Shown: positions 1 through 59,110 of the stretch, in pieces | Layout of the letters: the number at the start of each line of letters is the position of its first letter | How positions within the stretch are numbered: position 1 is the stretch's first letter | From: a virus | Taxonomy: Duplodnaviria > Caudoviricetes | DNA length: 59,110 nt | Virus record (IMG/VR): IMGVR_UViG_3300033551_000005 | Coordinates: 1-59,110 of that record | Strand: one strand, 5' to 3' | Notes under the pieces: generated by a model | What the model saw: only the letters and a program-made list of their open reading frames with translations | What the model was told of the DNA's origin: nothing | The model's database searches: none | Translations under genes and position numbers: made by a program

Positions 1-1582
1 CAGCGGGCGGCTCGGGGGTGGGCTCCGGCTCGGGCTCTTCCTCGGCGGCGCGCCCGGCCAGCACCTCGCGCACCTGGCGCAGCAGTTCCGGCATGCCCGG
101 GTTGGCCGCGAGCGCCGGAGCGGCGTTGACCATGCCGATCACCATCGCCACGTCGGGCTGCACGGCGCCGTCCTTCGGGGCGTCGCTGTCGGTGAAGCCG
201 GTCGCGGTGCGCAGCGCCTCGTCCGTGATGACGCCGACCTCGTGCGCCTTGAACGCGTCGTCCGTGCTGTTCGGGCGGACGATCAGGTGGTCCACCTTGT
301 AGTAGACGACGTAGTCCTTCACGTTGTCCGCGTTCATCCCGCGCGCCTCAAGCACGGGCCACAGGAACTGCGTCGTGGCGGCGTCGCAGAACCGCGCGAG
401 CGGCGGCTCTACGTGCGTCGTGATCGTGTCCTCCTTCACGAGCCACGCGCCCCAGTGGTTCATCGAGCCGAGGCCGAGCAGCACCTCGGGCGGCGCGTCC
501 TGCCCGAGCGCGAGGCGGCGGATCGCCTCGTCGCGCAGTTCCCGCGTCTCCTCGTCGAACGGCGTCGAGAACGTCTGGAAGTGGACATAGTCGGCGGCCG
601 ACCGGCCGGTCCCGTCGTCGGGGATCGGCACGGTCAGCGGCACGACGGCGGCGGCCGACGCGCGGTCCCGGATCGGGGTGAGCATGGCGTCCATGAACGC
701 CGTGTCGAAGTCGACGTCCTCCGCGTCCTCGCCCTCGCCCGCGATGTTCGCCTTGGCCGACTGCATGAGGAACAGCACACCCGCGCCCGCGAGACGCGAG
801 TCCGTCTGGGCCGAGATGTGCATGGTCAGGCCGACGAGTTCGCGCAGCACGGGCAGGCTGGCCTTCGTCGGGCTGGTCGCCTCCTTGCGGCGGCGCGGGT
901 GCGAGTGCCACACCCGGATGAGGTAGATGTCCGACTGCCGGACGTGGATCTTGTCGTCGCTGTCGGCGGCGTCGGCGTCGGCCCACTCGATCTGCACGGA
1001 CTCGCCGTCGATGATCACCTCGTCGATGGACATGTACCGCCACACGAGGTCGTCCACGTTGACAGTGTCCTCGCCCATGCCGATGGCCTCCGGCGCGAGC
1101 CGGAACATCGGGTCGTTGTCCTCCTCGACCGGCACGTCGAGGAACTGCTGCGGCATGCCGACGAGCCAGCCCTCGCCCGCGATGAAGTCGTTGACGCCGA
1201 ACCGCTGGAGCATCTGCGAGCGCTCCGACTCGGTGCCGAGCAGGTCGAGCACGTCGGCGGGGTCGCCTTCCTCGACGGGCTTCGGCGCGCCCATCTCGTC
1301 CTGATCGCTGACCTTGCCGACGTACAACTTCGCCCGGCCGATCGTGTTGGCGAGCGTGTCCGCGAGGTAGCGCTCCTCGCCCACCAGGTCGTACAGGTCC
1401 CAGGCCTCCGCCTGCCAGCCGCCCTTGGCAGCGCCGAGGTTGACCGTCCGGTCCACCTTGCGGCCCATGATGCGGGTCGCGGACGCGATGAGCGCCCGCC
1501 CGAACTCGCCCAGGCGGCTGGACGTCTTCGGCTTGAGGGTGCCCGTGCTGCGTACGCGAGGCGGGGCGGGGGTCATGGTCAT
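1..1582 (-). CDS. Portal protein (continues across the window junction to a stop at 59094)
   Basis: Not in the ORF track because there is no stop before base 1. ATG at 1580-1582 overlaps the upstream TGA. Reads MTMTPAPP...WQAEAWDLYDLVGEERYLADTLAN..., resembling mycobacteriophage cluster-B-like portals. Lies between terminase and MuF/protease. Confidence 0.85.
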   Translation of the reverse strand, partial: MTMTPAPPRVRSTGTLKPKTSSRLGEFGRALIASATRIMGRKVDRTVNLGAAKGGWQAEAWDLYDLVGEERYLADTLANTIGRAKLYVGKVSDQDEMGAPKPVEEGDPADVLDLLGTESERSQMLQRFGVNDFIAGEGWLVGMPQQFLDVPVEEDNDPMFRLAPEAIGMGEDTVNVDDLVWRYMSIDEVIIDGESVQIEWADADAADSDDKIHVRQSDIYLIRVWHSHPRRRKEATSPTKASLPVLRELVGLTMHISAQTDSRLAGAGVLFLMQSAKANIAGEGEDAEDVDFDTAFMDAMLTPIRDRASAAAVVPLTVPIPDDGTGRSAADYVHFQTFSTPFDEETRELRDEAIRRLALGQDAPPEVLLGLGSMNHWGAWLVKEDTITTHVEPPLARFCDAATTQFLWPVLEARGMNADNVKDYVVYYKVDHLIVRPNSTDDAFKAHEVGVITDEALRTATGFTDSDAPKDGAVQPDVAMVIGMVNAAPALAANPGMPELLRQVREVLAGRAAEEEPEPEPTPEPPA

Positions 1583-1950
1583 CGGTCGTCCTCCTGGTCG
1601 TCCTGGTCATCGTAGATGTCCAGGCGGGCAGCCAGGTGGGCGACGACGTAGTTCAGGGCGAGCGCGCCGAACAGAATCCGCCAGGTGACGAGCACCCCGC
1701 CGCCTGCCGCGTCGGCGCCGTACCAGAGAAGCACGGACACGAGGCCGATCCACATACCGAGGCAGAACGGGCAGGTGAACCCGTCGGCCACCCACTGCTT
1801 CCCCTCGCTCAGGCGACCGCGCAGGCGCGTCTCCAGGGGGATGAGCATGCGGCGGCCGAGGTCGTCCGCGATGAAGAGGCGCACGAGGCGCAGGGTGGCG
1901 ACGACGAGGATCGCGCCGTCGAGCAGGGCCATCAGGAGGTTGGGCAGCAT
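1579..1950 (-). CDS. DUF1360-like membrane protein
   Basis: ATLRLVRLFIADD...FTCPFCLGMW motif and hydrophobic helices; leaderless start (TACGAT-N6-ATG). Confidence 0.75.
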   Translation of the reverse strand: MLPNLLMALLDGAILVVATLRLVRLFIADDLGRRMLIPLETRLRGRLSEGKQWVADGFTCPFCLGMWIGLVSVLLWYGADAAGGGVLVTWRILFGALALNYVVAHLAARLDIYDDQDDQEDDR

Positions 1951-1971
1951 GTGACGATCGTACATAGCAGA

Positions 1972-2002
1972 GCGCCCCGCCTCCGCGAGGGAGACGGGGC
2001 GC
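1972..2002 (-). terminator. Hairpin closing the small-gene cassette
   Basis: gcgccccg-ctcc-gcga-ggag-cggggcgc inverted repeat just after the stop at 2011. Confidence 0.55.
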
Positions 2003-2010
2003 CGTGCCGG

Positions 2011-2214
2011 TCAGCCGAAGGCCGCCCGTCGTACTGCGTCCATGGCCGCTTCCTTGTGGCTACAGAGGGCGATCTTGCTACTGCCCGCCTTCTGCTGGAA
2101 GTCCAGGTACGCCTCCCACGGGCCGCCGGGGCGGGCGGGCGGTACGACGTACCCCACCACCGTGCCCCGCTGCTTCACGTCCACCCACTCGCGGTGGTCG
2201 CTGCGCCCGGTCAC
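2011..2214 (-). CDS. Small hypothetical protein (paralogue of 2211-2405)
   Basis: GTG start in a GTGA overlap; WVDV..G.VVGY....GGPWEAYLD. Confidence 0.7.
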   Translation of the reverse strand: MTGRSDHREWVDVKQRGTVVGYVVPPARPGGPWEAYLDFQQKAGSSKIALCSHKEAAMDAVRRAAFG

Positions 2215-2405
2215 CGGGCTGCCCGCTTGACTGCCTCGATTGCTGCGGCCCGGGTGCTCTCGGACGAGACCCGCTTGCTGCCGCTGCTGCCGACGTTGTC
2301 CAGGTAGGCGTGCCACTTACCGCCGACCTTGCTCGGGGTGACGATGAACCCGACGACGTGGCCCTTGACCTCGACGTCGGTCCATCCGTTGCCGCTGCGG
2401 CTCAT
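2211..2405 (-). CDS. Small hypothetical protein (paralogue of 2011-2214)
   Basis: MSRSGNGWTDVEVKGHVVGF...GGKWHAYLD; 4-bp overlaps with neighbours. Confidence 0.7.
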   Translation of the reverse strand: MSRSGNGWTDVEVKGHVVGFIVTPSKVGGKWHAYLDNVGSSGSKRVSSESTRAAAIEAVKRAAR

Positions 2406-2572
2406 CGCTGCGTCCTCTCCACGAACTTGATGTGCTGCTCGCAGAACGACCGCCACGGGCCGCCCGACATGCCGTTGACGTACCGGCGAGCCCACGTCAG
2501 CCACTCCTGATCGGTGACCTCCCCGCGCTCGCGCTTGAGGCGCCAGTTCTGCCACTCCTGCGCCGGGGTCAC
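2402..2572 (-). CDS. Small hypothetical protein
   Basis: VTPAQEWQNW...; coupled overlaps at both ends. Confidence 0.6.
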   Translation of the reverse strand: MTPAQEWQNWRLKRERGEVTDQEWLTWARRYVNGMSGGPWRSFCEQHIKFVERTQR

Positions 2573-2754
2573 TTGCTCACCGGCTTCACCAGGATGCCGC
2601 CGATCTGGACCTCGCGACCGCGCATCAGCGCGTCGCAGGCTCGCAGCCGCTCGTCGACCGTGGTCGAGCGCTTGCCGTGCGCCGCGAGGGCGTCGCCCAG
2701 GGCGCCCCTCCACGACGGGGCCTCGAACACCTGCCCACCTACCTTGACCTTCAC
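2569..2754 (-). CDS. Small hypothetical protein (paralogue of 2751-2945)
   Basis: SWRGAL..AL...ALMRGREVQIGGILV. Confidence 0.7.
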   Translation of the reverse strand: MKVKVGGQVFEAPSWRGALGDALAAHGKRSTTVDERLRACDALMRGREVQIGGILVKPVSK

Positions 2755-2945
2755 TCGCGTGCTCCCCTCGGTGTGATGAGGATGCCGCCGATGGTGACGG
2801 ACACCCCGCGCCGCAGCGCATTCTTCGCTGTCTCGCGCTCGTACTTGTCGGTCCGCCCGGCCCCGGCCCCGCGCAGTGCGGCGGCCAGGGCCTCCGCCCA
2901 GGTCGTCCCCGTGTAGGTGACGCCCCGGGCGGAGACCTCCTTCAC
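2751..2945 (-). CDS. Small hypothetical protein (paralogue of 2569-2754)
   Basis: TWAEALAAAL...ALRRGVSVTIGGILI. Confidence 0.7.
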   Translation of the reverse strand: MKEVSARGVTYTGTTWAEALAAALRGAGAGRTDKYERETAKNALRRGVSVTIGGILITPRGARE

Positions 2946-3112
2946 GGCCGCCGCTTCGGGTTCGCCGTGTGGCCGTCCCCGGCCGTCTTGGCGGACTGCA
3001 TCGTTGCGATGCGGTTCGCGGTCCACCGGCAGCCCGTGACCGTGCACCAGACGAAGAACGTCTTGGTCACCTTGTCGTAGTCGAACTCGGTGCGGTGGAT
3101 CGGCTCAGCCAT
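2942..3112 (-). CDS. Small Cys/His protein, first gene of the cassette
   Basis: MAEPIHRTEF...WCTVTGCRW...H; strong AGGAGGT RBS downstream of the conserved promoter. Confidence 0.7.
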   Translation of the reverse strand: MAEPIHRTEFDYDKVTKTFFVWCTVTGCRWTANRIATMQSAKTAGDGHTANPKRRP

Positions 3113-3131
3113 GCTGACCTCCTGGTTTGTC

Positions 3132-3178
3132 GTTGTGCTGACATACGTAACATTAGCATCGGTGCCAGCACGGCACAA
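3132..3178 (-). promoter_or_regulatory. Conserved promoter/operator/leader element, copy 1
   Basis: TTGTGC-N17-TAATGT-TACGTATGTCAGCACAAC. Confidence 0.85.
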
Positions 3179-3194
3179 CCCCAAACGGGAGGAA

Positions 3195-4805
3195 TTACCG
3201 ACCCGGTATCCGGCGCTGCGTGATGCGGGCCGAGCCGGTGCGGGCTCGCTCCGGCTTCCGGGCCGCCGCCGGGTTGCCCAACTTCATCGGCGCCGCCGTG
3301 CGCAGGCGCCCCAGGCAGTGCACGAGCACGTCGACCATGTCGTCGTGCGCGCCGGTGGGGAAGTTGCGCGTCTCGGTGAGCAGGTCCGTCACCCACTCGC
3401 AGCCGGGCTCCGAGGGGTGCGGGAGCAGCACGTTGCCCGCCTCGACGGTGGGCGTCTGCGCGCGAGCGCGGACCTCCTTGCTGTCCTTGGGGTTGACCGG
3501 GATGATGCCGTCGATTTCGTCGCGGAGCACGTCGATGATCGCCGTGCCGTTCGCCTTGTCCTCGATGAGCCGCGTCGTGACGTGCGCCGCCGAGAACGCG
3601 CGCACCTGCGGGAGCGTCGCCGTGAAGGACCACTTGTCCCGCACCTGCGCCGTGAGGATACGCAGCGCGCCCCGGCGCACCCACCGCTGGCCGACGACGT
3701 AGTCGGACGACTTGGTGTCCTTGAACGCCATGTCCCAGCCCTCGACCCAGGTGTCGCCCGCGTGCGGCTGCGCGACGTCGGGCAGGTACAGCACATCGAC
3801 GCCGTTCGCGCGGGCCGGGTCGGTGGTCCAGTAGCGCCACCACCCGACGTCGAAGATCGCGCCCTTCGCGGGCGAGGGGCGCTGCTGGTAGAGCGCCGCC
3901 CACACGTACGAGCCGACGTCGCGCTTGACCCCCTCCCACCGGACCAGGGCCTCCTCCGGCGTCTCGTCCACCAGCGGCGTGAGCAGCGGCTCGCCCGGCG
4001 CGCGGCCGAGCACGTCGTCCTCCTCCGCGAGGGCCGGGAACGAGATGACCTCCCACTCGGTGGGGTCGCCTTCGTGCTCGGCCGACAGCAGCCGCCCGAT
4101 GAAGTCGTCCTCGTGCCACCGCGTGCCGATCGCGATGACGAGCGCGGGCGGCTCCAGGCGGGTGCTCGCGGTGGACAGCCACCAGTCCCACACGGACTGC
4201 CGCAGCAGTTCCGAGTGGGCCGCGCCGAAGTCCTTGATGAGGTCGTCGAGCAGCAGCACCTTGAAGCCACGGCCGGTGATCGAGCCGCCGACGGACCGCG
4301 ACAGGACGCCGCCGCCCTCGGCCGTCTCCCACTCCTGCGCCGCCCCGGCGTCGGGCGCAATGCGGATGCCGAGTTCGGGGTGCTCGGTGACCCACCGGCG
4401 CACGGCCCGGCCCCACGCGGTGGAGAGGCTGGCCTCGTGCGAGACCATGCCGATCTTCCACTCGGGGTGCCGCCGCAGCAGCCACAGCGGCAGGTACTGG
4501 CTCGCGAGCGTGCTCTTCCCGGCACGGGGCGGCATCGAGATGGCGATGCGCCGGTTGCGCCCCGCCTCGACGTCGGCAACGGCCTGCTCCAGCCGCTCGG
4601 CCAGGTACGTCAGGTGCGGGCGCGAGCGGTAGCCCTCGTCCAACTCCTGGGCCTGGTCGAGCGGCGTCCGGGGCAGGTCCACCTGACTCGCGGGCAACGC
4701 CTCCAGCAGCGCACGCGCGGCGGGCTCGGGCAGGCTCTCCAGCAGGTCGTAGACCTGCTCCTCCGTGAGGTCGGCCAGCATCGCCACCAGTTCGTCGTTG
4801 CTCAT
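3195..4805 (-). CDS. terL: Terminase large subunit
   Basis: Walker A MPPRAGKST, Walker B LLLDDLIKD, GTRWHEDD, nuclease motifs GWDMA and FPTGAHDDMVD. Start taken at MSNDELV. Confidence 0.95.
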   Translation of the reverse strand: MSNDELVAMLADLTEEQVYDLLESLPEPAARALLEALPASQVDLPRTPLDQAQELDEGYRSRPHLTYLAERLEQAVADVEAGRNRRIAISMPPRAGKSTLASQYLPLWLLRRHPEWKIGMVSHEASLSTAWGRAVRRWVTEHPELGIRIAPDAGAAQEWETAEGGGVLSRSVGGSITGRGFKVLLLDDLIKDFGAAHSELLRQSVWDWWLSTASTRLEPPALVIAIGTRWHEDDFIGRLLSAEHEGDPTEWEVISFPALAEEDDVLGRAPGEPLLTPLVDETPEEALVRWEGVKRDVGSYVWAALYQQRPSPAKGAIFDVGWWRYWTTDPARANGVDVLYLPDVAQPHAGDTWVEGWDMAFKDTKSSDYVVGQRWVRRGALRILTAQVRDKWSFTATLPQVRAFSAAHVTTRLIEDKANGTAIIDVLRDEIDGIIPVNPKDSKEVRARAQTPTVEAGNVLLPHPSEPGCEWVTDLLTETRNFPTGAHDDMVDVLVHCLGRLRTAAPMKLGNPAAARKPERARTGSARITQRRIPGR

Positions 4806-4807
4806 GG

Positions 4808-5938
4808 TCACATCTTGCCGTCCGTGAGCACGAGCGCGGACGCCACGGCCATGTGCATGTCCAGGTACTGGTACGTGCCGAGCCGCCCGCCGAAGTGGAC
4901 GTCCGGCTCGGCCGCCGCCCGCGCCCGGTAGTCGAGCAGCAGCGCCCGGTCGGCCGCCGTGTTCACGGGGTAGTACGGCTCGTCGCCGGGCTCGGCCTCG
5001 CGGCTGTGCTCGGTGGCGATCAGCGTCTCCAGGTCGGACATGCGGCGGCGCGGCGTGAAGTGCCGGAACTCGATGGTGCGCGTGTGCATGGTGGTGGGGT
5101 CGGCCTCGTTCATCACGGCCGTGCCCTGGTAGTCGGCGCCGTCGACCCGCCGGTGGCGGAAGTCGAGCGTGCGCCACCGCAGCCGCCCGGCGTCGTGCCC
5201 GAAGTACGCATCGAGCGGGCCGGTGTAGACCACGGGGATCTGGCCGAGCACGCCGTGCGTGTGCTCGGGCGCGAACCGCACGCCGAGGTTCACCTCGATG
5301 AGCGGGTGGTCGGCCATGTTCGCCGCGAGCGCGCCGTAGCCCGTGTGCGGCATGGCCTGGTAGCGGTCCGAGAAGTACCGGCTGTCGTAGTTGTACCGGA
5401 CCGGCAGCCGCTTGATCACGTCGGCAGGCAGGTCGCGCGGGTTGGTCTGCCACTGCTTCGCCGTGTAGTCGCGGATGAACGCGTCGTACAGCGGGCGGCC
5501 GACCTCGCACAGCGCCCACTCCTCCAGATTGGCTGGATTAGTGATGCCCTCCTCGATGCGCGCGCGGTTCGCCTCGTGCCGGATCAGCGCCCGCGCGGAG
5601 GACGGGCTCAGGTCCTCGCCGTAGAGCGCGTTGATCGTCGCGAGGTTGATCGGCATCGGGTACACGCGGCCCGCCCGCCGGGTGAGCACACGGTGCTCGT
5701 AGCGGTCCCACTGCTCGAACCGCTGCATCCACGCCCAGACCCGCTCGTTGCTCGTGTGGAAGATGTGCGCGCCGTAGTCGTGCACCTCGATGCCCGTCGT
5801 CGGGTCGGTGTGGCTGTAGGCGTTCCCGCCGACGTGGTCGCGGCGCTCCATGACGGTGACCCGCCGCCCGGCCTCAGCCAGACGACGGGCCACCGTGAGG
5901 CCGAACAGCCCGGCCCCGACGACGAGGACGTCGCTCAT
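4808..5938 (-). CDS. glf: UDP-galactopyranose mutase
   Basis: MSDVLVVGAGLFG FAD motif, GGNAYS, YGAHIFHTSN, YTAKQW, EPYYPVN, GRLGTYQYLDMHMA. Confidence 0.95.
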   Translation of the reverse strand: MSDVLVVGAGLFGLTVARRLAEAGRRVTVMERRDHVGGNAYSHTDPTTGIEVHDYGAHIFHTSNERVWAWMQRFEQWDRYEHRVLTRRAGRVYPMPINLATINALYGEDLSPSSARALIRHEANRARIEEGITNPANLEEWALCEVGRPLYDAFIRDYTAKQWQTNPRDLPADVIKRLPVRYNYDSRYFSDRYQAMPHTGYGALAANMADHPLIEVNLGVRFAPEHTHGVLGQIPVVYTGPLDAYFGHDAGRLRWRTLDFRHRRVDGADYQGTAVMNEADPTTMHTRTIEFRHFTPRRRMSDLETLIATEHSREAEPGDEPYYPVNTAADRALLLDYRARAAAEPDVHFGGRLGTYQYLDMHMAVASALVLTDGKM

Positions 5939-6753
5939 GCGGACGCCCCCGGCGGCGGGACGTCGACCGGGTGCCCGCCGGTGCGCGGCTGGCGCACGAG
6001 GTCGACCTCCGGCCACTCGGACTTCTTCTTGGTGTTCCAGCGGAGGTAGTCGGGCCACTGTGCGACGAGCGCCTCCGACGAGCGCAGCACCTCGGCGTAG
6101 TTGCGGCCGTCGGCCTGGCAGCCGCCTGGCGTGTAGAACTCCCCGACGGGCGCCGTGTCGTCGCTGCGCAGGACGCCGCCGTCGTACCACCACGCACGCA
6201 GGGTGAGTTCCTGCTCGTCCTTGTACTTGACCGTCTGGACGTGCACGGGGTGGCCCGGCCGGTTGACGAAGCCGTAGAGGTTGAACATCACCAACTTGAG
6301 CCCCGTGCTGTACGGCCGGTCGTGCCGCATGTAGAACGCGTTCGGCACCGGCGCCGCGCCCCAGACGTGCAGCCCCTCGCGCTCGGTGTCCGCGAACATC
6401 TGCCGGAACCAGGCGTCCAGGTCGGCCACCTGCACAAGCGCGTCCTTCCCCGACGGCGCGACGGCGCGCATGACGCGCTTGATGTCGTCGTCCATCGAGA
6501 CGATGCGCTCGCCCGCCGGGAAGTCGCGGAGGATCTGCTGCCGCTGCGGGCCGATGCCCCGGTGGTTCGTGATGCGCGCGTTCACGCCCATCCCGCCGAG
6601 CAGGTCGATGTACGTGTCGATGAACGGGTCGTGCGCGTGCAGGTAGACCGTGATGGCCTCGCGCGGGACGCCACCCGCAAGCAGGGTGGACAGCGTCTTG
6701 CGGACCAGGCCCTCGGGGCGCTGGTAGGACGGGATGACGACGGAGTAGTTCAC
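5935..6753 (-). CDS. TET-associated (GREB1-like/TAGT) GT-A glycosyltransferase
   Basis: VVIPSYQRP, IVSMDDDI, K.E.ELTLR..YDGGVLR, PGGCQ; directly downstream of the TET/JBP gene. Confidence 0.8.
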   Translation of the reverse strand: MNYSVVIPSYQRPEGLVRKTLSTLLAGGVPREAITVYLHAHDPFIDTYIDLLGGMGVNARITNHRGIGPQRQQILRDFPAGERIVSMDDDIKRVMRAVAPSGKDALVQVADLDAWFRQMFADTEREGLHVWGAAPVPNAFYMRHDRPYSTGLKLVMFNLYGFVNRPGHPVHVQTVKYKDEQELTLRAWWYDGGVLRSDDTAPVGEFYTPGGCQADGRNYAEVLRSSEALVAQWPDYLRWNTKKKSEWPEVDLVRQPRTGGHPVDVPPPGASA

Positions 6754-7694
6754 AGGGCGCTCTCATCGTTCACGGGCCGAGGCGTGGGGTTGCCCCAACT
6801 GCCACGGCGGTCGGCACTCTTTGGACGGGTTTCCTTCGTGATGAGCCGGTCCGGGGTGTAGTCCGGATCGGCCATGCGCTCTTCGCGCTCGGTCCGCCGA
6901 CGGCGAGCCGAGGCCGTCTCGACGGCGTACGTGTGGCAGTCCTTGAGGCCGCGCAGCGCGTAGTAGACCACCGAGATTCGGTAGCCGCCCTTCGCCGTGA
7001 CCTTCATCGGCGTGACGCCGTGCACGAGCCCCTTGCCGTAGAACATGACGGCGTAGCCGTCCTGGCACGGGACCACCATGTCGTACTCGGGGATGTGCAG
7101 GTGCCCGCCCCGCACGTTCCGCCGGATGACCGGCATGGCCGACCACGCCTCGAAGTTGTTCCCGTCCCGGTGGTAGGGCAGGGCGCTCTCCGAGTTGATG
7201 ACGCCGCTCGTCCACAGGGACTCGTCCGACAGGCGCCACTCGGGCAGCACCTGCTGGATGGTCTCGCGGTCGGCCAACTCGATCTCCGGGAACGCCTCAC
7301 CGAGGGCGCGGCCCATGGTCTCGCTGTAGGCCACGAGGTGCGCGTGCACGTCGGGCTGCTCGTCGGCGAGCCGGGCCACCATGCACGCCTCCTGGCGCAT
7401 CATCGGCTTGCGCGGCCGGTTGCCGAACGTGCGCGAGGTGTTGCTCACCCCGGACGACCGGGCCTGCCCCGCCATCGGGCCGCCCATCTTCACCTGGAGG
7501 ATGTTCCGGCGGAACGCGGCCCGCTCGGGCATGGCGAGGTTCGCGAGCACGGGGGCGCCCGTCTCCTCGTCGACGAACAGCACGTCGCCTCGGAACGTCG
7601 GCTCCAGGGCCGGGGCCTGCGTGCCGACGAGGGCGCCCGCCTCCTCGTAGGACATGACGCGCTTGATCGGCACGCGAGGGATGTCGTCACGCAT
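6750..7694 (-). CDS. TET/JBP-family 2OG-Fe(II) dioxygenase
   Basis: SLWTSGVIN...LPYHRDGNN (HxD)...GGHLHIPEY...LVHGVTPM (H)...YRISVVYY (R). Start at MRDDIP. Confidence 0.85.
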   Translation of the reverse strand: MRDDIPRVPIKRVMSYEEAGALVGTQAPALEPTFRGDVLFVDEETGAPVLANLAMPERAAFRRNILQVKMGGPMAGQARSSGVSNTSRTFGNRPRKPMMRQEACMVARLADEQPDVHAHLVAYSETMGRALGEAFPEIELADRETIQQVLPEWRLSDESLWTSGVINSESALPYHRDGNNFEAWSAMPVIRRNVRGGHLHIPEYDMVVPCQDGYAVMFYGKGLVHGVTPMKVTAKGGYRISVVYYALRGLKDCHTYAVETASARRRRTEREERMADPDYTPDRLITKETRPKSADRRGSWGNPTPRPVNDESAL

Positions 7695-8463
7695 CGAACG
7701 TCTCCACGCCCAGCGCCTCGTCGATCGGGTCGACGTCGGCCTGCTCCAGTTCGGCGGGCGGCTGCACGTCGGAGAACTCCTGCGCCAGCCAGATCTGCAC
7801 GGCGCCCGCGTTGTTGTCGACGCCGTAGCGCTCGCGCAGCGCACGGAGCCGCGCCTGGATGGTCGGGTACTCGCTGATCGCGTAGTCGAGCACCACGAGG
7901 CGCCGCCCCTCGGCCGCGTACTTGCTCGCCGCCTCGCGGCCCTCCTCGGCCGTGTTCTTGAGCGGCACGGACTTCTCCGTGACGGTGGGCGCGGGCTCCT
8001 CGGCCAGTTCCTCCAGCCGAGCCCGCAGGTCGTCGGTGTCGGTCTCGGTGAAGCCGACGCCCTCGTAGTCGTCGAGGCCGTCGAGCAGGTCCAGCAGCGC
8101 GTCGTCCACCCAGCCGCCGAGTTCGGTGCTGCGGTTCAGGGCGATCAGCGCGGCGCGCGCCTCCGCGTCGGTGCGGCTCGCCCATCCGACGACGACCGGC
8201 ACCAGCCAGTGGCCGCCCGCGTCCACGCGGACGCCGTCGGGCGCGTTCTCGCCCCGGTCGCGCATGGCGGTCAGCGTCTCGTGGCGGCCGTGGCCCGAGA
8301 TGATGTAGCCCGTGCGGTCGTCGCGGACGATCTGGTCGATCACGCCGAACCGGCCGATCGACGCGTCGATGGTCTCCACGCTGTGGCTCTTGGGGTTGGC
8401 CGGGTCAGCGAGCAGGTGATCGAGCGGGATGTACTCGGTGCGGCGGGGAGCGGTCTCGGTCAT
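7687..8463 (-). CDS. ParB/Srx N-terminal-domain protein
   Basis: DPANPKSH..I.ASIGRFG.....IISGHGRHETL...ALIALNR. Confidence 0.8.
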   Translation of the reverse strand: MTETAPRRTEYIPLDHLLADPANPKSHSVETIDASIGRFGVIDQIVRDDRTGYIISGHGRHETLTAMRDRGENAPDGVRVDAGGHWLVPVVVGWASRTDAEARAALIALNRSTELGGWVDDALLDLLDGLDDYEGVGFTETDTDDLRARLEELAEEPAPTVTEKSVPLKNTAEEGREAASKYAAEGRRLVVLDYAISEYPTIQARLRALRERYGVDNNAGAVQIWLAQEFSDVQPPAELEQADVDPIDEALGVETFDA

Positions 8464-9143
8464 CAGTTGCCTCCGTAGATGGTGGCCGCCCGGTCGGGTC
8501 GGCCGCTGGTGTTCTTGCCGTGCCAGTGCCACGTCCAGGTCCGCTCGGGCAGGTGCTCGAACTTGGCCCCGGCGGCGAGCAGGCGCTGCCACAGGCCCCA
8601 GTCCTCGCAGTCTGCGTGGGGCCACTCCGGGCTGTTGGTCTGCGGGAACCCGCCGACGGCGACGAACAGGCTCGTGCGCACGAGCGCCGTGACCGGGATG
8701 TAGTTGTTCGCCTGGAGTGCAGACGCGCTGAACGGCTGCCCGAACGCGGGGCGGCCGTCGATGAGCAGCAGGTTGTCGCCCCGCTCGTTGGCCGGACGGC
8801 CCCCGGCCATCAGGTCGAACCAGGGGTAGACGACGTCGGCGCCGGTGGCCTCGGCGTGCGCGAGCAACTTGCCGACGTGCCCCGGCTGGAACTCGTCGTC
8901 GTCGTCGAGGAACGCGATGAACTCCGGGTCGCCCCCGGCGTTCAGGGTGTTCAGCACAGCGAGGTTCCGGCAGTAGGCGGGGCCGCGCCCCATGTGGTCC
9001 GTCTCGATCGCTCCAGCGACGAGCAGGTCCTCCTCACGGATGGACTTCACGGCCCGCTTGAGCAGGTCCTCGCGGCCGGTGATGGTCGGGATGACGATGA
9101 GCACGCGCGCGTCCTGGATGCGCAGTTCCTTCGCGGCGCCCAT
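8463..9143 (-). CDS. Glycosyltransferase family 2
   Basis: IVIPT..GR...GPAYCRN...FIAFLDDDDEF...VGGF...EDWGLW. Confidence 0.85.
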   Translation of the reverse strand: MGAAKELRIQDARVLIVIPTITGREDLLKRAVKSIREEDLLVAGAIETDHMGRGPAYCRNLAVLNTLNAGGDPEFIAFLDDDDEFQPGHVGKLLAHAEATGADVVYPWFDLMAGGRPANERGDNLLLIDGRPAFGQPFSASALQANNYIPVTALVRTSLFVAVGGFPQTNSPEWPHADCEDWGLWQRLLAAGAKFEHLPERTWTWHWHGKNTSGRPDRAATIYGGN

Positions 9144-9733
9144 CAGCGGAGCCACTGGAGGAACGTCACGCCGCGAGGCGTGGGCAGGCTGAGCCGGGCG
9201 AAGCCCAGCGTCGCTGCTGCGTCGGCCACCTGCTGCGAGAAGGCGCCGTACTTGGTGGCCGTGGGCTCGCCGCAGTCGTGCACGCCGACGATCGCCCCCG
9301 GCGCGAGCAGCGGGCGGATCGCGTGCAGTTCCGGCACGCGCAGGTCGAACAGGCTGTCCAGCCAGGCGAACCGCACGGACCGCGCGTGCGTGCCCAGGTC
9401 GACGAGGTGCTGGATGCCGCTCAGGCTCGGCTCCATCGTGACCTGCACCGGCAGCCCGGCAACGCGGTCGGCCGTGGCGGCGACGCGCTCGGGGTCCACC
9501 TCGAACGTGATGAGGTGCCCGACGCCCGCCGTGTGCAGCACCTGCCCGATGAGTTCGGCCGTCTGCCCGAAGGCGGACCCCGTCTCGATGACCAGGTCGG
9601 GCCGCAGCGCCTCGACGAACGCGGCGGCCAGGCGGCTCACCTCAATCTCGGTCGAGTCGCTGTCCGGGCTGTGCCAGCGCTCCGGGTGCGGGCAGTCCTT
9701 GCGGGACGGCGTGAACCGGCTCTCCAGTTCCAT
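9143..9733 (-). CDS. SAM-dependent methyltransferase (Methyltransf_24-like)
   Basis: RPDLVIETGSAFG, ITFEVD, FAWLDS, LLAPGAIVGVHD. No DNA-MTase PC or DPPY motif. Confidence 0.8.
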   Translation of the reverse strand: MELESRFTPSRKDCPHPERWHSPDSDSTEIEVSRLAAAFVEALRPDLVIETGSAFGQTAELIGQVLHTAGVGHLITFEVDPERVAATADRVAGLPVQVTMEPSLSGIQHLVDLGTHARSVRFAWLDSLFDLRVPELHAIRPLLAPGAIVGVHDCGEPTATKYGAFSQQVADAAATLGFARLSLPTPRGVTFLQWLR

Positions 9734-10374
9734 CAGCGGTATCCATACCTCTCGGCTCGGTCGATGAGCAGGTGCCCATCGCGGTGTTCGTACAGGTCAG
9801 CGATCGTAGGCCGGTGGTGGAGCACCTTGCTCGGCTCGTCCGCGTTCGCGTTGGGGCGGCCGACGAGGGTCATCGCTTCGCCCACCATGCTCGGGGTGAT
9901 CGTCTCCCGAGTCAGCCTCCGCAGTTCGGCCAGGTGCGGCGCCTCCAGGTAGATCGTGCGGTGCGGCACCGTGATGAGCGGCGCGTCCCAGAACGTGGCC
10001 CACCGGATGACGCGCCCGAGCCAGTCGGTCGCACCGCCGATGATCGGGCAGTGCCGTAGCGCGTAGGCGGCGAACGGCTCCTCGACGTCGCGCAGGAACC
10101 CGCGCTGCATCGCGCTCTGCACGACGGCGTCCGGGTCGCGCATCATGCGCACGATCGACGTCCGCGCGGGCAGGTCAGCGACGAACGGCGCGGCCAGCCA
10201 GGAGGAGTCCGACGCCGGGAGCGTGCCCGGCTCCGGGCGGGCTGTCACGGTGAACTGTGCCTCGTGCCCGCACGGGCGTCCGAGGGCGGTCATCATCGCC
10301 GCCGCCCACGCCGTGCCGGATCGGCCGCACCCCGTGATGAGGAACGGGCGGTCAGTCGTCGCTGTCGGGGGCAT
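9733..10374 (-). CDS. Sulfotransferase-like P-loop protein
   Basis: FLITGCGRSGT PAPS-loop, CGHE, RDP..VVQS. Confidence 0.65.
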   Translation of the reverse strand: MPPTATTDRPFLITGCGRSGTAWAAAMMTALGRPCGHEAQFTVTARPEPGTLPASDSSWLAAPFVADLPARTSIVRMMRDPDAVVQSAMQRGFLRDVEEPFAAYALRHCPIIGGATDWLGRVIRWATFWDAPLITVPHRTIYLEAPHLAELRRLTRETITPSMVGEAMTLVGRPNANADEPSKVLHHRPTIADLYEHRDGHLLIDRAERYGYR

Positions 10375-10522
10375 CTGCCAACTCCTCGGCCGTCGCGCTC
10401 GTGACGATGACGTCGACCCGCACGCGACGCGGGTTCGCGAGCGAGCCGGACGCCGGGCCAGCGGGCGGGCGCTGCGGGTCGTTGCTCGGCGGTCGCTTGC
10501 GGCCGAGCCAGCCGCCGCTCAC
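10352..10522 (-). CDS. Small hypothetical protein
   Basis: GTG start in a GTGA overlap; fills the gap in the operon; below the ORF-track size cutoff. Confidence 0.4.
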   Translation of the reverse strand: MSGGWLGRKRPPSNDPQRPPAGPASGSLANPRRVRVDVIVTSATAEELADAPDSDD

Positions 10523-10749
10523 TCCTTGGCCCGCAGCGTGAGCACGGTCATGGCGGGCACGTTGAAGGCGTAGAAGGCGTCAGCGGGCCGGGCGGGCTCG
10601 TCCCGCACCAGCAGGACGCCCGGCTCGATGCCGAGGTCGGCCAGGGCCTGGTAGAGCGAGCGCTCCGCCGCAGCCCGGAACTCCGGGTCGCTCAGCACGT
10701 CGGCCCGGTGCCGGAACGAGACCTCGCGCAGGGGCGTCTTCTCCGTCAC
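10519..10749 (-). CDS. Hypothetical protein
   Basis: VTEKTPLREV...; coupled overlaps. Confidence 0.6.
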   Translation of the reverse strand: MTEKTPLREVSFRHRADVLSDPEFRAAAERSLYQALADLGIEPGVLLVRDEPARPADAFYAFNVPAMTVLTLRAKE

Positions 10750-11003
10750 GACGGGTCCGCCGTGGTGACCTCGTAGTAGCGGTACGGGCGCTCCGACACG
10801 GGCACGGTCTCGTCGTCGGCCAGGTCCCGCCAGGTGAACGTGTCGAAGTCCGGCCCCATGGACGACTCGTTCCAGCAGCACTCCTCCAGCAGCGTCCGGG
10901 CGTTCGTCTCCATGTACGGGTTCGCCTCGGCCTCCGAGGTGAGCACCCGCAGACGCGCTCGGAACGCTCCGAGATACCAGCCCCTGATCTGCACGTTCGT
11001 CAC
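10746..11003 (-). CDS. Hypothetical protein
   Basis: Protein-like composition; coupled overlaps. Confidence 0.6.
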   Translation of the reverse strand: MTNVQIRGWYLGAFRARLRVLTSEAEANPYMETNARTLLEECCWNESSMGPDFDTFTWRDLADDETVPVSERPYRYYEVTTADPS

Positions 11004-11155
11004 AGTTCACGCCTCTCGTTCCAGTGGATCTTGCCGTCGCGGATCGGGCAGATGAACCGCTTGCTGCCCAGGTGGATTTCGATCGTCTTCTGGCCCATGT
11101 TGACGGGAATCTCGCGCCCGTCGTCCGGACCGCCCAGGACCTGCGCCTTCGCCAT
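11000..11155 (-). CDS. Small hypothetical protein
   Basis: MAKAQVLGGPDDG...; TGATG overlap. Confidence 0.6.
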   Translation of the reverse strand: MAKAQVLGGPDDGREIPVNMGQKTIEIHLGSKRFICPIRDGKIHWNERREL

Positions 11156-11547
11156 CAGGCGTCGTCTCCCTGCTCGTCGCTGTCGGGGGTGGGCTCGGCC
11201 TCGTCGCGCATCGCCATGATCCGCTCCGCCAGCAGGGCCTTCGCGCTGTCGCCGTCGAGCACGGTCGCCGTGCGCGGCACACCGGCGCGGTCGAGCACGC
11301 TGTTCGCGGCGCGCTGCCGGTCGGCGGACTTCTCGGCCGTGACCATCTCGCGGGCGAGCACGCCGATGGCCGGGTCGATGAGTTCCTGGAGTCGCAGCGC
11401 GGCCTTGCGCCGCACCTGCGGGGCGCTGCCGCCGTGCGTCTTGCACACGGTCCCGCCCTTGATCGGGGCCTGCTCACAGCGCGTGCCTCGGCGGTTCTTG
11501 GCCGTGCACTGCCGCCTAGGGGTGCCCTCCGCCATGGGGTCGCTCAC
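11155..11547 (-). CDS. HGGxSTG-type Zn-finger protein, candidate terminase small subunit
   Basis: QCTAKNRRGTRC...GGTVCKTHGGSAPQVRRKA; heads the operon that ends in terL; GGAGG RBS. Confidence 0.7.
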   Translation of the reverse strand: MSDPMAEGTPRRQCTAKNRRGTRCEQAPIKGGTVCKTHGGSAPQVRRKAALRLQELIDPAIGVLAREMVTAEKSADRQRAANSVLDRAGVPRTATVLDGDSAKALLAERIMAMRDEAEPTPDSDEQGDDA

Positions 11548-11755
11548 GGGTGCCTCCTGTACGTAACATGCGGCCGGGGATGGACCGCCTGACAGACATG
11601 ATACAGACGCGAGCGCCCCGCCCGCTGCTCGGCTCGTCCGGATGGACGGCTCGTTCAACGAACGGGGCGCTCGGCTTCCCCTGGACCCTGTGGTGAGGCT
11701 CCTGGTCGTGAGGCTAGCACCAGGTGCAGGCGACCACTTGAAACCAGGGCAGTTG

Positions 11756-11971
11756 CTACGTGCCGCTCAGGATCACGAGCACGGCGGCTGTGATGTTGAT
11801 GGCGATGAGGAACCACAGCAGCACCACGAGGCGCCGGTTCTGCTGCCGGTACTTGCGCGTGGCCGCCAGGGCAACGACCTCGTCGTGCTGCGCGAGCACT
11901 TCCTCGTCGGCGCCGTCTCCGTCGCCCACGTACTCGCGCAGGGCCTCCTTGATGACCTCGGTCGCGATCAC
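11756..11971 (-). CDS. Small membrane protein
   Basis: C-terminal hydrophobic helix LVVLLWFLIAINITAAVLVIL. Confidence 0.55.
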   Translation of the reverse strand: MIATEVIKEALREYVGDGDGADEEVLAQHDEVVALAATRKYRQQNRRLVVLLWFLIAINITAAVLVILSGT

Positions 11972-12144
11972 TTGCGGGTGACCTGCACGTCGGAGTCGCG
12001 GAGGGTGACCTCGGTGCCGTCGTCGCGCATGACGGTCACCGTGCGGTCCTGGACCTTCACGACGCTGCCGGTGCCCTTGGCCCCGCGCTTGGTGATCTTG
12101 ACCCGGTCGCCCGAGCCGATCATCCCAAATCCCCACAAACCCAT
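11968..12144 (-). CDS. Small SH3/KOW-like protein
   Basis: GDRVKITKRGAKGTGSVVKVQDRTVTV; AAGGAG RBS; below the ORF-track cutoff. Confidence 0.55.
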   Translation of the reverse strand: MGLWGFGMIGSGDRVKITKRGAKGTGSVVKVQDRTVTVMRDDGTEVTLRDSDVQVTRK

Positions 12145-12186
12145 GATGTTCTCCTTCGGTCGGTACGTGCTTGAAAGTCAGGGCAG

Positions 12187-12369
12187 TTAGTGCTTGCCGT
12201 GGCACTGGAACCCCGCGCACGCGGGGCACCAGTCCTCGGTCTTCGCGCGGTTCTGGCTCCAGCCCTTGCGGGCCGCGACCGCGCGCGCTTCCTCGGGGCG
12301 GCGCGCCTGCGTGGCGATGCTGCGGGCGCAGCAGTCACAGCGCAGGTGGGTCGCCTTGAAGTCGGTCAT
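12187..12369 (-). CDS. Small Zn-ribbon protein
   Basis: LRCDCC...GW...DWCPAC. Confidence 0.6.
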   Translation of the reverse strand: MTDFKATHLRCDCCARSIATQARRPEEARAVAARKGWSQNRAKTEDWCPACAGFQCHGKH

Positions 12370-12500
12370 GAGGTCACCTTCGTCTCGTGGCAGCGCGAGC
12401 ACTCGTAGACCGCGCAGCCGTGGTGCATGGGGTACTCCTCGATGGTCACGAGGTGGTGCAGCGCCCACTTGTGGCCGAGCACCCGGCACAGCGCGTTCAC
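12366..12500 (-). CDS. Small DUF1660-like protein
   Basis: LCRVLGHKW...ECSRC. Confidence 0.55.
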   Translation of the reverse strand: MNALCRVLGHKWALHHLVTIEEYPMHHGCAVYECSRCHETKVTS

Positions 12501-12721
12501 CGAGGGCGCCGGTCGTCGGTGGAGCCCCGGCCCCGCCGGTACGCGGCGAGGCTCGCCCGCTCGATGTAGACCCACTTCCCGCGCTGCACGGTGTTCACCT
12601 CGCCGGAGGCGATGATCATCGTGATCCGCTCGCGGGTCCAGCCGGTGATGGCCGCCGCCTCCTTTCGGGAGACGTACTTGGCGGGGTCGGGCTTCTCGGC
12701 GCCCTGGTAGGCACGGGGCAT
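12497..12721 (-). CDS. Excisionase/MerR-like HTH DNA-binding protein
   Basis: YVSRKEAAAITGWTRERITMIIASGEV....GKWVYIERASL. Confidence 0.7.
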   Translation of the reverse strand: MPRAYQGAEKPDPAKYVSRKEAAAITGWTRERITMIIASGEVNTVQRGKWVYIERASLAAYRRGRGSTDDRRPR

Positions 12722-12882
12722 CAGGGGAGGCTCCTAACTAGGATGAACAGGGCGAACACGGACAGGATGAGCCAGCCGCTACGCGGCGTGCGCATGGACC
12801 ACCAGGCGATGTGGTGGCAGAGGGCGACGAGCCCGTAGACGAGCCCGAGCATGAACACCAGGACGGACGCCGACTCGATCAC
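12721..12882 (-). CDS. Small two-TM membrane protein
   Basis: VIESASVLVFMLGLVYGLVAL...GWLILSVFALFILV; coupled overlaps. Confidence 0.55.
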   Translation of the reverse strand: MIESASVLVFMLGLVYGLVALCHHIAWWSMRTPRSGWLILSVFALFILVRSLP

Positions 12883-13520
12883 GCCGTCGGCCGCCAGGTC
12901 TCCTGTGGGTCGGTCATGTGCTGGTGCTCGACGCTGTGGCCGTAGGGCACCGTAGGGTCGACACGGGCCTCCGTGCGGAACGGGTAGACGTCCACCCGGA
13001 CGCCGTACTCGCCACCCTGGAGCGCCTGCTCAGCGGCCTTCTCGACGGCGTCGACGTGCTGCTGCGAGCGCTTCTGCACCAGGGTCTCGAACGGGTTCGG
13101 CTCGCCCGTGTGGCCCCGCTCGCGCTCCCACGAGAGGTGGAGTTCCATCTCGCTCAGCGCCCGAGGCTGGCCCGGGTAGCGGTACGGCGCCTTCGGCTGG
13201 TGCAGGTCGCCGGACATCTCGCTGATCGCCTGCTCGACGCGCAGCGAGGTGGCCGCCTGCTGTGCCGGGGTGCCAAGCGGCGTGCGCAGGGCCTCCAGCA
13301 GACGCTCCTCGAAGTCGTCGGCCGGTGCGGGTGCGGGCGGGGCCGGGACGGCACCCACCGGCGGGATCACGTCGAGCGTGACCCGGCGGCCCGGCTCGTG
13401 CCGCATGAGCCACTTGACGTGCTCGACGGCGGAGTCGAGGTCGGTGAACTCGCTCTCGACGTCGCGCCGCTCCCCCTTGACCAGGTGGATACGGAACACG
13501 GTGAACGGGAAGGCGGTCAT
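12879..13520 (-). CDS. Hypothetical protein
   Basis: 213 aa ORF with coupled overlaps. Confidence 0.65.
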   Translation of the reverse strand: MTAFPFTVFRIHLVKGERRDVESEFTDLDSAVEHVKWLMRHEPGRRVTLDVIPPVGAVPAPPAPAPADDFEERLLEALRTPLGTPAQQAATSLRVEQAISEMSGDLHQPKAPYRYPGQPRALSEMELHLSWERERGHTGEPNPFETLVQKRSQQHVDAVEKAAEQALQGGEYGVRVDVYPFRTEARVDPTVPYGHSVEHQHMTDPQETWRPTA

Positions 13521-13801
13521 CGCTGCGGCTCCTCGTCGAGGATGAGCAGGACGCGGTGGGCCAGGTTGCCCGCGTAGCAGCCCTCGGCCGAGACGGCGAG
13601 GCCGCCGCAGGACAGGCCCTCGCCCTGCGCCGTAGCCAGGTCGCGGAGCCGCTGCTCGCGGTCCCGCTGCCGGGCGAGTTCCTTCTCCATCTTGCGGGTG
13701 CGGTCGGCCAGAGCGACCAACTGGTGCTCCTGCTTGGCCGTGATGTTCCGCGCTCCCGACAGCAGCGTCAGGCGGACGCTCGCCAGTTTGCCCTTCGTCA
13801 T
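13517..13801 (-). CDS. Hypothetical protein
   Basis: GAAAGG RBS; coiled-coil-like segment. Confidence 0.6.
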   Translation of the reverse strand: MTKGKLASVRLTLLSGARNITAKQEHQLVALADRTRKMEKELARQRDREQRLRDLATAQGEGLSCGGLAVSAEGCYAGNLAHRVLLILDEEPQR

Positions 13802-13866
13802 GGTGGTGCCTTTCTGCGAGGTGCGGACGGCCCGCCCGGTGAGGGGCGGGCCGCTGTTGGGGTGGA

Positions 13867-14481
13867 TTACCAGGACCGGCCGCGACGCGGGGCCAGGTCG
13901 GCCGGGACCGTGACGGCGACCGAAGAGTGCTGCTCGCCGTCCCAGATGACCTCGAAGCCCTCGGCGCGGAACGCCTCGACGATGCGCTCAGCCGAGCCGT
14001 TGCCGTGGTTGATGTAGATCGTGATGTCGTTCACGTCCCACGAGCCGTAGCCGTAGCGGTCGCGGTTGGCGAGGGCCTTCTTGCCGTTCTCGGCCCACTT
14101 GAGCGCCATGCCCTGACCGCCGAAGTTCCAGGCGTACGGGGTGGTCTCGGCGTCGAACGACTTGGTGCTCTTGAACGGCTCCGCGCAGCCCTGGCAGCAG
14201 GCCGACACGTTCTGCCGGGTGGCGACGCCCGCCTTGCGCAGCGCCTTGACGGCCTTCGCCCAGCGCTCCTTGGTGGTCGGGGGCGTCGGCGGCAGCGGGT
14301 CCTCCTCGATCTTGGCGATCGGGAAGCCGAGCAGCGCGGCCAGCCGGGCGTCGTCCTCGTTGAGGGCGATCCAACCCTGCTCGCCAGCGTGCACGGCGTA
14401 CGCCTCGCGGGCGAAGCGGTTGCTCGGGTTGCCGTCGCGGTCGGGGGCCTGGCTGCGGAGAACGGTGCCGGTGGTGTTCAT
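13867..14481 (-). CDS. DUF6891-like protein
   Basis: ALRKAGVATRQNVSACCQGCA...FRAEGFEVIWDG; downstream of a conserved promoter. Confidence 0.65.
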   Translation of the reverse strand: MNTTGTVLRSQAPDRDGNPSNRFAREAYAVHAGEQGWIALNEDDARLAALLGFPIAKIEEDPLPPTPPTTKERWAKAVKALRKAGVATRQNVSACCQGCAEPFKSTKSFDAETTPYAWNFGGQGMALKWAENGKKALANRDRYGYGSWDVNDITIYINHGNGSAERIVEAFRAEGFEVIWDGEQHSSVAVTVPADLAPRRGRSW

Positions 14482-14506
14482 CTTGAACCTCCTGTTTGGG
14501 TGCTTC

Positions 14507-14534
14507 GTTGTGCTGACGTACGTAACATTAGCAC
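14507..14534 (-). promoter_or_regulatory. Conserved promoter/operator/leader element, copy 2
   Basis: GTGCTAATGTTACGTACGTCAGCACAAC; preceded by a hairpin at 14541-14577. Confidence 0.85.
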
Positions 14535-14582
14535 CCAGTAAGCCACCCCGCTACCTGTGCAGGTAACGGGGTGGTTACGGTC

Positions 14583-15110
14583 TCAGATGGCGCCGTTCGG
14601 CAGGGGCTCGCGGTAGCCCTGCTCCTTGGTCTTCGCCGCAGCGGCCTCGGCCTCGCCCCAGGTGCGGGACGTGTCCTGGTACATCTGGGCCGCCGAGAGC
14701 ACGTCCACGGCCTCGGGCGTGAACTCGTAGCCGCCGAGCACCCGCAGGCGCTCCATGAGCCACGGGTTGCCGATGCCGGTCGAGTGGTCCGCCGTGCCCG
14801 CGCAGCCCTCGACCTCGCAGTCGTGGTCCTCGTCGTTCTCGAACTCGGTGGACTCGGCCTCGATCTGCTCCAGCACGGAGACCGGCATGCCTTCGAGCAC
14901 GAACGCGACGCCGACGAGGCAGTCGGCCTCGCCGTTGCGGGCGTAGACGCACGCCTTGGCGGTGTCCGGGAACTCGTCGCCCGGGAACCGCTCGGGGTCG
15001 TGCTTGTAGTTGTACTCGGGCGACCGCGTCTTGACGGCGTCCTGGATCATGCGCAGCGCGCGGGACGCGTTGATCTGCACGCGCTCGGGGGTCGGGGTGG
15101 GGTTGCTCAT
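14583..15110 (-). CDS. Hypothetical protein
   Basis: ACVY....ADCLVG...AQMYQD...WGEA pattern seen in actinophage proteins. Confidence 0.65.
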   Translation of the reverse strand: MSNPTPTPERVQINASRALRMIQDAVKTRSPEYNYKHDPERFPGDEFPDTAKACVYARNGEADCLVGVAFVLEGMPVSVLEQIEAESTEFENDEDHDCEVEGCAGTADHSTGIGNPWLMERLRVLGGYEFTPEAVDVLSAAQMYQDTSRTWGEAEAAAAKTKEQGYREPLPNGAI

Positions 15111-15286
15111 GCGAGGGCTCCAGTGCAGGTGTGAAGCGCGACGATCGCGCCGAGGGCAGCACCCGCGAGCCCGGCGCCTCCCAGCGCCCAGGCTCGCAGT
15201 TCAGCGGCCAGCGCACGCCGCAGAGCGCGGCGCCGCCGGTCGACGTCGGTCCGCAGCGGCGGGACCTTGGTGGGCTCCCAGGTCAC
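15107..15286 (-). CDS. Small membrane protein
   Basis: VTWEPTK...AWALGGAGLAGAALGAIVAL; 4-bp overlaps. Confidence 0.5.
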   Translation of the reverse strand: MTWEPTKVPPLRTDVDRRRRALRRALAAELRAWALGGAGLAGAALGAIVALHTCTGALA

Positions 15287-15462
15287 TCCTTGCCCTCGCC
15301 CCGCTGGAGCAGCGCCCGGACCTCGGACTCCTTGTACCGGCGGTGGCCGCCGAGGGTCCGGATGCTGGACAACTTGCCGTTCTTGGCCCAGCGGGTGACC
15401 GTCTTCGGGTCGACCTTGAACATCGCCGCGACCTCGGCCGGGGTGAGCAGGCTCTCGCCCAT
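15283..15462 (-). CDS. bldC: BldC-family MerR-like transcriptional regulator
   Basis: 59 aa, absent from the ORF track: MGESLLTPAEVAAMFKVDPKTVTRWAKNGKLSSIRTLGGHRRYKESEVRALLQRGEGKE; GAAAGG RBS. Confidence 0.9.
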   Translation of the reverse strand: MGESLLTPAEVAAMFKVDPKTVTRWAKNGKLSSIRTLGGHRRYKESEVRALLQRGEGKE

Positions 15463-15519
15463 GGTTGTGCCTTTCGTTCGGTTTGTGCCCGGCCGCCGGG
15501 ATGGCGGCCGGGCGTGGTG

Positions 15520-15675
15520 CTAGTCGTCGCTCTTGATGCAGGTGGCGACCTCGCCGCAGTCGTGGCTGACCTGGTCCGAGCCGATGCCGGACAGGCCGAG
15601 CAGGATCGCGAGGGCGAGCACGATGAACAGCGCGCCCCCGCAGCCGATGCCGGAGTTGCCGTCCCGCGCGCTCAC
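15520..15675 (-). CDS. Small membrane protein
   Basis: GCGGALFIVLALAILLGL transmembrane segment. Confidence 0.55.
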   Translation of the reverse strand: MSARDGNSGIGCGGALFIVLALAILLGLSGIGSDQVSHDCGEVATCIKSDD

Positions 15676-15839
15676 GCCTTCCACTCCTTGCCGGTGACGG
15701 AGTCGCTGTGCCACGGGCTGGAGTGCTTCGGCTTGTCGCAGATCGAGACGGCGAAGTTGCCCTTCGCCTGCCCGGTGGCCGTGAACTCGCCGTGCTTCTT
15801 GGCCCCGCAGATCTGCTGCTTGGTCACTGAGCGGATCAT
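15672..15839 (-). CDS. Small Cys/His protein
   Basis: ICGAKKH...ICDKPKHSSPWH; follows a partial conserved element. Confidence 0.6.
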   Translation of the reverse strand: MIRSVTKQQICGAKKHGEFTATGQAKGNFAVSICDKPKHSSPWHSDSVTGKEWKA

Positions 15840-15864
15840 GCTGTGTACCTCTCGGTTGGGTGTG

Positions 15865-15890
15865 TTTGTGCTGACATGCGTCACCCTACA
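15865..15890 (-). promoter_or_regulatory. Variant conserved element
   Basis: TAGGGT-GACGCATGTCAGCACAAA. Confidence 0.65.
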
Positions 15891-15909
15891 CCCTTCCGCC
15901 CGTTTCGCG

Positions 15910-16059
15910 CTACTTGGGTTGCCCGACGATCAGGCAGAGGATCATGCACACGAGCGTGAGGAACGTGGGCAGTTTGTTCCGCATCGGCGCCTTGTACGTG
16001 ATCGCACCGAGCGCGAGCACCACGAGGCAGGCGAACAGCACCCAGTGCAGCGGGGTCAT
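15910..16059 (-). CDS. Small two-TM membrane protein
   Basis: MTPLHWVLFACLVVLALG...FLTLVCMILCLIVG. Confidence 0.6.
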   Translation of the reverse strand: MTPLHWVLFACLVVLALGAITYKAPMRNKLPTFLTLVCMILCLIVGQPK

Positions 16060-16325
16060 CCCTCGCGCACCTCCTTCAGGCGGGCGAGCGCCGCCACGAC
16101 GTGGGAGCACTGTGCGACCCCCAGGGCCGCCTTGCCGTGTCGGCAAGTGCAGTTCCGGCTCCGGACCGTTCCGTCGGCCAGAACGACCACCTGCACGCGG
16201 TACGGGGCACCCTGGCGGCTGCCCTCGACCCACCAGATCGAGTCGTCGTTCGCGTCCTGCATCACGCGGCCCTCGGCCACGTACTTCTTCGCCTTCGCCA
16301 GCACGGCGTCGGAGAGTTCTACCAC
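16056..16325 (-). CDS. SWIM zinc-finger protein
   Basis: PYRVQV...RNCTC...QCSHVVAAL. Confidence 0.75.
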   Translation of the reverse strand: MVELSDAVLAKAKKYVAEGRVMQDANDDSIWWVEGSRQGAPYRVQVVVLADGTVRSRNCTCRHGKAALGVAQCSHVVAALARLKEVREG

Positions 16326-16567
16326 TGGACTCCTCCTACGTAGTCGGCCCCGAACTCGTTGGCTCGGGGCGTGAACCGCATCCTTGGGTTGTACCCGGCC
16401 GGGATGCCTTCGGCCTTCCGGTCGCGGAGCACGGTGCGCCACGAGACGCCCAGAGCCTCCCCGATTTCGGCGTCGGTACGGTGGTCGGCCGCGAGCCGCC
16501 GCACCTCCGCCCGACGCCGTGCGAGGGCGTCGGGCGAGAGGATGACGCGGGGCTGCCCCTTCCTCAC
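16319..16567 (-). CDS. HTH DNA-binding protein
   Basis: TDAEIGEALGVSWRTVLRDR. Confidence 0.75.
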   Translation of the reverse strand: MRKGQPRVILSPDALARRRAEVRRLAADHRTDAEIGEALGVSWRTVLRDRKAEGIPAGYNPRMRFTPRANEFGADYVGGVQW

Positions 16568-16983
16568 CGCTCGGCTGCGGCCTCGGCCGCGACGTGCTTC
16601 GCGATGCAGTCGTCGCCCGCCATGCGGAACATCTCGCGGGCCGACTCGCGCGTCGAGCGCCAGTCCTCCTCCCGCTCGTTGTGCTTGGCGATCGGGGACA
16701 GGGCCGCCTCCATCTTGGCGGCGTCGCCTGCGGCCACGGAGAGGGTGACCTCCCCCGCGAGGACGGCCGCCTTGTCGGCGTACTGCTCCACGCGGCGCTC
16801 GGCGGCGATGGCCTCGGTGCCCGACTGGATGGCCTGCACGCAGACCTCGGGCACGGCCTCGGACAGGGTCACGACCTCGGGCTCCTGGAGCATCGAGACG
16901 GTGAGCCCGCCGCCGCAGTACGCGGCTCCGGCGACGAGCACGAGCAGGGCCACGCGGGCGCGGGCCGGGGTGATGATCTTCAT
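16564..16983 (-). CDS. Membrane-anchored/secreted protein
   Basis: N-terminal hydrophobic segment VALLVLVAGAAYCGGGL. Confidence 0.6.
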   Translation of the reverse strand: MKIITPARARVALLVLVAGAAYCGGGLTVSMLQEPEVVTLSEAVPEVCVQAIQSGTEAIAAERRVEQYADKAAVLAGEVTLSVAAGDAAKMEAALSPIAKHNEREEDWRSTRESAREMFRMAGDDCIAKHVAAEAAAER

Positions 16984-17273
16984 GAGCGGCGGGTCTCCTC
17001 GGTGAACTGGGCGAGGGGCCGGGGCGCGATGTGCTGCGCGAGGATCGGCGCCTCGTTGTCGGTGGTCATGCGGGGGCGGGTCGTGTAGTCCGTGACGAGC
17101 GTCGTCGTGCCGTCGCGGTGCCGGGTGATCTTGCGGACCGTCTCGCTGCGCACCCAGCGGGCGCCGTCGTGCCCCTCGTAGACGGTGGCGATGATGTTGC
17201 CGGGAAGGATGCGGGTGCTGCGCAGGTGCTCGCGCCCGACGATCAGCGGCTTGCGGGTGGGCCGAACGGCCAT
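16980..17273 (-). CDS. Hypothetical protein
   Basis: GGAGG RBS; first gene after a conserved element. Confidence 0.65.
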   Translation of the reverse strand: MAVRPTRKPLIVGREHLRSTRILPGNIIATVYEGHDGARWVRSETVRKITRHRDGTTTLVTDYTTRPRMTTDNEAPILAQHIAPRPLAQFTEETRRS

Positions 17274-17293
17274 GGGGACCTCCAAGGTGTGGG

Positions 17294-17321
17294 GTTGTGC
17301 TGACATACGTAACATACACTA
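17294..17321 (-). promoter_or_regulatory. Conserved promoter/operator/leader element, copy 3
   Basis: TAGTGTATGTTACGTATGTCAGCACAAC. Confidence 0.8.
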
Positions 17322-17378
17322 GGAACGCGAAAGCCGCTAACCGGGGCATCTGCCCTGGCTAGCGGCTTCCGGGTCGGG

Positions 17379-17582
17379 CTACTTCGGGCGGTTGGCCGGG
17401 GCGCCCCACGTCAGGCCGAACGCACCGGCCCCGCCGAGCACGGTCGCCAGGGCGACCACCAGCCACTCCTCCTGCGTGATGCCGGGCGTCTGCGCCGCCG
17501 TGATCATGCTGCCGAGGAACGCCACGAGCGTGCCCGCGACCCCTCCGGCGATGGCCTTCGTGCTGGTCATCTTGCCCTCCAT
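17379..17582 (-). CDS. Holin
   Basis: Two TM helices, KAIAGG...TPGITQEEW...PAN; directly after the endolysin; alternative start 17570. Confidence 0.75.
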   Translation of the reverse strand: MEGKMTSTKAIAGGVAGTLVAFLGSMITAAQTPGITQEEWLVVALATVLGGAGAFGLTWGAPANRPK

Positions 17583-17583
17583 G

Positions 17584-18504
17584 TCACACCTTCCCGTCGT
17601 TGAGCCGCCGCTGGAGCGCCATGATGGCGCGCGACTCTCGCGAGAGTACGCCGTCGACCGGGGTCCCCAGGTGGCGCTGGAGGTCGCGGATCGTGTCCGG
17701 CCCCAGGATGCCGTCCGGGTACGAGCCCAGCCGGTTCTGGAGCGCCGCGATGACGCGGCTGCCCTTCGGCCGGGCCTCCCACACCCAGCCCGTGGTGAGC
17801 CCCGGGTTGCTCGCCTTGTACGCGCGGTTCTGCGAGGACACGACGCCGTCCCGCGTGGTGCCGAGCACCTTCTGGAGGCGCCGGGTCGTGGTGCCGCCCC
17901 AGAACCCGTCGACCGTGAGGTCGCCCTTCGGCGTGCTCGGCTTCGGCGGGGTGATGGGGTTGTCCACCTCCTCGGCGCCGTCGTCGGTGCGGTACTCGCC
18001 CCGGTTGATGTCGTCGATCAGGTCGTAGGCGTACCGGCCGGGGCACGCCGTCGAGGCACCGGGGGCGTCCCTGTGCCCGCCTGTGAGACGCGCACGCTTC
18101 CACCACCCTCGGGTGACGCCGAGCCGCAGCAGGCCGTCCACGGCCTCCAGCATCGGCCGAGGCGGGGTCGCCTTGTCGTAGTTGCCGACGAGCACGATGT
18201 TCGCCGTCGGCGTGTTGTAGCCCGCGATGGCGGCGCCGACGCGGTCGATGGACAGGCCCTCGAACACGAGCCCGGCCGGGGTGATGGGGAAGTGGTACGA
18301 GATGCCCTTGCCGAACCGGCTCTGGCCGATGGACTCCAGCGTGCGGATGGCTGCGTAGTCGTCCGTGAAAGGCGGCAGCAGGTCGGGGGCGATCGTCACC
18401 GAGTGGTGCAGGTAGACGTCCAGGTCACCGACCGTGCGCAGCCCGAACCCGTTGCCGTACCGCGCGCCCCACTCGGCGCGCGTGATGATGTCGGGGGTGC
18501 TCAT
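17584..18504 (-). CDS. Endolysin: N-acetylmuramoyl-L-alanine amidase with peptidoglycan-binding repeats
   Basis: ITRAEWGA, YLHHS, ISYHF, GHRD....STACPG; C-terminal VDGFWG/DGILGPDT..LQ repeats. Confidence 0.9.
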   Translation of the reverse strand: MSTPDIITRAEWGARYGNGFGLRTVGDLDVYLHHSVTIAPDLLPPFTDDYAAIRTLESIGQSRFGKGISYHFPITPAGLVFEGLSIDRVGAAIAGYNTPTANIVLVGNYDKATPPRPMLEAVDGLLRLGVTRGWWKRARLTGGHRDAPGASTACPGRYAYDLIDDINRGEYRTDDGAEEVDNPITPPKPSTPKGDLTVDGFWGGTTTRRLQKVLGTTRDGVVSSQNRAYKASNPGLTTGWVWEARPKGSRVIAALQNRLGSYPDGILGPDTIRDLQRHLGTPVDGVLSRESRAIMALQRRLNDGKV

Positions 18505-18537
18505 GTACGGAGCGTAACGCGCGACCCTCGTCTTGCG

Positions 18538-18599
18538 TGTTCTTCTCTCATCACCGTATGCTCGCGCCGCAGGCGCGCATGCGTGATGAAGAAAGAACA
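18538..18599. repeat. Dispersed long hairpin family, copy A (divergent centre)
   Basis: TGTTCTTCTCTCATCAC...GTGATGAAGAAAGAACA. Confidence 0.7.
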
Positions 18600-18643
18600 G
18601 AGAAGAGCCCCGGCCGGTTGGCCGGGGCTCTCTGCTGTGTGGA

Positions 18644-19663
18644 TCAGGCGCTGACGGCGACGTCCTGCGCGATGCGGCTGGCCGACTGGATCAGCCGGTC
18701 ACGGTCCAGGAACGACCGGCGGAACAGGTTCTCCGCGCGGTCCTGGTCGCTCTTGCCGCGCGTCGAGCGGAACCACTGGCTGTACTCGACGGCGCCCTGG
18801 ACCAGGCCGTACGCCGTGTTCTTCACGCCCTCCGAGGTGGCCGAGGCGAAGATCGTGCGCAGGTCGCCCCGGGCGGTCTCGATGTTCGTCATGACGCGCT
18901 TGCTGACGATCGCGGCCTCCGGCGCCGGGACGAACCGCTCGATGAACTCCTCGCGCTGCGCGTCGGTGATGCGCATGCTGATCAGGTGCTCGTTGAAGAC
19001 CTTCCACTCCTCGACGGACACGCGCCACATGGCGAGCGCCTGCTTGGCCTCCTCGATGCGGTCCTTCACGTTCTTCGTGTGCCGGAACACAATCTCGGTG
19101 CCGTGCGCCTTGGCGCTCATGTCGGCCATCCGGCTGGTGTTCGCGCAGACGATGCGGGTGTTGATCGCCTGGCCCCGGAACGAGCCGCCGCCGTCGTGGT
19201 TGTTCTGGAGGGCGAAGTACTGGAGGGTCGCGCCGTTCGGGTCGCCCCGCAGCACCAGCGGCTCCGCGAGCCGGAGCAGCAGCCACACCTGACGGCCGCC
19301 GCGCAGCGAGCCGCCCGTCTCGTACCGGATGTCGCCGCCGAGGCCGGTCACGGCCTCCGCGATGTCGTACATCTCCTCGTTCGTGACGATGCCGAGCGTG
19401 TCGTTCGTGACGCCGATGTGCCCGCCGTTGTCGCTGCGGACGACCTCCTGCTGGCCCTCGATGGGCTCGTAGGTCACGGTCGGCATGCCGTCCGGGCCGA
19501 AGCCGGGCACCTGCCGGAAGACCGGCGCCGTGATGGGCTCCCACGGGTGGGCGATGGCCTTCGCCTCCTCGCGGCTCGGGTACTCGGTGAGCACCTTGCC
19601 GAGGCCGTGCCACGGCATCTGGCGGACAGAGAACATGTCGTCGGTGCTGGTGATCTCGTGCAT
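18644..19663 (-). CDS. DUF932/DUF945 family protein
   Basis: MFSVRQMPWHGLG...YETGGSLRGGRQVW...NNHDG...RIVCANT...RHT. Confidence 0.85.
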   Translation of the reverse strand: MHEITSTDDMFSVRQMPWHGLGKVLTEYPSREEAKAIAHPWEPITAPVFRQVPGFGPDGMPTVTYEPIEGQQEVVRSDNGGHIGVTNDTLGIVTNEEMYDIAEAVTGLGGDIRYETGGSLRGGRQVWLLLRLAEPLVLRGDPNGATLQYFALQNNHDGGGSFRGQAINTRIVCANTSRMADMSAKAHGTEIVFRHTKNVKDRIEEAKQALAMWRVSVEEWKVFNEHLISMRITDAQREEFIERFVPAPEAAIVSKRVMTNIETARGDLRTIFASATSEGVKNTAYGLVQGAVEYSQWFRSTRGKSDQDRAENLFRRSFLDRDRLIQSASRIAQDVAVSA

Positions 19664-19688
19664 GGGGTGCTCCCTAGGTTGGTGTCGC

Positions 19689-19735
19689 GTTGTGCTGACG
19701 TACGTAACATTAGCATCATCTGTAAGGCAGGGCAA
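19689..19735 (-). promoter_or_regulatory. Conserved promoter/operator/leader element, copy 4
   Basis: TTGCCC-N17-TAATGT-TACGTACGTCAGCACAAC. Confidence 0.85.
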
Positions 19736-19776
19736 CACGAAACGGCCCGGACCTCCAAAGAAGTCCGGGCCGTCTG

Positions 19777-20226
19777 TCACGCGACCAACTCCACCAGGTG
19801 CTTGGCGCCCCAAGAGAAGTGCGCCCAGCCGTGGTTCGGGAGCGGCTTGCTGGTCGCGAAGTTCTTGTACGTGAGCCCCGTCGCGAGCCGGGCGCAGACG
19901 AGGATTTCCTCGACGTCCTTCGGCTCCCGGTCTTCCCGGCCGGGCCGGGGCACCCCGACGCGCAGCCCAGAGCCGGTCGCCGCGCTCGGCTCGATCGAGA
20001 ACGTCACGCGGTACCCGTCGATCCGGTCGTAGTCGACGACGCCGACGTTGCCCTCTCGCTCGATGATGACCCACGAGACCTGCACGAACCCGCCACCCCG
20101 CAGCCGGGGCCGGGCGTAGACGTACACCCGGAACCCGTCTGCGAGCAGCGCCCGAACCGGCTCCTTCATCGCGCCGTCGAGCGGGAAGTCTTCGAGCGCC
20201 ACCCAGGGCGCCTCGGGCGCGTTCAC
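19777..20226 (-). CDS. Hypothetical protein
   Basis: VNAPEAPW...; GTGA overlap. Confidence 0.6.
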   Translation of the reverse strand: MNAPEAPWVALEDFPLDGAMKEPVRALLADGFRVYVYARPRLRGGGFVQVSWVIIEREGNVGVVDYDRIDGYRVTFSIEPSAATGSGLRVGVPRPGREDREPKDVEEILVCARLATGLTYKNFATSKPLPNHGWAHFSWGAKHLVELVA

Positions 20227-20819
20227 CGGCCACCGTCGATCAGGTCGAGCAGGGCCTCCAGGAGGTCGGCCGTCACGGTGCTGACGTCCCCCGCGCTGAT
20301 CCGGCTGCGCTCCAGGATGACCTGACGGTCGATGTGCACGTCCCGCAGCCGCTCGTTGATGCGGCCCTCGCGGTCCCGTCGGATGGACTTCTCGGCGCGA
20401 GCCGCCGACAGCCTCTCCTCCTCGGCCTGCTGGTGCGCGGCCATACGCTGCTCCGCGTCCTCCCAGGTCGTGACGAGGGTGCGCGTCTCCGCCGTCGTCG
20501 GCTCGCCCCAGGCGCCCGTGTTGCCGTTGGCGCCGGGCAGCCACTGCCGGATCAGGACCAGGCTCCCCTTGCCCCGGCCCCGGTCGTACGGCATCGGCCG
20601 CCTGCGCCGGTACCGCTTCGAGACCTCGACCGTCCCGCCGCCGGGAAGTCGCACGACCTCCGCCTCCTCCGTGTCGACGTCGGCCCGGTAGCGAGCCACG
20701 TTCTCCCACGGCTCGGCGTCGAGCACCTGCACCCGGCGGGCGTGGCCCCGGTACTTGTCCCAGTCCCGCCAGGTTGCGAGCGCGTAGTCCGCGCCGACCT
20801 CGATCTTGCTGCGCTGCAT
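20223..20819 (-). CDS. Hypothetical protein
   Basis: MQRSKIEVGADYA... Confidence 0.65.
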   Translation of the reverse strand: MQRSKIEVGADYALATWRDWDKYRGHARRVQVLDAEPWENVARYRADVDTEEAEVVRLPGGGTVEVSKRYRRRRPMPYDRGRGKGSLVLIRQWLPGANGNTGAWGEPTTAETRTLVTTWEDAEQRMAAHQQAEEERLSAARAEKSIRRDREGRINERLRDVHIDRQVILERSRISAGDVSTVTADLLEALLDLIDGGR

Positions 20820-21157
20820 CAGTTCTTCTCCTCGATCTTGGGCGCCAGCATGGCGTCCCACTTCTCGCCTACGGTGTCGACGATGGCCCAAGCCGCGTCG
20901 ATGAAGTTGTCGCCCCGGAAGTGCTGCTCCAGGTCGTTGTCGGCGCTGGTGACGAACACCGGGACGCCGTCGTACTTCTCGGCCTCGGGGTCCCGCGACA
21001 GCAGGGTGGTGATGAGCAGCGTCTGCCCGACGCCCTCGCCGTCGACCACCAGCACGAGGCCGGTGAAGAACCCGATGCCGCTGCTGCCGTTGCGCTGGTA
21101 CGAGGCGGCCAGCACCTCGTAGGCGCCGTACGGTCCCCTCGCGATCTTGTTGCTCAT
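20819..21157 (-). CDS. Hypothetical protein
   Basis: MSNKIARG...YQRNGSSGIGF...FRGDNF; GAGGAGGAG RBS. Confidence 0.65.
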   Translation of the reverse strand: MSNKIARGPYGAYEVLAASYQRNGSSGIGFFTGLVLVVDGEGVGQTLLITTLLSRDPEAEKYDGVPVFVTSADNDLEQHFRGDNFIDAAWAIVDTVGEKWDAMLAPKIEEKN

Positions 21158-21219
21158 GCTGCTCCTCCTCGGGGAGCCGGGGCGGGTCGCCGTGCAGCGG
21201 CCCGCCGGGGTGGGGTTGC

Positions 21220-21798
21220 TCAGGCCTCGTCCATCCGGGTGCGGATGGTGACCCGGCCGGGGTGGACGTTGAACCGCGCCGTCGAGCGCTTGCTGTGCCC
21301 GAGCAGGTCCAGCGTCAGGGTGCCGTCGGTCGGCTCGACGTACCGCACGCGCCACCGGGGCGCCTCGCCCTTCGCCAGGAACGGCTTGGTGTACGAGACG
21401 ACGTCGCCCTGGCGGGGCGTGGTGCGCAGGCCCTCGCGGAGGATCTTGCCCTGCTCAGCGAGCGGCGGGACCGGCTCGGTGGAGCGGGTCAGGCCGCAGT
21501 CCATGCACGCCTCGATGGTCGCGAGGCCGGGGACCGGCAGCACCTCTTCGTGGTCGCACACGTCCTGGGCGATCTTCGCGACGTGCAGGTCGCCGCCCGC
21601 CTTCTTGACGAGGGCCATCAGGCCGAAGCCGTGGCGCAGGTTGTGGTCGCCCTTGGTGCCGATGCGGCCGTCCGTCATGCGGAACGCCTCGTGCGCCGTG
21701 ACGAACTGCGGGACGCCCTCGCGGCGGAGCCGGGTGTAGGCGCTGGTGAGCAGGTCGGTGGTGACGTGACGGCGGCGGCGGGTGGTGTTGCGGGACAT
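21220..21798 (-). CDS. Hypothetical protein
   Basis: GAGGAGG RBS; partial conserved leader at 21824-21836. Confidence 0.65.
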   Translation of the reverse strand: MSRNTTRRRRHVTTDLLTSAYTRLRREGVPQFVTAHEAFRMTDGRIGTKGDHNLRHGFGLMALVKKAGGDLHVAKIAQDVCDHEEVLPVPGLATIEACMDCGLTRSTEPVPPLAEQGKILREGLRTTPRQGDVVSYTKPFLAKGEAPRWRVRYVEPTDGTLTLDLLGHSKRSTARFNVHPGRVTIRTRMDEA

Positions 21799-21888
21799 GG
21801 TGTCCTCCTCGATTGGGTGGTGCGTTGTGCTGACGTGCCCCGGCTAGGTCGTGAACCTGCGCCGCCTACGCGGTGCCGGGGCGGCCGG

Positions 21889-22152
21889 TCAGTTGACCGG
21901 GATGATCGGGAACGCCGCGCCCTTCTCGGTGAGCCGGTAGGCGTCGTGGCCCGGCTTGTCGCCGCACCACTCGATGAGGCCGTAGTTCCGCATCAGGGTG
22001 TGAGCGTGGGTCGCGGCCGACTGGTGCATCCGGGCCACCCGGGCGATGTTCTTCCGCGAGATGTAGCCGGGGTTCATCAGGCGGGCCGCCGCGAACGCCT
22101 TGGCGAGGCTCGGGGTGATCTTGTGACCCTGGATGCGAAGCGTGGTAGCCAT
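21889..22152 (-). CDS. Putative winged-HTH protein
   Basis: ISRKNIARVARMHQSAA...LMRNYGLIEW...YRLTEKG. Confidence 0.6.
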   Translation of the reverse strand: MATTLRIQGHKITPSLAKAFAAARLMNPGYISRKNIARVARMHQSAATHAHTLMRNYGLIEWCGDKPGHDAYRLTEKGAAFPIIPVN

Positions 22153-22176
22153 CGTGACCTCCTGGTTTGGTGCTCT

Positions 22177-22222
22177 GTTGTGCTGACATACGTAACATTA
22201 GCACACCAGCAAGGAGGGGCAA
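22177..22222 (-). promoter_or_regulatory. Conserved promoter/operator/leader element, copy 5
   Basis: TTGCCC-N16-TAATGT-TACGTATGTCAGCACAAC. Confidence 0.85.
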
Positions 22223-22244
22223 CACGAAACATGTTACGGTTGTG

Positions 22245-22559
22245 TTACGGCTCCGGCAGGTAGCCCAGCGTCTCGGCCACCGAGAGCACGACGGCGCCGA
22301 CGCCGCCCGCCGCCCGCAGGTCCGCGAGGCGCTTCTGCTGGCGGATCGTCGCCCGGCCGTACGCGTGCTCGGTGCTCTCACCGAGCCGCTGCTTCTTCAC
22401 CTCGAAGCCGTAGATCCGGCCGTCGATGACGACGACGAGGTCGGGCAGCCCGGCGGCCTGGTACGGCCCGCCGTGGATCTTGGTGATCATCGCGCTCGGG
22501 TGCCGCTTCTTGATCGCCCGCGTGATCTGCCCCACGAGCAGGGTCTCCGGCTGTGCCAC
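22245..22559 (-). CDS. VRR-Nuc domain nuclease (resolvase-like)
   Basis: KIHGGPYQAAGLPDL....GFEVK...Q...L..AGG. Confidence 0.85.
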   Translation of the reverse strand: MAQPETLLVGQITRAIKKRHPSAMITKIHGGPYQAAGLPDLVVVIDGRIYGFEVKKQRLGESTEHAYGRATIRQQKRLADLRAAGGVGAVVLSVAETLGYLPEP

Positions 22560-22643
22560 GAGTCCTCCTGGATACGAGAGTGGCCCGCCCCGGAGTGAGT
22601 GCGGGGCGGGCCGTGCGGCAGCCGGTGAAGGGCGACCGTCGCG

Positions 22644-22714
22644 AGGCGCTGGCGGGAGTTGAACCCGCTTGTCCGGCTTTGCAGGCCGTTCCCTGGCCGT
22701 TCGGGCACAGCGCC
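22644..22714 (-). tRNA. tRNA-Cys(GCA)
   Basis: GGCGCTG acceptor stem, CT-GCA-AA anticodon loop, GGTTCAACTCC T-arm, U discriminator; CCA not encoded. Confidence 0.85.
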
Positions 22715-22715
22715 T

Positions 22716-22790
22716 TGGCTCCCCACGCAGGACTTGAACCTGCAATACCTGGGTAACAACCAGGCGTGTTGCCAATTACACCAGCGGGGA
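22716..22790 (-). tRNA. tRNA-Asn(GTT)
   Basis: TCCCCGC acceptor stem, CCTGG-TTGTTAC-CCAGG anticodon arm, GGTTCAAGTCC, GCCA end. Confidence 0.9.
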
Positions 22791-22794
22791 AAGC

Positions 22795-22965
22795 GCGTCC
22801 CCGGGAGCGCGGCCGTCCGGCCGAACCCCCGGGAACACTTCCCGCCGCTCATCGCGGCGGGCGGGGTGCCTGGTGTCGGTGAAGTCACCAGGCGGGGTGC
22901 TGAGCCGGGGAGCACCACAGAGGTTGAGTGTCAGCACAACCACCCGCTCTACCCAGCCCAGCCGT
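22795..22965 (-). ncRNA. Candidate structured RNA upstream of the tRNA pair
   Basis: About five consecutive hairpins in a non-coding gap; contains GTTGTGCTGACA, antisense to the conserved leader. Confidence 0.4.
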
Positions 22966-22977
22966 CATGACCCTACC

Positions 22978-23613
22978 TCAGAGGTTGATGTCCGCCAGAG
23001 ACAGGGTCTCCGGCTCCTCCTTGGCGGGGACGGTGGTGGGCGCCGGTGCGGCGGCCGTGCGCACACGGTCCGCCACGGTGGCCTCGCCGCCGGTCGTGAA
23101 CTCCTTCACGACCTCCGCCGGGGCGTCCTCGACGACGGCGGCCTGCACCGGCTCGGCGACGGCCTCGGGCACGTCCTCGACCATCTGCTCCAGCACCGGC
23201 ACGTCGGCCGGGGCGTCCTCGGCCTCCGGCGCGATGTAGCGAGCGTAGCCGTCGATCTGCGACGTGCCGGGGCGGCCCCGGTACGGCTCGGCGTGGCTCG
23301 TGTCGATGTAGACCTTGCGGTTCTTCCACGCCTCGGGGTTGATGCTGAGGCGCTTCTTCGGCGTGGGCATGCCCAGGCCGTTGAGGAAGCCGACGATCTT
23401 GAAGAGCGCCTTCGGCGTGATGGCGAGCCGGTCGATGATGACCTTGCCGCTCTCCGGCCCCTCGATGATGCGGAGGAAGACGGTGAACATGTCGTTCTGC
23501 GACTTGCTCTTGCCGAACTCGTAGTCCTCGACGATCGCGAGGTAGCGCGCGTCCGCGACCGTGTCCGAGATGTTCGGGCGGTAGCCGGACAGGTCCAGGG
23601 TGTACTGACCCAT
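22978..23613 (-). CDS. DUF669-like ssDNA-binding protein
   Basis: YLAIVEDYE.GKSKSQNDMFTV.LRIIEGPESG...ALFKIVGFL; acidic tail; follows the AAA ATPase. Confidence 0.7.
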   Translation of the reverse strand: MGQYTLDLSGYRPNISDTVADARYLAIVEDYEFGKSKSQNDMFTVFLRIIEGPESGKVIIDRLAITPKALFKIVGFLNGLGMPTPKKRLSINPEAWKNRKVYIDTSHAEPYRGRPGTSQIDGYARYIAPEAEDAPADVPVLEQMVEDVPEAVAEPVQAAVVEDAPAEVVKEFTTGGEATVADRVRTAAAPAPTTVPAKEEPETLSLADINL

Positions 23614-23652
23614 GTGGGTTTCTCTTTTCTGTGCTGTTTTGTTGCGGTTTGG

Positions 23653-24495
23653 TTACTTGCTCGCGGCCTTGACCGTGGGCATGCCGCCGATGCCGAGCGT
23701 GGTCCCGAGGGACACGAGCGACAGCGGGGCCTTCCGGCCGAGCACGGGCGGGATACGGCCGTGCAGGTGCGCCGGGACGCGCGCCTTGATGCGGTACTCG
23801 ACGTCGTTGCCGAAGCGGGCGACGTGGCGCTCGGCCGGGTTGCCCTCCTCGTCGGTGTTGTCGTAGTCCTTCTCCGCCTCGCAGAACATGACGTAGTCGG
23901 GCGAGGCGAGCGTGATCGACTGCGCGCCGCGCTGGACGTCGACCGTCCGCGTGGTCGTGTTGTTGATCTCGTCCTCGGTGATCTTCGTCTGCGCCGTCAG
24001 GATGACGTGCATGGGGTTCGCACGCTCCGCGTCCGCGAGGCTGTACCAGAACGTCGGGATGTCCGACATGATGTCGAGCGCCTGCCCCCAGGTGCGCTGG
24101 TCGGCCGGGGCGACGCCCTGACCAATCTCGCGGACGGCCGTCTCGCTGTGGCCGAGGAGGAACCGCATCGTCATCTTCTGGACGCCGGTCAGGCTGTCCA
24201 GGACGACCGCCTTGAAGCCGCCCTCACCCCGGTCCAGGGCGTAGAACAGTTCGTCCAACTGCTTGATGGACTTGGGGCGGACGACGGTGATGTTCTTCGC
24301 CCACGGCGTGCCGAGGAACGACCGGGGGCCGCGCTCGCCTCGCATGTCGACGAAGATCGTCTTGCCGACCTGGGCGATGGTGCTCGCCAGGTACGACTTG
24401 CCCGAGCCCTGGCTGCCGTGCAGCAGGAACCGGCCGTAGTCGTCACCGATCTGGTCGGTGCCGTACAGGGTCAGCCCTGCGATCGTGTTGCTCAA
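23653..24495 (-). CDS. AAA_24 / Sak4-like recombination ATPase
   Basis: FLLHGSQGSGKS, VVLDSLT, HVILTAQ. Confidence 0.85.
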   Translation of the reverse strand: MSNTIAGLTLYGTDQIGDDYGRFLLHGSQGSGKSYLASTIAQVGKTIFVDMRGERGPRSFLGTPWAKNITVVRPKSIKQLDELFYALDRGEGGFKAVVLDSLTGVQKMTMRFLLGHSETAVREIGQGVAPADQRTWGQALDIMSDIPTFWYSLADAERANPMHVILTAQTKITEDEINNTTTRTVDVQRGAQSITLASPDYVMFCEAEKDYDNTDEEGNPAERHVARFGNDVEYRIKARVPAHLHGRIPPVLGRKAPLSLVSLGTTLGIGGMPTVKAASK

Positions 24496-24535
24496 TCTGT
24501 CTCCAGTTGTCCGGGTCTGTCACACTGACTTGACC

Positions 24536-24552
24536 TTACGTACGTAATCATA
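24536..24552 (-). promoter_or_regulatory. -10 box plus perfect operator palindrome
   Basis: TATGAT-TACGTACGTAA; TTACGTACGTAA at 24536-24547. Confidence 0.7.
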
Positions 24553-24558
24553 CACGCC

Positions 24559-24795
24559 CTACGAGCGGACGCGAACCGGGGAGTTCTTCTCCTCCTCGGG
24601 CCGCCCCAGAGCCGCCCGGCAGGCGGCGTCCTTGGCGACCAGCAGCGCCTGCATGGCGGCGTCCTTCTGCGGGCCGTCGGGCAGGTACTCGTCCCACCAC
24701 CGCTGCGTCGCCTCGGCGTCGAGCGCCGCGTTGGCGATCCGGGCGTCCTGCGTGCGCTGGGACGTGTCGAAGAACTGCGTCGTGTGGTGAGCCAT
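24559..24795 (-). CDS. Small conserved phage protein
   Basis: LPDGPQKDAAMQALLVAKDAACRA pattern, loosely reminiscent of Acb2/Tad1-like small helical proteins. Confidence 0.6.
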   Translation of the reverse strand: MAHHTTQFFDTSQRTQDARIANAALDAEATQRWWDEYLPDGPQKDAAMQALLVAKDAACRAALGRPEEEKNSPVRVRS

Positions 24796-24804
24796 GCCGG
24801 GACC

Positions 24805-25938
24805 CTACGCCTTCACGGCGAGGCCGTAGCCCGAGGGCTCCAGCCGCTGGTTCGTGCGCATCTCGTCGAGGCAGAGCATCACGAAGTCGCAGCCCTTGCA
24901 GCCGTTGCGCGAGAGGTTCCGCGCGATCGGCCCCAGGCTCGGGTCGTCGAACCGGCGGCGAGCCTCGGCCTGCCCCTCGGCCGTGGCGACGGCCTCCTGG
25001 AGGTGGCCCCGGATGATGCGCGGGTTCACCGGGTCGAGCGTGCGCCGGTTCCACTTGTCGCGCTCCGACGGCGTGCTCAACTTCTCGATGACCTTCGGGT
25101 CGCGCTCGTAGAAGCCCGCGCCGCTGCCGTCCTTCTTGAGCCCCGGGAACGGCACCGGCTCCTCGGTGAACGCGAGGTAGGCCGCGACGTCGTAGTCCGT
25201 GACGGACGCCGACAACTTGCCTGCCTTGGTGACGGCGGGCTGCGCGGCGGGCTTCGAGCGGGCGCGGTCGTAGCCGACGGCCCCCACGTTGATGCCCAAC
25301 TGCACCGACACGCCCCAGGCGTAGAGGTGCAACTGCGAGTCGAGCAGGTCGTCCAGCGACTCGGCCGCCGCGATGGTGCCGTTCGTCTTGTGGTCGCGGA
25401 CGACGATCAGGCCCAGGCGCTTGTCGCGGTAGACCTCGTCGACTCGGCCCCGGAGCACGACGCCGGAGTCCGCGATCGGCACCTCCACGAACACCTCGAC
25501 CGCGATCACCTCCTCGTTCTCGCGGGACTCCGCGCCCCACGCCTCCTCCCACCGAGCGTCCATCTCGACGAGGTGCGGCACGAGCGGGGCGCCGGTCTTC
25601 TCGATCCACTGCTCCTGCCGGGTGAGGTTCAGGCTGTTCCAGAACGACTCGGCGGCGGCGAAGACATGCGCCTTCTGGAGGTGCGGGCCGACCGACAGTT
25701 CCGGCCCCATGTCGCCCGTGCTGATCTTGTCGGGCAGGTACAGCGGCGCGGCCTCCTGCGACCGGCTGCGGGCGATGGCGTCGGCGGCGCGCAGCGCGTG
25801 CCACCACGAGCCGAGTTCGCGAGTGATGAGCGGCTGCACCCCGGCGGGCCGGAGGCGCCGCAGGGTGGAGAACTCGAACTTCTTGGGGCACGCTCGGTAG
25901 GTGCCCAGGCTGCTGGGCGAGACGGTGATCGGGGGCAT
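24805..25938 (-). CDS. Cas4-like PD-(D/E)xK exonuclease
   Basis: SPSSLGTYRACP, GRVDEVY...VRDHKT, QLHLYA, C..C.F..LC. Confidence 0.9.
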   Translation of the reverse strand: MPPITVSPSSLGTYRACPKKFEFSTLRRLRPAGVQPLITRELGSWWHALRAADAIARSRSQEAAPLYLPDKISTGDMGPELSVGPHLQKAHVFAAAESFWNSLNLTRQEQWIEKTGAPLVPHLVEMDARWEEAWGAESRENEEVIAVEVFVEVPIADSGVVLRGRVDEVYRDKRLGLIVVRDHKTNGTIAAAESLDDLLDSQLHLYAWGVSVQLGINVGAVGYDRARSKPAAQPAVTKAGKLSASVTDYDVAAYLAFTEEPVPFPGLKKDGSGAGFYERDPKVIEKLSTPSERDKWNRRTLDPVNPRIIRGHLQEAVATAEGQAEARRRFDDPSLGPIARNLSRNGCKGCDFVMLCLDEMRTNQRLEPSGYGLAVKA

Positions 25939-25959
25939 GGGGCTCCTCGGTTCGGGGTC

Positions 25960-26018
25960 GTTCTTCGTTCATCACTCACCCACCCCTTACGGGGAGGGGT
26001 GAGTGATGAACGAAGAAC
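25960..26018. repeat. Dispersed long hairpin family, copy B
   Basis: GTTCTTCGTTCATCACTCACCC-ACCCCTTACGGGGA-GGGGTGAGTGATGAACGAAGAAC. Confidence 0.85.
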
Positions 26019-26260
26019 ACGACTAGGTGAGATGGCGGTCTGACCTGCGGGGTAGGGTGCGTGAACCGCTCCACCCTGCGGGCCGTTGCCCCGGGTTGCT
26101 GGGGCGTGTGTTTACTAATGTATCATGTGCTCGGCCCGGCAATGGGCCTCGGTGAAAGGAACCACATGACCCATGAAATGCCGAAGGGCCGCGCCCCCAG
26201 ACGCGGCCCTTCACGTAACAGCAACCCCACCCCGACCGGCACTGACGAGAGGACGGCGGG

Positions 26261-28462
26261 ATGAACCTCGGCCCTGAGGGTACCACCGCAAGCGCAGTTG
26301 AGGCATACGAACGTGGGTATGTCCCGGTACCCGTACGACCCGGCACGAAGCGCCCCTTCGACTCGAACTGGACGGACCTCCGGTACGAGTCCGCCGAGCA
26401 GGTGCGCAGCCTGTTCGAGCAGGAGCCGTCCAATCTGGGGATCGCGCTCGGCGCGCCGTCGGGCGGCCTGGTGGACGTCGACCTCGACCACACGAAGGCG
26501 CTCACGGCGGCGCAGGTGTTCCTCCGGGGGACGACGACGGCAGTCAGCGGGCGCATGTCCCGGCCCGGCTCGCACTACTGGTACCGGGTGGCCGACGACC
26601 TGCCCGAGACCACGCGCCGCTACATGCACCCGGACCGCAAGCGGGACGACCGCGTGCTGGTGGAACTGCGGTCCACCGGCGGGCAGACCGTCATCGCCCC
26701 CTCGGTGCACCCCGACGGCGAGCGGTACGCCTGGGACGACGAGCCGTGGGGCGGCGAGAGCGGCCCCGCGCTCATCGGCGGCGGCGAACTGCGCAGCCGG
26801 GTCGGGGCGCTCGCGCTCTCGACGCTGCTCGCCATCGAGTGGCCCACGCGCGGCGGCCGTCACGACGCCTACCTGGCGCTCGCTGGCGCCCTGCTGGCGG
26901 AGGGCTACGGCGACACGCGCCGGGTGTCCCCCGTGTGGAAGAACCTCGCCCCCGGGGTCATCGCCGTGATCGCGCAGGCCACCCACGACGAGGAGGGGAT
27001 GCAGACCCGGATCGACCAGTCGGTCGAGTCGACCCTCCAGAAGATCGCCAAGGGGAAGCCGACGCAGGGTTGGCCCACCCTCGCCGAGCACCTGTCCGAC
27101 GACGTCGTGCAGGCGTGCAAGGACTTCGTGTTCGGCGTCGAGGAAGCCGAGGGCCACACCCGGCCGCTGACGGTGCCCGACGAGGACGCGTACGACCCGT
27201 ACACGGACGCGCAGGTCTACAGCGATGCCCCGGCCCCCATGCTCGAACTCGACCTCTCAGGCGACGCCGAGGAGGACGAGGACGAGCCGGGCGGCGAGGA
27301 CGAGCAGCGCCTCATGGCGTTCGAGCGCATGGTCCAGCACGAACTGCTCCGGATGGAGGTGCGGGAGGAAGCCGGGCAGCGGTACCGCGCCGCCCAGGAG
27401 CCGGAGGACAGCGAGCCGCTGGTCCGGCTCGTGTCCGAGGTGCTGGAGGCCGAGCCGGAGAAGCAGCCGCGCATCGAGCGCGTGCTCCCCTGGGACAGCA
27501 CGCTGTGGCTGTCGGCGCAGCGGAAGACCGGCAAGACGACGCTGCTCGTCAACCTGGCGCACTCGCTGCTCACCGGGGAGAAGTTCCTCGGGGAGTGCGC
27601 CGTCGTCCCGCTGGAGCCGCACGAGCGCGTGGGGATGCTCAACTTCGAGGTGACCCCGGCCAAGGCGGCAGCCATGTTCTCGCGGCGCGGCGTCGCCCCG
27701 GATCGCGTCGTGCAGGTGGACCTGCGCGGCCGGGCGAACCCGTTCCACAACGCGAAGCAACTCCGGGCACTTGGTGAGCAGTTGAAGGCGCTGAACGTGC
27801 GGTCCATCTTCATCGACACGTTCAGCCACGCCTTCACCGGCGACAGCCAGAACGACGCGACGCAGGTCCGCGCGTGGATTCGGCAGGTCAACCAGTGGGC
27901 TCGGCTCGTGGTGGGGGCGACGGACCTCATCGTCACCGACCACGCGGGCTGGTCCGACAACGCTCGGGCGTCCGGCTCGTCGGCGAAGGAAGCCGACGCG
28001 GACCACATCATGCACCTGATGATCAGCGACCCGAAGGACCAGAACTCGGTCCGGCACATCCGGACGTTCGGCCGCACGGACGACCTCGTGAAGGGCGAAC
28101 TGCTGCTGGACAAGGACACCGAGACCGTGACATATCGGGAGATTGACCAGGCGGAGAAGCAGGCCGCCCGCGCCGACCAGGCGCTGGCGGACATGAGCCG
28201 GGCGGAGGACGCGATCCGGCTCGCGCTCATGGAGGCCACCGAGCCGCTGCGGGCGCAGGAACTGTGCGACCTGGCGGGCGAGACGGACCTCGGCGGGCCG
28301 CTGAGCAACCGGGCGCTGGACCAGGCCCGGCAGCGGCTCGTGACGCTCGGGGAGATTCAGACGACCCGGGGCACCGGCCGGGGAACGCCGCTGCTGCACG
28401 CGCTCAACCCCGACTACGTGCCGGACTACCCGCCGGAAGAGGAAGAGCCCGGTTCGGAGTAG
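26261..28462 (+). CDS. Bifunctional primase-polymerase fused to an AAA_25/RepA-like helicase
   Basis: N-terminal PVRPGTKRP...NLGIALG...LVDVDLD...SHYWY...APSVHPDG; C-terminal AQRKTGKT, IFIDT, TDHAG, ASGSSA. An RBS-led 32-aa ORF (26166-26264) overlaps the start. Confidence 0.9.
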   Translation: MNLGPEGTTASAVEAYERGYVPVPVRPGTKRPFDSNWTDLRYESAEQVRSLFEQEPSNLGIALGAPSGGLVDVDLDHTKALTAAQVFLRGTTTAVSGRMSRPGSHYWYRVADDLPETTRRYMHPDRKRDDRVLVELRSTGGQTVIAPSVHPDGERYAWDDEPWGGESGPALIGGGELRSRVGALALSTLLAIEWPTRGGRHDAYLALAGALLAEGYGDTRRVSPVWKNLAPGVIAVIAQATHDEEGMQTRIDQSVESTLQKIAKGKPTQGWPTLAEHLSDDVVQACKDFVFGVEEAEGHTRPLTVPDEDAYDPYTDAQVYSDAPAPMLELDLSGDAEEDEDEPGGEDEQRLMAFERMVQHELLRMEVREEAGQRYRAAQEPEDSEPLVRLVSEVLEAEPEKQPRIERVLPWDSTLWLSAQRKTGKTTLLVNLAHSLLTGEKFLGECAVVPLEPHERVGMLNFEVTPAKAAAMFSRRGVAPDRVVQVDLRGRANPFHNAKQLRALGEQLKALNVRSIFIDTFSHAFTGDSQNDATQVRAWIRQVNQWARLVVGATDLIVTDHAGWSDNARASGSSAKEADADHIMHLMISDPKDQNSVRHIRTFGRTDDLVKGELLLDKDTETVTYREIDQAEKQAARADQALADMSRAEDAIRLALMEATEPLRAQELCDLAGETDLGGPLSNRALDQARQRLVTLGEIQTTRGTGRGTPLLHALNPDYVPDYPPEEEEPGSE

Positions 28463-28471
28463 TTTGCCCGT

Positions 28472-28536
28472 ATCGTCCTTCGTTCATCACGCACCTCCTC
28501 CCCTTAGGGGGAGGTGCGTGATGAACGAAGAACGAT
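28472..28536. repeat. Dispersed long hairpin family, copy C
   Basis: ATCGTCCTTCGTTCATCACGCACCTCC-TCCCCTTAGGG-GGAGGTGCGTGATGAACGAAGAACGAT. Confidence 0.85.
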
Positions 28537-28553
28537 CATACTTACGTACGTAA
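28537..28553 (+). promoter_or_regulatory. -10-like box plus perfect operator palindrome
   Basis: CATACT-TACGTACGTAA upstream of the helicase RBS. Confidence 0.65.
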
Positions 28554-28573
28554 CAGCCAACCGAAGGAACCCC

Positions 28574-30202
28574 ATGCCCCTGGATTTCAGACCGCGAGGT
28601 GAGGCGCGCTACGCCCATCAGAAGCGGGTCCTCCGCCGGATCATCGAGACGCGCGGCGTGTGCGCGCTGCTGTGCGACCCCGGCACCGGCAAGACGGCGT
28701 CCGTCGTCGACTACTCCAGCGCGCTCGCGCTCAAGATGGGGCGGCCGGTGCGCGTGCTCGTGCTCGCTCCGCTCGTCGCCCTGGACTCGTGGGTCGGCCA
28801 GACGGCGAAGTACGCCGCGCACGGCGTGGGCGTCTGGGCCGAGGCGCTCGGCGGCTCCGTCGCGCAGCGCGCCGAGGTGCTGGCGGCGCGCGGCCCGCAC
28901 CGGTCCGACGCCCGCACCGGCGCCCGCCGGTCGATCGCCTGGGCCGGGATGAACTCGGACGGGTACCGCTACCGCGACAACACGGTCGGCCGGGTGGACC
29001 TGTGGCGCGACATCACCACGAGCGGCGACCCGGCGATCGTGCTCCAGGTGCTCGGGCTGGACTCGCTGAGCCAGCGCCGCGAGGTGAGCAAGACGAAGAC
29101 GGTGGCCGACGTGCTGCACAAGGCGATCGAGCGGTTCTCGCCCGACGTGCTCGTGATCGACGAGAGCCACCGCATCAAGAGCCCGAGCGCGAACGTCAGC
29201 CGGACGGCGGCCCGCCTGTCCCGGCTCGCGCCCCGGCGGCTGATCCTGACCGGCACGGTGATGCCGCACAGCCCGATGGACGTGTGGGCGCAGTGGCGGT
29301 TCCTGGAGCCGATGGCGTTCAACGAGCCCGACCCGAAGCGGCCCGGCCAGACCAAGCCGATGCCGTTCGGCCGGTTCGAGGAGCGCTACGGCGTGTTCGG
29401 CGGGTGGCAGGGGCGGCAGGTGGTCGGGTACCAGAACCTGGGCGAGATGCAGCAGGTGATGGCCCAGAACAGCATCGTCGTCCGCAAGGAGGACGCGCTG
29501 GACCTGCCGGAGACCGTCGACATCACGGTGCCGGTGCATCTGTCGGCCCGCGAGGAGGGCGCCTACGTCCAGATGCACGGGCAGTTGGCCGTCGCCCTGG
29601 CGAACGGCAGCCTCGCGACCGTGCCGAACCGGCTCGCACAAATGATGCGCCTGCGGCAGATCACGTCCGGCTACCTGCCCGACGACACGGGCGTGATGCA
29701 GCGCGTCGGGGACAGCAAGGCGGCGGCCGTACGTGGCGTCGTGTGCGACACGCTCGCCGGGGAGAGCCGGGTCGTGGTGTTCGCGCACTTCCGGCAGGAG
29801 ATTACGGACATCGTCGCGGCGATCGGCAAGGCGGAGGGCAAGGAGACCGTCATCGTGCAGATCACCGGGGACACCCCGCCGAAGGAGCGCGAGGCGATCC
29901 GGAAGCGGTTCGGCTCCGACGAGGCGGTCCGCCTGATCCTCGTGGCGCAGATGCGCACGCTGTCGCTCGCGGTCAACGAACTGGTGACCGCGTCGCACGC
30001 CGTGTACGCCTCGCTGAGCGAGCGCCGGGACGACTGGGTGCAGTCCCGCGACCGGCTGCACCGGATCGGCCAGAAGCGCTCCGTGACGTTCTGGAACGTG
30101 CTCGTGCCGAACAGCGTGGACGACGCCATCTACAAGGCGCACCTGACGCGCGAGTCCGTCGAGAACGCCGTGCTCCAGCACATCGAGGCCACCCCGCAGT
30201 GA
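28574..30202 (+). CDS. SNF2-family DNA helicase
   Basis: DPGTGKT, DESH, LTGT, QSRDRLHRIGQ; start at MPLDF after GAAGGA. Confidence 0.9.
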   Translation: MPLDFRPRGEARYAHQKRVLRRIIETRGVCALLCDPGTGKTASVVDYSSALALKMGRPVRVLVLAPLVALDSWVGQTAKYAAHGVGVWAEALGGSVAQRAEVLAARGPHRSDARTGARRSIAWAGMNSDGYRYRDNTVGRVDLWRDITTSGDPAIVLQVLGLDSLSQRREVSKTKTVADVLHKAIERFSPDVLVIDESHRIKSPSANVSRTAARLSRLAPRRLILTGTVMPHSPMDVWAQWRFLEPMAFNEPDPKRPGQTKPMPFGRFEERYGVFGGWQGRQVVGYQNLGEMQQVMAQNSIVVRKEDALDLPETVDITVPVHLSAREEGAYVQMHGQLAVALANGSLATVPNRLAQMMRLRQITSGYLPDDTGVMQRVGDSKAAAVRGVVCDTLAGESRVVVFAHFRQEITDIVAAIGKAEGKETVIVQITGDTPPKEREAIRKRFGSDEAVRLILVAQMRTLSLAVNELVTASHAVYASLSERRDDWVQSRDRLHRIGQKRSVTFWNVLVPNSVDDAIYKAHLTRESVENAVLQHIEATPQ

Positions 30203-30241
30203 CCGCCGGGCAACTCCCCGGAGATTAGTTATCCCGGGGAG

Positions 30242-30288
30242 TTGCACGGCCCGGTGGGCGATGCTAATGTTACGTATGTCAGCACAGC
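30242..30288 (+). promoter_or_regulatory. Conserved promoter/operator/leader element, copy 6
   Basis: TTGCAC-N17-TAATGT-TACGTATGTCAGCACAGC; an inverted repeat at 30210-30245 overlaps the -35. Confidence 0.85.
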
Positions 30289-30311
30289 AGGAACCCAACC
30301 CGGAGGTCACC

Positions 30312-30527
30312 ATGAACACCAAGCCCGCCGCCATCGAGGACATCACCGTCGGCCAGAAGGTCATCTCCAAGAAGTACGGCGTCCTGACGGTCACCCGCTC
30401 GGTCGTGGCTCGCAACCCGCGCACCGGCAGCATCGACCCGACGCGCTGGTCGCTCCAGGCCAAGGACGTGCACGGCATGACCTGGCCGATCAAGGCTGTC
30501 CTCGGCACCCGGCTCCGCACCGCCTGA
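30312..30527 (+). CDS. Small hypothetical protein
   Basis: GGAGGT RBS; MNTKPAAIEDITVGQKV. Confidence 0.65.
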   Translation: MNTKPAAIEDITVGQKVISKKYGVLTVTRSVVARNPRTGSIDPTRWSLQAKDVHGMTWPIKAVLGTRLRTA

Positions 30528-30578
30528 CACCCGCCCCGGGCGGGGCTCCGGCCCCGCCCCTCTCCTGAGGAGGAGACC

Positions 30579-31019
30579 ATGAAGTACAACGTCGACCTGT
30601 ACGCCTCTGTCCGCCCACACCTGGTGGACACGCTGCACATCGAGGCGGACACCGTCGAGGACGCGATCCACCAGGCAAACCAGGACGAGCGCGTGGAGCG
30701 CGGCCACGTCTACCTGCACAACATCGCCGTCGCCCCGACGCCGCCCACCCAGAAGCCGTTCATCGTCCTGCTGGACACCGGCGGGCGGCCGTACGGCGTC
30801 GGCGGCGAGACGCAGGTGCGCTACGAGTTCGACCGCGAGTCGGAGGCCTGGTCCACGTTCTGGGGCCACGTCGCCGGGATGGCCGACGACGGCGTCCAGA
30901 TGAAGGGCCTGGACGAGCGCTACGTCCTGGAGTCCCGCACGGGGCTCAACCCCAACACCGGTGGCGCGGCCTGGGCCGGGCACCGCTGGTACGTCCACAT
31001 CATGAAGGGCAAGCCGTGA
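30579..31019 (+). CDS. Hypothetical protein
   Basis: GAGGAG RBS. Confidence 0.65.
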   Translation: MKYNVDLYASVRPHLVDTLHIEADTVEDAIHQANQDERVERGHVYLHNIAVAPTPPTQKPFIVLLDTGGRPYGVGGETQVRYEFDRESEAWSTFWGHVAGMADDGVQMKGLDERYVLESRTGLNPNTGGAAWAGHRWYVHIMKGKP

Positions 31020-31336
31020 CCCTCTCCTACATCGACAACATCCCCCACCACCAGGACCCGGAGGTGCTGCGGCACGCCGTGCAGATCTTCCGTGACAGCC
31101 GCCGGGTTGAGACCTCCTGGTCTCGCGGCAACGACGTGCTCAAGCACTGCGAGAACGTCGCCGTGCACCTCGTCCGGACCTACGTCCTGATGGGCAACGA
31201 GGGCGGGCAGCAGAACGCCCTCCTCTACGCCAAGGTGGCCGACCTGTTCGGCGCCCTCTGGTACTTCTCTGCCGGGTGCGCCCGCCGGATCGAGTACCGC
31301 CACCTCCAGTCCCGCCTCTTCCCCCAGGAAGTCTGA
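31016..31336 (+). CDS. Hypothetical protein
   Basis: GTGA overlap. Confidence 0.6.
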   Translation: MTLSYIDNIPHHQDPEVLRHAVQIFRDSRRVETSWSRGNDVLKHCENVAVHLVRTYVLMGNEGGQQNALLYAKVADLFGALWYFSAGCARRIEYRHLQSRLFPQEV

Positions 31337-31337
31337 A

Positions 31338-31553
31338 ATGTCGCTCTTCCAGAACAGCCAGCGCGTCTCGTCCGCCGAGGTCGCCCGCGTCACCCCGACC
31401 GGCAAAACCGTGTGGAGGATCCGCCTGGAGTCCGGCGAGGTCTACCTCACCGACCCCGACCTGCGGGTCAGTGGCAGCGTGACGGCCTTCGTCGGCAAGA
31501 CGGTGGTCATCACGCTCAAGCACAACCGCATCACCGGCCTCTCTCGCCTCTGA
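31338..31553 (+). CDS. Small OB-like hypothetical protein
   Basis: TPTGKTVWRIRLESGEVYLT. Confidence 0.6.
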   Translation: MSLFQNSQRVSSAEVARVTPTGKTVWRIRLESGEVYLTDPDLRVSGSVTAFVGKTVVITLKHNRITGLSRL

Positions 31554-31579
31554 GGTAGGCTGCACACATACGTAACTAC

Positions 31580-31608
31580 AGCGGGCCGCCTTCGGGCGGC
31601 CCGCTTTC
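31580..31608 (+). terminator. Intrinsic terminator
   Basis: AGCGGGCCGCC-TTCG-GGCGGCCCGCT followed by TTC. Confidence 0.75.
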
Positions 31609-31620
31609 GTCAGGAGGACC

Positions 31621-33624
31621 ATGCAGCCCGACCCCTTTACCAAGGGCGACCTGTTCGACGTGACCCGCGTCGCGTGGATCAGGGACGTGGACGAAATCGA
31701 CACGCTCGTCCGCGAGATTGCCCGCTACCCGTACATCACCTGGGACCTGGAGAACACCGGTCTCGACGAGCACGCCTACGAGGGCGGCCCGACCAACGGC
31801 GGCATCGCGGCGCGCATCACGCTGCTGTCGCTCACGCTGGCGAAGTCCCTCGACGACATGGACCCGGTGACGTGGCTCGTGCCGCTGTCGCACAAGGGGG
31901 CGTCCCTGTTCCCGCAGTGGGCCGAGGTGATGACCCGCATCGCGGAGGCGCTGCGCGACTCGGGCGCCGACCTCACGGCGCACAACGGCCGGTACGACTG
32001 CCGGTGGGTGTTCGCGCACACCGGCATCGACCTGGTGCCGTTCCTGACCTGGGACACGATGATCGTGGAGCACCTGCTCGACGAGAACACCAGCACCCGG
32101 CTCAAGGTCCGGGCGCCCCGCCGGTTCGACGTGCCGTCGTGGGCTGACGTCGACCTCTCGACGCCCGGCGCCGCCGAGCGGACGCCGCTGCTCGAACTCG
32201 GCTACTACGCCGCGCGCGACACGTACTGGACGTGGCGGCTGCGCATGGTGCAGCAGCGCGAACTGTGGCTCATGGATGACGACGAGGTGACCGGCCACGA
32301 GGACGCCGACGAGCGCGAGATGATCCGGCTCGGCAGCCTCGCGGAGTTCTGCGTCATGCCGCTGGCCCGCAACCTGGCCGCCGTCGAGCAGCGCGGGTTC
32401 CGGCTGGACCAGGAGTGGGTCGCTCGCACCCTCGCTGAGGTCGATGGCATCGTCTCTGCCGCGTCCGCAGACCTGGTCGGGTTGTTCACCCCGACGGACG
32501 ACCTGCGGGCCGCTGACGTCTCCTGGGCGCCCACGAGCAACTGGTTCCGGGCGTGGGCCGACCAGCAGGTCGAGGCGAAGCGGCTCCGCATCGACTCGAT
32601 GACGAAGAACGGCCGCCCGCAGTGGAACGGCGCCGTGCTCAAGCGGCAGACCCGCGAGGGCAACCCCGTGGCTGAGCGCCTGCTCGCGCTGCGTCAGGCC
32701 GCGAAGAAGGCCGAGTTCCTGCGCTCGTGGCAGGAACTCGTCACCCGGGACTCTCGTATCCACGCGTCTTACAACGTGGGCCGGGTGAGCACCGGCCGCC
32801 TGTCGTCGAGCGAGCCGAACCTCCAGCAGGTGACGAAGACGCTCAAGCCTGCCTTCGTGCCGGACCCCGGGCACCTCGTGGTCGAAATCGACTACAGCCA
32901 GATCGAACTCCGGGCCGCCGCGTTCATCGCGCGGTGCGAGCCGATGATCGAGGCGTACCAGCGCGGCGACGACCTGCACCGGCTCATGGCTGCGCAGATC
33001 ACCGGCAAGGCGCCCGCCGACGTGACGCCAGACGAGCGCCAGCGGGCCAAGGCGTCCAACTTCGGACTGCTCTACATGCAGACCCCCGAGGGCTTCCAGA
33101 CGTACGCCGAGACGGCCTATGGCGTGATCCTCACGCTGGAGCAGGCGTACGAGTCCTACAACGCGTTCTTCTCGCTGTGGGACGGCATGGCGCAGTGGCA
33201 CCAGCAGATCATCAACACGGTGACCCACGACGGCCAGGTGGTGTCCCCGCTCGGGCGGGTGCGGCGCGTGCCCAACGCCCTGACAGGCGACCCGTACCTG
33301 GTGAGCGAGGCGGCCCGGCAGGCGTGCAACGCCCCGGTCCAGTCGTTCGCCTCGGACATCATGCAGATGGTCGCGGCGGACATCTCGGGCGTCTACGGCA
33401 ACCCGGTGCCGGACGTGCAGATGGTCTCCACCGTGCACGACTCGATCGTGCTCCAGGTGCCCGCCGACGACTGGAAGCGGGCCGTCGGCCGGACGATGCA
33501 CCGGATGATCCGCCCTCACCACCTGCTGCGCCCGCTCGGGTGCGACCTGGACGTGCCGCTCGCCGTCGAGGCCACGGTGGGCACGCGGTGGGGCGCCGGG
33601 GACGTAGCGATCGTCACCTCGTGA
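31621..33624 (+). CDS. polA: DNA polymerase family A with 3'-5' exonuclease
   Basis: WDLENTG, HNGRYD, YAARD, TGRLSSSEPNLQQ, DYSQIELR, RQRAKASNFGLLY, TVHDSI. Confidence 0.95.
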   Translation: MQPDPFTKGDLFDVTRVAWIRDVDEIDTLVREIARYPYITWDLENTGLDEHAYEGGPTNGGIAARITLLSLTLAKSLDDMDPVTWLVPLSHKGASLFPQWAEVMTRIAEALRDSGADLTAHNGRYDCRWVFAHTGIDLVPFLTWDTMIVEHLLDENTSTRLKVRAPRRFDVPSWADVDLSTPGAAERTPLLELGYYAARDTYWTWRLRMVQQRELWLMDDDEVTGHEDADEREMIRLGSLAEFCVMPLARNLAAVEQRGFRLDQEWVARTLAEVDGIVSAASADLVGLFTPTDDLRAADVSWAPTSNWFRAWADQQVEAKRLRIDSMTKNGRPQWNGAVLKRQTREGNPVAERLLALRQAAKKAEFLRSWQELVTRDSRIHASYNVGRVSTGRLSSSEPNLQQVTKTLKPAFVPDPGHLVVEIDYSQIELRAAAFIARCEPMIEAYQRGDDLHRLMAAQITGKAPADVTPDERQRAKASNFGLLYMQTPEGFQTYAETAYGVILTLEQAYESYNAFFSLWDGMAQWHQQIINTVTHDGQVVSPLGRVRRVPNALTGDPYLVSEAARQACNAPVQSFASDIMQMVAADISGVYGNPVPDVQMVSTVHDSIVLQVPADDWKRAVGRTMHRMIRPHHLLRPLGCDLDVPLAVEATVGTRWGAGDVAIVTS

Positions 33625-33669
33625 CGACTCTGGTACCCTACATATGTAACACCTAACGGAAGGAGGACC

Positions 33670-34005
33670 ATGGCAGCCAACGGCAAGGGGCGCGCGATCC
33701 GCGTCCCGGAGGCCCTGTGGACGGCGGCCAAGGCGAAGGCAGACGAGCGCGGGGCGAAGAGCCTCGGCGCAGCGATCCGGGAGTTCCTGGAGGCCTACGT
33801 GAAGTCGACCCGCCCTGCGGTCAAGGACGGCGTCGGCGTGATGCGAGCCCGCAGCGGCGCAGCCCAGCGCGAGGTGCACACGTTCTACGTGTCGGACACG
33901 CTCTGGAACGAGGCACACGAGAAGGCAGAGAGCGTCGGCGAGACGCTGTCGGCCGCTATCCTCACGTACCTCATCGCGTACGCAGGCTCGAACTACGAGG
34001 ACTGA
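33670..34005 (+). CDS. Tandem ribbon-helix-helix DNA-binding protein
   Basis: Two repeats: RAIRVPEALWTAAKAKA...SLGAAIREFLEAY and HTFYVSDTLWNEAHEKA...TLSAAILTYLIAY. Upstream TACCCT plus TACATATGTA palindrome (33639-33648). Confidence 0.75.
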   Translation: MAANGKGRAIRVPEALWTAAKAKADERGAKSLGAAIREFLEAYVKSTRPAVKDGVGVMRARSGAAQREVHTFYVSDTLWNEAHEKAESVGETLSAAILTYLIAYAGSNYED

Positions 34006-34009
34006 GGAA

Positions 34010-34204
34010 TTGAGCAGCAACCCCACCCCTTTGTTTGACGACGATCCCGAATGGGAATCGCACATCGAGACCGACCCCGAAAAGCGGGCAGCGGCGAATC
34101 GCCGTTTGCGTAATTGGAAACCCCTTCTCGCTGCCCGCAACAGCGACGCGTATTTCCAAAAGCAGATCGAATTGATCGAGGAATACGCCAACCAAGGAGT
34201 TTGA
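34010..34204 (+). CDS. Small low-GC hypothetical protein
   Basis: TTG start after GAGGA; visibly AT-richer codons. Confidence 0.5.
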   Translation: MSSNPTPLFDDDPEWESHIETDPEKRAAANRRLRNWKPLLAARNSDAYFQKQIELIEEYANQGV

Positions 34205-34205
34205 A

Positions 34206-34631
34206 ATGGCAGCGACCCTCATCCTCAAGAGCACGTCGGGAATGCGCCTCCCCCAGGAGGCCATTCCCACCGAGTACGCCTACCTGACCTGGGAGGAGAA
34301 TCCCCGGCTCGCCGGTCCCGCCGACGTGCCGCTGTGGTTCGAGTCGCCCGAGCGCGGCAGCCGCCCGCTGTTCCTGCGGGACTTCCGCCGGTCCTACTTC
34401 ACGCCGGACCGGGGCCTCGTGCCCGAGGTGGCCCAGCACGACGCGACGGAGTTCATCCGGGGCGTGCACGAGGCGCGAGCGCTGCTCGGGCTGCACCGGG
34501 CCGCGCAGTCGTTCGCGTACGACCCGCACCCGACCGGCGGCCGTCGGGCCGGGCGCGCTCGCTGGCTCCGCAGCATGGCGGAGGCGTACCTCGAAACCGC
34601 TGACCAGCGGCCACTTCCGCTGGCCGAGTAG
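34206..34631 (+). CDS. Hypothetical protein
   Basis: AAGGAG RBS. Confidence 0.65.
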   Translation: MAATLILKSTSGMRLPQEAIPTEYAYLTWEENPRLAGPADVPLWFESPERGSRPLFLRDFRRSYFTPDRGLVPEVAQHDATEFIRGVHEARALLGLHRAAQSFAYDPHPTGGRRAGRARWLRSMAEAYLETADQRPLPLAE

Positions 34632-34646
34632 TAATCCGCCTGGGTT

Positions 34647-34675
34647 GATGCTAGTGTTACGTATGTCAGCACAAC
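34647..34675 (+). promoter_or_regulatory. Conserved promoter/operator/leader element, copy 7
   Basis: GATGC-TAGTGT-TACGTATGTCAGCACAAC. Confidence 0.85.
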
Positions 34676-34700
34676 GCACCACAACCCGGAGGTTCACACC

Positions 34701-35150
34701 ATGCGCAGCAACGTCACCCCTCACCAGCGGGCACTCAACCTGGCGGCCGAGAAGGCCGAGGTCCGCGCGGCCCGCGCCGCGAAGATCACCACGACGCTCA
34801 CGGCGCCGGGCGAGCGGGTCGTGAAGGCCGACGGCGAGTACATCGGCATGGTCGTCCGCGAGAAGGACGGATGGCACCGGCTCGGCAAGGGCAGCCGGAT
34901 CGCCTACCGCACGTTCACGCTGGCCGCGCAGGCGCTGGCCCGGCGCGTCGAGCGGGAGGCGAACCGCCTCCCCGTGAAGCGCGACCAGATCGTCACCCTC
35001 CGGGACAAGACGGACGGCATCGAGACGCGGCACCGCGTGCAGATCGTCTCGTCCTTCCCGGACGGCGAGTGGGTGCTGTTCTGCGGCACGCTCGGCGTGC
35101 CGTACCACTCGTCCGCCTACGAGTTCGTGTCCGTCAGCGACACCTGGTAA
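34701..35150 (+). CDS. Hypothetical protein
   Basis: GGAGGT RBS. Confidence 0.65.
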   Translation: MRSNVTPHQRALNLAAEKAEVRAARAAKITTTLTAPGERVVKADGEYIGMVVREKDGWHRLGKGSRIAYRTFTLAAQALARRVEREANRLPVKRDQIVTLRDKTDGIETRHRVQIVSSFPDGEWVLFCGTLGVPYHSSAYEFVSVSDTW

Positions 35151-35210
35151 GACCTGGCCGGGGCGCCGCTCGGGCGCCCCGGCATCACCCCACCGAGCAG
35201 GAGAGGACCC

Positions 35211-35384
35211 ATGTACGACCACCAGAAGAACCGCATGACGGCCCGCCTGGCGTTCGGTCGCGACTACAGCGACCGCCCCGCGCCGAAGGCCGAGCCGTGC
35301 CCGCAGGGCGGGAGCAAGGACACCGGCCCCAAGTTCGAGACGCCCGCCGACCGCGCGCGTGCCCGCCGGTGGTGGAAGAGGTGA
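35211..35384 (+). CDS. Small hypothetical protein
   Basis: MYDHQKNR...RRWWKR; GGAGAGG RBS; below the ORF-track cutoff. Confidence 0.5.
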   Translation: MYDHQKNRMTARLAFGRDYSDRPAPKAEPCPQGGSKDTGPKFETPADRARARRWWKR

Positions 35385-35722
35385 CCGACGGCTGGAAGGT
35401 CGAGGTCACCCAGACCAAGGACGGTCCGCCGTGGGTCCGAATCAGCGTGCAGGACGTGCCGATCCTCGCGGGGTACGTCACGAACGACCTGCGGGAGCCC
35501 GCCAAGCAGTCAGAGACAGAGGCGGCCCTGCGTGACGCCCGCGCGGACAACGCGTGGCTCCGCAGCGTCGTCGGAGAAGCGATGCGCGATCTGAACATCC
35601 GGGACAACGCTGAGCCCGGCGACGTGCGGGCAGCCGCCGCCACTGCCCGGAGCACGCTGCTCCGGGTAATCCCCACCCCAGCGTCCAAGGGACGCCCGAT
35701 CAAGGACAACCCACAGGCATGA
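35381..35722 (+). CDS. Hypothetical protein
   Basis: VTDGWKVE...; 4-bp overlaps. Confidence 0.55.
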   Translation: MTDGWKVEVTQTKDGPPWVRISVQDVPILAGYVTNDLREPAKQSETEAALRDARADNAWLRSVVGEAMRDLNIRDNAEPGDVRAAAATARSTLLRVIPTPASKGRPIKDNPQA

Positions 35723-36285
35723 GCAACGACACCGTGAACCAGGCCCTCGCCGCGTACCGCGCCGCCGTCGACGAGGTGCGCCGCGCTGAGCACGAGAAGC
35801 AGAAGGCGGCCCGCGCGCTGTACGAGGCCCGACTCGCCGCCGGGCAGGAGGCCAGCCCGAACGAGACGGACACCGGCGAACCGCTGCCCAGCCGCGCCTT
35901 CCGCCACGCCATCGCGTTCGTGGGCGAGCCGACGATCGACGGCCGGACCATCCAGCGCGGCGCCGTCAACTGGCAGTTCGGGGAGCGCATCCCGGTCAGC
36001 CTCGCGCCCGACGGCGGCGTCGCCACGCCCGTCGGCTACGCGATCCCCTCGCACATCGACGACGACGGCGCCGTGCAGGCGACCATCTTCGTGGACGAGA
36101 AGACGATGGCCCTGATCACGCCGCTCAACACCGAGGTCTCCCTCGGCGTCGGGCTGGACTCGCTGGAGGCCGACCTGAGCGGCGACCACAAGGCGATGGT
36201 CGTGAAGGGCGGCCGTCTGCGCCAGGTGCTCGTGCAGGAGGGCGACAAGGCGTCCTGGCCTGGCTGCGTGGTGCGCGGCGGGTGA
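35719..36285 (+). CDS. Degenerate paralogue of the capsid maturation protease N-terminal domain
   Basis: IAFVGEPTIDGRTIQRGAVNW aligns with IGFENRATGDGRLIEANALSW of 55962-57527. Confidence 0.6.
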   Translation: MSNDTVNQALAAYRAAVDEVRRAEHEKQKAARALYEARLAAGQEASPNETDTGEPLPSRAFRHAIAFVGEPTIDGRTIQRGAVNWQFGERIPVSLAPDGGVATPVGYAIPSHIDDDGAVQATIFVDEKTMALITPLNTEVSLGVGLDSLEADLSGDHKAMVVKGGRLRQVLVQEGDKASWPGCVVRGG

Positions 36286-36494
36286 AGTACAAGGCGATCG
36301 AGCGGCGGCAGATGGGGAAGTTGAAGCGGGGGCCGACGCACTGGATGAAGGACGCCGAGACCACCTGGTGCGGGAGCCGAGCGGCGACGCGCGGAACTCG
36401 CTACAGCGAGGTCTGGGTGGACGTCCCGGCGCCGATGCCCGGCGAGAACTGCCGCCACTGCTCGGCCGCTCACGGCAAGGCGCAACGTGGTTGA
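36282..36494 (+). CDS. Small Zn-binding hypothetical protein
   Basis: THW...TWCG...NCRHC. Confidence 0.55.
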   Translation: MKYKAIERRQMGKLKRGPTHWMKDAETTWCGSRAATRGTRYSEVWVDVPAPMPGENCRHCSAAHGKAQRG

Positions 36495-36663
36495 GCCGGG
36501 CTGCTGCCCGGACTGCAAGGGCACGGGCCGGGGCGACTGGACCGAGCCGTACGGATGCACGTCCTGTTACCGAACAGGACATACCCACCTAGAAGAGGAG
36601 CCATGTGATGGACGCACGCCACGAGCAGGCGGCCAAGATGCTGCGGAAGCGCCTGGAGCGTGA
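36487..36663 (+). CDS. Possible small DnaJ-type Zn-finger protein
   Basis: CPDCKGTG...CTSCYRTG; overlaps the next ORF. Confidence 0.4.
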   Translation: MVEPGCCPDCKGTGRGDWTEPYGCTSCYRTGHTHLEEEPCDGRTPRAGGQDAAEAPGA

Positions 36664-36751
36664 GGGCCAGACGATGACGCAGAAGGAGTTCGAGGCCGCC
36701 GTGGACTACATCGTCGAGCAGGCGGACGAGAAGGGCCGCGAGCGTGGATGA
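36608..36751 (+). CDS. Small hypothetical protein
   Basis: GAGGAG RBS; MDARHEQAAKMLR. Confidence 0.5.
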   Translation: MDARHEQAAKMLRKRLEREGQTMTQKEFEAAVDYIVEQADEKGRERG

Positions 36752-36977
36752 GCCGTGCCCGACGTGCGACGTCATCGGTCCGGACCCGGACGCGTGGACG
36801 TCTTCGGCCCGCGACCTGCACCGCGCGTTCCACGACTTCTACCGGGCGTTCACGGTCGCGTTCCTCCCGGCCGTCGAACGGATGCGAGCCGCCGCCGAAC
36901 GCGAACGGCTCGCGCGCAAGGACGCCTACGTCCTGCTGAACGAGAGCGTCGCGGCGAGCCTGCGCGGCGAACGGTGA
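36744..36977 (+). CDS. Small hypothetical protein
   Basis: Overlap-coupled ORF. Confidence 0.5.
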   Translation: MDEPCPTCDVIGPDPDAWTSSARDLHRAFHDFYRAFTVAFLPAVERMRAAAERERLARKDAYVLLNESVAASLRGER

Positions 36978-37213
36978 CGGTTGCGGCCGTCATCACGGCC
37001 GCTGACGTCCGGGCCGCAGCCGTTCGCATCTGCGAACGCGACGGGATCACCGAGGGTGACCTACGCGAACGGCTGCGGCTCGGGTCGATAGCGGCCCGGA
37101 CGAAACCGTGCCGCCAGTGCGGCACGGTCTGGACGGCGGCCCGTGAGGGCGCCGCATACTGCTCCGGCTCTTGCCGTTCGCAGTGGAACCGAGAGAACGG
37201 GACGAACGAATGA
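36974..37213 (+). CDS. Small Zn-finger protein
   Basis: CRQCG...YCSGSCR. Confidence 0.55.
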   Translation: MTVAAVITAADVRAAAVRICERDGITEGDLRERLRLGSIAARTKPCRQCGTVWTAAREGAAYCSGSCRSQWNRENGTNE

Positions 37214-38277
37214 AGGTCGCAGTAATCCCCTCCGACACGGGAGCGTGCGGATACTTCCGTCTCATCTGGCCCGCCGAGGCGGTCCGTAGCGTCCGGCCCG
37301 AGTGGACCGTGAACGTTTACCGACCGCAGGACGTGAAGGTCGGCTACGGCCCGAACGGGCTCGCCGTGCAGGGCCTGGACGTTACCGACCTGGACCTTGC
37401 CGTTTTCCAGCGGGTCGGAACCGCACGGCAGGTCGAACTCGTCCGCGCCCTCCAGGCGGGCGGGATCGGGGTCGCCATCGACGTGGACGACGCGCTCTAC
37501 TGCATCGACCCGGACAGCGGCTCGTTCCCGGCCTGGAACCACAGCCGCAGCACGACGCACTGGTCGAACCTGGAGGAGGCGTGCAAGAAGGCCGACCTGG
37601 TGACCGTGACGACGGACGCGCTCGCGCGGCACTACGCGCGGCACGCTCGCGTCGAGCGCATCCCGAACGGGCTGCCGGACCGCGCCTACGTCGAGCCGAG
37701 CCCGCTCGCTGCGCTCACCGACGCCGTGACCATCGGCTGGTCCGGGGTGGCCCCCTCGCACCCGCACGATCTGGAGGTCGTGGGGACGGCCCTGGCGGAC
37801 GTTCTCGCCGAGGACCGCGAGGTCTACGTCAAGATCGTGGGCGACGGCCTGTGGGCCGCTGACGTCCTCCAGGTGCCGAGCGAGCGGCTGGTCAACAAGG
37901 ACCGCGTGCCGCTGTACGACTACCACGAGGCGCTGGCCGGGACCGACATCGGTATCGTGCCGCTGGCCGACACGAAGTTCAACGAGGCGAAGTCGAGCCT
38001 CAAGGCGCTGGAGTACATGGGCGTCGGCGCCCGCGTGATCGCGAGCCCGACCCCGGCCAACATCGAACTCAGCCTCGACACCGGCATGAGCATCGCCAAG
38101 ACGCCCGAGGCGTGGGCGACCGCGCTCCGGATGGAGATTGCCCGCGTGCGCACCGACCGCGCCGAGGGCACGGTGGGCGGCCCGTCCGTCCGCCACCTGA
38201 GCATCCTCGGAAGGGCCGAGGAGTGGGCCACCGCGTGGGAGCGCGCGGCGGCTCGGCGTAAGAACCTGACCAAGTAG
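37210..38277 (+). CDS. GT-B fold glycosyltransferase
   Basis: GACGYFRL..P, DVDD, ADLVTVTT, IGWSG..SH..DL, DIGIVPL....FNEAKSSLKALEY...IASP. Confidence 0.85.
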   Translation: MKVAVIPSDTGACGYFRLIWPAEAVRSVRPEWTVNVYRPQDVKVGYGPNGLAVQGLDVTDLDLAVFQRVGTARQVELVRALQAGGIGVAIDVDDALYCIDPDSGSFPAWNHSRSTTHWSNLEEACKKADLVTVTTDALARHYARHARVERIPNGLPDRAYVEPSPLAALTDAVTIGWSGVAPSHPHDLEVVGTALADVLAEDREVYVKIVGDGLWAADVLQVPSERLVNKDRVPLYDYHEALAGTDIGIVPLADTKFNEAKSSLKALEYMGVGARVIASPTPANIELSLDTGMSIAKTPEAWATALRMEIARVRTDRAEGTVGGPSVRHLSILGRAEEWATAWERAAARRKNLTK

Positions 38278-38285
38278 GGGGAATT

Positions 38286-38438
38286 GTGGCGAAGTTGGGC
38301 GACATCTGGAACAGCCCGGGGCGCGACTGTGGCCGGTGCGGGGGACACGGCGTCGTGCTCGGCGGCAGCCGGGCCAACCCGCAGGAGGTCCCGTGCCCGG
38401 ACTGCAACCCGGACAAGCAGCAAGGGGCGTGGGCATGA
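38286..38438 (+). CDS. Small DnaJ-type Zn-finger protein
   Basis: CGRCGGHG...CPDC. Confidence 0.5.
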   Translation: MAKLGDIWNSPGRDCGRCGGHGVVLGGSRANPQEVPCPDCNPDKQQGAWA

Positions 38439-38605
38439 GCGTTGTGATCCGGAACGTGGGCGGCGCGGCGCAGTGGACCTGCACCGTGCTCACGAACAAG
38501 GACGGCCAGAAGGCCAAGGTCAAGTGCCTGCACAAGGACGTGGCCGACACCGAGCAGAGCGCCCGGATCGCCTACGAGGCGCACAAGCGCGAGGTGCACC
38601 GGTGA
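38435..38605 (+). CDS. Small C2H2-like protein
   Basis: WTC...KC...AHKREVH. Confidence 0.55.
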   Translation: MSVVIRNVGGAAQWTCTVLTNKDGQKAKVKCLHKDVADTEQSARIAYEAHKREVHR

Positions 38606-38760
38606 CCCGCCCGGCGCCGATCTGGCGCATGGAGGCGCGCGACGTCGAGGGCGAGCCGATCATCGGCCCGTGGGAGACCAAGGTCGAGGCGGAGCAGCGC
38701 GTCGCTGACGTCGTGGACGGGCACTTCATCGTGCGCGGCAAGGCGGTCCGCCGGAAGTAG
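38602..38760 (+). CDS. Small hypothetical protein
   Basis: IIGPWETKVEAE. Confidence 0.5.
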   Translation: MTRPAPIWRMEARDVEGEPIIGPWETKVEAEQRVADVVDGHFIVRGKAVRRK

Positions 38761-38770
38761 GCCGAGCACG

Positions 38771-38813
38771 GCAGAAGGCCCCACACCCGATGGCTAGGTG
38801 TGGGGCCTTCTGC
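38771..38813. terminator. Bidirectional terminator between convergent arms
   Basis: GCAGAAGGCCCCACACC...GGTGTGGGGCCTTCTGC. Confidence 0.75.
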
Positions 38814-38839
38814 TGATGGCGGAGATGCCGTGTCCGATG

Positions 38840-39244
38840 CTACGCCCCGTCCGGCGGGGGTGCTTGCCGGGACACGCTCGTGGCGATGTGGACGTCGAGC
38901 CGCTGCGACAGGGTGCGCACGTCGGTGCGCACGCCCTCCGTCTCCTGGCGAGACGCTGAGCGGTCGTCCTGCACGGTCTTCGCGAGCGCGGTCTGCGTGG
39001 CCGCGAGCGTCTGCACGGCCTCGGTCATCGCCTCGCCCTGGAGCCGGATGGCCGTCACCTCGTCGCGCAGGTTGGGGTACTCGGTGTTGATGTGGCTGTT
39101 CTCCGTCTGGCCGAGCACGCGATCGAGGCGCGGCTTGATCGCCCGCCACAGCAGGAACAGGCCGAGCAACAGCAGCGCGCTGCCGATCGAGGTAATCAGG
39201 CCAGTTACGGAGTCCGGTTCCATGATCTTTTCCAGTAGGTCCAT
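38840..39244 (-). CDS. DUF2746-like membrane protein
   Basis: One TM helix followed by QTENSH....NLRDE coiled coil; leaderless start. Confidence 0.7.
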   Translation of the reverse strand: MDLLEKIMEPDSVTGLITSIGSALLLLGLFLLWRAIKPRLDRVLGQTENSHINTEYPNLRDEVTAIRLQGEAMTEAVQTLAATQTALAKTVQDDRSASRQETEGVRTDVRTLSQRLDVHIATSVSRQAPPPDGA

Positions 39245-39297
39245 GGTCTGAGGCTAAGCGCTTACCGGCGGGCGAATCCGCCGGTCAGCGGGTGAAA

Positions 39298-39744
39298 TTA
39301 CGCCTTGGTGAAGGAGAAGTTCACGCTCACCGAGTTCGTGTGCGTTGCCGTGTTGCACCGCACCTGGATACCGCCGTTCGACTGGATCGCCACCCGGAAC
39401 AGGTTCGCCGCCGAGGTCGCGCCGCTCGCCCCGATCCAGATGAGCGAGACGTCCGGCCGGAGGTCCGCCGGAATGCCGCCCACGACCACGGGCATCTGGA
39501 GGCTGTTGGCAGCGCCCCAGTTCGTGTCCGTCGACAGGGTGCCCTGGAACTGCACCGTATCCCCGATCCGGCGAGCGATCAGCGCAGAGGTGAACCCGGC
39601 CGCCGCCGGGATCGAGACGGGGCCGGAGTCGGGGATGAGCGGCTGGTACGTGCGGATCTTCCGCTCCAGCGCCGAGATGCGCTTGCGGTAGTCGTCCAGC
39701 ATCCCGTCGATGTCGTACCGGCGCGGGGTGGTGTTCGAGGTCAT
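39298..39744 (-). CDS. Minor tail / receptor-binding-like protein
   Basis: RISALER helix then RRIGDTVQFQG...IPADLRP beta-domain. Confidence 0.7.
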   Translation of the reverse strand: MTSNTTPRRYDIDGMLDDYRKRISALERKIRTYQPLIPDSGPVSIPAAAGFTSALIARRIGDTVQFQGTLSTDTNWGAANSLQMPVVVGGIPADLRPDVSLIWIGASGATSAANLFRVAIQSNGGIQVRCNTATHTNSVSVNFSFTKA

Positions 39745-40997
39745 CAGCAGTCCTCGCAGTCGGTGGGCTGGGCGGAGAGCGGGCTGCCCGGGAACGAGTC
39801 GGACATCAACTGCGCGGTCACCTGCTCCGGCCCCTCCTGCCCGACGGAGACGGACACTCGGTTGATGGTCAGGCGGTCGGTGCCCGCGCCGGGGATGTCC
39901 GGCCCGGAGACGATCCGCCAGTTGGGCGAGTCGATGTCCACGTTCATCACGTAGCCGGGCAGCAGGTCGTCCAGGCTGAGCGGCGCGACGCCGCCCCCGG
40001 AGCCGTAGTCGAGGCCGGTGAAATGGCACTGGAGGCCGAGCGCCGCGAACATGTGGTCCTGCTGGTAGCCCGCCGCGTTGGCCCCGAGCGTGATCAGGTT
40101 CGTCACGCCGTCGAACGACGGAGCGGCGTCGAAGCGCGGCTCGAACGGCAGAGGGCTGTTCGCCGTCGCGATCAGCGGCGTGCCGTCGTCCTGCGGGTCA
40201 CCGAAGGCGTCGATCTGGTTCGCCGTCTCGTTGCCGTCCACGTCCACCTTGAAGTCCGTCAGGTGATCCCAGGTGATGAACTTCGCAGGAGAATCCTGTG
40301 CGACCGTGTCAAAGAATCCCATTTCGGAATACCAGTTGTCCGTCAGCCCAGGAATGCCCGCCGTGCGGTAGTGGAACATCTGGTAAATCGGGCCGTTCTC
40401 CACCCCGATCAACTGCTTGAGGAGTTCACCGATGATCGGCCGGTCCTGCGCTAGATAGGTGCGGTCCCGGTTGAATGCCGTAGCCCCGAACCCGCCGATG
40501 AGAGGAATTCCGAGCGGCGGGGCCGGGTCAACGCTGCCGCCGTTGATGTTCTCGCCCCGCGCGTACATCACCAGGTCGCGAGCAATGGACACCTGCGACT
40601 CAGCGGTGAATGTCAGATCGGAGCGGATCATCCGGTAGTCGAGGTACTTCTGCATCTCGGCAAAGCCCAGCGTGATGGTGCCGTCGCTGTTTCCCTGGAA
40701 CGTCTCGACGTATCCACCGAACATGTTCACGGGGTTGTTCGGGGTGGCCCCGCCACCGTGAACCCGCTGGAAGAAGATGCCGGTGGTGCGCGGCATGCAG
40801 TCACTCGCGGAGATGAACGCCGAGGTCACCTGCGGGTCGTTGCCTCGCCGGTTGAATGTGATGTTGCCGCGCCCGGCCTCCAGGAATACGGACTCGAACT
40901 CGAAGGACACCGGGATGACCGTGTGCGTAATTGCCCCGGTCAACAGGTCGGTCAGTTCCACGCGCCAGTTCGGCGCGCACGCGCATACCTGGGCCAT
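39744..40997 (-). CDS. Minor tail protein (baseplate hub-like)
   Basis: WRVELTDLLTG...; position downstream of the distal tail gene. Confidence 0.8.
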   Translation of the reverse strand: MAQVCACAPNWRVELTDLLTGAITHTVIPVSFEFESVFLEAGRGNITFNRRGNDPQVTSAFISASDCMPRTTGIFFQRVHGGGATPNNPVNMFGGYVETFQGNSDGTITLGFAEMQKYLDYRMIRSDLTFTAESQVSIARDLVMYARGENINGGSVDPAPPLGIPLIGGFGATAFNRDRTYLAQDRPIIGELLKQLIGVENGPIYQMFHYRTAGIPGLTDNWYSEMGFFDTVAQDSPAKFITWDHLTDFKVDVDGNETANQIDAFGDPQDDGTPLIATANSPLPFEPRFDAAPSFDGVTNLITLGANAAGYQQDHMFAALGLQCHFTGLDYGSGGGVAPLSLDDLLPGYVMNVDIDSPNWRIVSGPDIPGAGTDRLTINRVSVSVGQEGPEQVTAQLMSDSFPGSPLSAQPTDCEDC

Positions 40998-43087
40998 CAG
41001 CCGCTCACCACCGCGTTCTCCCAGACGACGTTGACGAAGCCGGTGTCCGTCGGGTCGCCGGTCTGCACCGTGACGTCGTGCACGCCCGGCTCCAGCGGCG
41101 AGGAGAAGTCGCCCTCGATGTTGGCCGTCACATCCTCGAAGCCGTCCGAGGCTCGGCCGTACTTGGTGTCCACGGTGATGACCGTACCGATGGGGATGTC
41201 CTCCGTGTAGGTGAACTGGTGGTTGCCGTACGTGACGAGGATCGGCGCCGTCATCTCCGGGAACAGGGTGATTTCGGGGTAGACGCACAGCGAGCCCACC
41301 ACCTCCACCGTGAGCGGGTCGGCCGCCGTCGGGCCGACACTCATCCAGGGCAGCGCAAGGTCGAGCACCTGGTCAGTGAGCGCCGTGCCGGTCCACACGA
41401 GGCGCGGCTGCGCGAACGCCGCGCCGACGGGCGCCACGTTCGTCTGCGAGAAGCGCTGCCACGCCGCGCCGGGCGACATCGACGATCCGTTGTTCACGGA
41501 CAGCGGCGCGCCGCCGCCGTCGTACCACTGCCAGTCCAAGCGCGAGGCCGGGCCGCCGCCGGGCGCCTTCCGAGCCCACCACGCCACCGTGTAGGTCGTC
41601 CCGGCGACGACCGGGATCGCTGACAGCCCCGACCCGGACAGCACCATCAGCATGGGCGACGTCGTGTTCGGCGCGATGATCACGCGCCGGAAGTACGGAC
41701 CTCCGTCGGGACCGGACGGACCGCCGGACTGCGGGTACGAGTCGTCCACCGTGGCGCCGTTGAGCGTCATGCTCCGGCTGGACAGGTCCGGGTCGGGGAT
41801 GAGGTTCTGCTCGGTGGCGTCGATGGACTGGACGTGCTCCGTGGTCCACAGCGCGCCGGGGATCGTGTCGCCCAGCACGAGGCGAGCGTCCGCCGCGTCG
41901 AACCGCAGCAGCACGGTGGCCCCGCCGATGTCCGAGCGGTTCCACGTCACCTCTGCGACGCGCGGTCGGCCGTGCACGAAGTACGGCCCCTGGTAGACGC
42001 GCTCCTCCTCGGTGGCGTCGGGGTCGTGGCAGTCGGTGAACAGCACGAGCGTGGCGCCGGTGCAGTTGCGGGACCACTCCTGCGTGAGCCGGGAGACCTT
42101 CTTGCGGGCGCTCATCTTCTCGGCCACGAACGGCTGGAGGTACGCGGGCGAGACCACGGTCCACGGGTTGCCCTGCGCGTCCACGAACGCCGTCGTGTAG
42201 GGCGGCTGGTCGAAGATCGGGTTGGCGACGATCGTCCCGTCGATGCCGCTGCGGATGCGCACCTCAAACACGCGGCCGGGGAACCGCTCCGAGCCGCCCG
42301 AGTTGTACGCCCCGACGGCTACCTCCGCCGTCGAGTTGTAGATCGAGGTGACGCCCGCCTGCACCACGGTGGCGCCGAGTTGCGTCCAGGTGACGCCGTC
42401 GGGACTGGTGTAGAAAAGGATGCTCCGGCCACCCGCGCCGTTGTCCACGTCGATGATGTACCGCAGCCAGATGCCCTCGCCGTCGGCCACCACCGGGATT
42501 GCCGTCGAGGACGCAGACAGCGTCGTCGTGCCGTCCGGCGACCAGAAGAACCCCAGCGTGCCGGTGGTGTTGACGCGCGTCGTCCAGGCGCGGTCCTGCG
42601 TGGGCGAGGTGATCCACTTGCTCACCGGCGCCGCCGAGCCCGACGGCGTCCAGTCATCCATCGCGAGGTAGACGGACACGTCGAGGTCGCCCGTGATGTC
42701 GAGCGCCGGAGCGTCCGGGGTGCGGGCGCGCCCAGGGCTCACGCCGTCGAGCACGAGCGCAGCCTGCACCTCGGGCGCGTTGTTGCACCCCGGGCAGTCG
42801 TCGTTCTTCACCTCCACCTGGAGCGTGATCTGCCGGGGCTCGTAGTAGTCCGCGAACTGCACGACGCCGTCGCGCTGCGCGAACGCGACGTCACCGTTGC
42901 GCACCGGAGGCACGCCGAGCCCGTCCGGCGGGAGGTTCAGGAAGCCGAGCGGGACCGTCGGCAGGTAGGGCTCCACCGCGTCCCCGCCGGACAGGCTGAT
43001 GCCCTGCTCCTGCGCCTGGAGGTCGCCGGTCGTGTCCTTGCCGTCCTGGTACAGGGCGATGCCCCAGGCCCCGCTGTTGCCGCTCAT
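40997..43087 (-). CDS. Distal tail protein with inserted LamG-like and CBM-like domains
   Basis: Dit-like ends (PRQITL; LEPGVH...VVWENA); inserts RTPDAPALDITGDLD... and NLIPDP...VVAGTTYTV. Confidence 0.75.
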   Translation of the reverse strand: MSGNSGAWGIALYQDGKDTTGDLQAQEQGISLSGGDAVEPYLPTVPLGFLNLPPDGLGVPPVRNGDVAFAQRDGVVQFADYYEPRQITLQVEVKNDDCPGCNNAPEVQAALVLDGVSPGRARTPDAPALDITGDLDVSVYLAMDDWTPSGSAAPVSKWITSPTQDRAWTTRVNTTGTLGFFWSPDGTTTLSASSTAIPVVADGEGIWLRYIIDVDNGAGGRSILFYTSPDGVTWTQLGATVVQAGVTSIYNSTAEVAVGAYNSGGSERFPGRVFEVRIRSGIDGTIVANPIFDQPPYTTAFVDAQGNPWTVVSPAYLQPFVAEKMSARKKVSRLTQEWSRNCTGATLVLFTDCHDPDATEEERVYQGPYFVHGRPRVAEVTWNRSDIGGATVLLRFDAADARLVLGDTIPGALWTTEHVQSIDATEQNLIPDPDLSSRSMTLNGATVDDSYPQSGGPSGPDGGPYFRRVIIAPNTTSPMLMVLSGSGLSAIPVVAGTTYTVAWWARKAPGGGPASRLDWQWYDGGGAPLSVNNGSSMSPGAAWQRFSQTNVAPVGAAFAQPRLVWTGTALTDQVLDLALPWMSVGPTAADPLTVEVVGSLCVYPEITLFPEMTAPILVTYGNHQFTYTEDIPIGTVITVDTKYGRASDGFEDVTANIEGDFSSPLEPGVHDVTVQTGDPTDTGFVNVVWENAVVSG

Positions 43088-45606
43088 CGAGCCACCCCGC
43101 CGATCCTCTCGGTGCGCGACTGCGTCGCGTAACGGACGTTCCAGTTGATTTCGGCCAAGCGGCCACCCGACGTCGTCGGGCCAAAGAACTGCTGCGTGAC
43201 CGCCACGTCGCCTCCCCGGTTCGTCACCTGGGCCGGGGCCACGTTCGACCCCGTAGCCTGCGCTGTGCGCCGCAGAGGCGCGAGCGCAGCGCCGCCGGGG
43301 GCCACGGGCGCCAGAGCCTTCTCCATCGCCCTGGCGGGCACACGCACGTTCTGCGTGATGCCGTCCCCGACCATCTCTGCGATCTTCCGGCCGGACTGCT
43401 CCGGGTTGCCGAGGCCGGACAGCGGCCCCTCCTTGGCGGGCGAGAACGGCAGGTAGGCGCGGATCGTGCCCGCGAGGTTGCCCGCCGCCGAGGCGACTCG
43501 GCCGATCATGGCGTTGATGCCGTCGATGAGCCCCTGCACCACGTTCCGGCCCGCCTGGTACAGCAGTCCACCCAGGTTGCCGAGCGCGTTCCGGATGCGG
43601 CCGGGCAGCCCCGAGAAGAACCCGACCACCCGCCCGACGCCGCGTCCGGCCGAGGTGGCGAGGCGGCTGAACCCGTTGCTGAACAGCGTGCTCGCCGTCG
43701 ACCACAGGGCGCGCACGAACGCGAGCGCGCGGTTCCGCAGGTTGAGGAACCCGTTCACCACCCGGGTCACCCACGAGAGCACGCCGGTGATGACCCGGAC
43801 CTGGAACTGCGTGAAGTTCTGCACGACGCCGTTCCACCAGTTGCGGACGAGGGTGAGCACCTGCTTCCCGCCGTTGTTGAAGTAGTTCTTGATGGTGTTC
43901 CACAGGAACTCCACGACGCTGCCGAGAATGTCCACGACGCCCTCGGCAATCTGCACGAGGCCGGACCATGCCTTGTCCCAATCACCGGTAAAGACACCGG
44001 TGAGGAAGGTAATCAGGCCGCCGAGAATGTCGAAGATTCCGCCCACTACGTCCACAATCAGGTTGATTGCATTGACGACCTGAGCGCCGAATACCGTGAG
44101 GAACACGTCAAGGATCGGCATGAGCACCGGGATCAGGCCGGAGATAGCCGGGTACAGGTTCTCCATGAACAGCCCGGCGATCCGGCTGATCGCCCCGCCG
44201 AGCGCCGTCAGGATCGTGCTCACGAGCGGCGCGAGCGCGCCCACGAGGCCGACCACCAACTGGATGATGACGCCGATCACGGGCGCGAGCGCGGTCAGCG
44301 CCCCGCCGACGGCCTGCCCGAGCACGGCGGCGAGCGGGAGAAGGATGTTACGGAGCGCTGCAATCTGGGGCAGCAGTGCGCCGACGACGGCGAAGATGCC
44401 CTGGAAGATGGGCACGATGACGCCGCCCAACTGCCGGATCGCCTCGCCGCTCTGCTGGATCAGGCCAAAGAACGCCTGGAGGCCCTGCTGCGCCTCGGCC
44501 GTCTGGAGGAAGGCGGCCAGTTGCCCGGTCGCCTGCTCCAGGATGTTCAGCAGCGTGGCGCCCTGCTCGGCCCCGGCACCGAACACGGTGACGAGGATCG
44601 AGCCGACGTTGCCGATGATGCCCACGAGCGTGCCCAGGATGGCGTTGCTGCCCCGCAGGAAGGCGTTCAACTGCCCGCTCTGCGCGACGCCCTCGGCCCA
44701 CCCCGCGAACGCCTCGGCGCCGGTGCTGATGGCGCGAGCCATCTCGGTGGCCGGGCCGATGCTGCCGCCGAACAGCGCGAAGAACCCACGCGCGATCGAG
44801 CCGACGGCGGGCAGGATGGCGGCGAGCGTGTCGTTGAGCCCGCCCAGGATCGCGTCGATCTGGCGGACACGGGTGCCCTCGGTGGCCCACGCGGTGAACC
44901 CCCGGATCGTGCCGTTGAGGATGCCCGCCGTCTCCGTCAGCGAGGACTGGAGCACGGGCAGGAACGTCTCCCCGATGCGCGAGATGTCCTCGCCCACGCC
45001 CTGGAAGAACCGACCCTGGATCGAGCGCTGCACGCCCTCCCACGCGGGGCCGAGGGCGGTCACGGCGGAGACTACCTGGCGAGCCGAGGGCGCCAGGTTC
45101 TTCATCGCGGCGTCGAGTTCCTTCTGCGTCTCGGCCGAGACGGCGCCGGTCGAGGCCAGTTCCTCCTGCGCCTTGCTCTGCGCATCGAACGCCTCGGTCA
45201 GGCCCTGGCTCGCGATCTGCGTCGTCGCGGCGGCGAGCCCGAGCGAGGCGAAGATCGTGCCCGCCGAGAGCGCGCCGCCTGCTGCCTGCCCGAGCGCGCC
45301 GCCGACGGCGACCGCCCCGGCGACGATGCCGCCGAGCAGCGCGGGGATCGGGACGATCGCCCCGATGAGCCCCGCCCCCGCGCCGCCGACCTTCGCCAGC
45401 GAGAACTCCAACTGCCCGAACGTGCTGATGGCGTCCTCGTTGCGGGAGGCGCCCCGGCCGATGCCCTTCGACAGGCTCGTGCCGATCTTGTCGCCCTCCT
45501 GCTCGGCGTTGCGCGCCGCCCGGCGGGTGCCGCGAACGAGGTCGCGGTCCAGGTCGTCGAGGTCGGCACCCACCTCGATTACTGCCTCACCGAGAGACTG
45601 CGCCAC
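43084..45606 (-). CDS. Tape measure protein
   Basis: 840 aa, Ala/Gly-rich, GVFTGDWDKAW, LPFSPAKEGP. Confidence 0.9.
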   Translation of the reverse strand: MAQSLGEAVIEVGADLDDLDRDLVRGTRRAARNAEQEGDKIGTSLSKGIGRGASRNEDAISTFGQLEFSLAKVGGAGAGLIGAIVPIPALLGGIVAGAVAVGGALGQAAGGALSAGTIFASLGLAAATTQIASQGLTEAFDAQSKAQEELASTGAVSAETQKELDAAMKNLAPSARQVVSAVTALGPAWEGVQRSIQGRFFQGVGEDISRIGETFLPVLQSSLTETAGILNGTIRGFTAWATEGTRVRQIDAILGGLNDTLAAILPAVGSIARGFFALFGGSIGPATEMARAISTGAEAFAGWAEGVAQSGQLNAFLRGSNAILGTLVGIIGNVGSILVTVFGAGAEQGATLLNILEQATGQLAAFLQTAEAQQGLQAFFGLIQQSGEAIRQLGGVIVPIFQGIFAVVGALLPQIAALRNILLPLAAVLGQAVGGALTALAPVIGVIIQLVVGLVGALAPLVSTILTALGGAISRIAGLFMENLYPAISGLIPVLMPILDVFLTVFGAQVVNAINLIVDVVGGIFDILGGLITFLTGVFTGDWDKAWSGLVQIAEGVVDILGSVVEFLWNTIKNYFNNGGKQVLTLVRNWWNGVVQNFTQFQVRVITGVLSWVTRVVNGFLNLRNRALAFVRALWSTASTLFSNGFSRLATSAGRGVGRVVGFFSGLPGRIRNALGNLGGLLYQAGRNVVQGLIDGINAMIGRVASAAGNLAGTIRAYLPFSPAKEGPLSGLGNPEQSGRKIAEMVGDGITQNVRVPARAMEKALAPVAPGGAALAPLRRTAQATGSNVAPAQVTNRGGDVAVTQQFFGPTTSGGRLAEINWNVRYATQSRTERIGGVAR

Positions 45607-45612
45607 CCCGGA

Positions 45613-46011
45613 TCACCTTCCTCGTGCTGGTCGGCCGCGCGATCCGGGCGTGCCGTTGCTGTTCGCCAGGGTACCGCGCGGGCGCGGCGTGGCCCTGGCC
45701 TTGGTGGTGCCGTCGGGTGCCGGTGGCTTGTCCGGCTGCACCTGCGACTTGAACGCCTGGAAGGCGCTCGTCTCGTTGGCCGCTGACCACGGGGATTCCG
45801 GCGGGGGCTCCTCGCCCTTCGGCGGCATCCACAGTTTGCGGTCAAACTTGGCTAAAGCGTTCTCATCCTGCGCATTCCGGGTGGCCCAGTAGTAGATCAG
45901 GTTGAGCAACCGGTCGATCGGGAGCGCAGCGATATCCGTGTTACGTGACGTTGCCCAACCCTCCAGGGTCGGCCAGTTCTCCGACGCCAGGTGGAGCAGC
46001 CGGAACGTCAC
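45613..46011 (-). CDS. Tail assembly chaperone second ORF (frameshift extension or coupled GTG start)
   Basis: -1 frame overlapping the end of 46008-46349; immediately before the tape measure gene. Confidence 0.7.
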   Translation of the reverse strand: MTFRLLHLASENWPTLEGWATSRNTDIAALPIDRLLNLIYYWATRNAQDENALAKFDRKLWMPPKGEEPPPESPWSAANETSAFQAFKSQVQPDKPPAPDGTTKARATPRPRGTLANSNGTPGSRGRPARGR

Positions 46012-46349
46012 GTAGTAGGGCGGCCCGCGACCTTCTTCTGGAGCCAGCCGAGGATGGCCTCCAGGTCGGGGACGTCGAAGTCGTCCGTCTTGTCCTTGAG
46101 CCGGTTGATGAAGTACTGGCTCGGCGGGTTCGGCTCGGAGCCCTCGTCCGCCACGTACTCGGCGTCCAGGCCCTCCTGGAGCCAGTCGAAGGTCTCCTTG
46201 GTGAGGGAGATGATCGTGCCGCCGCCGACGGTCTCCAGGAAGATCTGTGCCTGCTTGGGCGGGAAGAACTTGAACGGGGTGCCGTCCACCGTGAACTCGA
46301 TGGGCTTCTTGTTCCGGGTGCCGGTGGTGAATGCCATGGATGCGCTCAT
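46008..46349 (-). CDS. Tail assembly chaperone
   Basis: PIEFTVDG...AGRPTT; leaderless TACGCT-N6-ATG. Confidence 0.75.
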   Translation of the reverse strand: MSASMAFTTGTRNKKPIEFTVDGTPFKFFPPKQAQIFLETVGGGTIISLTKETFDWLQEGLDAEYVADEGSEPNPPSQYFINRLKDKTDDFDVPDLEAILGWLQKKVAGRPTT

Positions 46350-46379
46350 ACGCAGAGCGTATCCGACGTACGTCACACG

Positions 46380-46781
46380 TCAGATTTTCAACTGCGTAAG
46401 CACTCGGCTCAGCCACCGAGTTGCCCGGATTCCGCGGACTCGCTTCGCGAAGACGAACGCCCCGCTCTTGCCTCGGAACCGCAGCACCTTGGCCGTGCGC
46501 GGGCCGTGGTCGCGGGTGCCGCGCTCCAGCCAGATGCCGGTGTCGAGGTTGGTGCCGATCTGGTAGTTCACCGGGCGCCGAGCCGAGGGGAAGCGCTGGT
46601 ACTGGACCGAGTTGCGGGTGCGCCCCGTGTCGACGCTGCCGTCCGTCGTGAGGTTCATCCGGGCGCGGTCGCGAGCCTGCCCGGCCACGCGCCGGGTGAA
46701 CGTGTCGACGTCGCCGCCGGGCGCGCTCAGGCGCGCGATGGCCGCGCGGTCGAGCGTGATACGCACGCGGGTGCGGCTCAC
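46380..46781 (-). CDS. HK97 gp10-like neck/tail completion protein
   Basis: VDTGRTRNS...ERGTRDH.P..KVLRF...VFAKRVRG. Confidence 0.75.
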   Translation of the reverse strand: MSRTRVRITLDRAAIARLSAPGGDVDTFTRRVAGQARDRARMNLTTDGSVDTGRTRNSVQYQRFPSARRPVNYQIGTNLDTGIWLERGTRDHGPRTAKVLRFRGKSGAFVFAKRVRGIRATRWLSRVLTQLKI

Positions 46782-47347
46782 GACGCCACCCAGACCGAGG
46801 GCTCGGGGAAGTCGTACGGCTCCACGGGCTCGGGGTGGTCCTCCGGGCAGGCGCACGAGCCCTGCGCGAAGTAGACGCGCCACTCCCCGCCCATGCAGCC
46901 GCCCTCGGTCTCCTTGGGCGTCCACTGCTGGATCATCTTCTTGCTGAGCGTGGGGTTCGGCTGCCAGCAGCAGCGGATCGCCGTCTCCAGCAGCGCGGCG
47001 TCACGGTTCATGGCGGCGGCGTCGGCGGTCATCTGCTCGCCGGTCGGGGCGTTCATGTCGTCGTCGATGGTGTGCGCACACCGGAGCACCGAGACGCCCA
47101 ACTGCACGGCCCAGAACAGCGGGTTGCAGTTGCTCGCCGTGGTGTCGATCGAGGGGAACGTGCGGCTCGGGAACCGCTCGATCACGCGGACGGCCAACTG
47201 CCCGGCGCAGCAGTCGTCGTCGGGCACGGTGGCCCCGGGGTTGAGGAACGCCTTGCCGACCGGGACACCGGCCTCCACGAGCGCGCCGTTCGCGCAGGTG
47301 AGCAGCGCCCACATCTCGGCGGTCAGGGTGTCAGGGATCACGGCCAT
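46778..47347 (-). CDS. Tail terminator-like protein
   Basis: DDCC.GQLAVR...LGVSVLRC...EGGCMGGEW; synteny. Confidence 0.7.
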   Translation of the reverse strand: MAVIPDTLTAEMWALLTCANGALVEAGVPVGKAFLNPGATVPDDDCCAGQLAVRVIERFPSRTFPSIDTTASNCNPLFWAVQLGVSVLRCAHTIDDDMNAPTGEQMTADAAAMNRDAALLETAIRCCWQPNPTLSKKMIQQWTPKETEGGCMGGEWRVYFAQGSCACPEDHPEPVEPYDFPEPSVWVAS

Positions 47348-47379
47348 GCAGCCAGAGTAGACGGATTTCGCGGCAGGAG

Positions 47380-47427
47380 TTGTTCGTCGCGCTTACTGAT
47401 GCTAATGTTACGTACGTCAGCACAAAC
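47380..47427 (+). promoter_or_regulatory. Conserved promoter/operator/leader element, copy 8
   Basis: TTGTTC-N17-TAATGT-TACGTACGTCAGCACAAAC. Confidence 0.85.
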
Positions 47428-47447
47428 CGCCAGACCAGGAGGTCACC

Positions 47448-47969
47448 ATGAACACCGCCACCGTCAAGCAGATCGAGTTCATCAACCGTCTCCAGGCCGA
47501 GCGCCGCTGGGAGACCACCCCGGCGATGGCGACCATGGTCGAGGACGCCCGGTTCGCCTGGCGGAAGGGCGAGTTCAGCAAGCGGGATGCCTCGCTGCTG
47601 ATCCACGACCTGGGGTTCATGCCGCGCCGGGACGCCGAGGTCGCGAAGAGCGCCGACGCCGTCGAGGACCGCGTCAGCCTGGAGGGGATGCACCGGCTGG
47701 GCGGCAAGATCTACAAGGTCCAGGTCGCCGTGAACGGCTCGGGCAACGAGTACGCCAAGGAACTGCGCAACCTGGGCGACGTGGACGGGTTCGGCTTCGT
47801 CTACGCGCCGGGCGTCGTGCGCAAGTTGTCGGTGCGCACCCGGCTCACGCTGGAGGAGGCCAAGGAGTTCGGCGCCCTCTACGGCACCTGCTGCGTGTGC
47901 GGCCGAACGCTGACCGACGAGAAGAGCATCGCGGCGGGCATCGGCCCGGTCTGCGCTGGCAAGTTCTGA
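47448..47969 (+). CDS. DUF6011 domain protein
   Basis: CCVCGRTLTDEKSIAAGIGPVCA; N-terminal ATVKQIEFI. Confidence 0.8.
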   Translation: MNTATVKQIEFINRLQAERRWETTPAMATMVEDARFAWRKGEFSKRDASLLIHDLGFMPRRDAEVAKSADAVEDRVSLEGMHRLGGKIYKVQVAVNGSGNEYAKELRNLGDVDGFGFVYAPGVVRKLSVRTRLTLEEAKEFGALYGTCCVCGRTLTDEKSIAAGIGPVCAGKF

Positions 47970-48022
47970 CCCACCCCGGCCGGGCGCCCCGCGCGCCCGG
48001 CCTCACCCCGGAGGAGAGCACG

Positions 48023-48238
48023 ATGGCAACACAGCAGGTCAAGGAGCCGGTGTACGAGTACACCTGCGACGGATGCGGCAAGTCGACGATCGTCGTCGAG
48101 GGCGAGGACCAGCCGCTCGGCATCGAGGGCAAGGTGGCCGAGCACCACGCCGGTGGCGGCAACGGGGGCGACTTCTGGGCCTGCTCCCGGAAGTGCCTGC
48201 GCAAGGCGATCATCACGGTCCTGGACGAGGCCTACTGA
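48023..48238 (+). CDS. Small Zn-finger protein
   Basis: YTCDGCG...ACSRKC; GGAGGAG RBS. Confidence 0.65.
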   Translation: MATQQVKEPVYEYTCDGCGKSTIVVEGEDQPLGIEGKVAEHHAGGGNGGDFWACSRKCLRKAIITVLDEAY

Positions 48239-48657
48239 TGGGCGCCGAGATGCTGCCCGCGTGGGTCGAGGTCGGCGCCCACGCGCTGGTGACGTGGGGC
48301 CTGCGCGACGAGTACGTCACGAAGGTGGTGGTCACGAAGATCACCCCGTCCGGCCAGGTCGTGCTGAACGGCGGCCAGCAGAGCGAGCGCCGGTTCATGG
48401 CCCGGGACTTCAAGGCGGACGGCACGGCGCACCGCTGGGGCTCCGGCACGTTCGCCTCGTCGTACGACCTGTACTCGATCGACCACGAGCGGGCGCCGCG
48501 CATCCTCGCGCAGCAGGAGCAGAACCAGACCTGGAACCGGGTGCGCCGGGACATGGACGCGCTGGAGAAGGGCAAGACGCTGAACGACGCCGCCGCGCTC
48601 GTGCAGTCGCTGACCTCGTGGAGGCGAGCGGTGGAGAACTTGTCCGCTCTGTCCTGA
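48238..48657 (+). CDS. Hypothetical protein
   Basis: VTKITPSGQVV motif; TGATG overlap. Confidence 0.65.
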   Translation: MGAEMLPAWVEVGAHALVTWGLRDEYVTKVVVTKITPSGQVVLNGGQQSERRFMARDFKADGTAHRWGSGTFASSYDLYSIDHERAPRILAQQEQNQTWNRVRRDMDALEKGKTLNDAAALVQSLTSWRRAVENLSALS

Positions 48658-48659
48658 TC

Positions 48660-48718
48660 GTTCTTCCTTCATCACCCACCCTCCTTATAGGGAGGGTGGG
48701 TGATGATGAAAGAAGAAC
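48660..48718. repeat. Dispersed long hairpin family, copy D
   Basis: GTTCTTCCTTCATCACCCACCCTCC-TTATAG-GGAGGGTGGGTGATGATGAAAGAAGAAC. Confidence 0.85.
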
Positions 48719-48722
48719 ACGA

Positions 48723-49604
48723 CTAGGTGACCGGCCAGGTCTGCTGCCGGTACCGGGGCGGCATCCGGTCCGGGCTGAGCACCCGCCACTTGCGCGGCCG
48801 GTTCACCACGGAGGCCACCCACGAGTCGATCAGCCAGATGCCGGTGTGCCCCGTGTCGATGTCGTCGAACGAGTCGAGCACGGCCACCGTGACGCCCTGC
48901 CGGGTGATCGACTGCACCCGCTGTGGCAGCCCGCAGGACTTGTCGCCGCACGCGGCCTTGGCGAGTTCGTTCGCGAGCCGCCCGGCCGCCACCTGCCCGC
49001 CCTTGGGTACGGCCGTGCCCTTGGTGTACGTGACCGACCAGGTGTCCTCCTGGCCGTCCATGAGGTTCATGTTCTGGCAGGTGGGCCACCGGCCGCCGTC
49101 GGTCCGCACGAGGAACCGCCCGTTGTCCACGCGGTAGGCCAGCGACGACAGCACCTCGCCGTCGATCTGCACCTGCTGCACGGACGCGATCGGGCCGGGC
49201 AGCCGCAGCGACGCCGTGCTGTCGCAGCCGCAGGTGTCCCCGCACGAGCCGCACCCGATGTTGAGCCAGGCGCCCTGGATAAGCACGGGGGTGAACGGCG
49301 CCGCGAGCGGGCCGCCCGCCCCGCCCCAGAACGTCGAGACGCCCTCGTAGCAGGGCTGGCGGCACGGCCGCAGGGTGACCTCGCACTGCCCGTACTTGCG
49401 CCCGGTCCAGTCCCACAGGTACGTCGCAGCCATCTCCTCGAACACGGCCACGCCGGACGCGGGCAGGGACGCCAGCGGCTCGGGCAGGCCGCCGCCGCAC
49501 GCGCTGTAGTCGATCGGCCACGAGCACGGCGCGTCAGGGGAGAGCGCCGTCGTCGCGTCGAACGCGAGCGAGAACGCGTCGCTGAACTCGTTCTCGGCCA
49601 CCAT
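48723..49604 (-). CDS. Head-to-tail adaptor
   Basis: PCSWP...LWDWTGRKYGQC.VTLRPC...WP.CQ...ITRQGVT...TGIWLID.W. Confidence 0.8.
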   Translation of the reverse strand: MVAENEFSDAFSLAFDATTALSPDAPCSWPIDYSACGGGLPEPLASLPASGVAVFEEMAATYLWDWTGRKYGQCEVTLRPCRQPCYEGVSTFWGGAGGPLAAPFTPVLIQGAWLNIGCGSCGDTCGCDSTASLRLPGPIASVQQVQIDGEVLSSLAYRVDNGRFLVRTDGGRWPTCQNMNLMDGQEDTWSVTYTKGTAVPKGGQVAAGRLANELAKAACGDKSCGLPQRVQSITRQGVTVAVLDSFDDIDTGHTGIWLIDSWVASVVNRPRKWRVLSPDRMPPRYRQQTWPVT

Positions 49605-50329
49605 CAGGCGGCCGTCCCGTCTGCGAACCGCCACGACGCGCCGTTCCACCAGACCGGGCGGCCGACCGTCGTGTCGAAGTAGGCGAACCCGGTCGGCCGG
49701 ATCGTGGGCCGCTGCGCCGTCGTGCCGGTCGCACCGAGCGTGCGGAACGGGCGCACGAGCACCGCGCCCATGCTGACGTGCGAGTCCAGCACGATGCCCA
49801 CCGTGGACGCCGACACCGTGTTGGTGAGCACGCCGACTGCGCTGGAGTAGACCGTCGACCCGGCGGCGAACGCCGACGTGTTCAGGTCCCGCACGAGGCC
49901 GAACACCGTGACGTTGCCGTTCGCGTTGTTCGGGATGTCCTCGGTCGTCACTGCACGGATGCCGCCCTGGCCGTCATCGAGAGCGATCGTCGGCTGGTTG
50001 CCGACGTTGCCCGTGATCCGCACCGCGCGACCGTTCAGGATCGTGGCGCCCGAATTGTTCCGCACGTTGATGCGCGACTCGTAGCCCACCTGGATAGAAC
50101 TCGTGGGGCTCGTGTCGATGTCGAGCGTGCCCTCCTCCGGGTTCCAGTGGACGTGGCCCGCCAACTGCCCCGGGTCGGGGAGGGACGTGTCGAACAGCAG
50201 CCCCTCGATCGGGTCGGTGCCGTCGGTGCGGTGCCACAGCGCCGTGACGGCCGCGCGCACGTCCGCAGCGTCGATGGCGCCCGTTGCGTTGTCGGGCAGC
50301 AGGTCCAGAATCTCTGCGAGCGTTGCCAT
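49604..50329 (-). CDS. Virion structural/decoration protein
   Basis: LLPDNATGAI...; C-terminal GTTAQRP...YFDTT.G.PVWWNG. Confidence 0.6.
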   Translation of the reverse strand: MATLAEILDLLPDNATGAIDAADVRAAVTALWHRTDGTDPIEGLLFDTSLPDPGQLAGHVHWNPEEGTLDIDTSPTSSIQVGYESRINVRNNSGATILNGRAVRITGNVGNQPTIALDDGQGGIRAVTTEDIPNNANGNVTVFGLVRDLNTSAFAAGSTVYSSAVGVLTNTVSASTVGIVLDSHVSMGAVLVRPFRTLGATGTTAQRPTIRPTGFAYFDTTVGRPVWWNGASWRFADGTAA

Positions 50330-50413
50330 GGGGAGTCCTCCTCGTTCGGGGCCAACATACGGCAGCGGCCCCGCCCCGTGAGGGACGAGGCCGCTGGTGT
50401 TCCTACGGCCGGA

Positions 50414-51109
50414 TCAGGGGCCGACCGGCAGGAACGGGACGAAGCCGCACGCCGACGGAGGCGGCGCGACGCCGGTCTCCACGAGCAGCAGGTGGTCGAG
50501 CGGGTCGAGCGCCGTCGGCAGCACCGAGGGGACGCCCGTGTCCATGAGCACCGCGTACGGGCCGACACCCCACGCGTTGCCGCCGCGCGTGAACGCGCCG
50601 GTCATGGAGAACGTGATCGCGTCCTCGCCGGTCACCTCGATGTCGCCCAGGACGCCCGCGTTGATGAAGGGGAGCAGCAGGTAGCCGCTCGCCTCCTCGT
50701 CGCCCGGCTCGCAGGCGCGACCCGACAGGCCGGTCCACAGTTCGAGGGCGAACTTCTTGTCGATCGTGCCCTCGGCGACGGTGATACCAGCGTTCTCGTC
50801 GTCGTAGTCCTGGTAGGGCTCGGCGTTGGTGGTCAGGGACGCGAGGTCCGGGTCCACCCCGCAGAACTCCATCTCCAGCGTGAACCGCTTGAACGAGTCG
50901 CTGGTGCGCTCGTTCACGCACAGCGAGCCGTCCGCCTTGCGGGTGATGATTTCCGTGCCCTCCTCGATCTCCGAGGTGAGCGTGAGCGAGATGAAGCCGT
51001 CGGTCGCGACGACGGACGTCAGGTCCCCGGACGCAGGCAGGTTGCCGCACTCGTCGAGCGCGGTTGCCCGGATGCGCTTCCCGAGGACCGGGATGAAGCA
51101 CTTGGTCAT
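50414..51109 (-). CDS. Major tail protein
   Basis: GKRIRATALDECG...FCGVDPD...FALELWT...WGVGPY. Confidence 0.85.
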   Translation of the reverse strand: MTKCFIPVLGKRIRATALDECGNLPASGDLTSVVATDGFISLTLTSEIEEGTEIITRKADGSLCVNERTSDSFKRFTLEMEFCGVDPDLASLTTNAEPYQDYDDENAGITVAEGTIDKKFALELWTGLSGRACEPGDEEASGYLLLPFINAGVLGDIEVTGEDAITFSMTGAFTRGGNAWGVGPYAVLMDTGVPSVLPTALDPLDHLLLVETGVAPPPSACGFVPFLPVGP

Positions 51110-51133
51110 GGCTGAGTCCTCCTGTGGAGAGCC

Positions 51134-51172
51134 CGGCCCAAGCGCCAGCGACGTACATCTGTGCCCAGGCTA
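51134..51172 (-). promoter_or_regulatory. Late leader motif, copy 3 (major tail)
   Basis: TAGCCT-N5-CAGATGTACGTCGCTGGCGCTTGGGCCG. Confidence 0.75.
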
Positions 51173-51185
51173 TCCGCCTGGTTTG

Positions 51186-51548
51186 CTACCCGAGAACCGC
51201 AGCGATCGGGTCGTAGTCCTTCTCGTCTGCCGGGGCCGGGTCCTCTACGGGCTCGTCCTCGGGTCCAGCCGCCTCGTCAGCGTCCTCTGCCGCGTCCGGG
51301 GCACCGGCGTCGGTCGGCTCCGGCTCGGTCGCTCCAGCGGGCTCCTGTGCGTCCGACTCCAGGGGGACCGAGAGCAGTTCGAGCGCGAGGTCCGCCGGGT
51401 CGGGCTGTTCGGCGTCCCCCTGCGGCGCCGACTGCCCGGCCGCGAACAGGTCCACGAGCGCGAGGCGGGGGTCCGGCTCGGGCGCGGCCGGGGCGGCTGC
51501 GGCCCGCTTGATGCGGCGGAAGCCGCCGTCCATCACGAGGCGTGCCAT
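51186..51548 (-). CDS. Acidic Pro/Ala-rich hypothetical protein
   Basis: MARLVMDGG...; TGATG overlap. Confidence 0.6.
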   Translation of the reverse strand: MARLVMDGGFRRIKRAAAAPAAPEPDPRLALVDLFAAGQSAPQGDAEQPDPADLALELLSVPLESDAQEPAGATEPEPTDAGAPDAAEDADEAAGPEDEPVEDPAPADEKDYDPIAAVLG

Positions 51549-52372
51549 CAGACAATCTCCGTCTCTACCTCGAACGCCATCGGCTCCGGGCACTCGTCCC
51601 AGCCGACGAGGTACCGGCGCTCCGCGACGCCGTACAGGTTGTTCTGTGCCCGGTCGAGCAGGTCGCCCGGCCGGTTGGTGGCCGTGAAGACCTCCGAGCG
51701 GTACAGCATGAGCGCCGGTGCCGCGACGAGCCACCACCCGGCCGTGCCTGACGGGCTCGTGCCGGGGTAGCCCGCGCCCGCGATGACCGGGGTGCCGAGC
51801 CGGGTGTAGAGCCGGGCGCCGCGCACCTCCAGCAGCATCTCCCCCAGCAGCAGAGCAGCCAGGTAGCGGGACATGTGGATCGTGCCGAGCGAGCCGTACT
51901 CCGTGGCGATGTACTGCTCCGCCGCCGCGAGCGCGAGGCGCGGCGCGAGCGCACCGGCGCCGGAGTCGCTGCCCTCGGCAAAGTTCGGGGTGTTGCCGAG
52001 GTCGCCAGTCCAGACAGCCTGCTCAGCGCGAGCCTCCTCGCGGGCGATCAGGTGCTCGGTCGCGCGCTCGTTGGCGTACTCCAGCGAGTGGCCGATCGGG
52101 CTGCACTCGTACGAGCCGTAGACCGTGAACGGCACGGCGTCGTCCACGCCACCCGGGATCGGGAACGCCTTGGGCAGGCCGATGGTCTCGACCTCGGGGT
52201 CGCAGTCGACCGGGCCGATGCCGGACGCGGGGCCGCAGTTCAGCGGCTCCCACACGACGCCGTTCTCCCACCGGGAGTTCCCGGCCGGGCGAGGGGTGAC
52301 AACGGACAGCAGCCCGAACGGCAGCGCCGTGCGAGCGATGGGGTCGACGACGGTCGCCGGTGCGAATGCCAT
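51548..52372 (-). CDS. Major capsid pentamer-type protein
   Basis: PFGLLSV...RWENGV...PFTVY.S..CSP...TRLGTPVIAGAGY...AER.Y; follows the hexamer gene as in cluster-B-like phages. Confidence 0.75.
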   Translation of the reverse strand: MAFAPATVVDPIARTALPFGLLSVVTPRPAGNSRWENGVVWEPLNCGPASGIGPVDCDPEVETIGLPKAFPIPGGVDDAVPFTVYGSYECSPIGHSLEYANERATEHLIAREEARAEQAVWTGDLGNTPNFAEGSDSGAGALAPRLALAAAEQYIATEYGSLGTIHMSRYLAALLLGEMLLEVRGARLYTRLGTPVIAGAGYPGTSPSGTAGWWLVAAPALMLYRSEVFTATNRPGDLLDRAQNNLYGVAERRYLVGWDECPEPMAFEVETEIV

Positions 52373-52450
52373 GCGGACTATCCCTCCTGGTCAGTGGGGC
52401 GGACCTGCCGACGGGCGGCCTCCGAAGAGACCGCCCGCCGAGAGGGACTG

Positions 52451-54286
52451 CTACGGGGCGACGACCAGCGTGCCGTTGCAGGCGATGTCCACGCCTGCGC
52501 CGGTGGCGCCGTCCGGGCAGACGTTGACGGTCACGACGCGGGAGTCGTGGCACATCTTCGCCATGAGGTAGCCCTCCTCGGTGAACAGGGCCGTGTAGTT
52601 GTTCTGGCCGAGCCCGACGGAGTCGTAGATCGTGTCCAGGGTGATGACGTCCGCCGCGCCCTTGACCCAGGTGCCCGCCGGGTAGAGCAGGAAGTCGACC
52701 TCCGAGGGCCAGGCCGTGAAGCCCGAGGCCGGGGTGGTGGCGATGTCCTGCCAGTCGTAGACGAACTGCGGCGAGATGCCGCGCTGCGTGAACCACGCGT
52801 TGATCTGCTGGTTCGTGACCGACAGCATGTCGACGCCGAGGCGGCGCGACAGGTCGGACCGGACGACGCCGTGCGTCCACATCGGGAACACGGCCTCCAG
52901 GGTGGCCGTGCGCGACATGCGGTTGACGGTCCGCAGGTGCTCCACCTGGAGTTCGATCGCCGTCAGCAGCGGGGCCGTGGCGCCGACCTGCCCGGCGGGC
53001 ATCGTGATGGCCGTCGAGCCCGCCACCATCTTCTCGATGATGTTGGCGTTGAGCCGGTGGTCGTGGCCGATGAGCGCACCGCGCAGCACGCGCGCGATGA
53101 CCTCGGGGTAGCCGCGCGCCTGGAGCAGGCCCGCCGTCAGGCAGAGACCGCAGACGTCGAGGCGCTCCTCGTCGAACTCGGGGCACTCGATGTGGTAGCA
53201 GGGCTTGTCGCCCTCCACGTTCGGGTCGCCCGGGTTCGCGCCCGGCGCGTAGGTCCCGTCGATGTCGTCCTGCTCGGTGAAGCAGAAGCCCGTGGCCGAG
53301 TAGATGGACGAGAAGTCCGGACCCTGCGTGAAGTTGATGCCACCCCGGTTGATGGTGATTTCCGGGACGGACAGGAGGCCGTCACGGGTCTCCAGTTCGC
53401 ACAGGTCGTAGATCGTCTCGGACGGCGCGCACCAGCCACCGGCCGCGAGCAGCGAGCCCGAGCCGCCCTTGCCGTTGTCGAGCAGGGCCTCGTTGCGCGC
53501 GGCAGCGATGACCTCCTCGATGTGCTGCGGGTCCTTGTTCTTGACGAGGAACCGCTCGTCGATCGGCTTCTGGATGACGGCCAGGTTCCCCTGCTCGCGC
53601 AGGCGGCGGCCCGAGCGCGCAGCCGCAGCGTAGTTCTGCTGCGGGAACGAGCGCAGGCGGTCGTCGAGGGTGCCCGCGAGGGTGCCCCAGTCGATGCCCT
53701 GGCCGCTGTCCGGCGTCTTGAGGATGTCGCGGATCGACCGGTTGCCGTACCGGTCGGCCGGGGCCTCCTCGCGCCGGGGCGCGGCGGCGCGCGGGCGGCG
53801 CACCTGCGAGAGCGGCACGCGGCGAGCGCCGGTGCCGGACGCGACGAGCGAGCCGTCCTCGACCGGGGCGTCCTCCACGGGCGCGTCCTCGACCGGGGCC
53901 GGGGTGCCGTCCACGACGGGCTCCGGCTCCTCGACCGTGCCGGTCTCGCCACCGAGCGTGATGCCCGCCGTCGCGGCGAGGTCGGCCGCAGCCGCAGCGC
54001 GCTCGTCGGCCTTGGCCTGGCGCGCGTCCTTCTCGCCCTTGGTGCGGGTGATGCCGTCGGTCAGCGCCGAGAGCGCGTCGACCTGCGCGTCGGTCAGGCC
54101 GGTGCCGTCGCCGTAGACCTCCTGGAAGGCCTCCAGCGCCTGGTTGAGCAGGCCGTCAACGGCCGCGTCGTCCAGCCCGGAGAAGTCCTCGGGGAACGTG
54201 ATCGCGTCGTCCTCGACCGGCTGGTCCTCGTAGTTGGTCGCCAGCGGGAAAAGCGACTCGCGCCGCCCGCCGAAAATCTTCGCCAT
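52451..54286 (-). CDS. Major capsid (hexamer) protein with N-terminal scaffold-like region
   Basis: SLLAAGGWCAPSETIYDLC...FVYDWQ...YTALFTEEG. Confidence 0.9.
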   Translation of the reverse strand: MAKIFGGRRESLFPLATNYEDQPVEDDAITFPEDFSGLDDAAVDGLLNQALEAFQEVYGDGTGLTDAQVDALSALTDGITRTKGEKDARQAKADERAAAAADLAATAGITLGGETGTVEEPEPVVDGTPAPVEDAPVEDAPVEDGSLVASGTGARRVPLSQVRRPRAAAPRREEAPADRYGNRSIRDILKTPDSGQGIDWGTLAGTLDDRLRSFPQQNYAAAARSGRRLREQGNLAVIQKPIDERFLVKNKDPQHIEEVIAAARNEALLDNGKGGSGSLLAAGGWCAPSETIYDLCELETRDGLLSVPEITINRGGINFTQGPDFSSIYSATGFCFTEQDDIDGTYAPGANPGDPNVEGDKPCYHIECPEFDEERLDVCGLCLTAGLLQARGYPEVIARVLRGALIGHDHRLNANIIEKMVAGSTAITMPAGQVGATAPLLTAIELQVEHLRTVNRMSRTATLEAVFPMWTHGVVRSDLSRRLGVDMLSVTNQQINAWFTQRGISPQFVYDWQDIATTPASGFTAWPSEVDFLLYPAGTWVKGAADVITLDTIYDSVGLGQNNYTALFTEEGYLMAKMCHDSRVVTVNVCPDGATGAGVDIACNGTLVVAP

Positions 54287-54310
54287 GGAAATCCTCCTGT
54301 GAGGGAGGTC

Positions 54311-54350
54311 CGGCCCTGCGCGCCAGCGACGTATCTCTGGTGGGAGAGTA
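54311..54350 (-). promoter_or_regulatory. Late leader motif, copy 2 (major capsid)
   Basis: TACTCT-N5-CAGAGATACGTCGCTGGCGCGCAGGGCCG. Confidence 0.75.
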
Positions 54351-54412
54351 GCACCTACGCACGTACGCAAGAGCCCCGACCACCGCAGATGCGGTAGCCG
54401 GGGCTCGGTGCG

Positions 54413-54766
54413 TCAGCCGGTGCAGGCGCCGTCGCGGTAGTACTGGCCCACCTTGCAGGCCATGTAGACCCGCTCGCCCACGCTGCGCCAGCCCGCCTCG
54501 GGCTCGTGCTTGCCGGGCGCCCCGCCGACCTCCTCGCGGAGGTAGAGGTTGTACGAAGCGGGCCGGTACTGCTGGCACGAGTACGGGTACGAGCGCGACT
54601 GCGGCTTGCCGTTGATGGTCGTGGTCTCCGTGCGGTAACACGTCGTCCAGTACCACTCGGCCGCGCTGTACTGCTTCTCGACCACGGTCCCCTCGCTGGG
54701 GCCGCAGCCGGTCAGGGCCACCGCCGCGAGGATCGCGACGACGGCGGCCCCGAACCGGCGCCTCAC
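54413..54766 (-). CDS. Lipoprotein
   Basis: RRR, hydrophobic stretch and LTGC lipobox; GTVVEKQY. Confidence 0.7.
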   Translation of the reverse strand: MRRRFGAAVVAILAAVALTGCGPSEGTVVEKQYSAAEWYWTTCYRTETTTINGKPQSRSYPYSCQQYRPASYNLYLREEVGGAPGKHEPEAGWRSVGERVYMACKVGQYYRDGACTG

Positions 54767-55014
54767 GCGCCGCGCCGAACGTACGTCGCGGCCGAGGCGA
54801 GCGTCACGCGCTTGGCGATGCGCGACGCGCCGAGCGGGCGGGCGATCAGCCACTCGCCTTCGATCTGCGTCACCTTCTTGCCGGTGTGCCGGGTGCGCGC
54901 CCGGGTGACGAGCACCGTCGGCATGCCGTCCTCGCTGAGCAGGATGTCGCCCGGCATGACGCGCTGCGCCGAGGTCACGAAGTCCGCCGAGGTGGGGGCG
55001 AGGGTGGTGTTCAT
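54763..55014 (-). CDS. Small hypothetical protein
   Basis: AGGAGG RBS; variant leader GACGCAAGTCAGCACAGC at 55042-55059. Confidence 0.65.
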   Translation of the reverse strand: MNTTLAPTSADFVTSAQRVMPGDILLSEDGMPTVLVTRARTRHTGKKVTQIEGEWLIARPLGASRIAKRVTLASAATYVRRGA

Positions 55015-55154
55015 GGGGTCCTCCTGGTATCGGGGTGGGTTGCTGTGCTGACTTGCGTCACCTGCTCCGGACTTGCACCGGGGGCGCCTACGCGCTGCGG
55101 GTGGTGACCCTGACGGGGCCTGGTGGATTCCCAAAGCCAGGCCCCGCCGGGAAC

Positions 55155-55667
55155 TCAGGAGAAGGCGGCGAGGATGTCTTCGCTGCTGGCGAGGCCAGCG
55201 CGGACAGCCTGCTCCTCCTCGATGACCCCGATGATGAGGTCGGTCTCTGCGATGCGCTCCTTGCGGTCGGCCCCGACGTACAGGTTGACCAGGTTGCGGC
55301 GGTCGGCGTGCGCCGAGTCGCGCAGCGCCGAGAGGATCGCGTCCGGCAGGCCGGAGACCTGCGCGGCCACCTGGTCACGGGCGGCGAGCCGGGCACGGGC
55401 GGCCCAGGCAGCGTCCTCCTCGGCGCGCTTGGCGGCGGCAGCGGCCTCCTCCTCCTCGACGGTGGCCTGGTACATGGCGACCATCTGGCGGGCGAGACCC
55501 GGGTTCGCGGCGATGACGATGATCTTGTCGTCGTCGCCGAGCGGCATCAGGTAGTTGCGGACCTCGATGACGAACCCGCCCTGCGACAGGAACGGCGTGC
55601 CCTGGACCAGGTCGCCCTCGGCGTTGAGCGAGAACTCGATCTGCTGGCCGTTGCGCAGAACCTTCAT
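55155..55667 (-). CDS. Hypothetical protein
   Basis: GGAGGT RBS after a conserved element. Confidence 0.65.
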   Translation of the reverse strand: MKVLRNGQQIEFSLNAEGDLVQGTPFLSQGGFVIEVRNYLMPLGDDDKIIVIAANPGLARQMVAMYQATVEEEEAAAAAKRAEEDAAWAARARLAARDQVAAQVSGLPDAILSALRDSAHADRRNLVNLYVGADRKERIAETDLIIGVIEEEQAVRAGLASSEDILAAFS

Positions 55668-55689
55668 GATGACCTCCGGGTGAGTTGCT

Positions 55690-55736
55690 GTTGTGCTGAC
55701 ATACGTAACATTAGCGTCCCGGCTCGGGCCGCGCAA
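55690..55736 (-). promoter_or_regulatory. Conserved promoter/operator/leader element, copy 9
   Basis: TTGCGC-N17-TAATGT-TACGTATGTCAGCACAAC. Confidence 0.85.
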
Positions 55737-55801
55737 CCCCTGGGGATAAGAAATCCCCTGACCAGCGACATCGCCGCTGGTCAGGGGACAGAAATTGCTT
55801 C

Positions 55802-55924
55802 TCAGGAAGCGGGCGCCGGGGCCGGTGCAGGCTTCGGAGCGGGCTTCGGGGCGACCTTGGCGGCGGTCTTCGCCGCGCTGGTAGCCGCCGGGTTCTTCCG
55901 GGGGCGCTTGTTACAGGCGCACAT
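55802..55924 (-). CDS. Small basic MCACNK protein
   Basis: MCACNKRPRKNPAATSAAKTAAKVAPKPAPKPAPAPAPAS; AAGGAGG RBS; typical of the gene after the protease in these phages. Confidence 0.65.
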   Translation of the reverse strand: MCACNKRPRKNPAATSAAKTAAKVAPKPAPKPAPAPAPAS

Positions 55925-55961
55925 CGGGTGCCTCCTTCTCGTGTGACATGTCGGGTACAGC

Positions 55962-57527
55962 CTACGACGCGAGGCCCAGGCTGGAGGCGAACGCGAGCAC
56001 GCGGACGCGCTTCGCCATGGCGGCGGCCTCCGCCAGCCGCTCGTCCGACGCCGGGGCCGCCGCGCGCTCGCGCTCGCGCTCCACGTTCGCCAGCCGCTTG
56101 AGGTAGCGCAGGTCGTCGAGCGACAGCGCGCCGGGCAGCCCCGGGGCGATCACCTCGCGCGGGGCGAGCATGCCCGCCGCCACGAGCGACTGCATCGCGC
56201 CGCCCGCGACCAGCGCGCGCGTGCGGGGCACCGGGAACCCGGGCACGTTGACGCCGAGCGCCGCGACCAGTTCCATGCCCGCGCCGATGCGCCGCCAGTC
56301 GCCCGAGATGGGCGAGGCACGCAGCGCGCGCACCTGCTCCGGGGTGGCACCGGGCTTCACGATGCCCGCCACCCAGATGCCGTAGGCGTCCTCGCCCGCG
56401 CGCACGTAGGCAACGGCCGTGCCGCTGTTGTCGTAGTGGGCCAGCGCCTCGGGGCTGCGCAGGTTGGCGTCGGCGTGGCCGGTGTCGATGGTCAGGTGCC
56501 CGACCGCCACCTCCGTGCCGTCGTCGGCCTCGATCGCGCCGGTGTGGAAGAACGCGTACCCGCTCGGGGACGACGGCGGGGTGACGCACTGCCCCGGGTA
56601 GCCGATGTGGCAGGTGTCCCAGGTGGCGATGTGCCCGAACACGCGGCCGGTGTCGCTCACGGTGAGCGGCGTCGGGCCGTCGAGGTCGGGCGCGCCGAAC
56701 GCGCTGCGCGGCGGCGCGACGCGGGCCGGGGCGGCAACCGCCGACGCCGTGAGCGCGGGCAGCAGTTCGTTCGCCAGCGCGTCGCCGTCGATCAGCGTGA
56801 TCAGCGCCTCCGCGAACGCGGGCGTCGCGACGAGCGTGGCCGCGCGGATGCGGGCCGACGTCGTGACCATCATCTCGTCGTCGCTGCTCATGCTCGCGAC
56901 GGTGACGTAGCCGCGCTCGTCGACGGCGTTCCGCTCCTCGCCCTCGGGCCAGATCGGCTCGCCGGTCTCCGGGTCGTAGCCCTCGGGCTGCACGGACTCC
57001 ATCGGCTGGAGCAGTTCGGCCTTCACGCGGATCTCGAAGGAGATGTCGTCGAGGTCCATCGAGATGCCGGGCGTCAGCCCGTCCTGCACCTGGCGGTAGG
57101 CCTCGCGGCCGATGTCCGAGCCGAGGTCGAACGCGCCCGAGCCGACGATCGCGCCGTTCTCGCCGCGCGTGATGTCGGTGATCCAGCCGACCACCTGCGC
57201 GCCGAGGTGGCCGCCGTTGTTCTCGGGCGCCCACAGCAGCGGCACCGGCAGAGTCCACGACAGGGCGTTCGCCTCGATGAGCCGCCCGTCGCCGGTGGCC
57301 CGGTTCTCGAAGCCGATCGGGCCGGACCACTGCGCGGCCGGGCCGCCCGCCGCGATGAGCGCGTTGACGCGGTCGATGACGGCGGAGTCGTAGGCGTGCA
57401 CGGTGGCGGCAGCCGTGCACGGAGCGCAGTCGGCGTCGGTGGACGCTGCGCGGGCGGCGGCCTCGTCGACCGCGAGCAGGTCGTACTCACCCAGGCGGGC
57501 GAGTGGGATGGGGGTGAAGCGCGTCAC
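55962..57527 (-). CDS. Capsid maturation protease
   Basis: TGDGRLI...GGHLGAQVVG...GISMDLDD...ATLVATPAF...GRVFGHIA.W..CH...SGDWR...VNVPGFP. Confidence 0.85.
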   Translation of the reverse strand: MTRFTPIPLARLGEYDLLAVDEAAARAASTDADCAPCTAAATVHAYDSAVIDRVNALIAAGGPAAQWSGPIGFENRATGDGRLIEANALSWTLPVPLLWAPENNGGHLGAQVVGWITDITRGENGAIVGSGAFDLGSDIGREAYRQVQDGLTPGISMDLDDISFEIRVKAELLQPMESVQPEGYDPETGEPIWPEGEERNAVDERGYVTVASMSSDDEMMVTTSARIRAATLVATPAFAEALITLIDGDALANELLPALTASAVAAPARVAPPRSAFGAPDLDGPTPLTVSDTGRVFGHIATWDTCHIGYPGQCVTPPSSPSGYAFFHTGAIEADDGTEVAVGHLTIDTGHADANLRSPEALAHYDNSGTAVAYVRAGEDAYGIWVAGIVKPGATPEQVRALRASPISGDWRRIGAGMELVAALGVNVPGFPVPRTRALVAGGAMQSLVAAGMLAPREVIAPGLPGALSLDDLRYLKRLANVERERERAAAPASDERLAEAAAMAKRVRVLAFASSLGLAS

Positions 57528-57550
57528 GGGGAACCTCCGTAGGTCCCGTG

Positions 57551-57591
57551 CGGCCCTCGCGCCAGCCACGTACGTATCTGCCGCCAGGGTA
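57551..57591 (-). promoter_or_regulatory. Late leader motif, copy 1 (protease)
   Basis: TACCCT-N5-CAGATACGTACGTGGCTGGCGCGAGGGCCG. Confidence 0.75.
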
Positions 57592-57609
57592 GCCGATCTG
57601 CCCTCTGAC

Positions 57610-57665
57610 CTTCTTTCATCATCACCCCTCTCCCTTAAGGGAGGGGGTGATGATGAAAGAAGAAC
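57610..57665. repeat. Dispersed long hairpin family, copy E
   Basis: CTTCTTTCATCATCACCCCTCTCCC-TTAA-GGGAGGGGGTGATGATGAAAGAAGAAC. Confidence 0.85.
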
Positions 57666-57667
57666 GA

Positions 57668-58645
57668 TCAGAGGATGGACGCGCCCACCATGGTGCAGCG
57701 GCAGTTGACGGTCTCGCTCGGGATGCCCGCCGGGTCGCCCGGCATCATGAGCGGGGTGACCCCCACGACGAACGGCTGCGTGATCGGCACGGCCTGCCGG
57801 TCCGCCTCGCGGTGGCTCGGCCGGGTGCGGGCGTCCTCGGTGGCGATCCAGACCTTGGTCGCCTCGCCCTCGTCCGCGAGCGCCGCGAGCCCGGCCGCGT
57901 TGTACGCGCCGGTGCTCTCCGTGCGGGCGATGCGCTGCGCGCGCACCTGCCAGTAGGACTCCTCGGCGTCGAGCGCGAGCCGCGCCCGGTTGCGCTGCGC
58001 TTGCAACTGCCCGACGACGGGGTCGCTCTCGCGGGCCGCCTCGCGCGCGGGGGTTCCGGGCGGGCCGAGCGGGTCGAGGATCGCCTCGATGTCCGTCGTC
58101 AGGCGCTCGTACTCGCTGCGCCAGTACGCGCCGTCGGTCTCCCAGGACAGATCGGCTGCAATCCGCCCAGACAGTTCGTTGTTGGACCAGCCGAACGACG
58201 CCGCCAGCGTGACCGCCACGCGCACGAGGTCGAACGCGGCGTCGGGCAGGGGCGGCGTCAGCCCCTCGACGAGCCGGTCCGAGACGTGGGCCAGGTACTC
58301 GTCCAGGTTGTCCAGGCTGGAGACCGTCTCCTCGCCGTCCGACGTCGCCCCGTACCCGGCTCGCCACGCCGCGCGCACGGCGGCAATCACCGTGTCGCTG
58401 ACGAACTCGGCCCACCACGACGACAGCGTGCCCACCGTGAGCGGCCAGACGCGGGTCGCCCCCGGGCTGAGCGCGGCCACGAGCGCCTGCGGGTTGGGCG
58501 CCTGCCGCAGCCCGTAGTCGGCGGCGTCGTTGACGGCCGCCAGGAAGCCGCGCACGGCCCGGTCGACAGCCGGGGCCACGATGTCCTCCTCGACGCGCTC
58601 CAGGTCCGCCAGCATCCCCGCCTGGGTGCGCTGACGGAGCGTCAC
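57668..58645 (-). CDS. MuF-like minor capsid protein
   Basis: RAQRIARTE...KVWIATEDARTRPSH...PGDP....ETVNCRC. Confidence 0.9.
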   Translation of the reverse strand: MTLRQRTQAGMLADLERVEEDIVAPAVDRAVRGFLAAVNDAADYGLRQAPNPQALVAALSPGATRVWPLTVGTLSSWWAEFVSDTVIAAVRAAWRAGYGATSDGEETVSSLDNLDEYLAHVSDRLVEGLTPPLPDAAFDLVRVAVTLAASFGWSNNELSGRIAADLSWETDGAYWRSEYERLTTDIEAILDPLGPPGTPAREAARESDPVVGQLQAQRNRARLALDAEESYWQVRAQRIARTESTGAYNAAGLAALADEGEATKVWIATEDARTRPSHREADRQAVPITQPFVVGVTPLMMPGDPAGIPSETVNCRCTMVGASIL

Positions 58646-59097
58646 GAGCGCACCTCCGGCAGAGGAACGCCGAGCCGGGCCGCGAGCCAGTACCGCAGCG
58701 ACACGGCGTCGTGCTCCAGCCCCCGCTCCAGCAGCAGGCGGACGTACTCGTTGAGCGAGGCGCTGACGTCCTCGGCCGCGATACCGAGGGCGTCGGACCG
58801 GCGCGACGCGAGCAGCGCGGGAAGCACGTCCCACGCCGTTTCGAGCGTGCGGGCTACGTCCTTGGGGTCGGGCCGCCACTGCGTGTGCGCGACGTGCCAC
58901 GGCCGCCCGTCGAACTCCTTGAAGCGTGACCGAGGCTGCCGGACGATCTTGCGCCCGAGCGCGTCGAGCGCCTTGATGACGAGCACGTCGCACACGTCGA
59001 GCAGCGCCGAGCGCTCCGCCGTCGCGGGCAGCGACCAGGCGCCGCACGCGGGGCACGGCGCGACGGGTGCCGTGCCGGTGGGGATGGTGGTGGTCAC
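58642..59097 (-). CDS. Hypothetical protein downstream of portal
   Basis: GTG start overlapping the portal TGA; CAGGAGG RBS at 59104-59110. Confidence 0.7.
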   Translation of the reverse strand: MTTTIPTGTAPVAPCPACGAWSLPATAERSALLDVCDVLVIKALDALGRKIVRQPRSRFKEFDGRPWHVAHTQWRPDPKDVARTLETAWDVLPALLASRRSDALGIAAEDVSASLNEYVRLLLERGLEHDAVSLRYWLAARLGVPLPEVRS

Positions 59098-59110
59098 GCG
59101 GGGCCTCCTG

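What the first reader, a model, noticed from the sequence alone, without database searches (positions are those of the whole stretch)
4808..8463. TET/JBP + TAGT + UDP-galactopyranose mutase: a candidate galactofuranosyl DNA base
Seen: four translationally coupled genes (ParB-like, TET/JBP dioxygenase with intact HxD/H/R, TET-associated glycosyltransferase, full-length UDP-galactopyranose mutase) run directly into terL. Established: TET/JBP enzymes hydroxylate the methyl group of T or 5mC; associated glycosyltransferases add sugar to the hydroxymethyl base, as in base J; Glf makes UDP-galactofuranose, normally for cell-wall glycans. Inference: the phage makes its own UDP-Galf donor and installs Galf on hmU or hmC, a furanose analogue of base J that I do not know to have been described. 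I found no C5-cytosine DNA methyltransferase in this apparently complete genome, which favours thymine (or host-made 5mC) as substrate. The terminase/ParB linkage suggests coupling to packaging.
Basis: partly seen in the sequence, partly recalled or inferred. Interest (0 to 1): 0.92.

Follow-up and report, generated by a model that had tools for sequence, protein, structure and literature searches.

The report
Phage DNA-sugar module with Glf
A soil phage carries, just before its DNA-packaging gene, a thymine hydroxylase with its helper protein, a DNA-type sugar transferase and an enzyme that makes the rare sugar donor UDP-galactofuranose, which together probably decorate the phage's DNA with an unusual sugar.

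Summary
On the minus strand, ParB-like (7687-8463), TET/5mYOX (6750-7694), TAGT-family GT-A (5935-6753) and a full-length UDP-galactopyranose mutase (4808-5938) run with 4-8 nt overlaps into terL. Contigs from two other studies bridge four of the junctions.

- ParB+TET matches the published ParB-dependent thymine dioxygenases, so ParB is the hydroxylase's activator, not a packaging link.
- No C5-methyltransferase or thymidylate-synthase homologue is found in six frames.
- This GT subfamily follows a TET in 16 of 17 related loci.
- In sister phages the same slot holds known 5hmU-modifying enzymes (AADT, P-loop kinase).
- Glf lies beside a TAGT-family GT and ParB in three GT lineages, sometimes with an epimerase. 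It does so in 0 of 158 bacterial-type Glf loci.
- In three near-complete Glf phages TAGT is the only GT detected.

Against: long Glf fusions pair with GT2/GT-B, never TAGT, and the window has both. Many ParB-TAGT(-Glf) phages have no TET.

Verdict: a new variant of a known kind, probably a galactofuranosylated 5hmU (confidence about 0.5), with no chemical evidence yet.

The parts
7687..8463 (-). ParB-like protein (258 aa), probable activator of the adjacent T-dioxygenase
   Evidence: phrog_620 1.8e-24, no Pfam hit. 8-nt overlap with the TET start. 48-75% identical homologues precede TET or TAGT in relatives. The role is inferred from PMC13229309.
6750..7694 (-). TET/JBP-family 5-methylpyrimidine dioxygenase (314 aa), predicted thymine to 5hmU
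   Evidence: Tet_JBP 24.2 bits, below the cutoff; phrog_6059 1.8e-79. Invariant H175/D177/H225/R239. The AF2 model's top matches are NgTET1, TET2, CcTet and CMD1.
5935..6753 (-). TAGT-family GT-A glycosyltransferase (272 aa), predicted DNA 5hmU glycosyltransferase
   Evidence: PF20691 36.3 bits, above the 27.5 cutoff. Invariant DDD 88-90 and near-invariant R12. pLDDT 95.8, GT-A fold. Follows a TET in 16 of 17 related high-GC loci.
4808..5938 (-). UDP-galactopyranose mutase Glf (376 aa), makes UDP-galactofuranose
   Evidence: PF03275 1.1e-68. TIGR00031 equivalog 312 bits, above 303.75. Best solved UGM E 5.7e-124. 4-nt overlap with the GT stop.
3195..4805 (-). Large terminase, downstream boundary of the module
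   Evidence: Terminase_6N/6C and phrog_38 4.9e-94. Its ATG lies 2 nt after the Glf stop.
8463..9155 (-). GT2-family glycosyltransferase (230 aa): accessory, possible second sugar transferase or a separate pathway
   Evidence: PF00535 6.8e-10, phrog_14775 3.5e-25. Its homologue in Streptomyces phage Zuko sits in a GT-methyltransferase-GT operon. Absent from L093 and G005.
9143..9733 (-). Class I methyltransferase, rhamnosyl-O-MT/CmcI-like (196 aa), possible sugar O-methylation
   Evidence: PF13578 8e-8; PF04989 1.9e-4, below its cutoff. No tblastn match in 50,697 phage records.
9733..10374 (-). Weak sulfotransferase-like gene (213 aa), dispensable in a close strain
   Evidence: PF13469 22.6 bits, below the cutoff of 27. 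A high-depth contig in run X6 joins 9733 to 10354, skipping it.
37210..38277 (+). GT-B glycosyltransferase (355 aa), a lineage backbone gene and possible alternative UDP-Galf user
   Evidence: PF13692 3.3e-7. Conserved at 42% identity in the TET-less, Glf-less relative G005.

Best explanation
This is a post-replicative thymidine hypermodification cassette in a high-GC soil siphophage related to Microbacterium phages of the genus Mementomorivirus.

Proposed steps:
1. The TET/5mYOX enzyme, activated on double-stranded DNA by its cognate ParB-like protein, oxidises selected thymines in phage DNA to 5-hydroxymethyluracil. This is inferred by homology to characterised enzymes.
2. [quoted passage not shown] 3. 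The TAGT-family GT-A enzyme, translationally coupled to both, transfers the sugar to the 5hmU hydroxyl. The product would be 5-(galactofuranosyl-oxymethyl)uracil, a furanose analogue of base J (inferred).
4. The neighbouring GT2, O-methyltransferase-like and sulfotransferase-like genes may elaborate the glycan, or may belong to a separate pathway.

The likely benefit is protection of phage DNA from host nucleases.
For: (1) ParB+TET belongs to a family shown to make 5hmU.
- Fold and invariant HxD...H...R.
- An adjacent, overlapping ParB.
- About 60 residues, including a helix at 253-275, follow the invariant C253. PMC13229309 reports such a C-terminal extension only in ParB-dependent enzymes.
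- No PF00145, PF01555, PF00303 or PF02511 in six frames.

(2) The slot between TET and terL is a 5hmU-derivatisation slot.
- In Microbacterium phage Kozie it holds an amino-acid:DNA transferase (PF18724 1.3e-22), an FAD oxidoreductase and a P-loop nucleotide kinase (PF18751 4e-18).
- Terij keeps the kinase homologue (52% identity).

(3) This GT subfamily directly follows a TET in 16 of 17 high-GC viral loci. It carries the R...DDD motif that the preprint reports for JGT-like DNA GT-A enzymes.

(4) Glf is linked to TAGT-family GTs repeatedly.
- L093: ParB 75%, TAGT-family 330-aa GT (44.3 bits), Glf 68%, terL 81%.
- Seven lower-GC loci carry Glf-ParB-TAGT-terL: L176, L177, L178, L179, L181, L182 and L184. 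An epimerase lies directly upstream in L179, L182 and L184.
- The three GT lineages share no BLASTP-detectable similarity.

(5) Background: 0 of 80 bacterial genome Glf loci and 0 of the other 78 metagenome Glf loci have a TAGT, TET, phage ParB or terL within the flanks.

(6) In G006, G007 and G008 (100, 100 and 97% complete; all with Glf), TAGT is the only GT detected among 7 families tested. The window served as positive control for GT2 and PF13692.

(7) Natural ParB_N+TAGT fusion proteins exist (L187 474 aa, L189 459 aa). These tie the GT family to the DNA-associated partner.

(8) Precedents: GTs of 5mYOX clusters that need a partner epimerase, and a phage Glf proposed for galactosylated 5-hydroxycytosine DNA in RL38J1.
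Against: - No chemistry exists: nothing here shows any modified base.
- Of the 120 best-listed long Glf fusion proteins (823 at E<=1e-20), none carries PF20691. The partners are GT-B (PF13692/PF00534), GT2 (PF00535) and flippases. The window itself encodes a GT2 two genes upstream of the TET and a PF13692 GT-B, so either could be the Galf-transferase.
- 0 of the 17 loci with this GT subfamily have a Glf. These GTs therefore normally work with some other donor, and the window's Glf is a lineage-specific addition.
- The other Glf-linked TAGT lineages occur in genomes with no TET. There is 0 Tet_JBP in G005-G009 and in 27 further ParB-TAGT records, while 4 of 4 TET-positive controls ring. G005-G009 also have no thymidylate-synthase homologue. 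No other 2OG oxygenase family tested is found in G005-G009 or G025. So Glf+TAGT does not require 5hmU, and its acceptor there is unknown.
- The Tet_JBP Pfam score is below the gathering threshold.
- L014 has this GT without a TET in a 58%-complete record.
- The Glf tree does not establish independent acquisitions.
- The record is 94% complete, so a methyltransferase in the missing part cannot be strictly excluded.
Confidence: 0.5

Rival explanations
1. Glf serves a non-DNA glycosylation pathway. UDP-Galf would be used by the GT2 (8463-9155) and/or the GT-B (37210-38277), with the O-methyltransferase, to glycosylate virion proteins or a host envelope polymer. The TAGT-family GT would glycosylate 5hmU with a host donor such as UDP-glucose.
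For: - Long Glf fusions pair with GT-B (PF13692/PF00534) and GT2 (PF00535) domains and never with TAGT among the 120 listed.
- The GT2 homologue in Streptomyces phage Zuko sits in a GT-methyltransferase-GT operon, and no Streptomyces phage appears in the genus tally of the TET search.
- GT2 and GT-B homologues lie within about 4 kb of each other in Arthrobacter phage Atuin.
- 0 of 17 loci with this GT subfamily have a Glf.
- Virion glycosylation by GT plus O-MT operons in mycobacteriophages is known (recalled, not read here).
Against: - Glf is placed after the TAGT-family GT with a 4-nt overlap, not beside the GT2.
- The close relative L093 keeps Glf next to a TAGT-family GT while having no GT2, O-MT or sulfotransferase-like gene between the g17 homologue and ParB.
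- The GT-B is conserved in G005, which has no Glf.
- In G006-G008, Glf co-occurs with TAGT as the only GT detected.
Confidence: 0.2
2. Galf is on the DNA but is not the base-proximal sugar. The TAGT-family GT would put a first sugar (for example glucose) on 5hmU. The GT2 would then add Galf, and the glycan might be O-methylated.
For: - All seven genes from 4808 to 10374 are tightly coupled.
- Multi-sugar DNA glycans built by successive GTs are documented.
- GT2 is a common fusion partner of Glf.
- PMC13229309 lists O-methyltransferases and secondary sugar enzymes among 5mYOX neighbours.
Against: - L093 and the G006-G008 lineage have Glf with a TAGT-family GT and no GT2.
- The GT2/O-MT cassette occurs in a phage genus absent from the TET search tally.
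- A strain in run X6 lacks the sulfotransferase-like gene, which shows that the upstream block is variable.
Confidence: 0.12
3. The Glf/TAGT pair acts on an acceptor other than 5hmU, as it must in the TET-less phages, and the TET/ParB pair works independently, leaving plain 5hmU in the DNA.
For: - ParB-TAGT(-Glf) modules exist in records rated 97-100% complete without Tet_JBP (G005-G008, G025).
- G005-G008 also lack PF00303.
- G005-G008 and G025 lack three other 2OG-oxygenase families.
Against: - The window's GT belongs to a different subfamily that follows a TET in 16 of 17 loci.
- Sister phages fill the same slot with 5hmU-modifying enzymes.
Confidence: 0.08
4. The substrate is host-made 5-methylcytosine, giving glycosylated 5hmC rather than 5hmU.
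For: The characterised phage T-dioxygenases also oxidise 5mC in vitro (abstract of PMC13229309). Host methylation is unknown.
Against: - No C5-MT or N4/N6-MT is encoded.
- Characterised phage 5mC-dioxygenases form other clades and sit next to a C5-MT.
- Deposited relatives of this protein are annotated 'oxidoreductase', and in one record 'thymidine hydroxylase'.
Confidence: 0.05

Closest known systems
ParB-dependent phage T-dioxygenases (5mYOX clade C1, e.g. 5mYOX176/ParB176; O'Toole et al., PNAS 2026, PMC13229309)
   Same: An adjacent ParB-like gene, a TET fold with the HxD...H...R motif, a C-terminal extension, no neighbouring C5-MT, and frequent linkage to GTs and terminase. The paper reports co-occurrence of 31% for GTs and 19.2% for terminases.
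   Different: No sequence of the tested enzymes was available to me, so clade membership is inferred from features. The paper's text as read names GATases, kinases, AADTs, GTs, O-MTs and epimerases as partners. A library-wide search for 'galactopyranose mutase' with '5mYOX' found no paper. Its Dataset S10 could not be seen.
Base J pathway of kinetoplastids (JBP1/2 thymine hydroxylase plus JGT glucosyltransferase)
   Same: The same two-step logic: T to 5hmU by a TET/JBP enzyme, then O-glycosylation by a GT-A enzyme with a DDD motif. The preprint aligns phage GT-A enzymes with T. cruzi JGT.
   Different: The donor would be UDP-galactofuranose made by a dedicated phage mutase rather than UDP-glucose. 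The hydroxylase needs a ParB partner. The host is a phage of Actinomycetota, not a eukaryote.
Phage 5mYOX-GT biosynthetic clusters with a partner sugar epimerase (bioRxiv 10.1101/2023.12.21.572611)
   Same: A GT whose activity depends on a co-encoded sugar-nucleotide tailoring enzyme that supplies the donor. Both GT-A and GT-B types occur, and ParB and terminase are among the neighbours.
   Different: Those tested clusters act on 5hmC made from MT-installed 5mC and use epimerases. Here there is no MT, the substrate is probably T, and the tailoring enzyme is a pyranose-furanose mutase.
Rhizobium phage RL38J1 / Pootjesviridae glycosylated 5-hydroxycytosine (NAR 2026, PMC13326640)
   Same: A phage-encoded UDP-galactopyranose mutase proposed to supply UDP-Galf for a galactose attached to a DNA pyrimidine. 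Those Glf genes are 38-40% identical to the window's.
   Different: The base there is 5-hydroxycytosine, made pre-replicatively by a thymidylate-synthase homologue. That homologue is absent here. The GTs are GT-B-like by the paper's Table 1. The genomes are about 150-kb myoviruses of Rhizobium and Agrobacterium hosts.
Thymidine hypermodification cassettes of sister phages (Microbacterium phages Kozie and Terij)
   Same: The same backbone and position: ParB-TET-[cassette]-terL, with terL about 57% and TET 55-61% identical.
   Different: Their cassette is a P-loop kinase, with or without AADT and an FAD oxidoreductase (the amino-acid or aminomethyl route). Here it is GT plus Glf (the sugar route).

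Membership tests
TET/JBP (5mYOX) dioxygenases | Double-stranded beta-helix fold most similar to TET-family DNA dioxygenases | tested here: met
   AF2 model pLDDT 86.1. The 20 best-ranked listed Foldseek PDB matches are NgTET1, CcTet, TET2 and CMD1, with E 7e-12 to 1.5e-8.
TET/JBP (5mYOX) dioxygenases | Fe(II) triad HxD...H and the 2OG-binding Arg | tested here: met
   H175, D177, H225 and R239 are invariant in 46 sequences. Their assignment to the metal and 2OG roles is from general knowledge.
TET/JBP (5mYOX) dioxygenases | Pfam PF12851 gathering score | tested here: not met
   24.2 bits against a cutoff of 34.9. PMC13229309 notes that many phage 5mYOXs lack this annotation.
ParB-dependent T-dioxygenase subclass | Cognate ParB-like gene adjacent, with no neighbouring C5-MT | tested here: met
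   ParB overlaps the TET start by 8 nt. PF00145 is absent from the whole record.
ParB-dependent T-dioxygenase subclass | C-terminal extension beyond the last Cys conserved in both subclasses | tested here: inconclusive
   About 60 residues, including a helix at 253-275, follow the invariant C253. Equivalence of C253 to C280 of 5mYOX176 could not be checked without that sequence.
ParB-dependent T-dioxygenase subclass | T to 5hmU activity that requires ParB on dsDNA | not testable with these tools
   Needs co-expression and nucleoside LC-MS.
TAGT (PF20691) DNA glycosyltransferases | Pfam gathering score, GT-A fold and a DxD-type motif | tested here: met
   36.3 bits against 27.5. GT-A fold, pLDDT 95.8. 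Invariant D88-D90 and near-invariant R12.
TAGT (PF20691) DNA glycosylltransferases | Genomic association with a TET/JBP gene | tested here: met
   16 of 17 related high-GC loci have a TET directly upstream. This does not hold for other TAGT subfamilies: 0 of 27 records.
TAGT (PF20691) DNA glycosyltransferases | Transfer of a sugar to a 5-hydroxymethylpyrimidine in DNA, and donor identity | not testable with these tools
   Needs an in vitro assay with UDP-Galf, UDP-Galp and UDP-Glc.
UDP-galactopyranose mutase (Glf/UGM) | Equivalog-level sequence match over the full length | tested here: met
   TIGR00031 312 bits against 303.75. PF03275 1.1e-68. Residues 3-376 align to 4xgk residues 6-383, E 5.7e-124.
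Pootjesviridae-type Glf-dependent DNA glycosylation | Thymidylate-synthase homologue that makes 5-hydroxy-dCMP | tested here: not met
   PF00303 has no hit at E<=1 in six frames. The window is therefore not a member of that system, although it may work like it at the donor step.
Actinophage virion-glycosylation operons (recalled from memory) | GT(s) plus an O-methyltransferase acting on capsid or tail proteins | tested here: inconclusive
   GT2 and an O-MT-like gene are present, and Zuko has a similar operon. No acceptor motif or protein evidence could be tested.

The most novel reading that the evidence does not exclude
ParB-guided TAGT enzymes are DNA galactofuranosyltransferases. In this phage they would build a furanosyl analogue of base J on TET-made 5hmU. 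In at least four other phage genomes rated 97-100% complete, the same ParB-TAGT pairing works without any detectable TET, thymidylate-synthase-type hydroxymethylase or other tested 2OG oxygenase; three of those genomes also carry Glf and two an epimerase. That would mean a DNA glycosylation chemistry whose acceptor is not made by any known route.
Probability: 0.2. Interest if true: 0.9.

Novelty: new variant of a known kind. Interest (0 to 1): 0.68.

Why it matters
If correct, this phage's DNA carries a natural base not yet reported: a galactofuranosylated 5-hydroxymethyluracil. That would extend the base J and glucosyl-hmC paradigm to a furanose hexose, a sugar ring form absent from mammals.

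It would also show that phages diversify one hydroxylated-thymine platform by swapping cassettes at a fixed site: kinase/AADT in sister phages, GT+Glf here.

In practical terms, a UDP-Galf-specific DNA glycosyltransferase would be a new tool for tagging 5hmU. Such modifications also decide which restriction and CRISPR systems a phage escapes.

The side observation matters too. ParB-TAGT(-Glf) modules and ParB-TAGT fusions occur in genomes with no hydroxylase. This opens a directly testable question about what these 'TET-associated' transferases modify.

Tried and rejected
**Leads that gave nothing or were inconclusive**
- No RNA holder was listed for the stretch, so nothing can be said about expression.
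- The Glf tree was a quick tree, because the careful search did not finish. It had 53 rows. I used 40 of the 80 bacterial loci (every second one). I left out all 78 bacterial-type metagenome loci and the near-duplicates L004, L010, L178 and L181, and I had no non-actinobacterial anchors. It gives three separate TAGT-linked groups, but starred branches do not exclude one origin, so I make no claim of convergent acquisition.
- The search for Glf fused to TAGT found none among the 120 listed. This is reported as evidence against.
- Other viral Glf loci (L005, L007) sit next to GT25 and Fringe-like GTs, not TAGT. L006 has Glf cut by the contig end, so it is uninformative.
- Sequence search of the TET against the PDB gave only a chance hit, E 0.75.
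- The O-MT-like protein has no tblastn match in the phage collection.

**Limits on coverage**
- I scanned 38 of my 94 gene calls against Pfam. The structural genes g74-g94 were not scanned. Absence claims therefore rest on the six-frame family searches named in the report.
- A recount gives 16 of 17.

**Papers**
- Iyer et al. 2013, which defined TAGT, is not held. What I say about it is recalled.
- Supplements were closed and I did not ask for them. Dataset S10 of PMC13229309 and Fig. S11 of PMC13326640 may bear on whether Glf was already seen beside 5mYOX genes and on the ring form in RL38J1.
- PMC13229309: I read the abstract and sections 5, 6, 11, 12 and 13.
- PMC13326640: section 28 and found passages.
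- 10.1101/2023.12.21.572611, PMC10611076 and PMC8256090: found passages only.
- 'Not in print' rests.

Full report
**What is there.** The window is a whole IMG/VR virus record of 59,110 bases. It is linear, and CheckV estimates it to be 94% complete. It is about 70% G+C throughout. Calling genes by third-position GC gives 94 genes.

On the minus strand the order is:
- sulfotransferase-like, 9733-10374
- O-methyltransferase-like, 9143-9733
- GT2, 8463-9155
- ParB-like, 7687-8463
- TET/5mYOX, 6750-7694
- TAGT-family GT, 5935-6753
- Glf, 4808-5938
- terL, 3195-4805

Successive stop/start overlaps are 1, 13, 1, 8, 4 and 4 nt, with a 2-nt spacer before terL.

**Gene identities.**
- Glf is unambiguous. 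PF03275 scores 1.1e-68. The NCBIfam equivalog TIGR00031 scores 312 bits against a cutoff of 303.75. There is an end-to-end match to solved UDP-galactopyranose mutases, with a best E of 5.7e-124.
- The GT passes Pfam's TAGT cutoff, 36.3 against 27.5 bits. It has an invariant D88-D89-D90 in 56 aligned sequences. It folds with pLDDT 95.8 into a GT-A fold with no close solved relative.
- The TET misses Pfam's cutoff, 24.2 against 34.9 bits. However, H175, D177, H225 and R239 are invariant in 46 sequences. Its model (pLDDT 86.1) has only TET-family DNA dioxygenases as its 20 best-ranked listed matches.
- The ParB-like protein has no Pfam hit but matches several PHROG ParB families.

**The arrangement is not an assembly artefact.** Near-identical DNA occurs in soil metagenomes from several studies. 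Contigs of runs X4 and X2, from two studies other than the possible source, bridge the Glf/GT, GT/TET, TET/ParB and ParB/GT2 junctions. No listed piece bridges the Glf/terL junction.

**What the ParB and TET are.** The nearest deposited relatives are Microbacterium phages of the genus Mementomorivirus. Their terL is about 73% identical at the nucleotide level and about 57% at the protein level, and their TET is 55-61% identical. Terij shows the order ParB-TET-x-terL. Kozie, whose record begins at the TET, shows TET-x-terL.

A 2026 PNAS paper (PMC13229309; abstract and sections 5, 6, 11, 12 and 13 read) shows experimentally that such phage 5mYOX enzymes oxidise thymine in DNA to 5hmU. It also shows that one subclass needs its neighbouring ParB-like protein to act on double-stranded DNA. 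That subclass has a C-terminal extension, lacks a neighbouring C5-methyltransferase, and is linked to thymidine-hypermodification genes, GTs and terminases.

The window's pair fits these features:
- ParB overlaps the TET.
- About 60 residues follow the invariant C253.
- No PF00145, PF01555, PF00303 or PF02511 is found in six frames.

Its suggestion that ParB reflects coupling to packaging is not the best reading.

**The slot is a cassette site.**
- In Kozie, the genes between TET and terL are an amino-acid:DNA transferase (PF18724), an FAD oxidoreductase and a P-loop nucleotide kinase (PF18751). PMC13229309 names these kinds of enzymes as T-hypermodification machinery.
- Terij keeps only the kinase homologue.
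- The complete relative G005 (58,139 bases, terminal repeats) shares 33 of the window's 94 proteins. At this site it has ParB, a different TAGT-family GT, then terL. It lacks TET, Glf, GT2, O-MT and the sulfotransferase-like gene.
- The window fills the slot with GT+Glf.

**Is this GT a TET partner?** Yes. An alignment-based scan of viral contigs returned 80 loci. Of these, 17 are high-GC with 39-52% identity (L012 and L014-L029; several are near-copies from different samples). In 16 of the 17, a TET lies directly upstream.

The exception is L014. There the upstream ORF is not a TET, and the 58%-complete record has none. None of the 17 has a Glf. The other 63 loci are low-GC, many from giant-virus MAGs, at about 30% identity.

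The preprint 10.1101/2023.12.21.572611 (passages) reports two relevant things. GT-A enzymes of 5mYOX clusters resemble the base J glucosyltransferase and carry an R...DDD... motif. Many of them worked only when co-expressed with a partner sugar epimerase.

**Is Glf linked to the GT?** Evidence for a link:
1. *Phage collection.* 90 of 50,697 deposited phage records have a Glf and 100 have this TET. No genus is shared among those shown (86 of the 90 Glf records fall in displayed genera).
2. *A close relative.* Among 79 metagenome Glf loci, only L093 has module genes: ParB (75%), a 330-aa TAGT-family GT (44.3 bits), Glf (68%) and terL (81%). It has no GT2, O-MT or sulfotransferase-like gene between the g17 homologue and ParB.
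3. *A lower-GC lineage.* Seven viral loci with GC 0.36-0.51 carry Glf-ParB-TAGT-terL (L176, L177, L178, L179, L181, L182, L184). L179, L182 and L184 also have a UDP-sugar epimerase directly upstream of Glf.
4. *Unrelated GTs.* The three Glf-linked GT lineages share no BLASTP-detectable similarity.
5. *Background.* 0 of 80 bacterial genome Glf loci and 0 of the other 78 metagenome loci have a TAGT, TET, phage ParB or terL nearby.
6. *Only GT present.* In G006, G007 and G008 (100, 100 and 97% complete), TAGT is the only GT detected among PF00535, PF13692, PF00534, PF13641, PF01501, PF02434 and PF20691. The window rang as a control for GT2 and PF13692.

The window has no epimerase of its own, so it would draw on host UDP-galactopyranose. 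Its Glf is nearest to Micrococcales enzymes, at 54-60% identity.

**What speaks against the simple model.**
- Long Glf fusions pair with GT-B, GT2 and flippase domains. None of the 120 listed has TAGT. The window has a GT2 two genes upstream of the TET and a PF13692 GT-B at 37210-38277.
- The GT2 homologue in Streptomyces phage Zuko sits in a GT-methyltransferase-GT operon. In Arthrobacter phage Atuin, homologues of the GT2 and GT-B lie within about 4 kb of each other. So the upstream block may be a separate glycosylation cassette. It could use UDP-Galf either for a second DNA sugar or for a non-DNA target.
- The Glf-linked TAGT lineages outside the window occur in genomes with no TET. G005-G009 have no Tet_JBP, no hit to my TET profile and no thymidylate-synthase homologue. 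A further 27 ParB-TAGT records have no Tet_JBP, while 4 of 4 TET-positive controls ring. Three other 2OG-oxygenase families are absent from G005-G009 and G025.
- ParB and TAGT are adjacent or overlapping in most of the 38 loci that have both. They are fused into one protein in L187 and L189, as ParB_N plus TAGT.

So ParB partners the GT family directly, and Glf+TAGT does not need 5hmU. What those phages glycosylate is unexplained.

**Comparison with the known, and novelty.** Several elements are already known:
- the two-step logic (base J);
- the ParB-dependent T-dioxygenase;
- GT-A enzymes in 5mYOX clusters that depend on a sugar-nucleotide tailoring enzyme;
- a phage Glf proposed to supply UDP-Galf for galactosylated 5-hydroxycytosine in Rhizobium phage RL38J1 (PMC13326640).

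The window is not a member of the RL38J1-type system, because it lacks the thymidylate-synthase homologue.

I found no paper that links a galactopyranose mutase to a 5mYOX/TET cluster or Galf to 5hmU. Supplements and Iyer et al. 2013 could not be read.

I therefore rate this a new variant of a known kind. My confidence is about 0.5 that a Galf-containing sugar ends up on TET-made 5hmU, most simply as the base-proximal sugar placed by the TAGT-family GT. No result here is chemical. The decisive test is nucleoside LC-MS and NMR after co-expression with and without Glf.

Noticed in passing
L187:2675-4099 and L189:406-1785; also G005, G006, G007, G008, G025: Natural ParB_N+TAGT fusion proteins exist. 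There is also a large set of ParB-TAGT gene pairs (38 loci with both) in phage genomes without any detectable TET. In G005-G008 there is also no thymidylate-synthase homologue, and in G005-G008 and G025 no other tested 2OG oxygenase. What these 'TET-associated' GTs modify is unknown.
   Followed up: partly
L182:7161-10837, L184:7155-10819, L179:6744-11788: A conserved four-gene cassette, epimerase-Glf-ParB-TAGT, lies directly before terL in ~40-kb phages with GC 0.39-0.51. It forms a complete UDP-Glc to UDP-Galp to UDP-Galf to GT supply line. L179's GT is a tandem of two TAGT domains.
   Followed up: partly
window 9733-10354: In soil run X6, a high-depth contig joins 9733 to 10354 with 9 other letters in between. 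A close strain therefore lacks the sulfotransferase-like gene.
   Followed up: no
L002 (Microbacterium phage Kozie genes 2-4) and L001 (Terij gene 3): Kozie genes annotated 'hypothetical protein' match amino-acid:DNA transferase (PF18724), FAD oxidoreductase (DAO) and P-loop nucleotide kinase 3 (PF18751).
   Followed up: partly
window 6750-7694 and deposited relatives: PHROG phrog_6059 and many RefSeq mycobacteriophage records label this TET family 'queuine tRNA-ribosyltransferase'. This looks like a propagated misannotation. Newer records say 'oxidoreductase', 'Tet-like J-binding protein' or 'thymidine hydroxylase'.
   Followed up: no
L030-L092: 63 of the 80 viral loci found with the GT alignment are low-GC, and many are giant-virus MAG contigs. 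Their TAGT homologues are about 27-35% identical. One homologue comes from a green-alga record (P0084).
   Followed up: no
window 18644-19663; L014:2908-3900; L020:8839-9771; L184:1-957: A DUF932 protein (PF06067, E 7e-39 in the window) recurs in the window and in several otherwise different ParB/TAGT phages.
   Followed up: no
L023:10142-10834: A QueC-like gene (PF06508, 1.9e-6) lies about 1.3 kb downstream of the end of the TET-GT pair in a 97-kb viral contig. That phage may combine thymidine and 7-deazaguanine modification.
   Followed up: no
window 1-1582 and 57668-59110: ORFs run off both ends of the record and the frames do not close into a circle. A protein identical to the TET is on record on a 68,217-base contig (P0086), so a longer assembly of this phage exists elsewhere.
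   Followed up: no
window 37210-38277; G005:22524-23615; Arthrobacter phage Atuin genes 165 and 169-170: The GT-B is a backbone gene shared with the Glf-less relative G005. Its homologue in Atuin lies within about 4 kb of homologues of the window's GT2, which hints at a separate two-GT pathway.
   Followed up: partly

Follow-up and report, generated by a model that had tools for sequence, protein, structure and literature searches.

Why does a phage genome that places one short motif at the head of most of its operons carry a single copy of this motif in the opposite orientation, in a structured gap behind a recombination operon? The window analyzed here is the whole 59,110-nt stretch of a Caudoviricetes virus (IMG/VR record IMGVR_UViG_3300033551_000005). 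By 11-mer count, its most repeated motif is the 12-mer TGTCAGCACAAC, hereafter termed the tag. Allowing at most one mismatch, we found 11 matches where 0.18 are expected, a number reached in 0 of 100 shuffles; at up to two mismatches there are 13. Twelve of these 13 copies are sense to the local genes, with GGAGG-like sites and ATG 7-20 nt downstream, and the remaining copy at 22929-22940 is the sole one antisense to local transcription, as stated in an initial annotation of this DNA. The sense copies are the following.

3132..3143, minus strand: sense tag behind a TTGnnn-17-TAATGT-TACGTA promoter, operon leading to the portal gene
14507..14518, minus strand: sense tag with promoter
15865..15876, minus strand: sense tag with the variant -10 TAGGGT in front
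17294..17305, minus strand: sense tag with promoter
19689..19700, minus strand: sense tag with promoter, operon with DUF932 and endolysin genes
21824..21835, minus strand: sense tag without promoter, three-way-junction RNA element in front
22177..22188, minus strand: sense tag with promoter, first tagged operon 3' of the antisense copy and its gap
30277..30288, plus strand: sense tag with promoter, operon with the DNA polymerase gene
34664..34675, plus strand: sense tag with promoter
47415..47426, plus strand: sense tag with promoter
55042..55053, minus strand: sense tag without promoter, three-way-junction RNA element in front, operon with the major head protein gene
55690..55701, minus strand: sense tag with promoter

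The promoter type in front of the tag reads TTGnnn-17-TAATGT-TACGTA-TGTCAGCACAAC, and in most promoters the tag lies directly 3' of the -10 and TACGTA. At least 12 operons are headed by it. Since these include structural (portal, major head), lysis and DNA polymerase operons, the tag is not confined to 'early' leaders, the name it had been given initially. The two promoterless tags follow junction elements at 21836-21884 and 55054-55106, which have orthologues in the related genomes G001 and G002, show no match to the tRNA model and match the ffh sRNA family weakly (RF01793, 24 bits versus a gathering score of 35). In the alignment, the outer stems of the two junction-element types are offset by one column. 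A dyad partner of the tag in promoter spacers (TGCTGAC, at most one mismatch) was dropped as a candidate, as it occurs upstream of 1 of the 12 sense copies in the window, at a background of 7.6%, and is thus not enriched.

We compared the locus with the four relatives that contain it: G001, L081 (a 96-98% variant of G001), G002 and G005. Their SSB-like orthologues, encoded next to the gap, share 59% (G001), 54% (G002) and 35% (G005) identity with that of the window. Scans with 16-mers matched at least 118 and at least 120 stretches among metagenome and genome contigs, respectively. When 265 listed loci were filtered for a 33-nt conserved block (at most 7 mismatches), only L081 and L131, the latter identical to G002, emerged as new, and the remainder was taken as chance; a pattern scan returned G001 and missed G002, although G002 fits the pattern. 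A search with one protein as query returned no relatives. GenBank phages contain no nucleotide match to 22000-24000 or to the promoter-plus-tag stretch, and protein matches are limited to distant Microbacterium phages. The phages with the element form a small group of uncultured soil actinobacterial phages. The stretch is present in 20 soil runs from 11 studies. Contigs of the soil runs X10 and X17, from a further lineage, cover the site; both runs consist of contigs only, with no strand or end information, and X17 is labelled metatranscriptomic but flagged 'probably DNA'. Our tag counts leave out chance coding matches and other features (G001 7991; G002 23752, 32143 and 44679, the last being the -35 region of a promoter at 44704; G003 3207; G005 56152), and likewise GTCAGCAC matches inside genes. 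In G007, which has an SSB-like homologue and another promoter motif, we found no antisense copy of the two leader motifs searched, and the arrangement is therefore not general.

The antisense copy is located within a minus-strand gene block with the following features.

22978..23613, minus strand: SSB-like (DUF669-like) gene, final protein-coding gene in the operon of exonuclease, Sak4 and SSB-like genes, the element starting directly after its stop codon
22970..22975, minus strand: -10-like hexamer TAGGGT (minus sense), kept in the window, G001 and G002, overlapping the stop codon in G002
22929..22940, plus strand: sole antisense tag copy, reading GUUGUGCUGACA on a minus-strand RNA
22716..22790, minus strand: tRNA-Asn (GTT), predicted by ARAGORN, Rfam RF00005 59.3 bits, above gathering score
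22643..22714, minus strand: tRNA-Cys (GCA), predicted by ARAGORN, Rfam RF00005 53.1 bits, above gathering score
22582..22612, minus strand: GC hairpin between tRNA-Cys and the HNH-like gene, kept in G001, absent in G002
22245..22559, minus strand: HNH-like endonuclease gene (phrog_93, E 1.5e-10)

In front of the antisense copy we found GAGGTTGAG instead of TAATGTTACGTA, and neither TAATGT nor TACGTA, in agreement with the initial description of a copy lacking -10 and operator. That description had also named in advance a test that could refute it, absence of the 12-mer from relatives that keep the leader. We ran this test and found exactly one antisense copy in each of the four relatives with the locus, 38-94 nt 3' of the SSB-like stop codon. 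From the divergent control region to the element, the operon contains no sense tag in 4/4 genomes. The HNH-like gene is the next gene 3' of the element in all four genomes that have it, with or without tRNAs in between, and exonuclease, Sak4-like, SSB-like, primase and helicase genes lie nearby. The earlier 'DUF669' label of the SSB-like gene was not reproduced by Pfam, which returned no match at E <= 0.01. PHROGs assigns the gene to phrog_3724 (unknown function, E 2.4e-6), and tblastn matches occur in Microbacterium phages, among them a homologue whose GenBank annotation is single-strand DNA binding protein.

We next consider the gap as an RNA. Folded as a minus-strand transcript it reaches -112.1 kcal/mol (z -3.98, with none of 200 shuffles as good), compared with -94.3 (z -2.42) for the plus strand. 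The sense strand is not favoured over the antisense strand in G002 (-101.6 versus -100.9) or in G005 (-118.2 versus -124.3). The predicted hairpins are, in the order of transcription:

22899..22962, minus strand: H1, long hairpin with the anti-tag at its tip, 23 modelled pairs, MFE -33.1 kcal/mol
22922..22941, minus strand: H1 apical hairpin, stem GGUUG/CAACC, 10-nt loop UGCUGACACU at 22927-22936
22868..22893, minus strand: H2, GCCTGGTG/CACCAGGC, conserved loop ACUUCACCGA at 22876-22885
22841..22861, minus strand: H3, variable lineage-specific hairpin, CCCGCCGC/GCGGCGGG, absent in G001, other sequence in X10/X17
22795..22838, minus strand: H4, strong GC hairpin of -37.7 kcal/mol with CCCGGG/CCCGGG inside, ending 4 nt before the tRNA-Asn 5' end

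All five hairpins listed in the initial annotation are present in the sequence, GGTTG/CAACC being the H1 apical stem. The local GGTGCT/AGCACC pairing is not part of the conserved fold: in the relatives, this segment pairs with the 5' strand of H1. Across the window, G001 and G002, 68 of 69 H1 cells are paired, with 3 compensatory pairs, and slid controls do not exceed 58%; RNAalifold gives the same fold. Eight cells are G.U and would be A.C if read on the other strand, so that these cells fit the minus strand only. The antisense core of the 12-mer lies in the apical loop, which accords with its reported position partly in a hairpin loop. Window, G001 and G005 have the same loop, G002 has UGCUGACACG, and the core is invariant in all lineages. 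The closing stem of the loop changes from GGUUG/CAACC to AGUG/CACU in G005, with 19 of 20 cells paired and 2 compensatory pairs. The core lies at the tip of a closing stem in either fold, whether long hairpin (window, G001, G002) or Y shape (G005). X10 and X17 alter H1 at 22899 (G-C to G-U) and 22955 (U-G to C-G), and among the differences listed for them none falls in 22929-22940. RNAfold offers an alternative tip, GUG-CUGA-CAC, or AGUGU-GCUG-ACACU in G005, in which part of the seed would be buried. We conclude that these comparisons support a conserved structured minus-strand RNA with the antisense core at the tip of a covarying hairpin.

H2 folds in all four sequences on different stems (CCUGGUG, CAGGCGG, CCGGCAG and CGGCAG), and its loop is kept, as ACCACCGA in G001; a constant loop on a changing stem would be typical of a functional RNA. 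At the position of H4 the relatives have a different hairpin, followed by CACGUUUUAU in G001, UCGUGCUUU in G002 and UUCCUCUGUCC in G005. H4 itself could be terminator-like, or a 3'-end stabiliser left by RNase P cleavage. A scan for intrinsic terminators, defined as GC-rich stems with at least 5 T in the next 8 bases, did not pick up H4 and found no minus-strand terminator-like site in 22200-23700; the 3' tail of H4 is GCUU followed by the tRNA, and the H4-like hairpins of the relatives have short U runs. At gathering scores, a cmscan of the whole window returned the two tRNAs only, with no match to C4 (RF01695) or GcvB (RF00022), and a scan of 22500-23100 at E <= 10 gave no C4 and no tRNA match in the gap, sub-threshold eukaryotic miRNA and IRES models being taken as chance. 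A catalogued RNA family thus does not explain the gap. In G005, there is no tRNA in a 20-kb stretch around the element and no tRNA-like neighbour. Release by RNase P, as initially suggested, is thus possible in tRNA-bearing lineages and would be lineage-specific rather than general. The hexamer TAGGGT may be a putative promoter of the RNA's own. None of the listed X10/X17 differences falls inside it, it is absent in G005, no conserved -35 is seen by eye, and a 4-nt indel in G002 shifts the spacing. A consensus promoter scan around the element found none, and also missed the phage's own tag promoter at ~22188 within the scanned region.

We then assessed how the loop could pair with the tagged leaders. 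The loop sequence UGCUGACA is the exact complement of the tag (A)UGUCAGCA, and would provide a conserved seed for all 12 sense copies, if these are transcribed. Complementarity spans 12 bp in three lineages (window, G001, G002) and 10 bp in G005, where, because the stem is AGUG, the complement covers UGUCAGCACA only and the last two positions are unpaired. Predicted net pairing energies average -6.7 kcal/mol over the 12 leaders, compared with shuffled-leader means of -1.2 to -3.8, and for half of the leaders (6 of 12) at least one of 10 shuffles equals or exceeds the real leader. The stability of H1 keeps this net energy modest. With a core that never varies, tag and anti-tag do not co-vary across lineages. 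Pairing had been offered as the reason for conservation of the GCACAAC tail, an argument that fails in G005: there only 10 nt are complementary, yet 5 of 9 leader tails are AAC, against 8 of 12 in the window. Searching for further targets, we counted 100 single 8-mer matches of the RNA versus a shuffled mean of 42 and a maximum of 85, and the excess is mostly anti-tag. Of 83 predicted starts, 2 have the H2 loop complement TCGGTG nearby, versus ~5 expected, and an 8-nt match at 26149-26156, kept in G001 and G002, is located beside the ribosome site of a small ORF before the primase gene. A second seed in the H2 loop was rejected as more than a lead, as it is near fewer starts than expected and single 8-mer matches are common. 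An excess of TCGGTGAAGT-like sites (11 versus 2.56 expected), mostly antisense to coding sequence, was attributed to TTC-ACC codons and was not retained as a signal.

Our preferred explanation, to which we give an even chance, is that the gap encodes an anti-tag regulatory RNA acting on the tagged mRNAs; its transcription, the target 5' ends, pairing in trans and the outcome are steps that we infer. The gap would give rise to a non-coding RNA of ~170 nt from the minus strand, either within the exonuclease - Sak4 - SSB-like transcript, of which it would be the 3' portion, or perhaps by initiation at TAGGGT as a separate promoter. It would end at H4, in tRNA-bearing lineages through an RNase P cut at tRNA-Asn. 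The tag (A)UGUCAGCA would form the extreme 5' end of mRNAs made from the phage's own promoter type, with A, U or G just 5' of GUCAGCAC. The H1 loop would nucleate on this single-stranded 5' end, and pairing would spread into the apical stem to the 12 bp (window, G001, G002) or 10 bp (G005) outlined above. The effect could be of either sign, so the 'shut-off' of the initial annotation is not supported. It would arise by a change in mRNA stability, with the 5' end protected or the duplex cleaved, or because the C/A-rich leader is masked. Direct block of the ribosome site is unlikely because the duplex would end more than 20 nt 5' of the start codons. The RNA would come from an operon without a tag and would act on all tagged mRNAs at once. 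More tentatively, and with considerably more doubt than confidence, we extend this proposal to a genome-wide system in which the mRNA of nearly every operon would share the 5' end (A)UGUCAGCAC, read by a single anti-tag RNA from an untagged recombination operon. Initiation 6-8 nt after TAATGT would produce the shared end; for promoterless tags, cleavage next to the small tRNA-like three-way-junction element would do so.

Is pairing needed to account for the odd copy? The tag could act at the DNA level, as an operator or part of promoter recognition for a phage regulator located at about -8 to +12 of every promoter, and 22929-22940 would then be a lone operator active in both orientations, for example a roadblock or a regulator sink. 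That it coincides with a hairpin tip in the RNA would in this case be of secondary importance. The position of the tag next to the -10 and TACGTA in most promoters fits this idea. The antisense copy of G002 retains promoter likeness upstream of the inferred start, with GTTACGT kept (GGTTACGTGTCAGCACAAC versus GTTACGTATGTCAGCACAAC), the leader tails are kept even where the anti-tag has no complement (G005), and in the more distant G007 the homologous ATGAGCACA forms half of a palindrome that surrounds the -10 (TGTGCTCAT...ATGAGCACA), as is typical of dimer operators. The only candidate regulator seen is an Arc-like protein gene at 33670-34005. In this phage group, however, the tag has no regular dyad partner, and the isolated copy is without TACGTA in the window, G001 and G005. 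A DNA site moreover requires no hairpin, whereas the closing stem covaries around a fixed loop, G.U pairs are strand-specific, and the core sits at the tip of a stem in both long-hairpin and Y-shaped folds. A constant loop on a covarying stem fits presentation of the loop rather than a double-stranded DNA site, which we regard as unlikely. A further alternative is a hairpin in single-stranded DNA used in replication or recombination, for example for priming or loading. The element is part of the replication/recombination module, whose exonuclease, Sak4-like, SSB-like, primase and helicase genes would suit such a role, but G.U (G.T) positions are frequent and strand-specific, the region is GC-rich without iterons, and the mirroring of a promoter tag by the loop would be left without a reason. 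We consider this explanation highly improbable.

Other alternatives accept the RNA and dispense with its action on the tagged mRNAs. H1-H4 may merely be the 3' UTR of the SSB-like gene joined to the 5' leader of the tRNA precursor, a cis-acting structure that could be cut by RNase III or RNase E, protect the 3' end or partly terminate transcription, and would set the ratio of mRNA, tRNA and HNH-like transcript, its loop being protein-bound or a promoter relic. With ~23 pairs, the almost perfect H1 helix is of sufficient length for RNase III, H4 adjoins the tRNA 5' end, the hairpins 3' of H2 vary freely as in a spacer, and the modest pairing energy with the leaders is in line with such a structure. 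It gives no reason, however, for an invariant loop that complements the most repeated motif of the genome, or for this complementarity in G005, where the RNA is differently folded and has no tRNA; we judge a purely cis-acting role improbable as well. Conversely, the RNA might be the recipient of the signal: abundant tagged 5' ends or short abortive tag transcripts could bind the H1 loop and refold the transcript, thereby controlling how the tRNAs mature or whether transcription continues into the HNH-like gene, or the RNA could titrate a tag-binding factor. Complementarity and conservation speak for such a sponge or sensor as they do for the anti-tag RNA, and so does the constant place of the element directly upstream of the HNH-like gene, tRNAs or not. 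Against it, an alternative fold requiring loop pairing was not found, H1 is stable, and conservation does not extend to the 3' hairpins; we consider a sponge or sensor very unlikely.

We compared the proposed anti-tag RNA to known regulatory systems. Targets of the c4 RNA of P1/P7 (Rfam RF01695) and of the P4 CI RNA lie within their own immunity operon. Like these, the RNA proposed here would be a phage regulatory RNA cut from a longer transcript, with loops pairing to phage mRNA. In contrast to c4 and CI, the target would be a 5' tag common to at least 12 operons, there is no Rfam match, and in G005 the element has neither a tRNA nor a tRNA-like neighbour; among the genes of the window we saw no immunity region and no integrase. 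The c4 precursor is an RNase P substrate, going by the title of Hartmann et al. 1995 (cited in PMC11143913). Presentation of a stable-hairpin loop to the extreme 5' end of an mRNA resembles IS10 RNA-OUT. There, a hairpin of high stability uses its loop to nucleate on the 5' end of RNA-IN, after which pairing spreads down the stem; this RNA is encoded in cis, has a single target and matches it fully over ~35 nt. The RNA proposed here would be trans-encoded, with a 10-12-nt match and many targets. A single G/U-rich seed for the C/A-rich leaders of many mRNAs is reminiscent of GcvB, a host sRNA with its own promoter that depends on Hfq. In our case the target would be the tag at the mRNA 5' terminus, separated from the start codon by more than 20 nt, and again there is no Rfam match. 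GcvB (RF00022) uses its G/U-rich seed on C/A-rich leader elements 5' of the ribosome-binding site in many mRNAs, according to the account in PMC3879156. A base-pairing piece from a tRNA-precursor spacer has a precedent in 3'ETS-leuZ, which pairs with other RNAs (Lalaouna et al. 2015, as cited in PMC7213987). That 3' spacer sponges host sRNAs, whereas the element described here is 5' of the tRNAs, longer, more structured, and present without tRNAs in G005. Finally, the stoperators of mycobacteriophage L5 are repressor-binding DNA sites of a temperate phage, a short asymmetric repeated motif in near-uniform orientation to transcription. Our tag shows the same orientation bias, 12 of 13 copies being sense, but we identified no pair of repressor and operator, and the one inverted copy lies within a covarying RNA hairpin.

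The timing of phage gene expression is usually ascribed to proteins: repressors, sigma factors, antiterminators and nucleases. To our knowledge, known phage base-pairing RNAs have one or few target sites, and we are aware of hardly any work on small RNAs of actinobacterial phages. The main text of a 2025 review of phage-derived sRNAs (PMC12197685) contains none of the terms leader, tRNA, RNase P, actinobacteri-, Streptomyces and mycobacteriophage. If the 5'-tag/anti-tag system holds true, it could serve as a global timer, and as the tag is common to all relatives, an RNA-based exclusion of related superinfecting phages would be possible. The tip of the hairpin mirrors the tag of most operons, and a single RNA may thus adjust most of the phage's genes jointly. 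Provided that it is made and pairs in the way outlined, this small RNA would act on nearly the whole viral transcriptome.

The window record (59,110 bp, G+C 70%, CheckV completeness 94%) represents a siphovirus-like actinophage, as judged from PHROG matches of its proteins. The two ends of the record divide the portal gene, which makes the record a circularly permuted assembly covering a whole or nearly whole genome. Among named phages, those of Microbacterium are closest, with a capsid identity of ~48%; no GenBank phage matched 22000-24000 or a promoter-plus-tag stretch at the nucleotide level, and we found no integrase among the 53 window proteins scanned. Three adjoining genes at 6750-7382, 7687-8463 and 8463-9104 (all minus strand) encode queuine tRNA-ribosyltransferase-like (phrog_6059), ParB-like and glycosyltransferase proteins, and may form a DNA-modification module.

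Window genes assigned by PHROG
58642-59097 and 2-1582, minus strand, portal gene
3195-4700, terminase
17584-18504, endolysin
22978-23613, minus strand, SSB-like gene, minus-strand block
23653-24495, minus strand, Sak4-like gene, minus-strand block
24805-25938, minus strand, exonuclease, minus-strand block
26261-28462, primase
28574-30202, helicase
31621-33624, DNA polymerase
43084-45606, tape measure
50414-51109, major tail
52451-54286, major head

The tag, a 12-nt leader motif heading most operons, is found 11 times in the window at up to one mismatch to TGTCAGCACAAC (0.18 expected) and 13 times at up to two. Twelve of these 13 copies are sense to the local genes, and all 12 are followed by a GGAGG-like site and an ATG 7-20 nt past the tag. 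Nine are preceded by a promoter of the form TTGnnn/GTAGCG - 17 nt - (TG)CTAATGT - TACGTA and a tenth (15865-15876) by a variant with TAGGGT as -10, while two (21824-21835 and 55042-55053) have no promoter. Transcription from TAnnnT-type -10 elements initiates 6-8 nt downstream, and we thus infer that the tag forms the extreme 5' end of tagged mRNAs. Tagged operons include those of the DNA polymerase (30277), DUF932 plus endolysin (19700), the portal region (3143) and the major head protein (55053/55701), and the leader is thus not an early one, as the initial annotation had called it. Tag promoters (e.g. 22189-22240, minus strand) carry an extra conserved GTTAYC/TTATCC box, which precedes the -35 (GTTGC or GTAGCG) by ~8 nt. 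Promoters of this type are also found in two related IMG/VR records (G003, G004), whose G+C is only 61%, compared with ~70% in the window.

Each of the two promoterless sense tags has a small three-way-junction RNA right in front of it.

Junction elements
window 21836-21884, minus strand
window 55054-55106, minus strand
G001 ~37245-37297, minus strand, orthologue
G002 ~23365-23417, plus strand, orthologue
G002 ~45253-45305, plus strand, orthologue

The outer stem of 7-8 bp (GCCCCGGC/GCCGGGGC or CACCCGC/GCAGGUG) encloses a CCGC-GUAG-GCGG hairpin and a T-arm-like one with loops UUCACGA, UGCAAGU or AUCGAAU; past the junction follows A(CGCA) and then the tag. The five copies align, with helix changes that are compensatory by eye. 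The copies look tRNA-like, suggesting processing that would place the tag at a newly formed 5' end. These elements gave no match to a tRNA model and a weak one to the ffh sRNA (RF01793), at 24 bits where the gathering score is 35.

The thirteenth copy (22929-22940, plus strand; the anti-tag) is antisense to the minus-strand block and falls within the gap that separates the SSB-like gene from tRNA-Asn/tRNA-Cys. It is preceded by GAGGTTGAG where sense tags have TAATGTTACGTA, confirming the earlier observation of a single antisense copy in a structured gap with no promoter sequence ahead. All five hairpins named at that stage are present in the window, but that formed by GGTGCT/AGCACC is not conserved, and the label DUF669 has no Pfam match at E <= 0.01. 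Consensus scans revealed neither a promoter nor a terminator of the element. IMG/VR scans with promoter-plus-tag patterns returned six relatives, of which the fragments are left out of the conservation counts for the element.

Related IMG/VR records
G001, 57.6 kb, SSB-like locus present
G002, 46.3 kb, SSB-like locus present
G003, 33.9 kb, fragment, locus absent
G004, 13.8 kb, fragment, locus absent
G005, 58.1 kb, terminal repeats, 100% complete, locus present
G006, 8.4 kb, fragment, locus absent

Identity of the SSB-like protein to that of the window is 59% in G001, 54% in G002 and 35% in G005. Two metagenome loci add a 96-98% variant of G001 (L081) and a sequence identical to G002 (L131). Exactly one antisense copy is present each in G001, L081, G002 and G005, 38-94 nt past the stop codon of the SSB-like gene, with the same HNH-like gene downstream of it. 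The operon that carries the element is untagged in 4/4 genomes (window, G001, G002 and G005). At least part of the stretch occurs in 20 soil runs from 11 studies, eight of them with at least half of the sampled words. Contigs from two soil runs (X10, X17) represent a further lineage, in which 22929-22940 and the TAGGGT hexamer at 22970-22975 are untouched among the differences listed.

Folding energies are -112.1 kcal/mol (z -3.98) for the minus-strand RNA of 22791-22980 and -94.3 kcal/mol (z -2.42) for the plus strand. The fold that is conserved, and that RNAalifold also predicts, is H1, a long hairpin (22899-22962). In the window, G001 and G002, 68 of 69 H1 cells are paired, compared with at most 58% when the partner is slid by 1-3 columns; a shuffle control, weak with three sequences, reaches the observed value in 25/500 cases. 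Both partners change at three pairs (U-A/C-G; C-G/G-U/A-U; C-G/A-U), and only one partner at seven more, all via G.U. On the plus strand, eight G.U cells would become A.C, which identifies the minus strand as the folded one. In X10/X17, the changes at 22899 and 22955 retain pairs, and those at 22917 and 22918 fall in an internal loop. The H1 tip reads GGUUG - UGCUGACACU - CAACC, with a 10-nt loop that is identical in the window, G001 and G005 and is UGCUGACACG in G002. The closing stem in G005 is AGUG/CACU, with two compensatory pairs and 19/20 cells paired; its surroundings form a Y-shaped junction rather than a long hairpin, but the loop again tops a covarying stem. In a second hairpin, H2 (22868-22893), the loop ACUUCACCGA (ACCACCGA in G001) is retained on stems that differ (4/4 sequences), UCACCGGA being a linker at the matching place in G005. 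H3 is found only in the window, and H4 is swapped for unrelated strong hairpins in relatives. The feature in the gap is real, conserved and structured, in line with the structured minus-strand RNA proposed earlier. A sequence similar to the H2 loop motif, CCCUUCACCGG (22621-22632, minus strand), occurs just after tRNA-Cys in the window and G001, not in G002.

The invariant H1 loop sits on a covarying stem, which suggests that the loop is recognised in its RNA form. UGCUGACA complements UGUCAGCA exactly; counting the 5' strand of the stem, the match extends over 12 nt in the window and in G001 and G002, and over 10 nt in G005. An RNA directed against the tag is our best supported, still unproven reading, to which we assign even odds. 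The H1 loop would nucleate on the mRNA 5' end and pairing would then spread into the stem, with the RNA, derived from the one operon without a tag, acting in trans on all tagged mRNAs. RNase P, which makes tRNA 5' ends (PMC4681348), would set the RNA 3' end by cleaving at the tRNA in the window, G001 and G002, where the tRNA begins 4-9 nt after H4. G005 has no tRNA in the 20-kb stretch around the element, and the step would thus be lineage-specific. The predicted duplex ends >20 nt before the start codons, so that direct ribosome-site occlusion is not expected; pairing would rather alter how stable the mRNA is, or how its C/A-rich leader works as a translation enhancer.

Several findings weigh against this pairing. 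The net cofold gain averages only -6.7 kcal/mol over 12 leaders, with shuffled-leader means of -1.2 to -3.8, and for 6/12 leaders the best of 10 shuffles pairs at least as well as the real one. Alternative tip folds hide part of the seed, and tag and loop are invariant across lineages. The last two tag positions in G005 are unmatched by the anti-tag, and AAC leader tails are similarly frequent there (5/9) and in the window (8/12), G001 (6/12) and G002 (6/11); pairing thus does not explain the conserved GCACAAC tail, contrary to the initial annotation. The tag might instead derive from a DNA operator. In G002 the antisense copy resembles the promoter also upstream of the inferred start site. 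The more distant G007 (IMGVR_UViG_3300031088_000019) has ten promoters (e.g. 7598-7640, plus strand) with the -10 core TGTGCTACAGT, at least six of them set in a palindrome TGTGCTCAT...ATGAGCACA, and a conserved leader end GAGACTCCCGAGGAG at eight places (up to two mismatches). The homologous sequence forms one palindrome arm beside the -10 in G007, a genome that yielded no antisense copy. The G007 findings support an operator origin of the tag, although its dyad partner is not enriched within the phage group of the window.

The tag is absent from the exonuclease - Sak4 - SSB-like operon and from the divergent primase - helicase operon, which both start from a separate control region (25939-26260).

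Features of the control region
25960-26018, palindrome with 27-nt arms
26116-21, plus strand, TAATGT promoter, followed by ATCATGTGCTCGG in place of the tag
26165-26266, 33-codon ORF, stop codon overlapping the primase ATG

A 5' UTR hairpin downstream of the TAATGT promoter has a stem that differs in G001 and G002 (GGCCC/GGGCC, GGCCCC/GGGGCC, GGACGU/ACGUCC). UCGGUGAA (26149-26156, plus strand) lies directly ahead of the small ORF's AAGGA ribosome site. It complements 8 nt of the H2 loop without mismatch, and G001 and G002 retain it. As a putative second target of the RNA it is only a lead, because chance alone produces many single 8-mer matches here.

Rfam scans matched no family in the gap, which places the element outside the C4 and GcvB families. 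In IS10, the RNA-OUT loop pairs with the 5' end of RNA-IN, and the pairing proposed here is alike. In function, c4 of P1/P7, a phage antisense RNA cut from a longer transcript, is closest; GcvB similarly uses one seed on many targets with C/A-rich leaders, and tRNA-spacer RNAs that base-pair (PMC7213987) are also similar. A literature search on phage-encoded sRNAs and a term and outline search of a 2025 review (PMC12197685) gave no comparable case. Unlike c4, RNA-OUT, GcvB and the tRNA-spacer RNAs, the element would target a 5' tag common to most phage operons, and it comes last in the one operon that lacks the tag.
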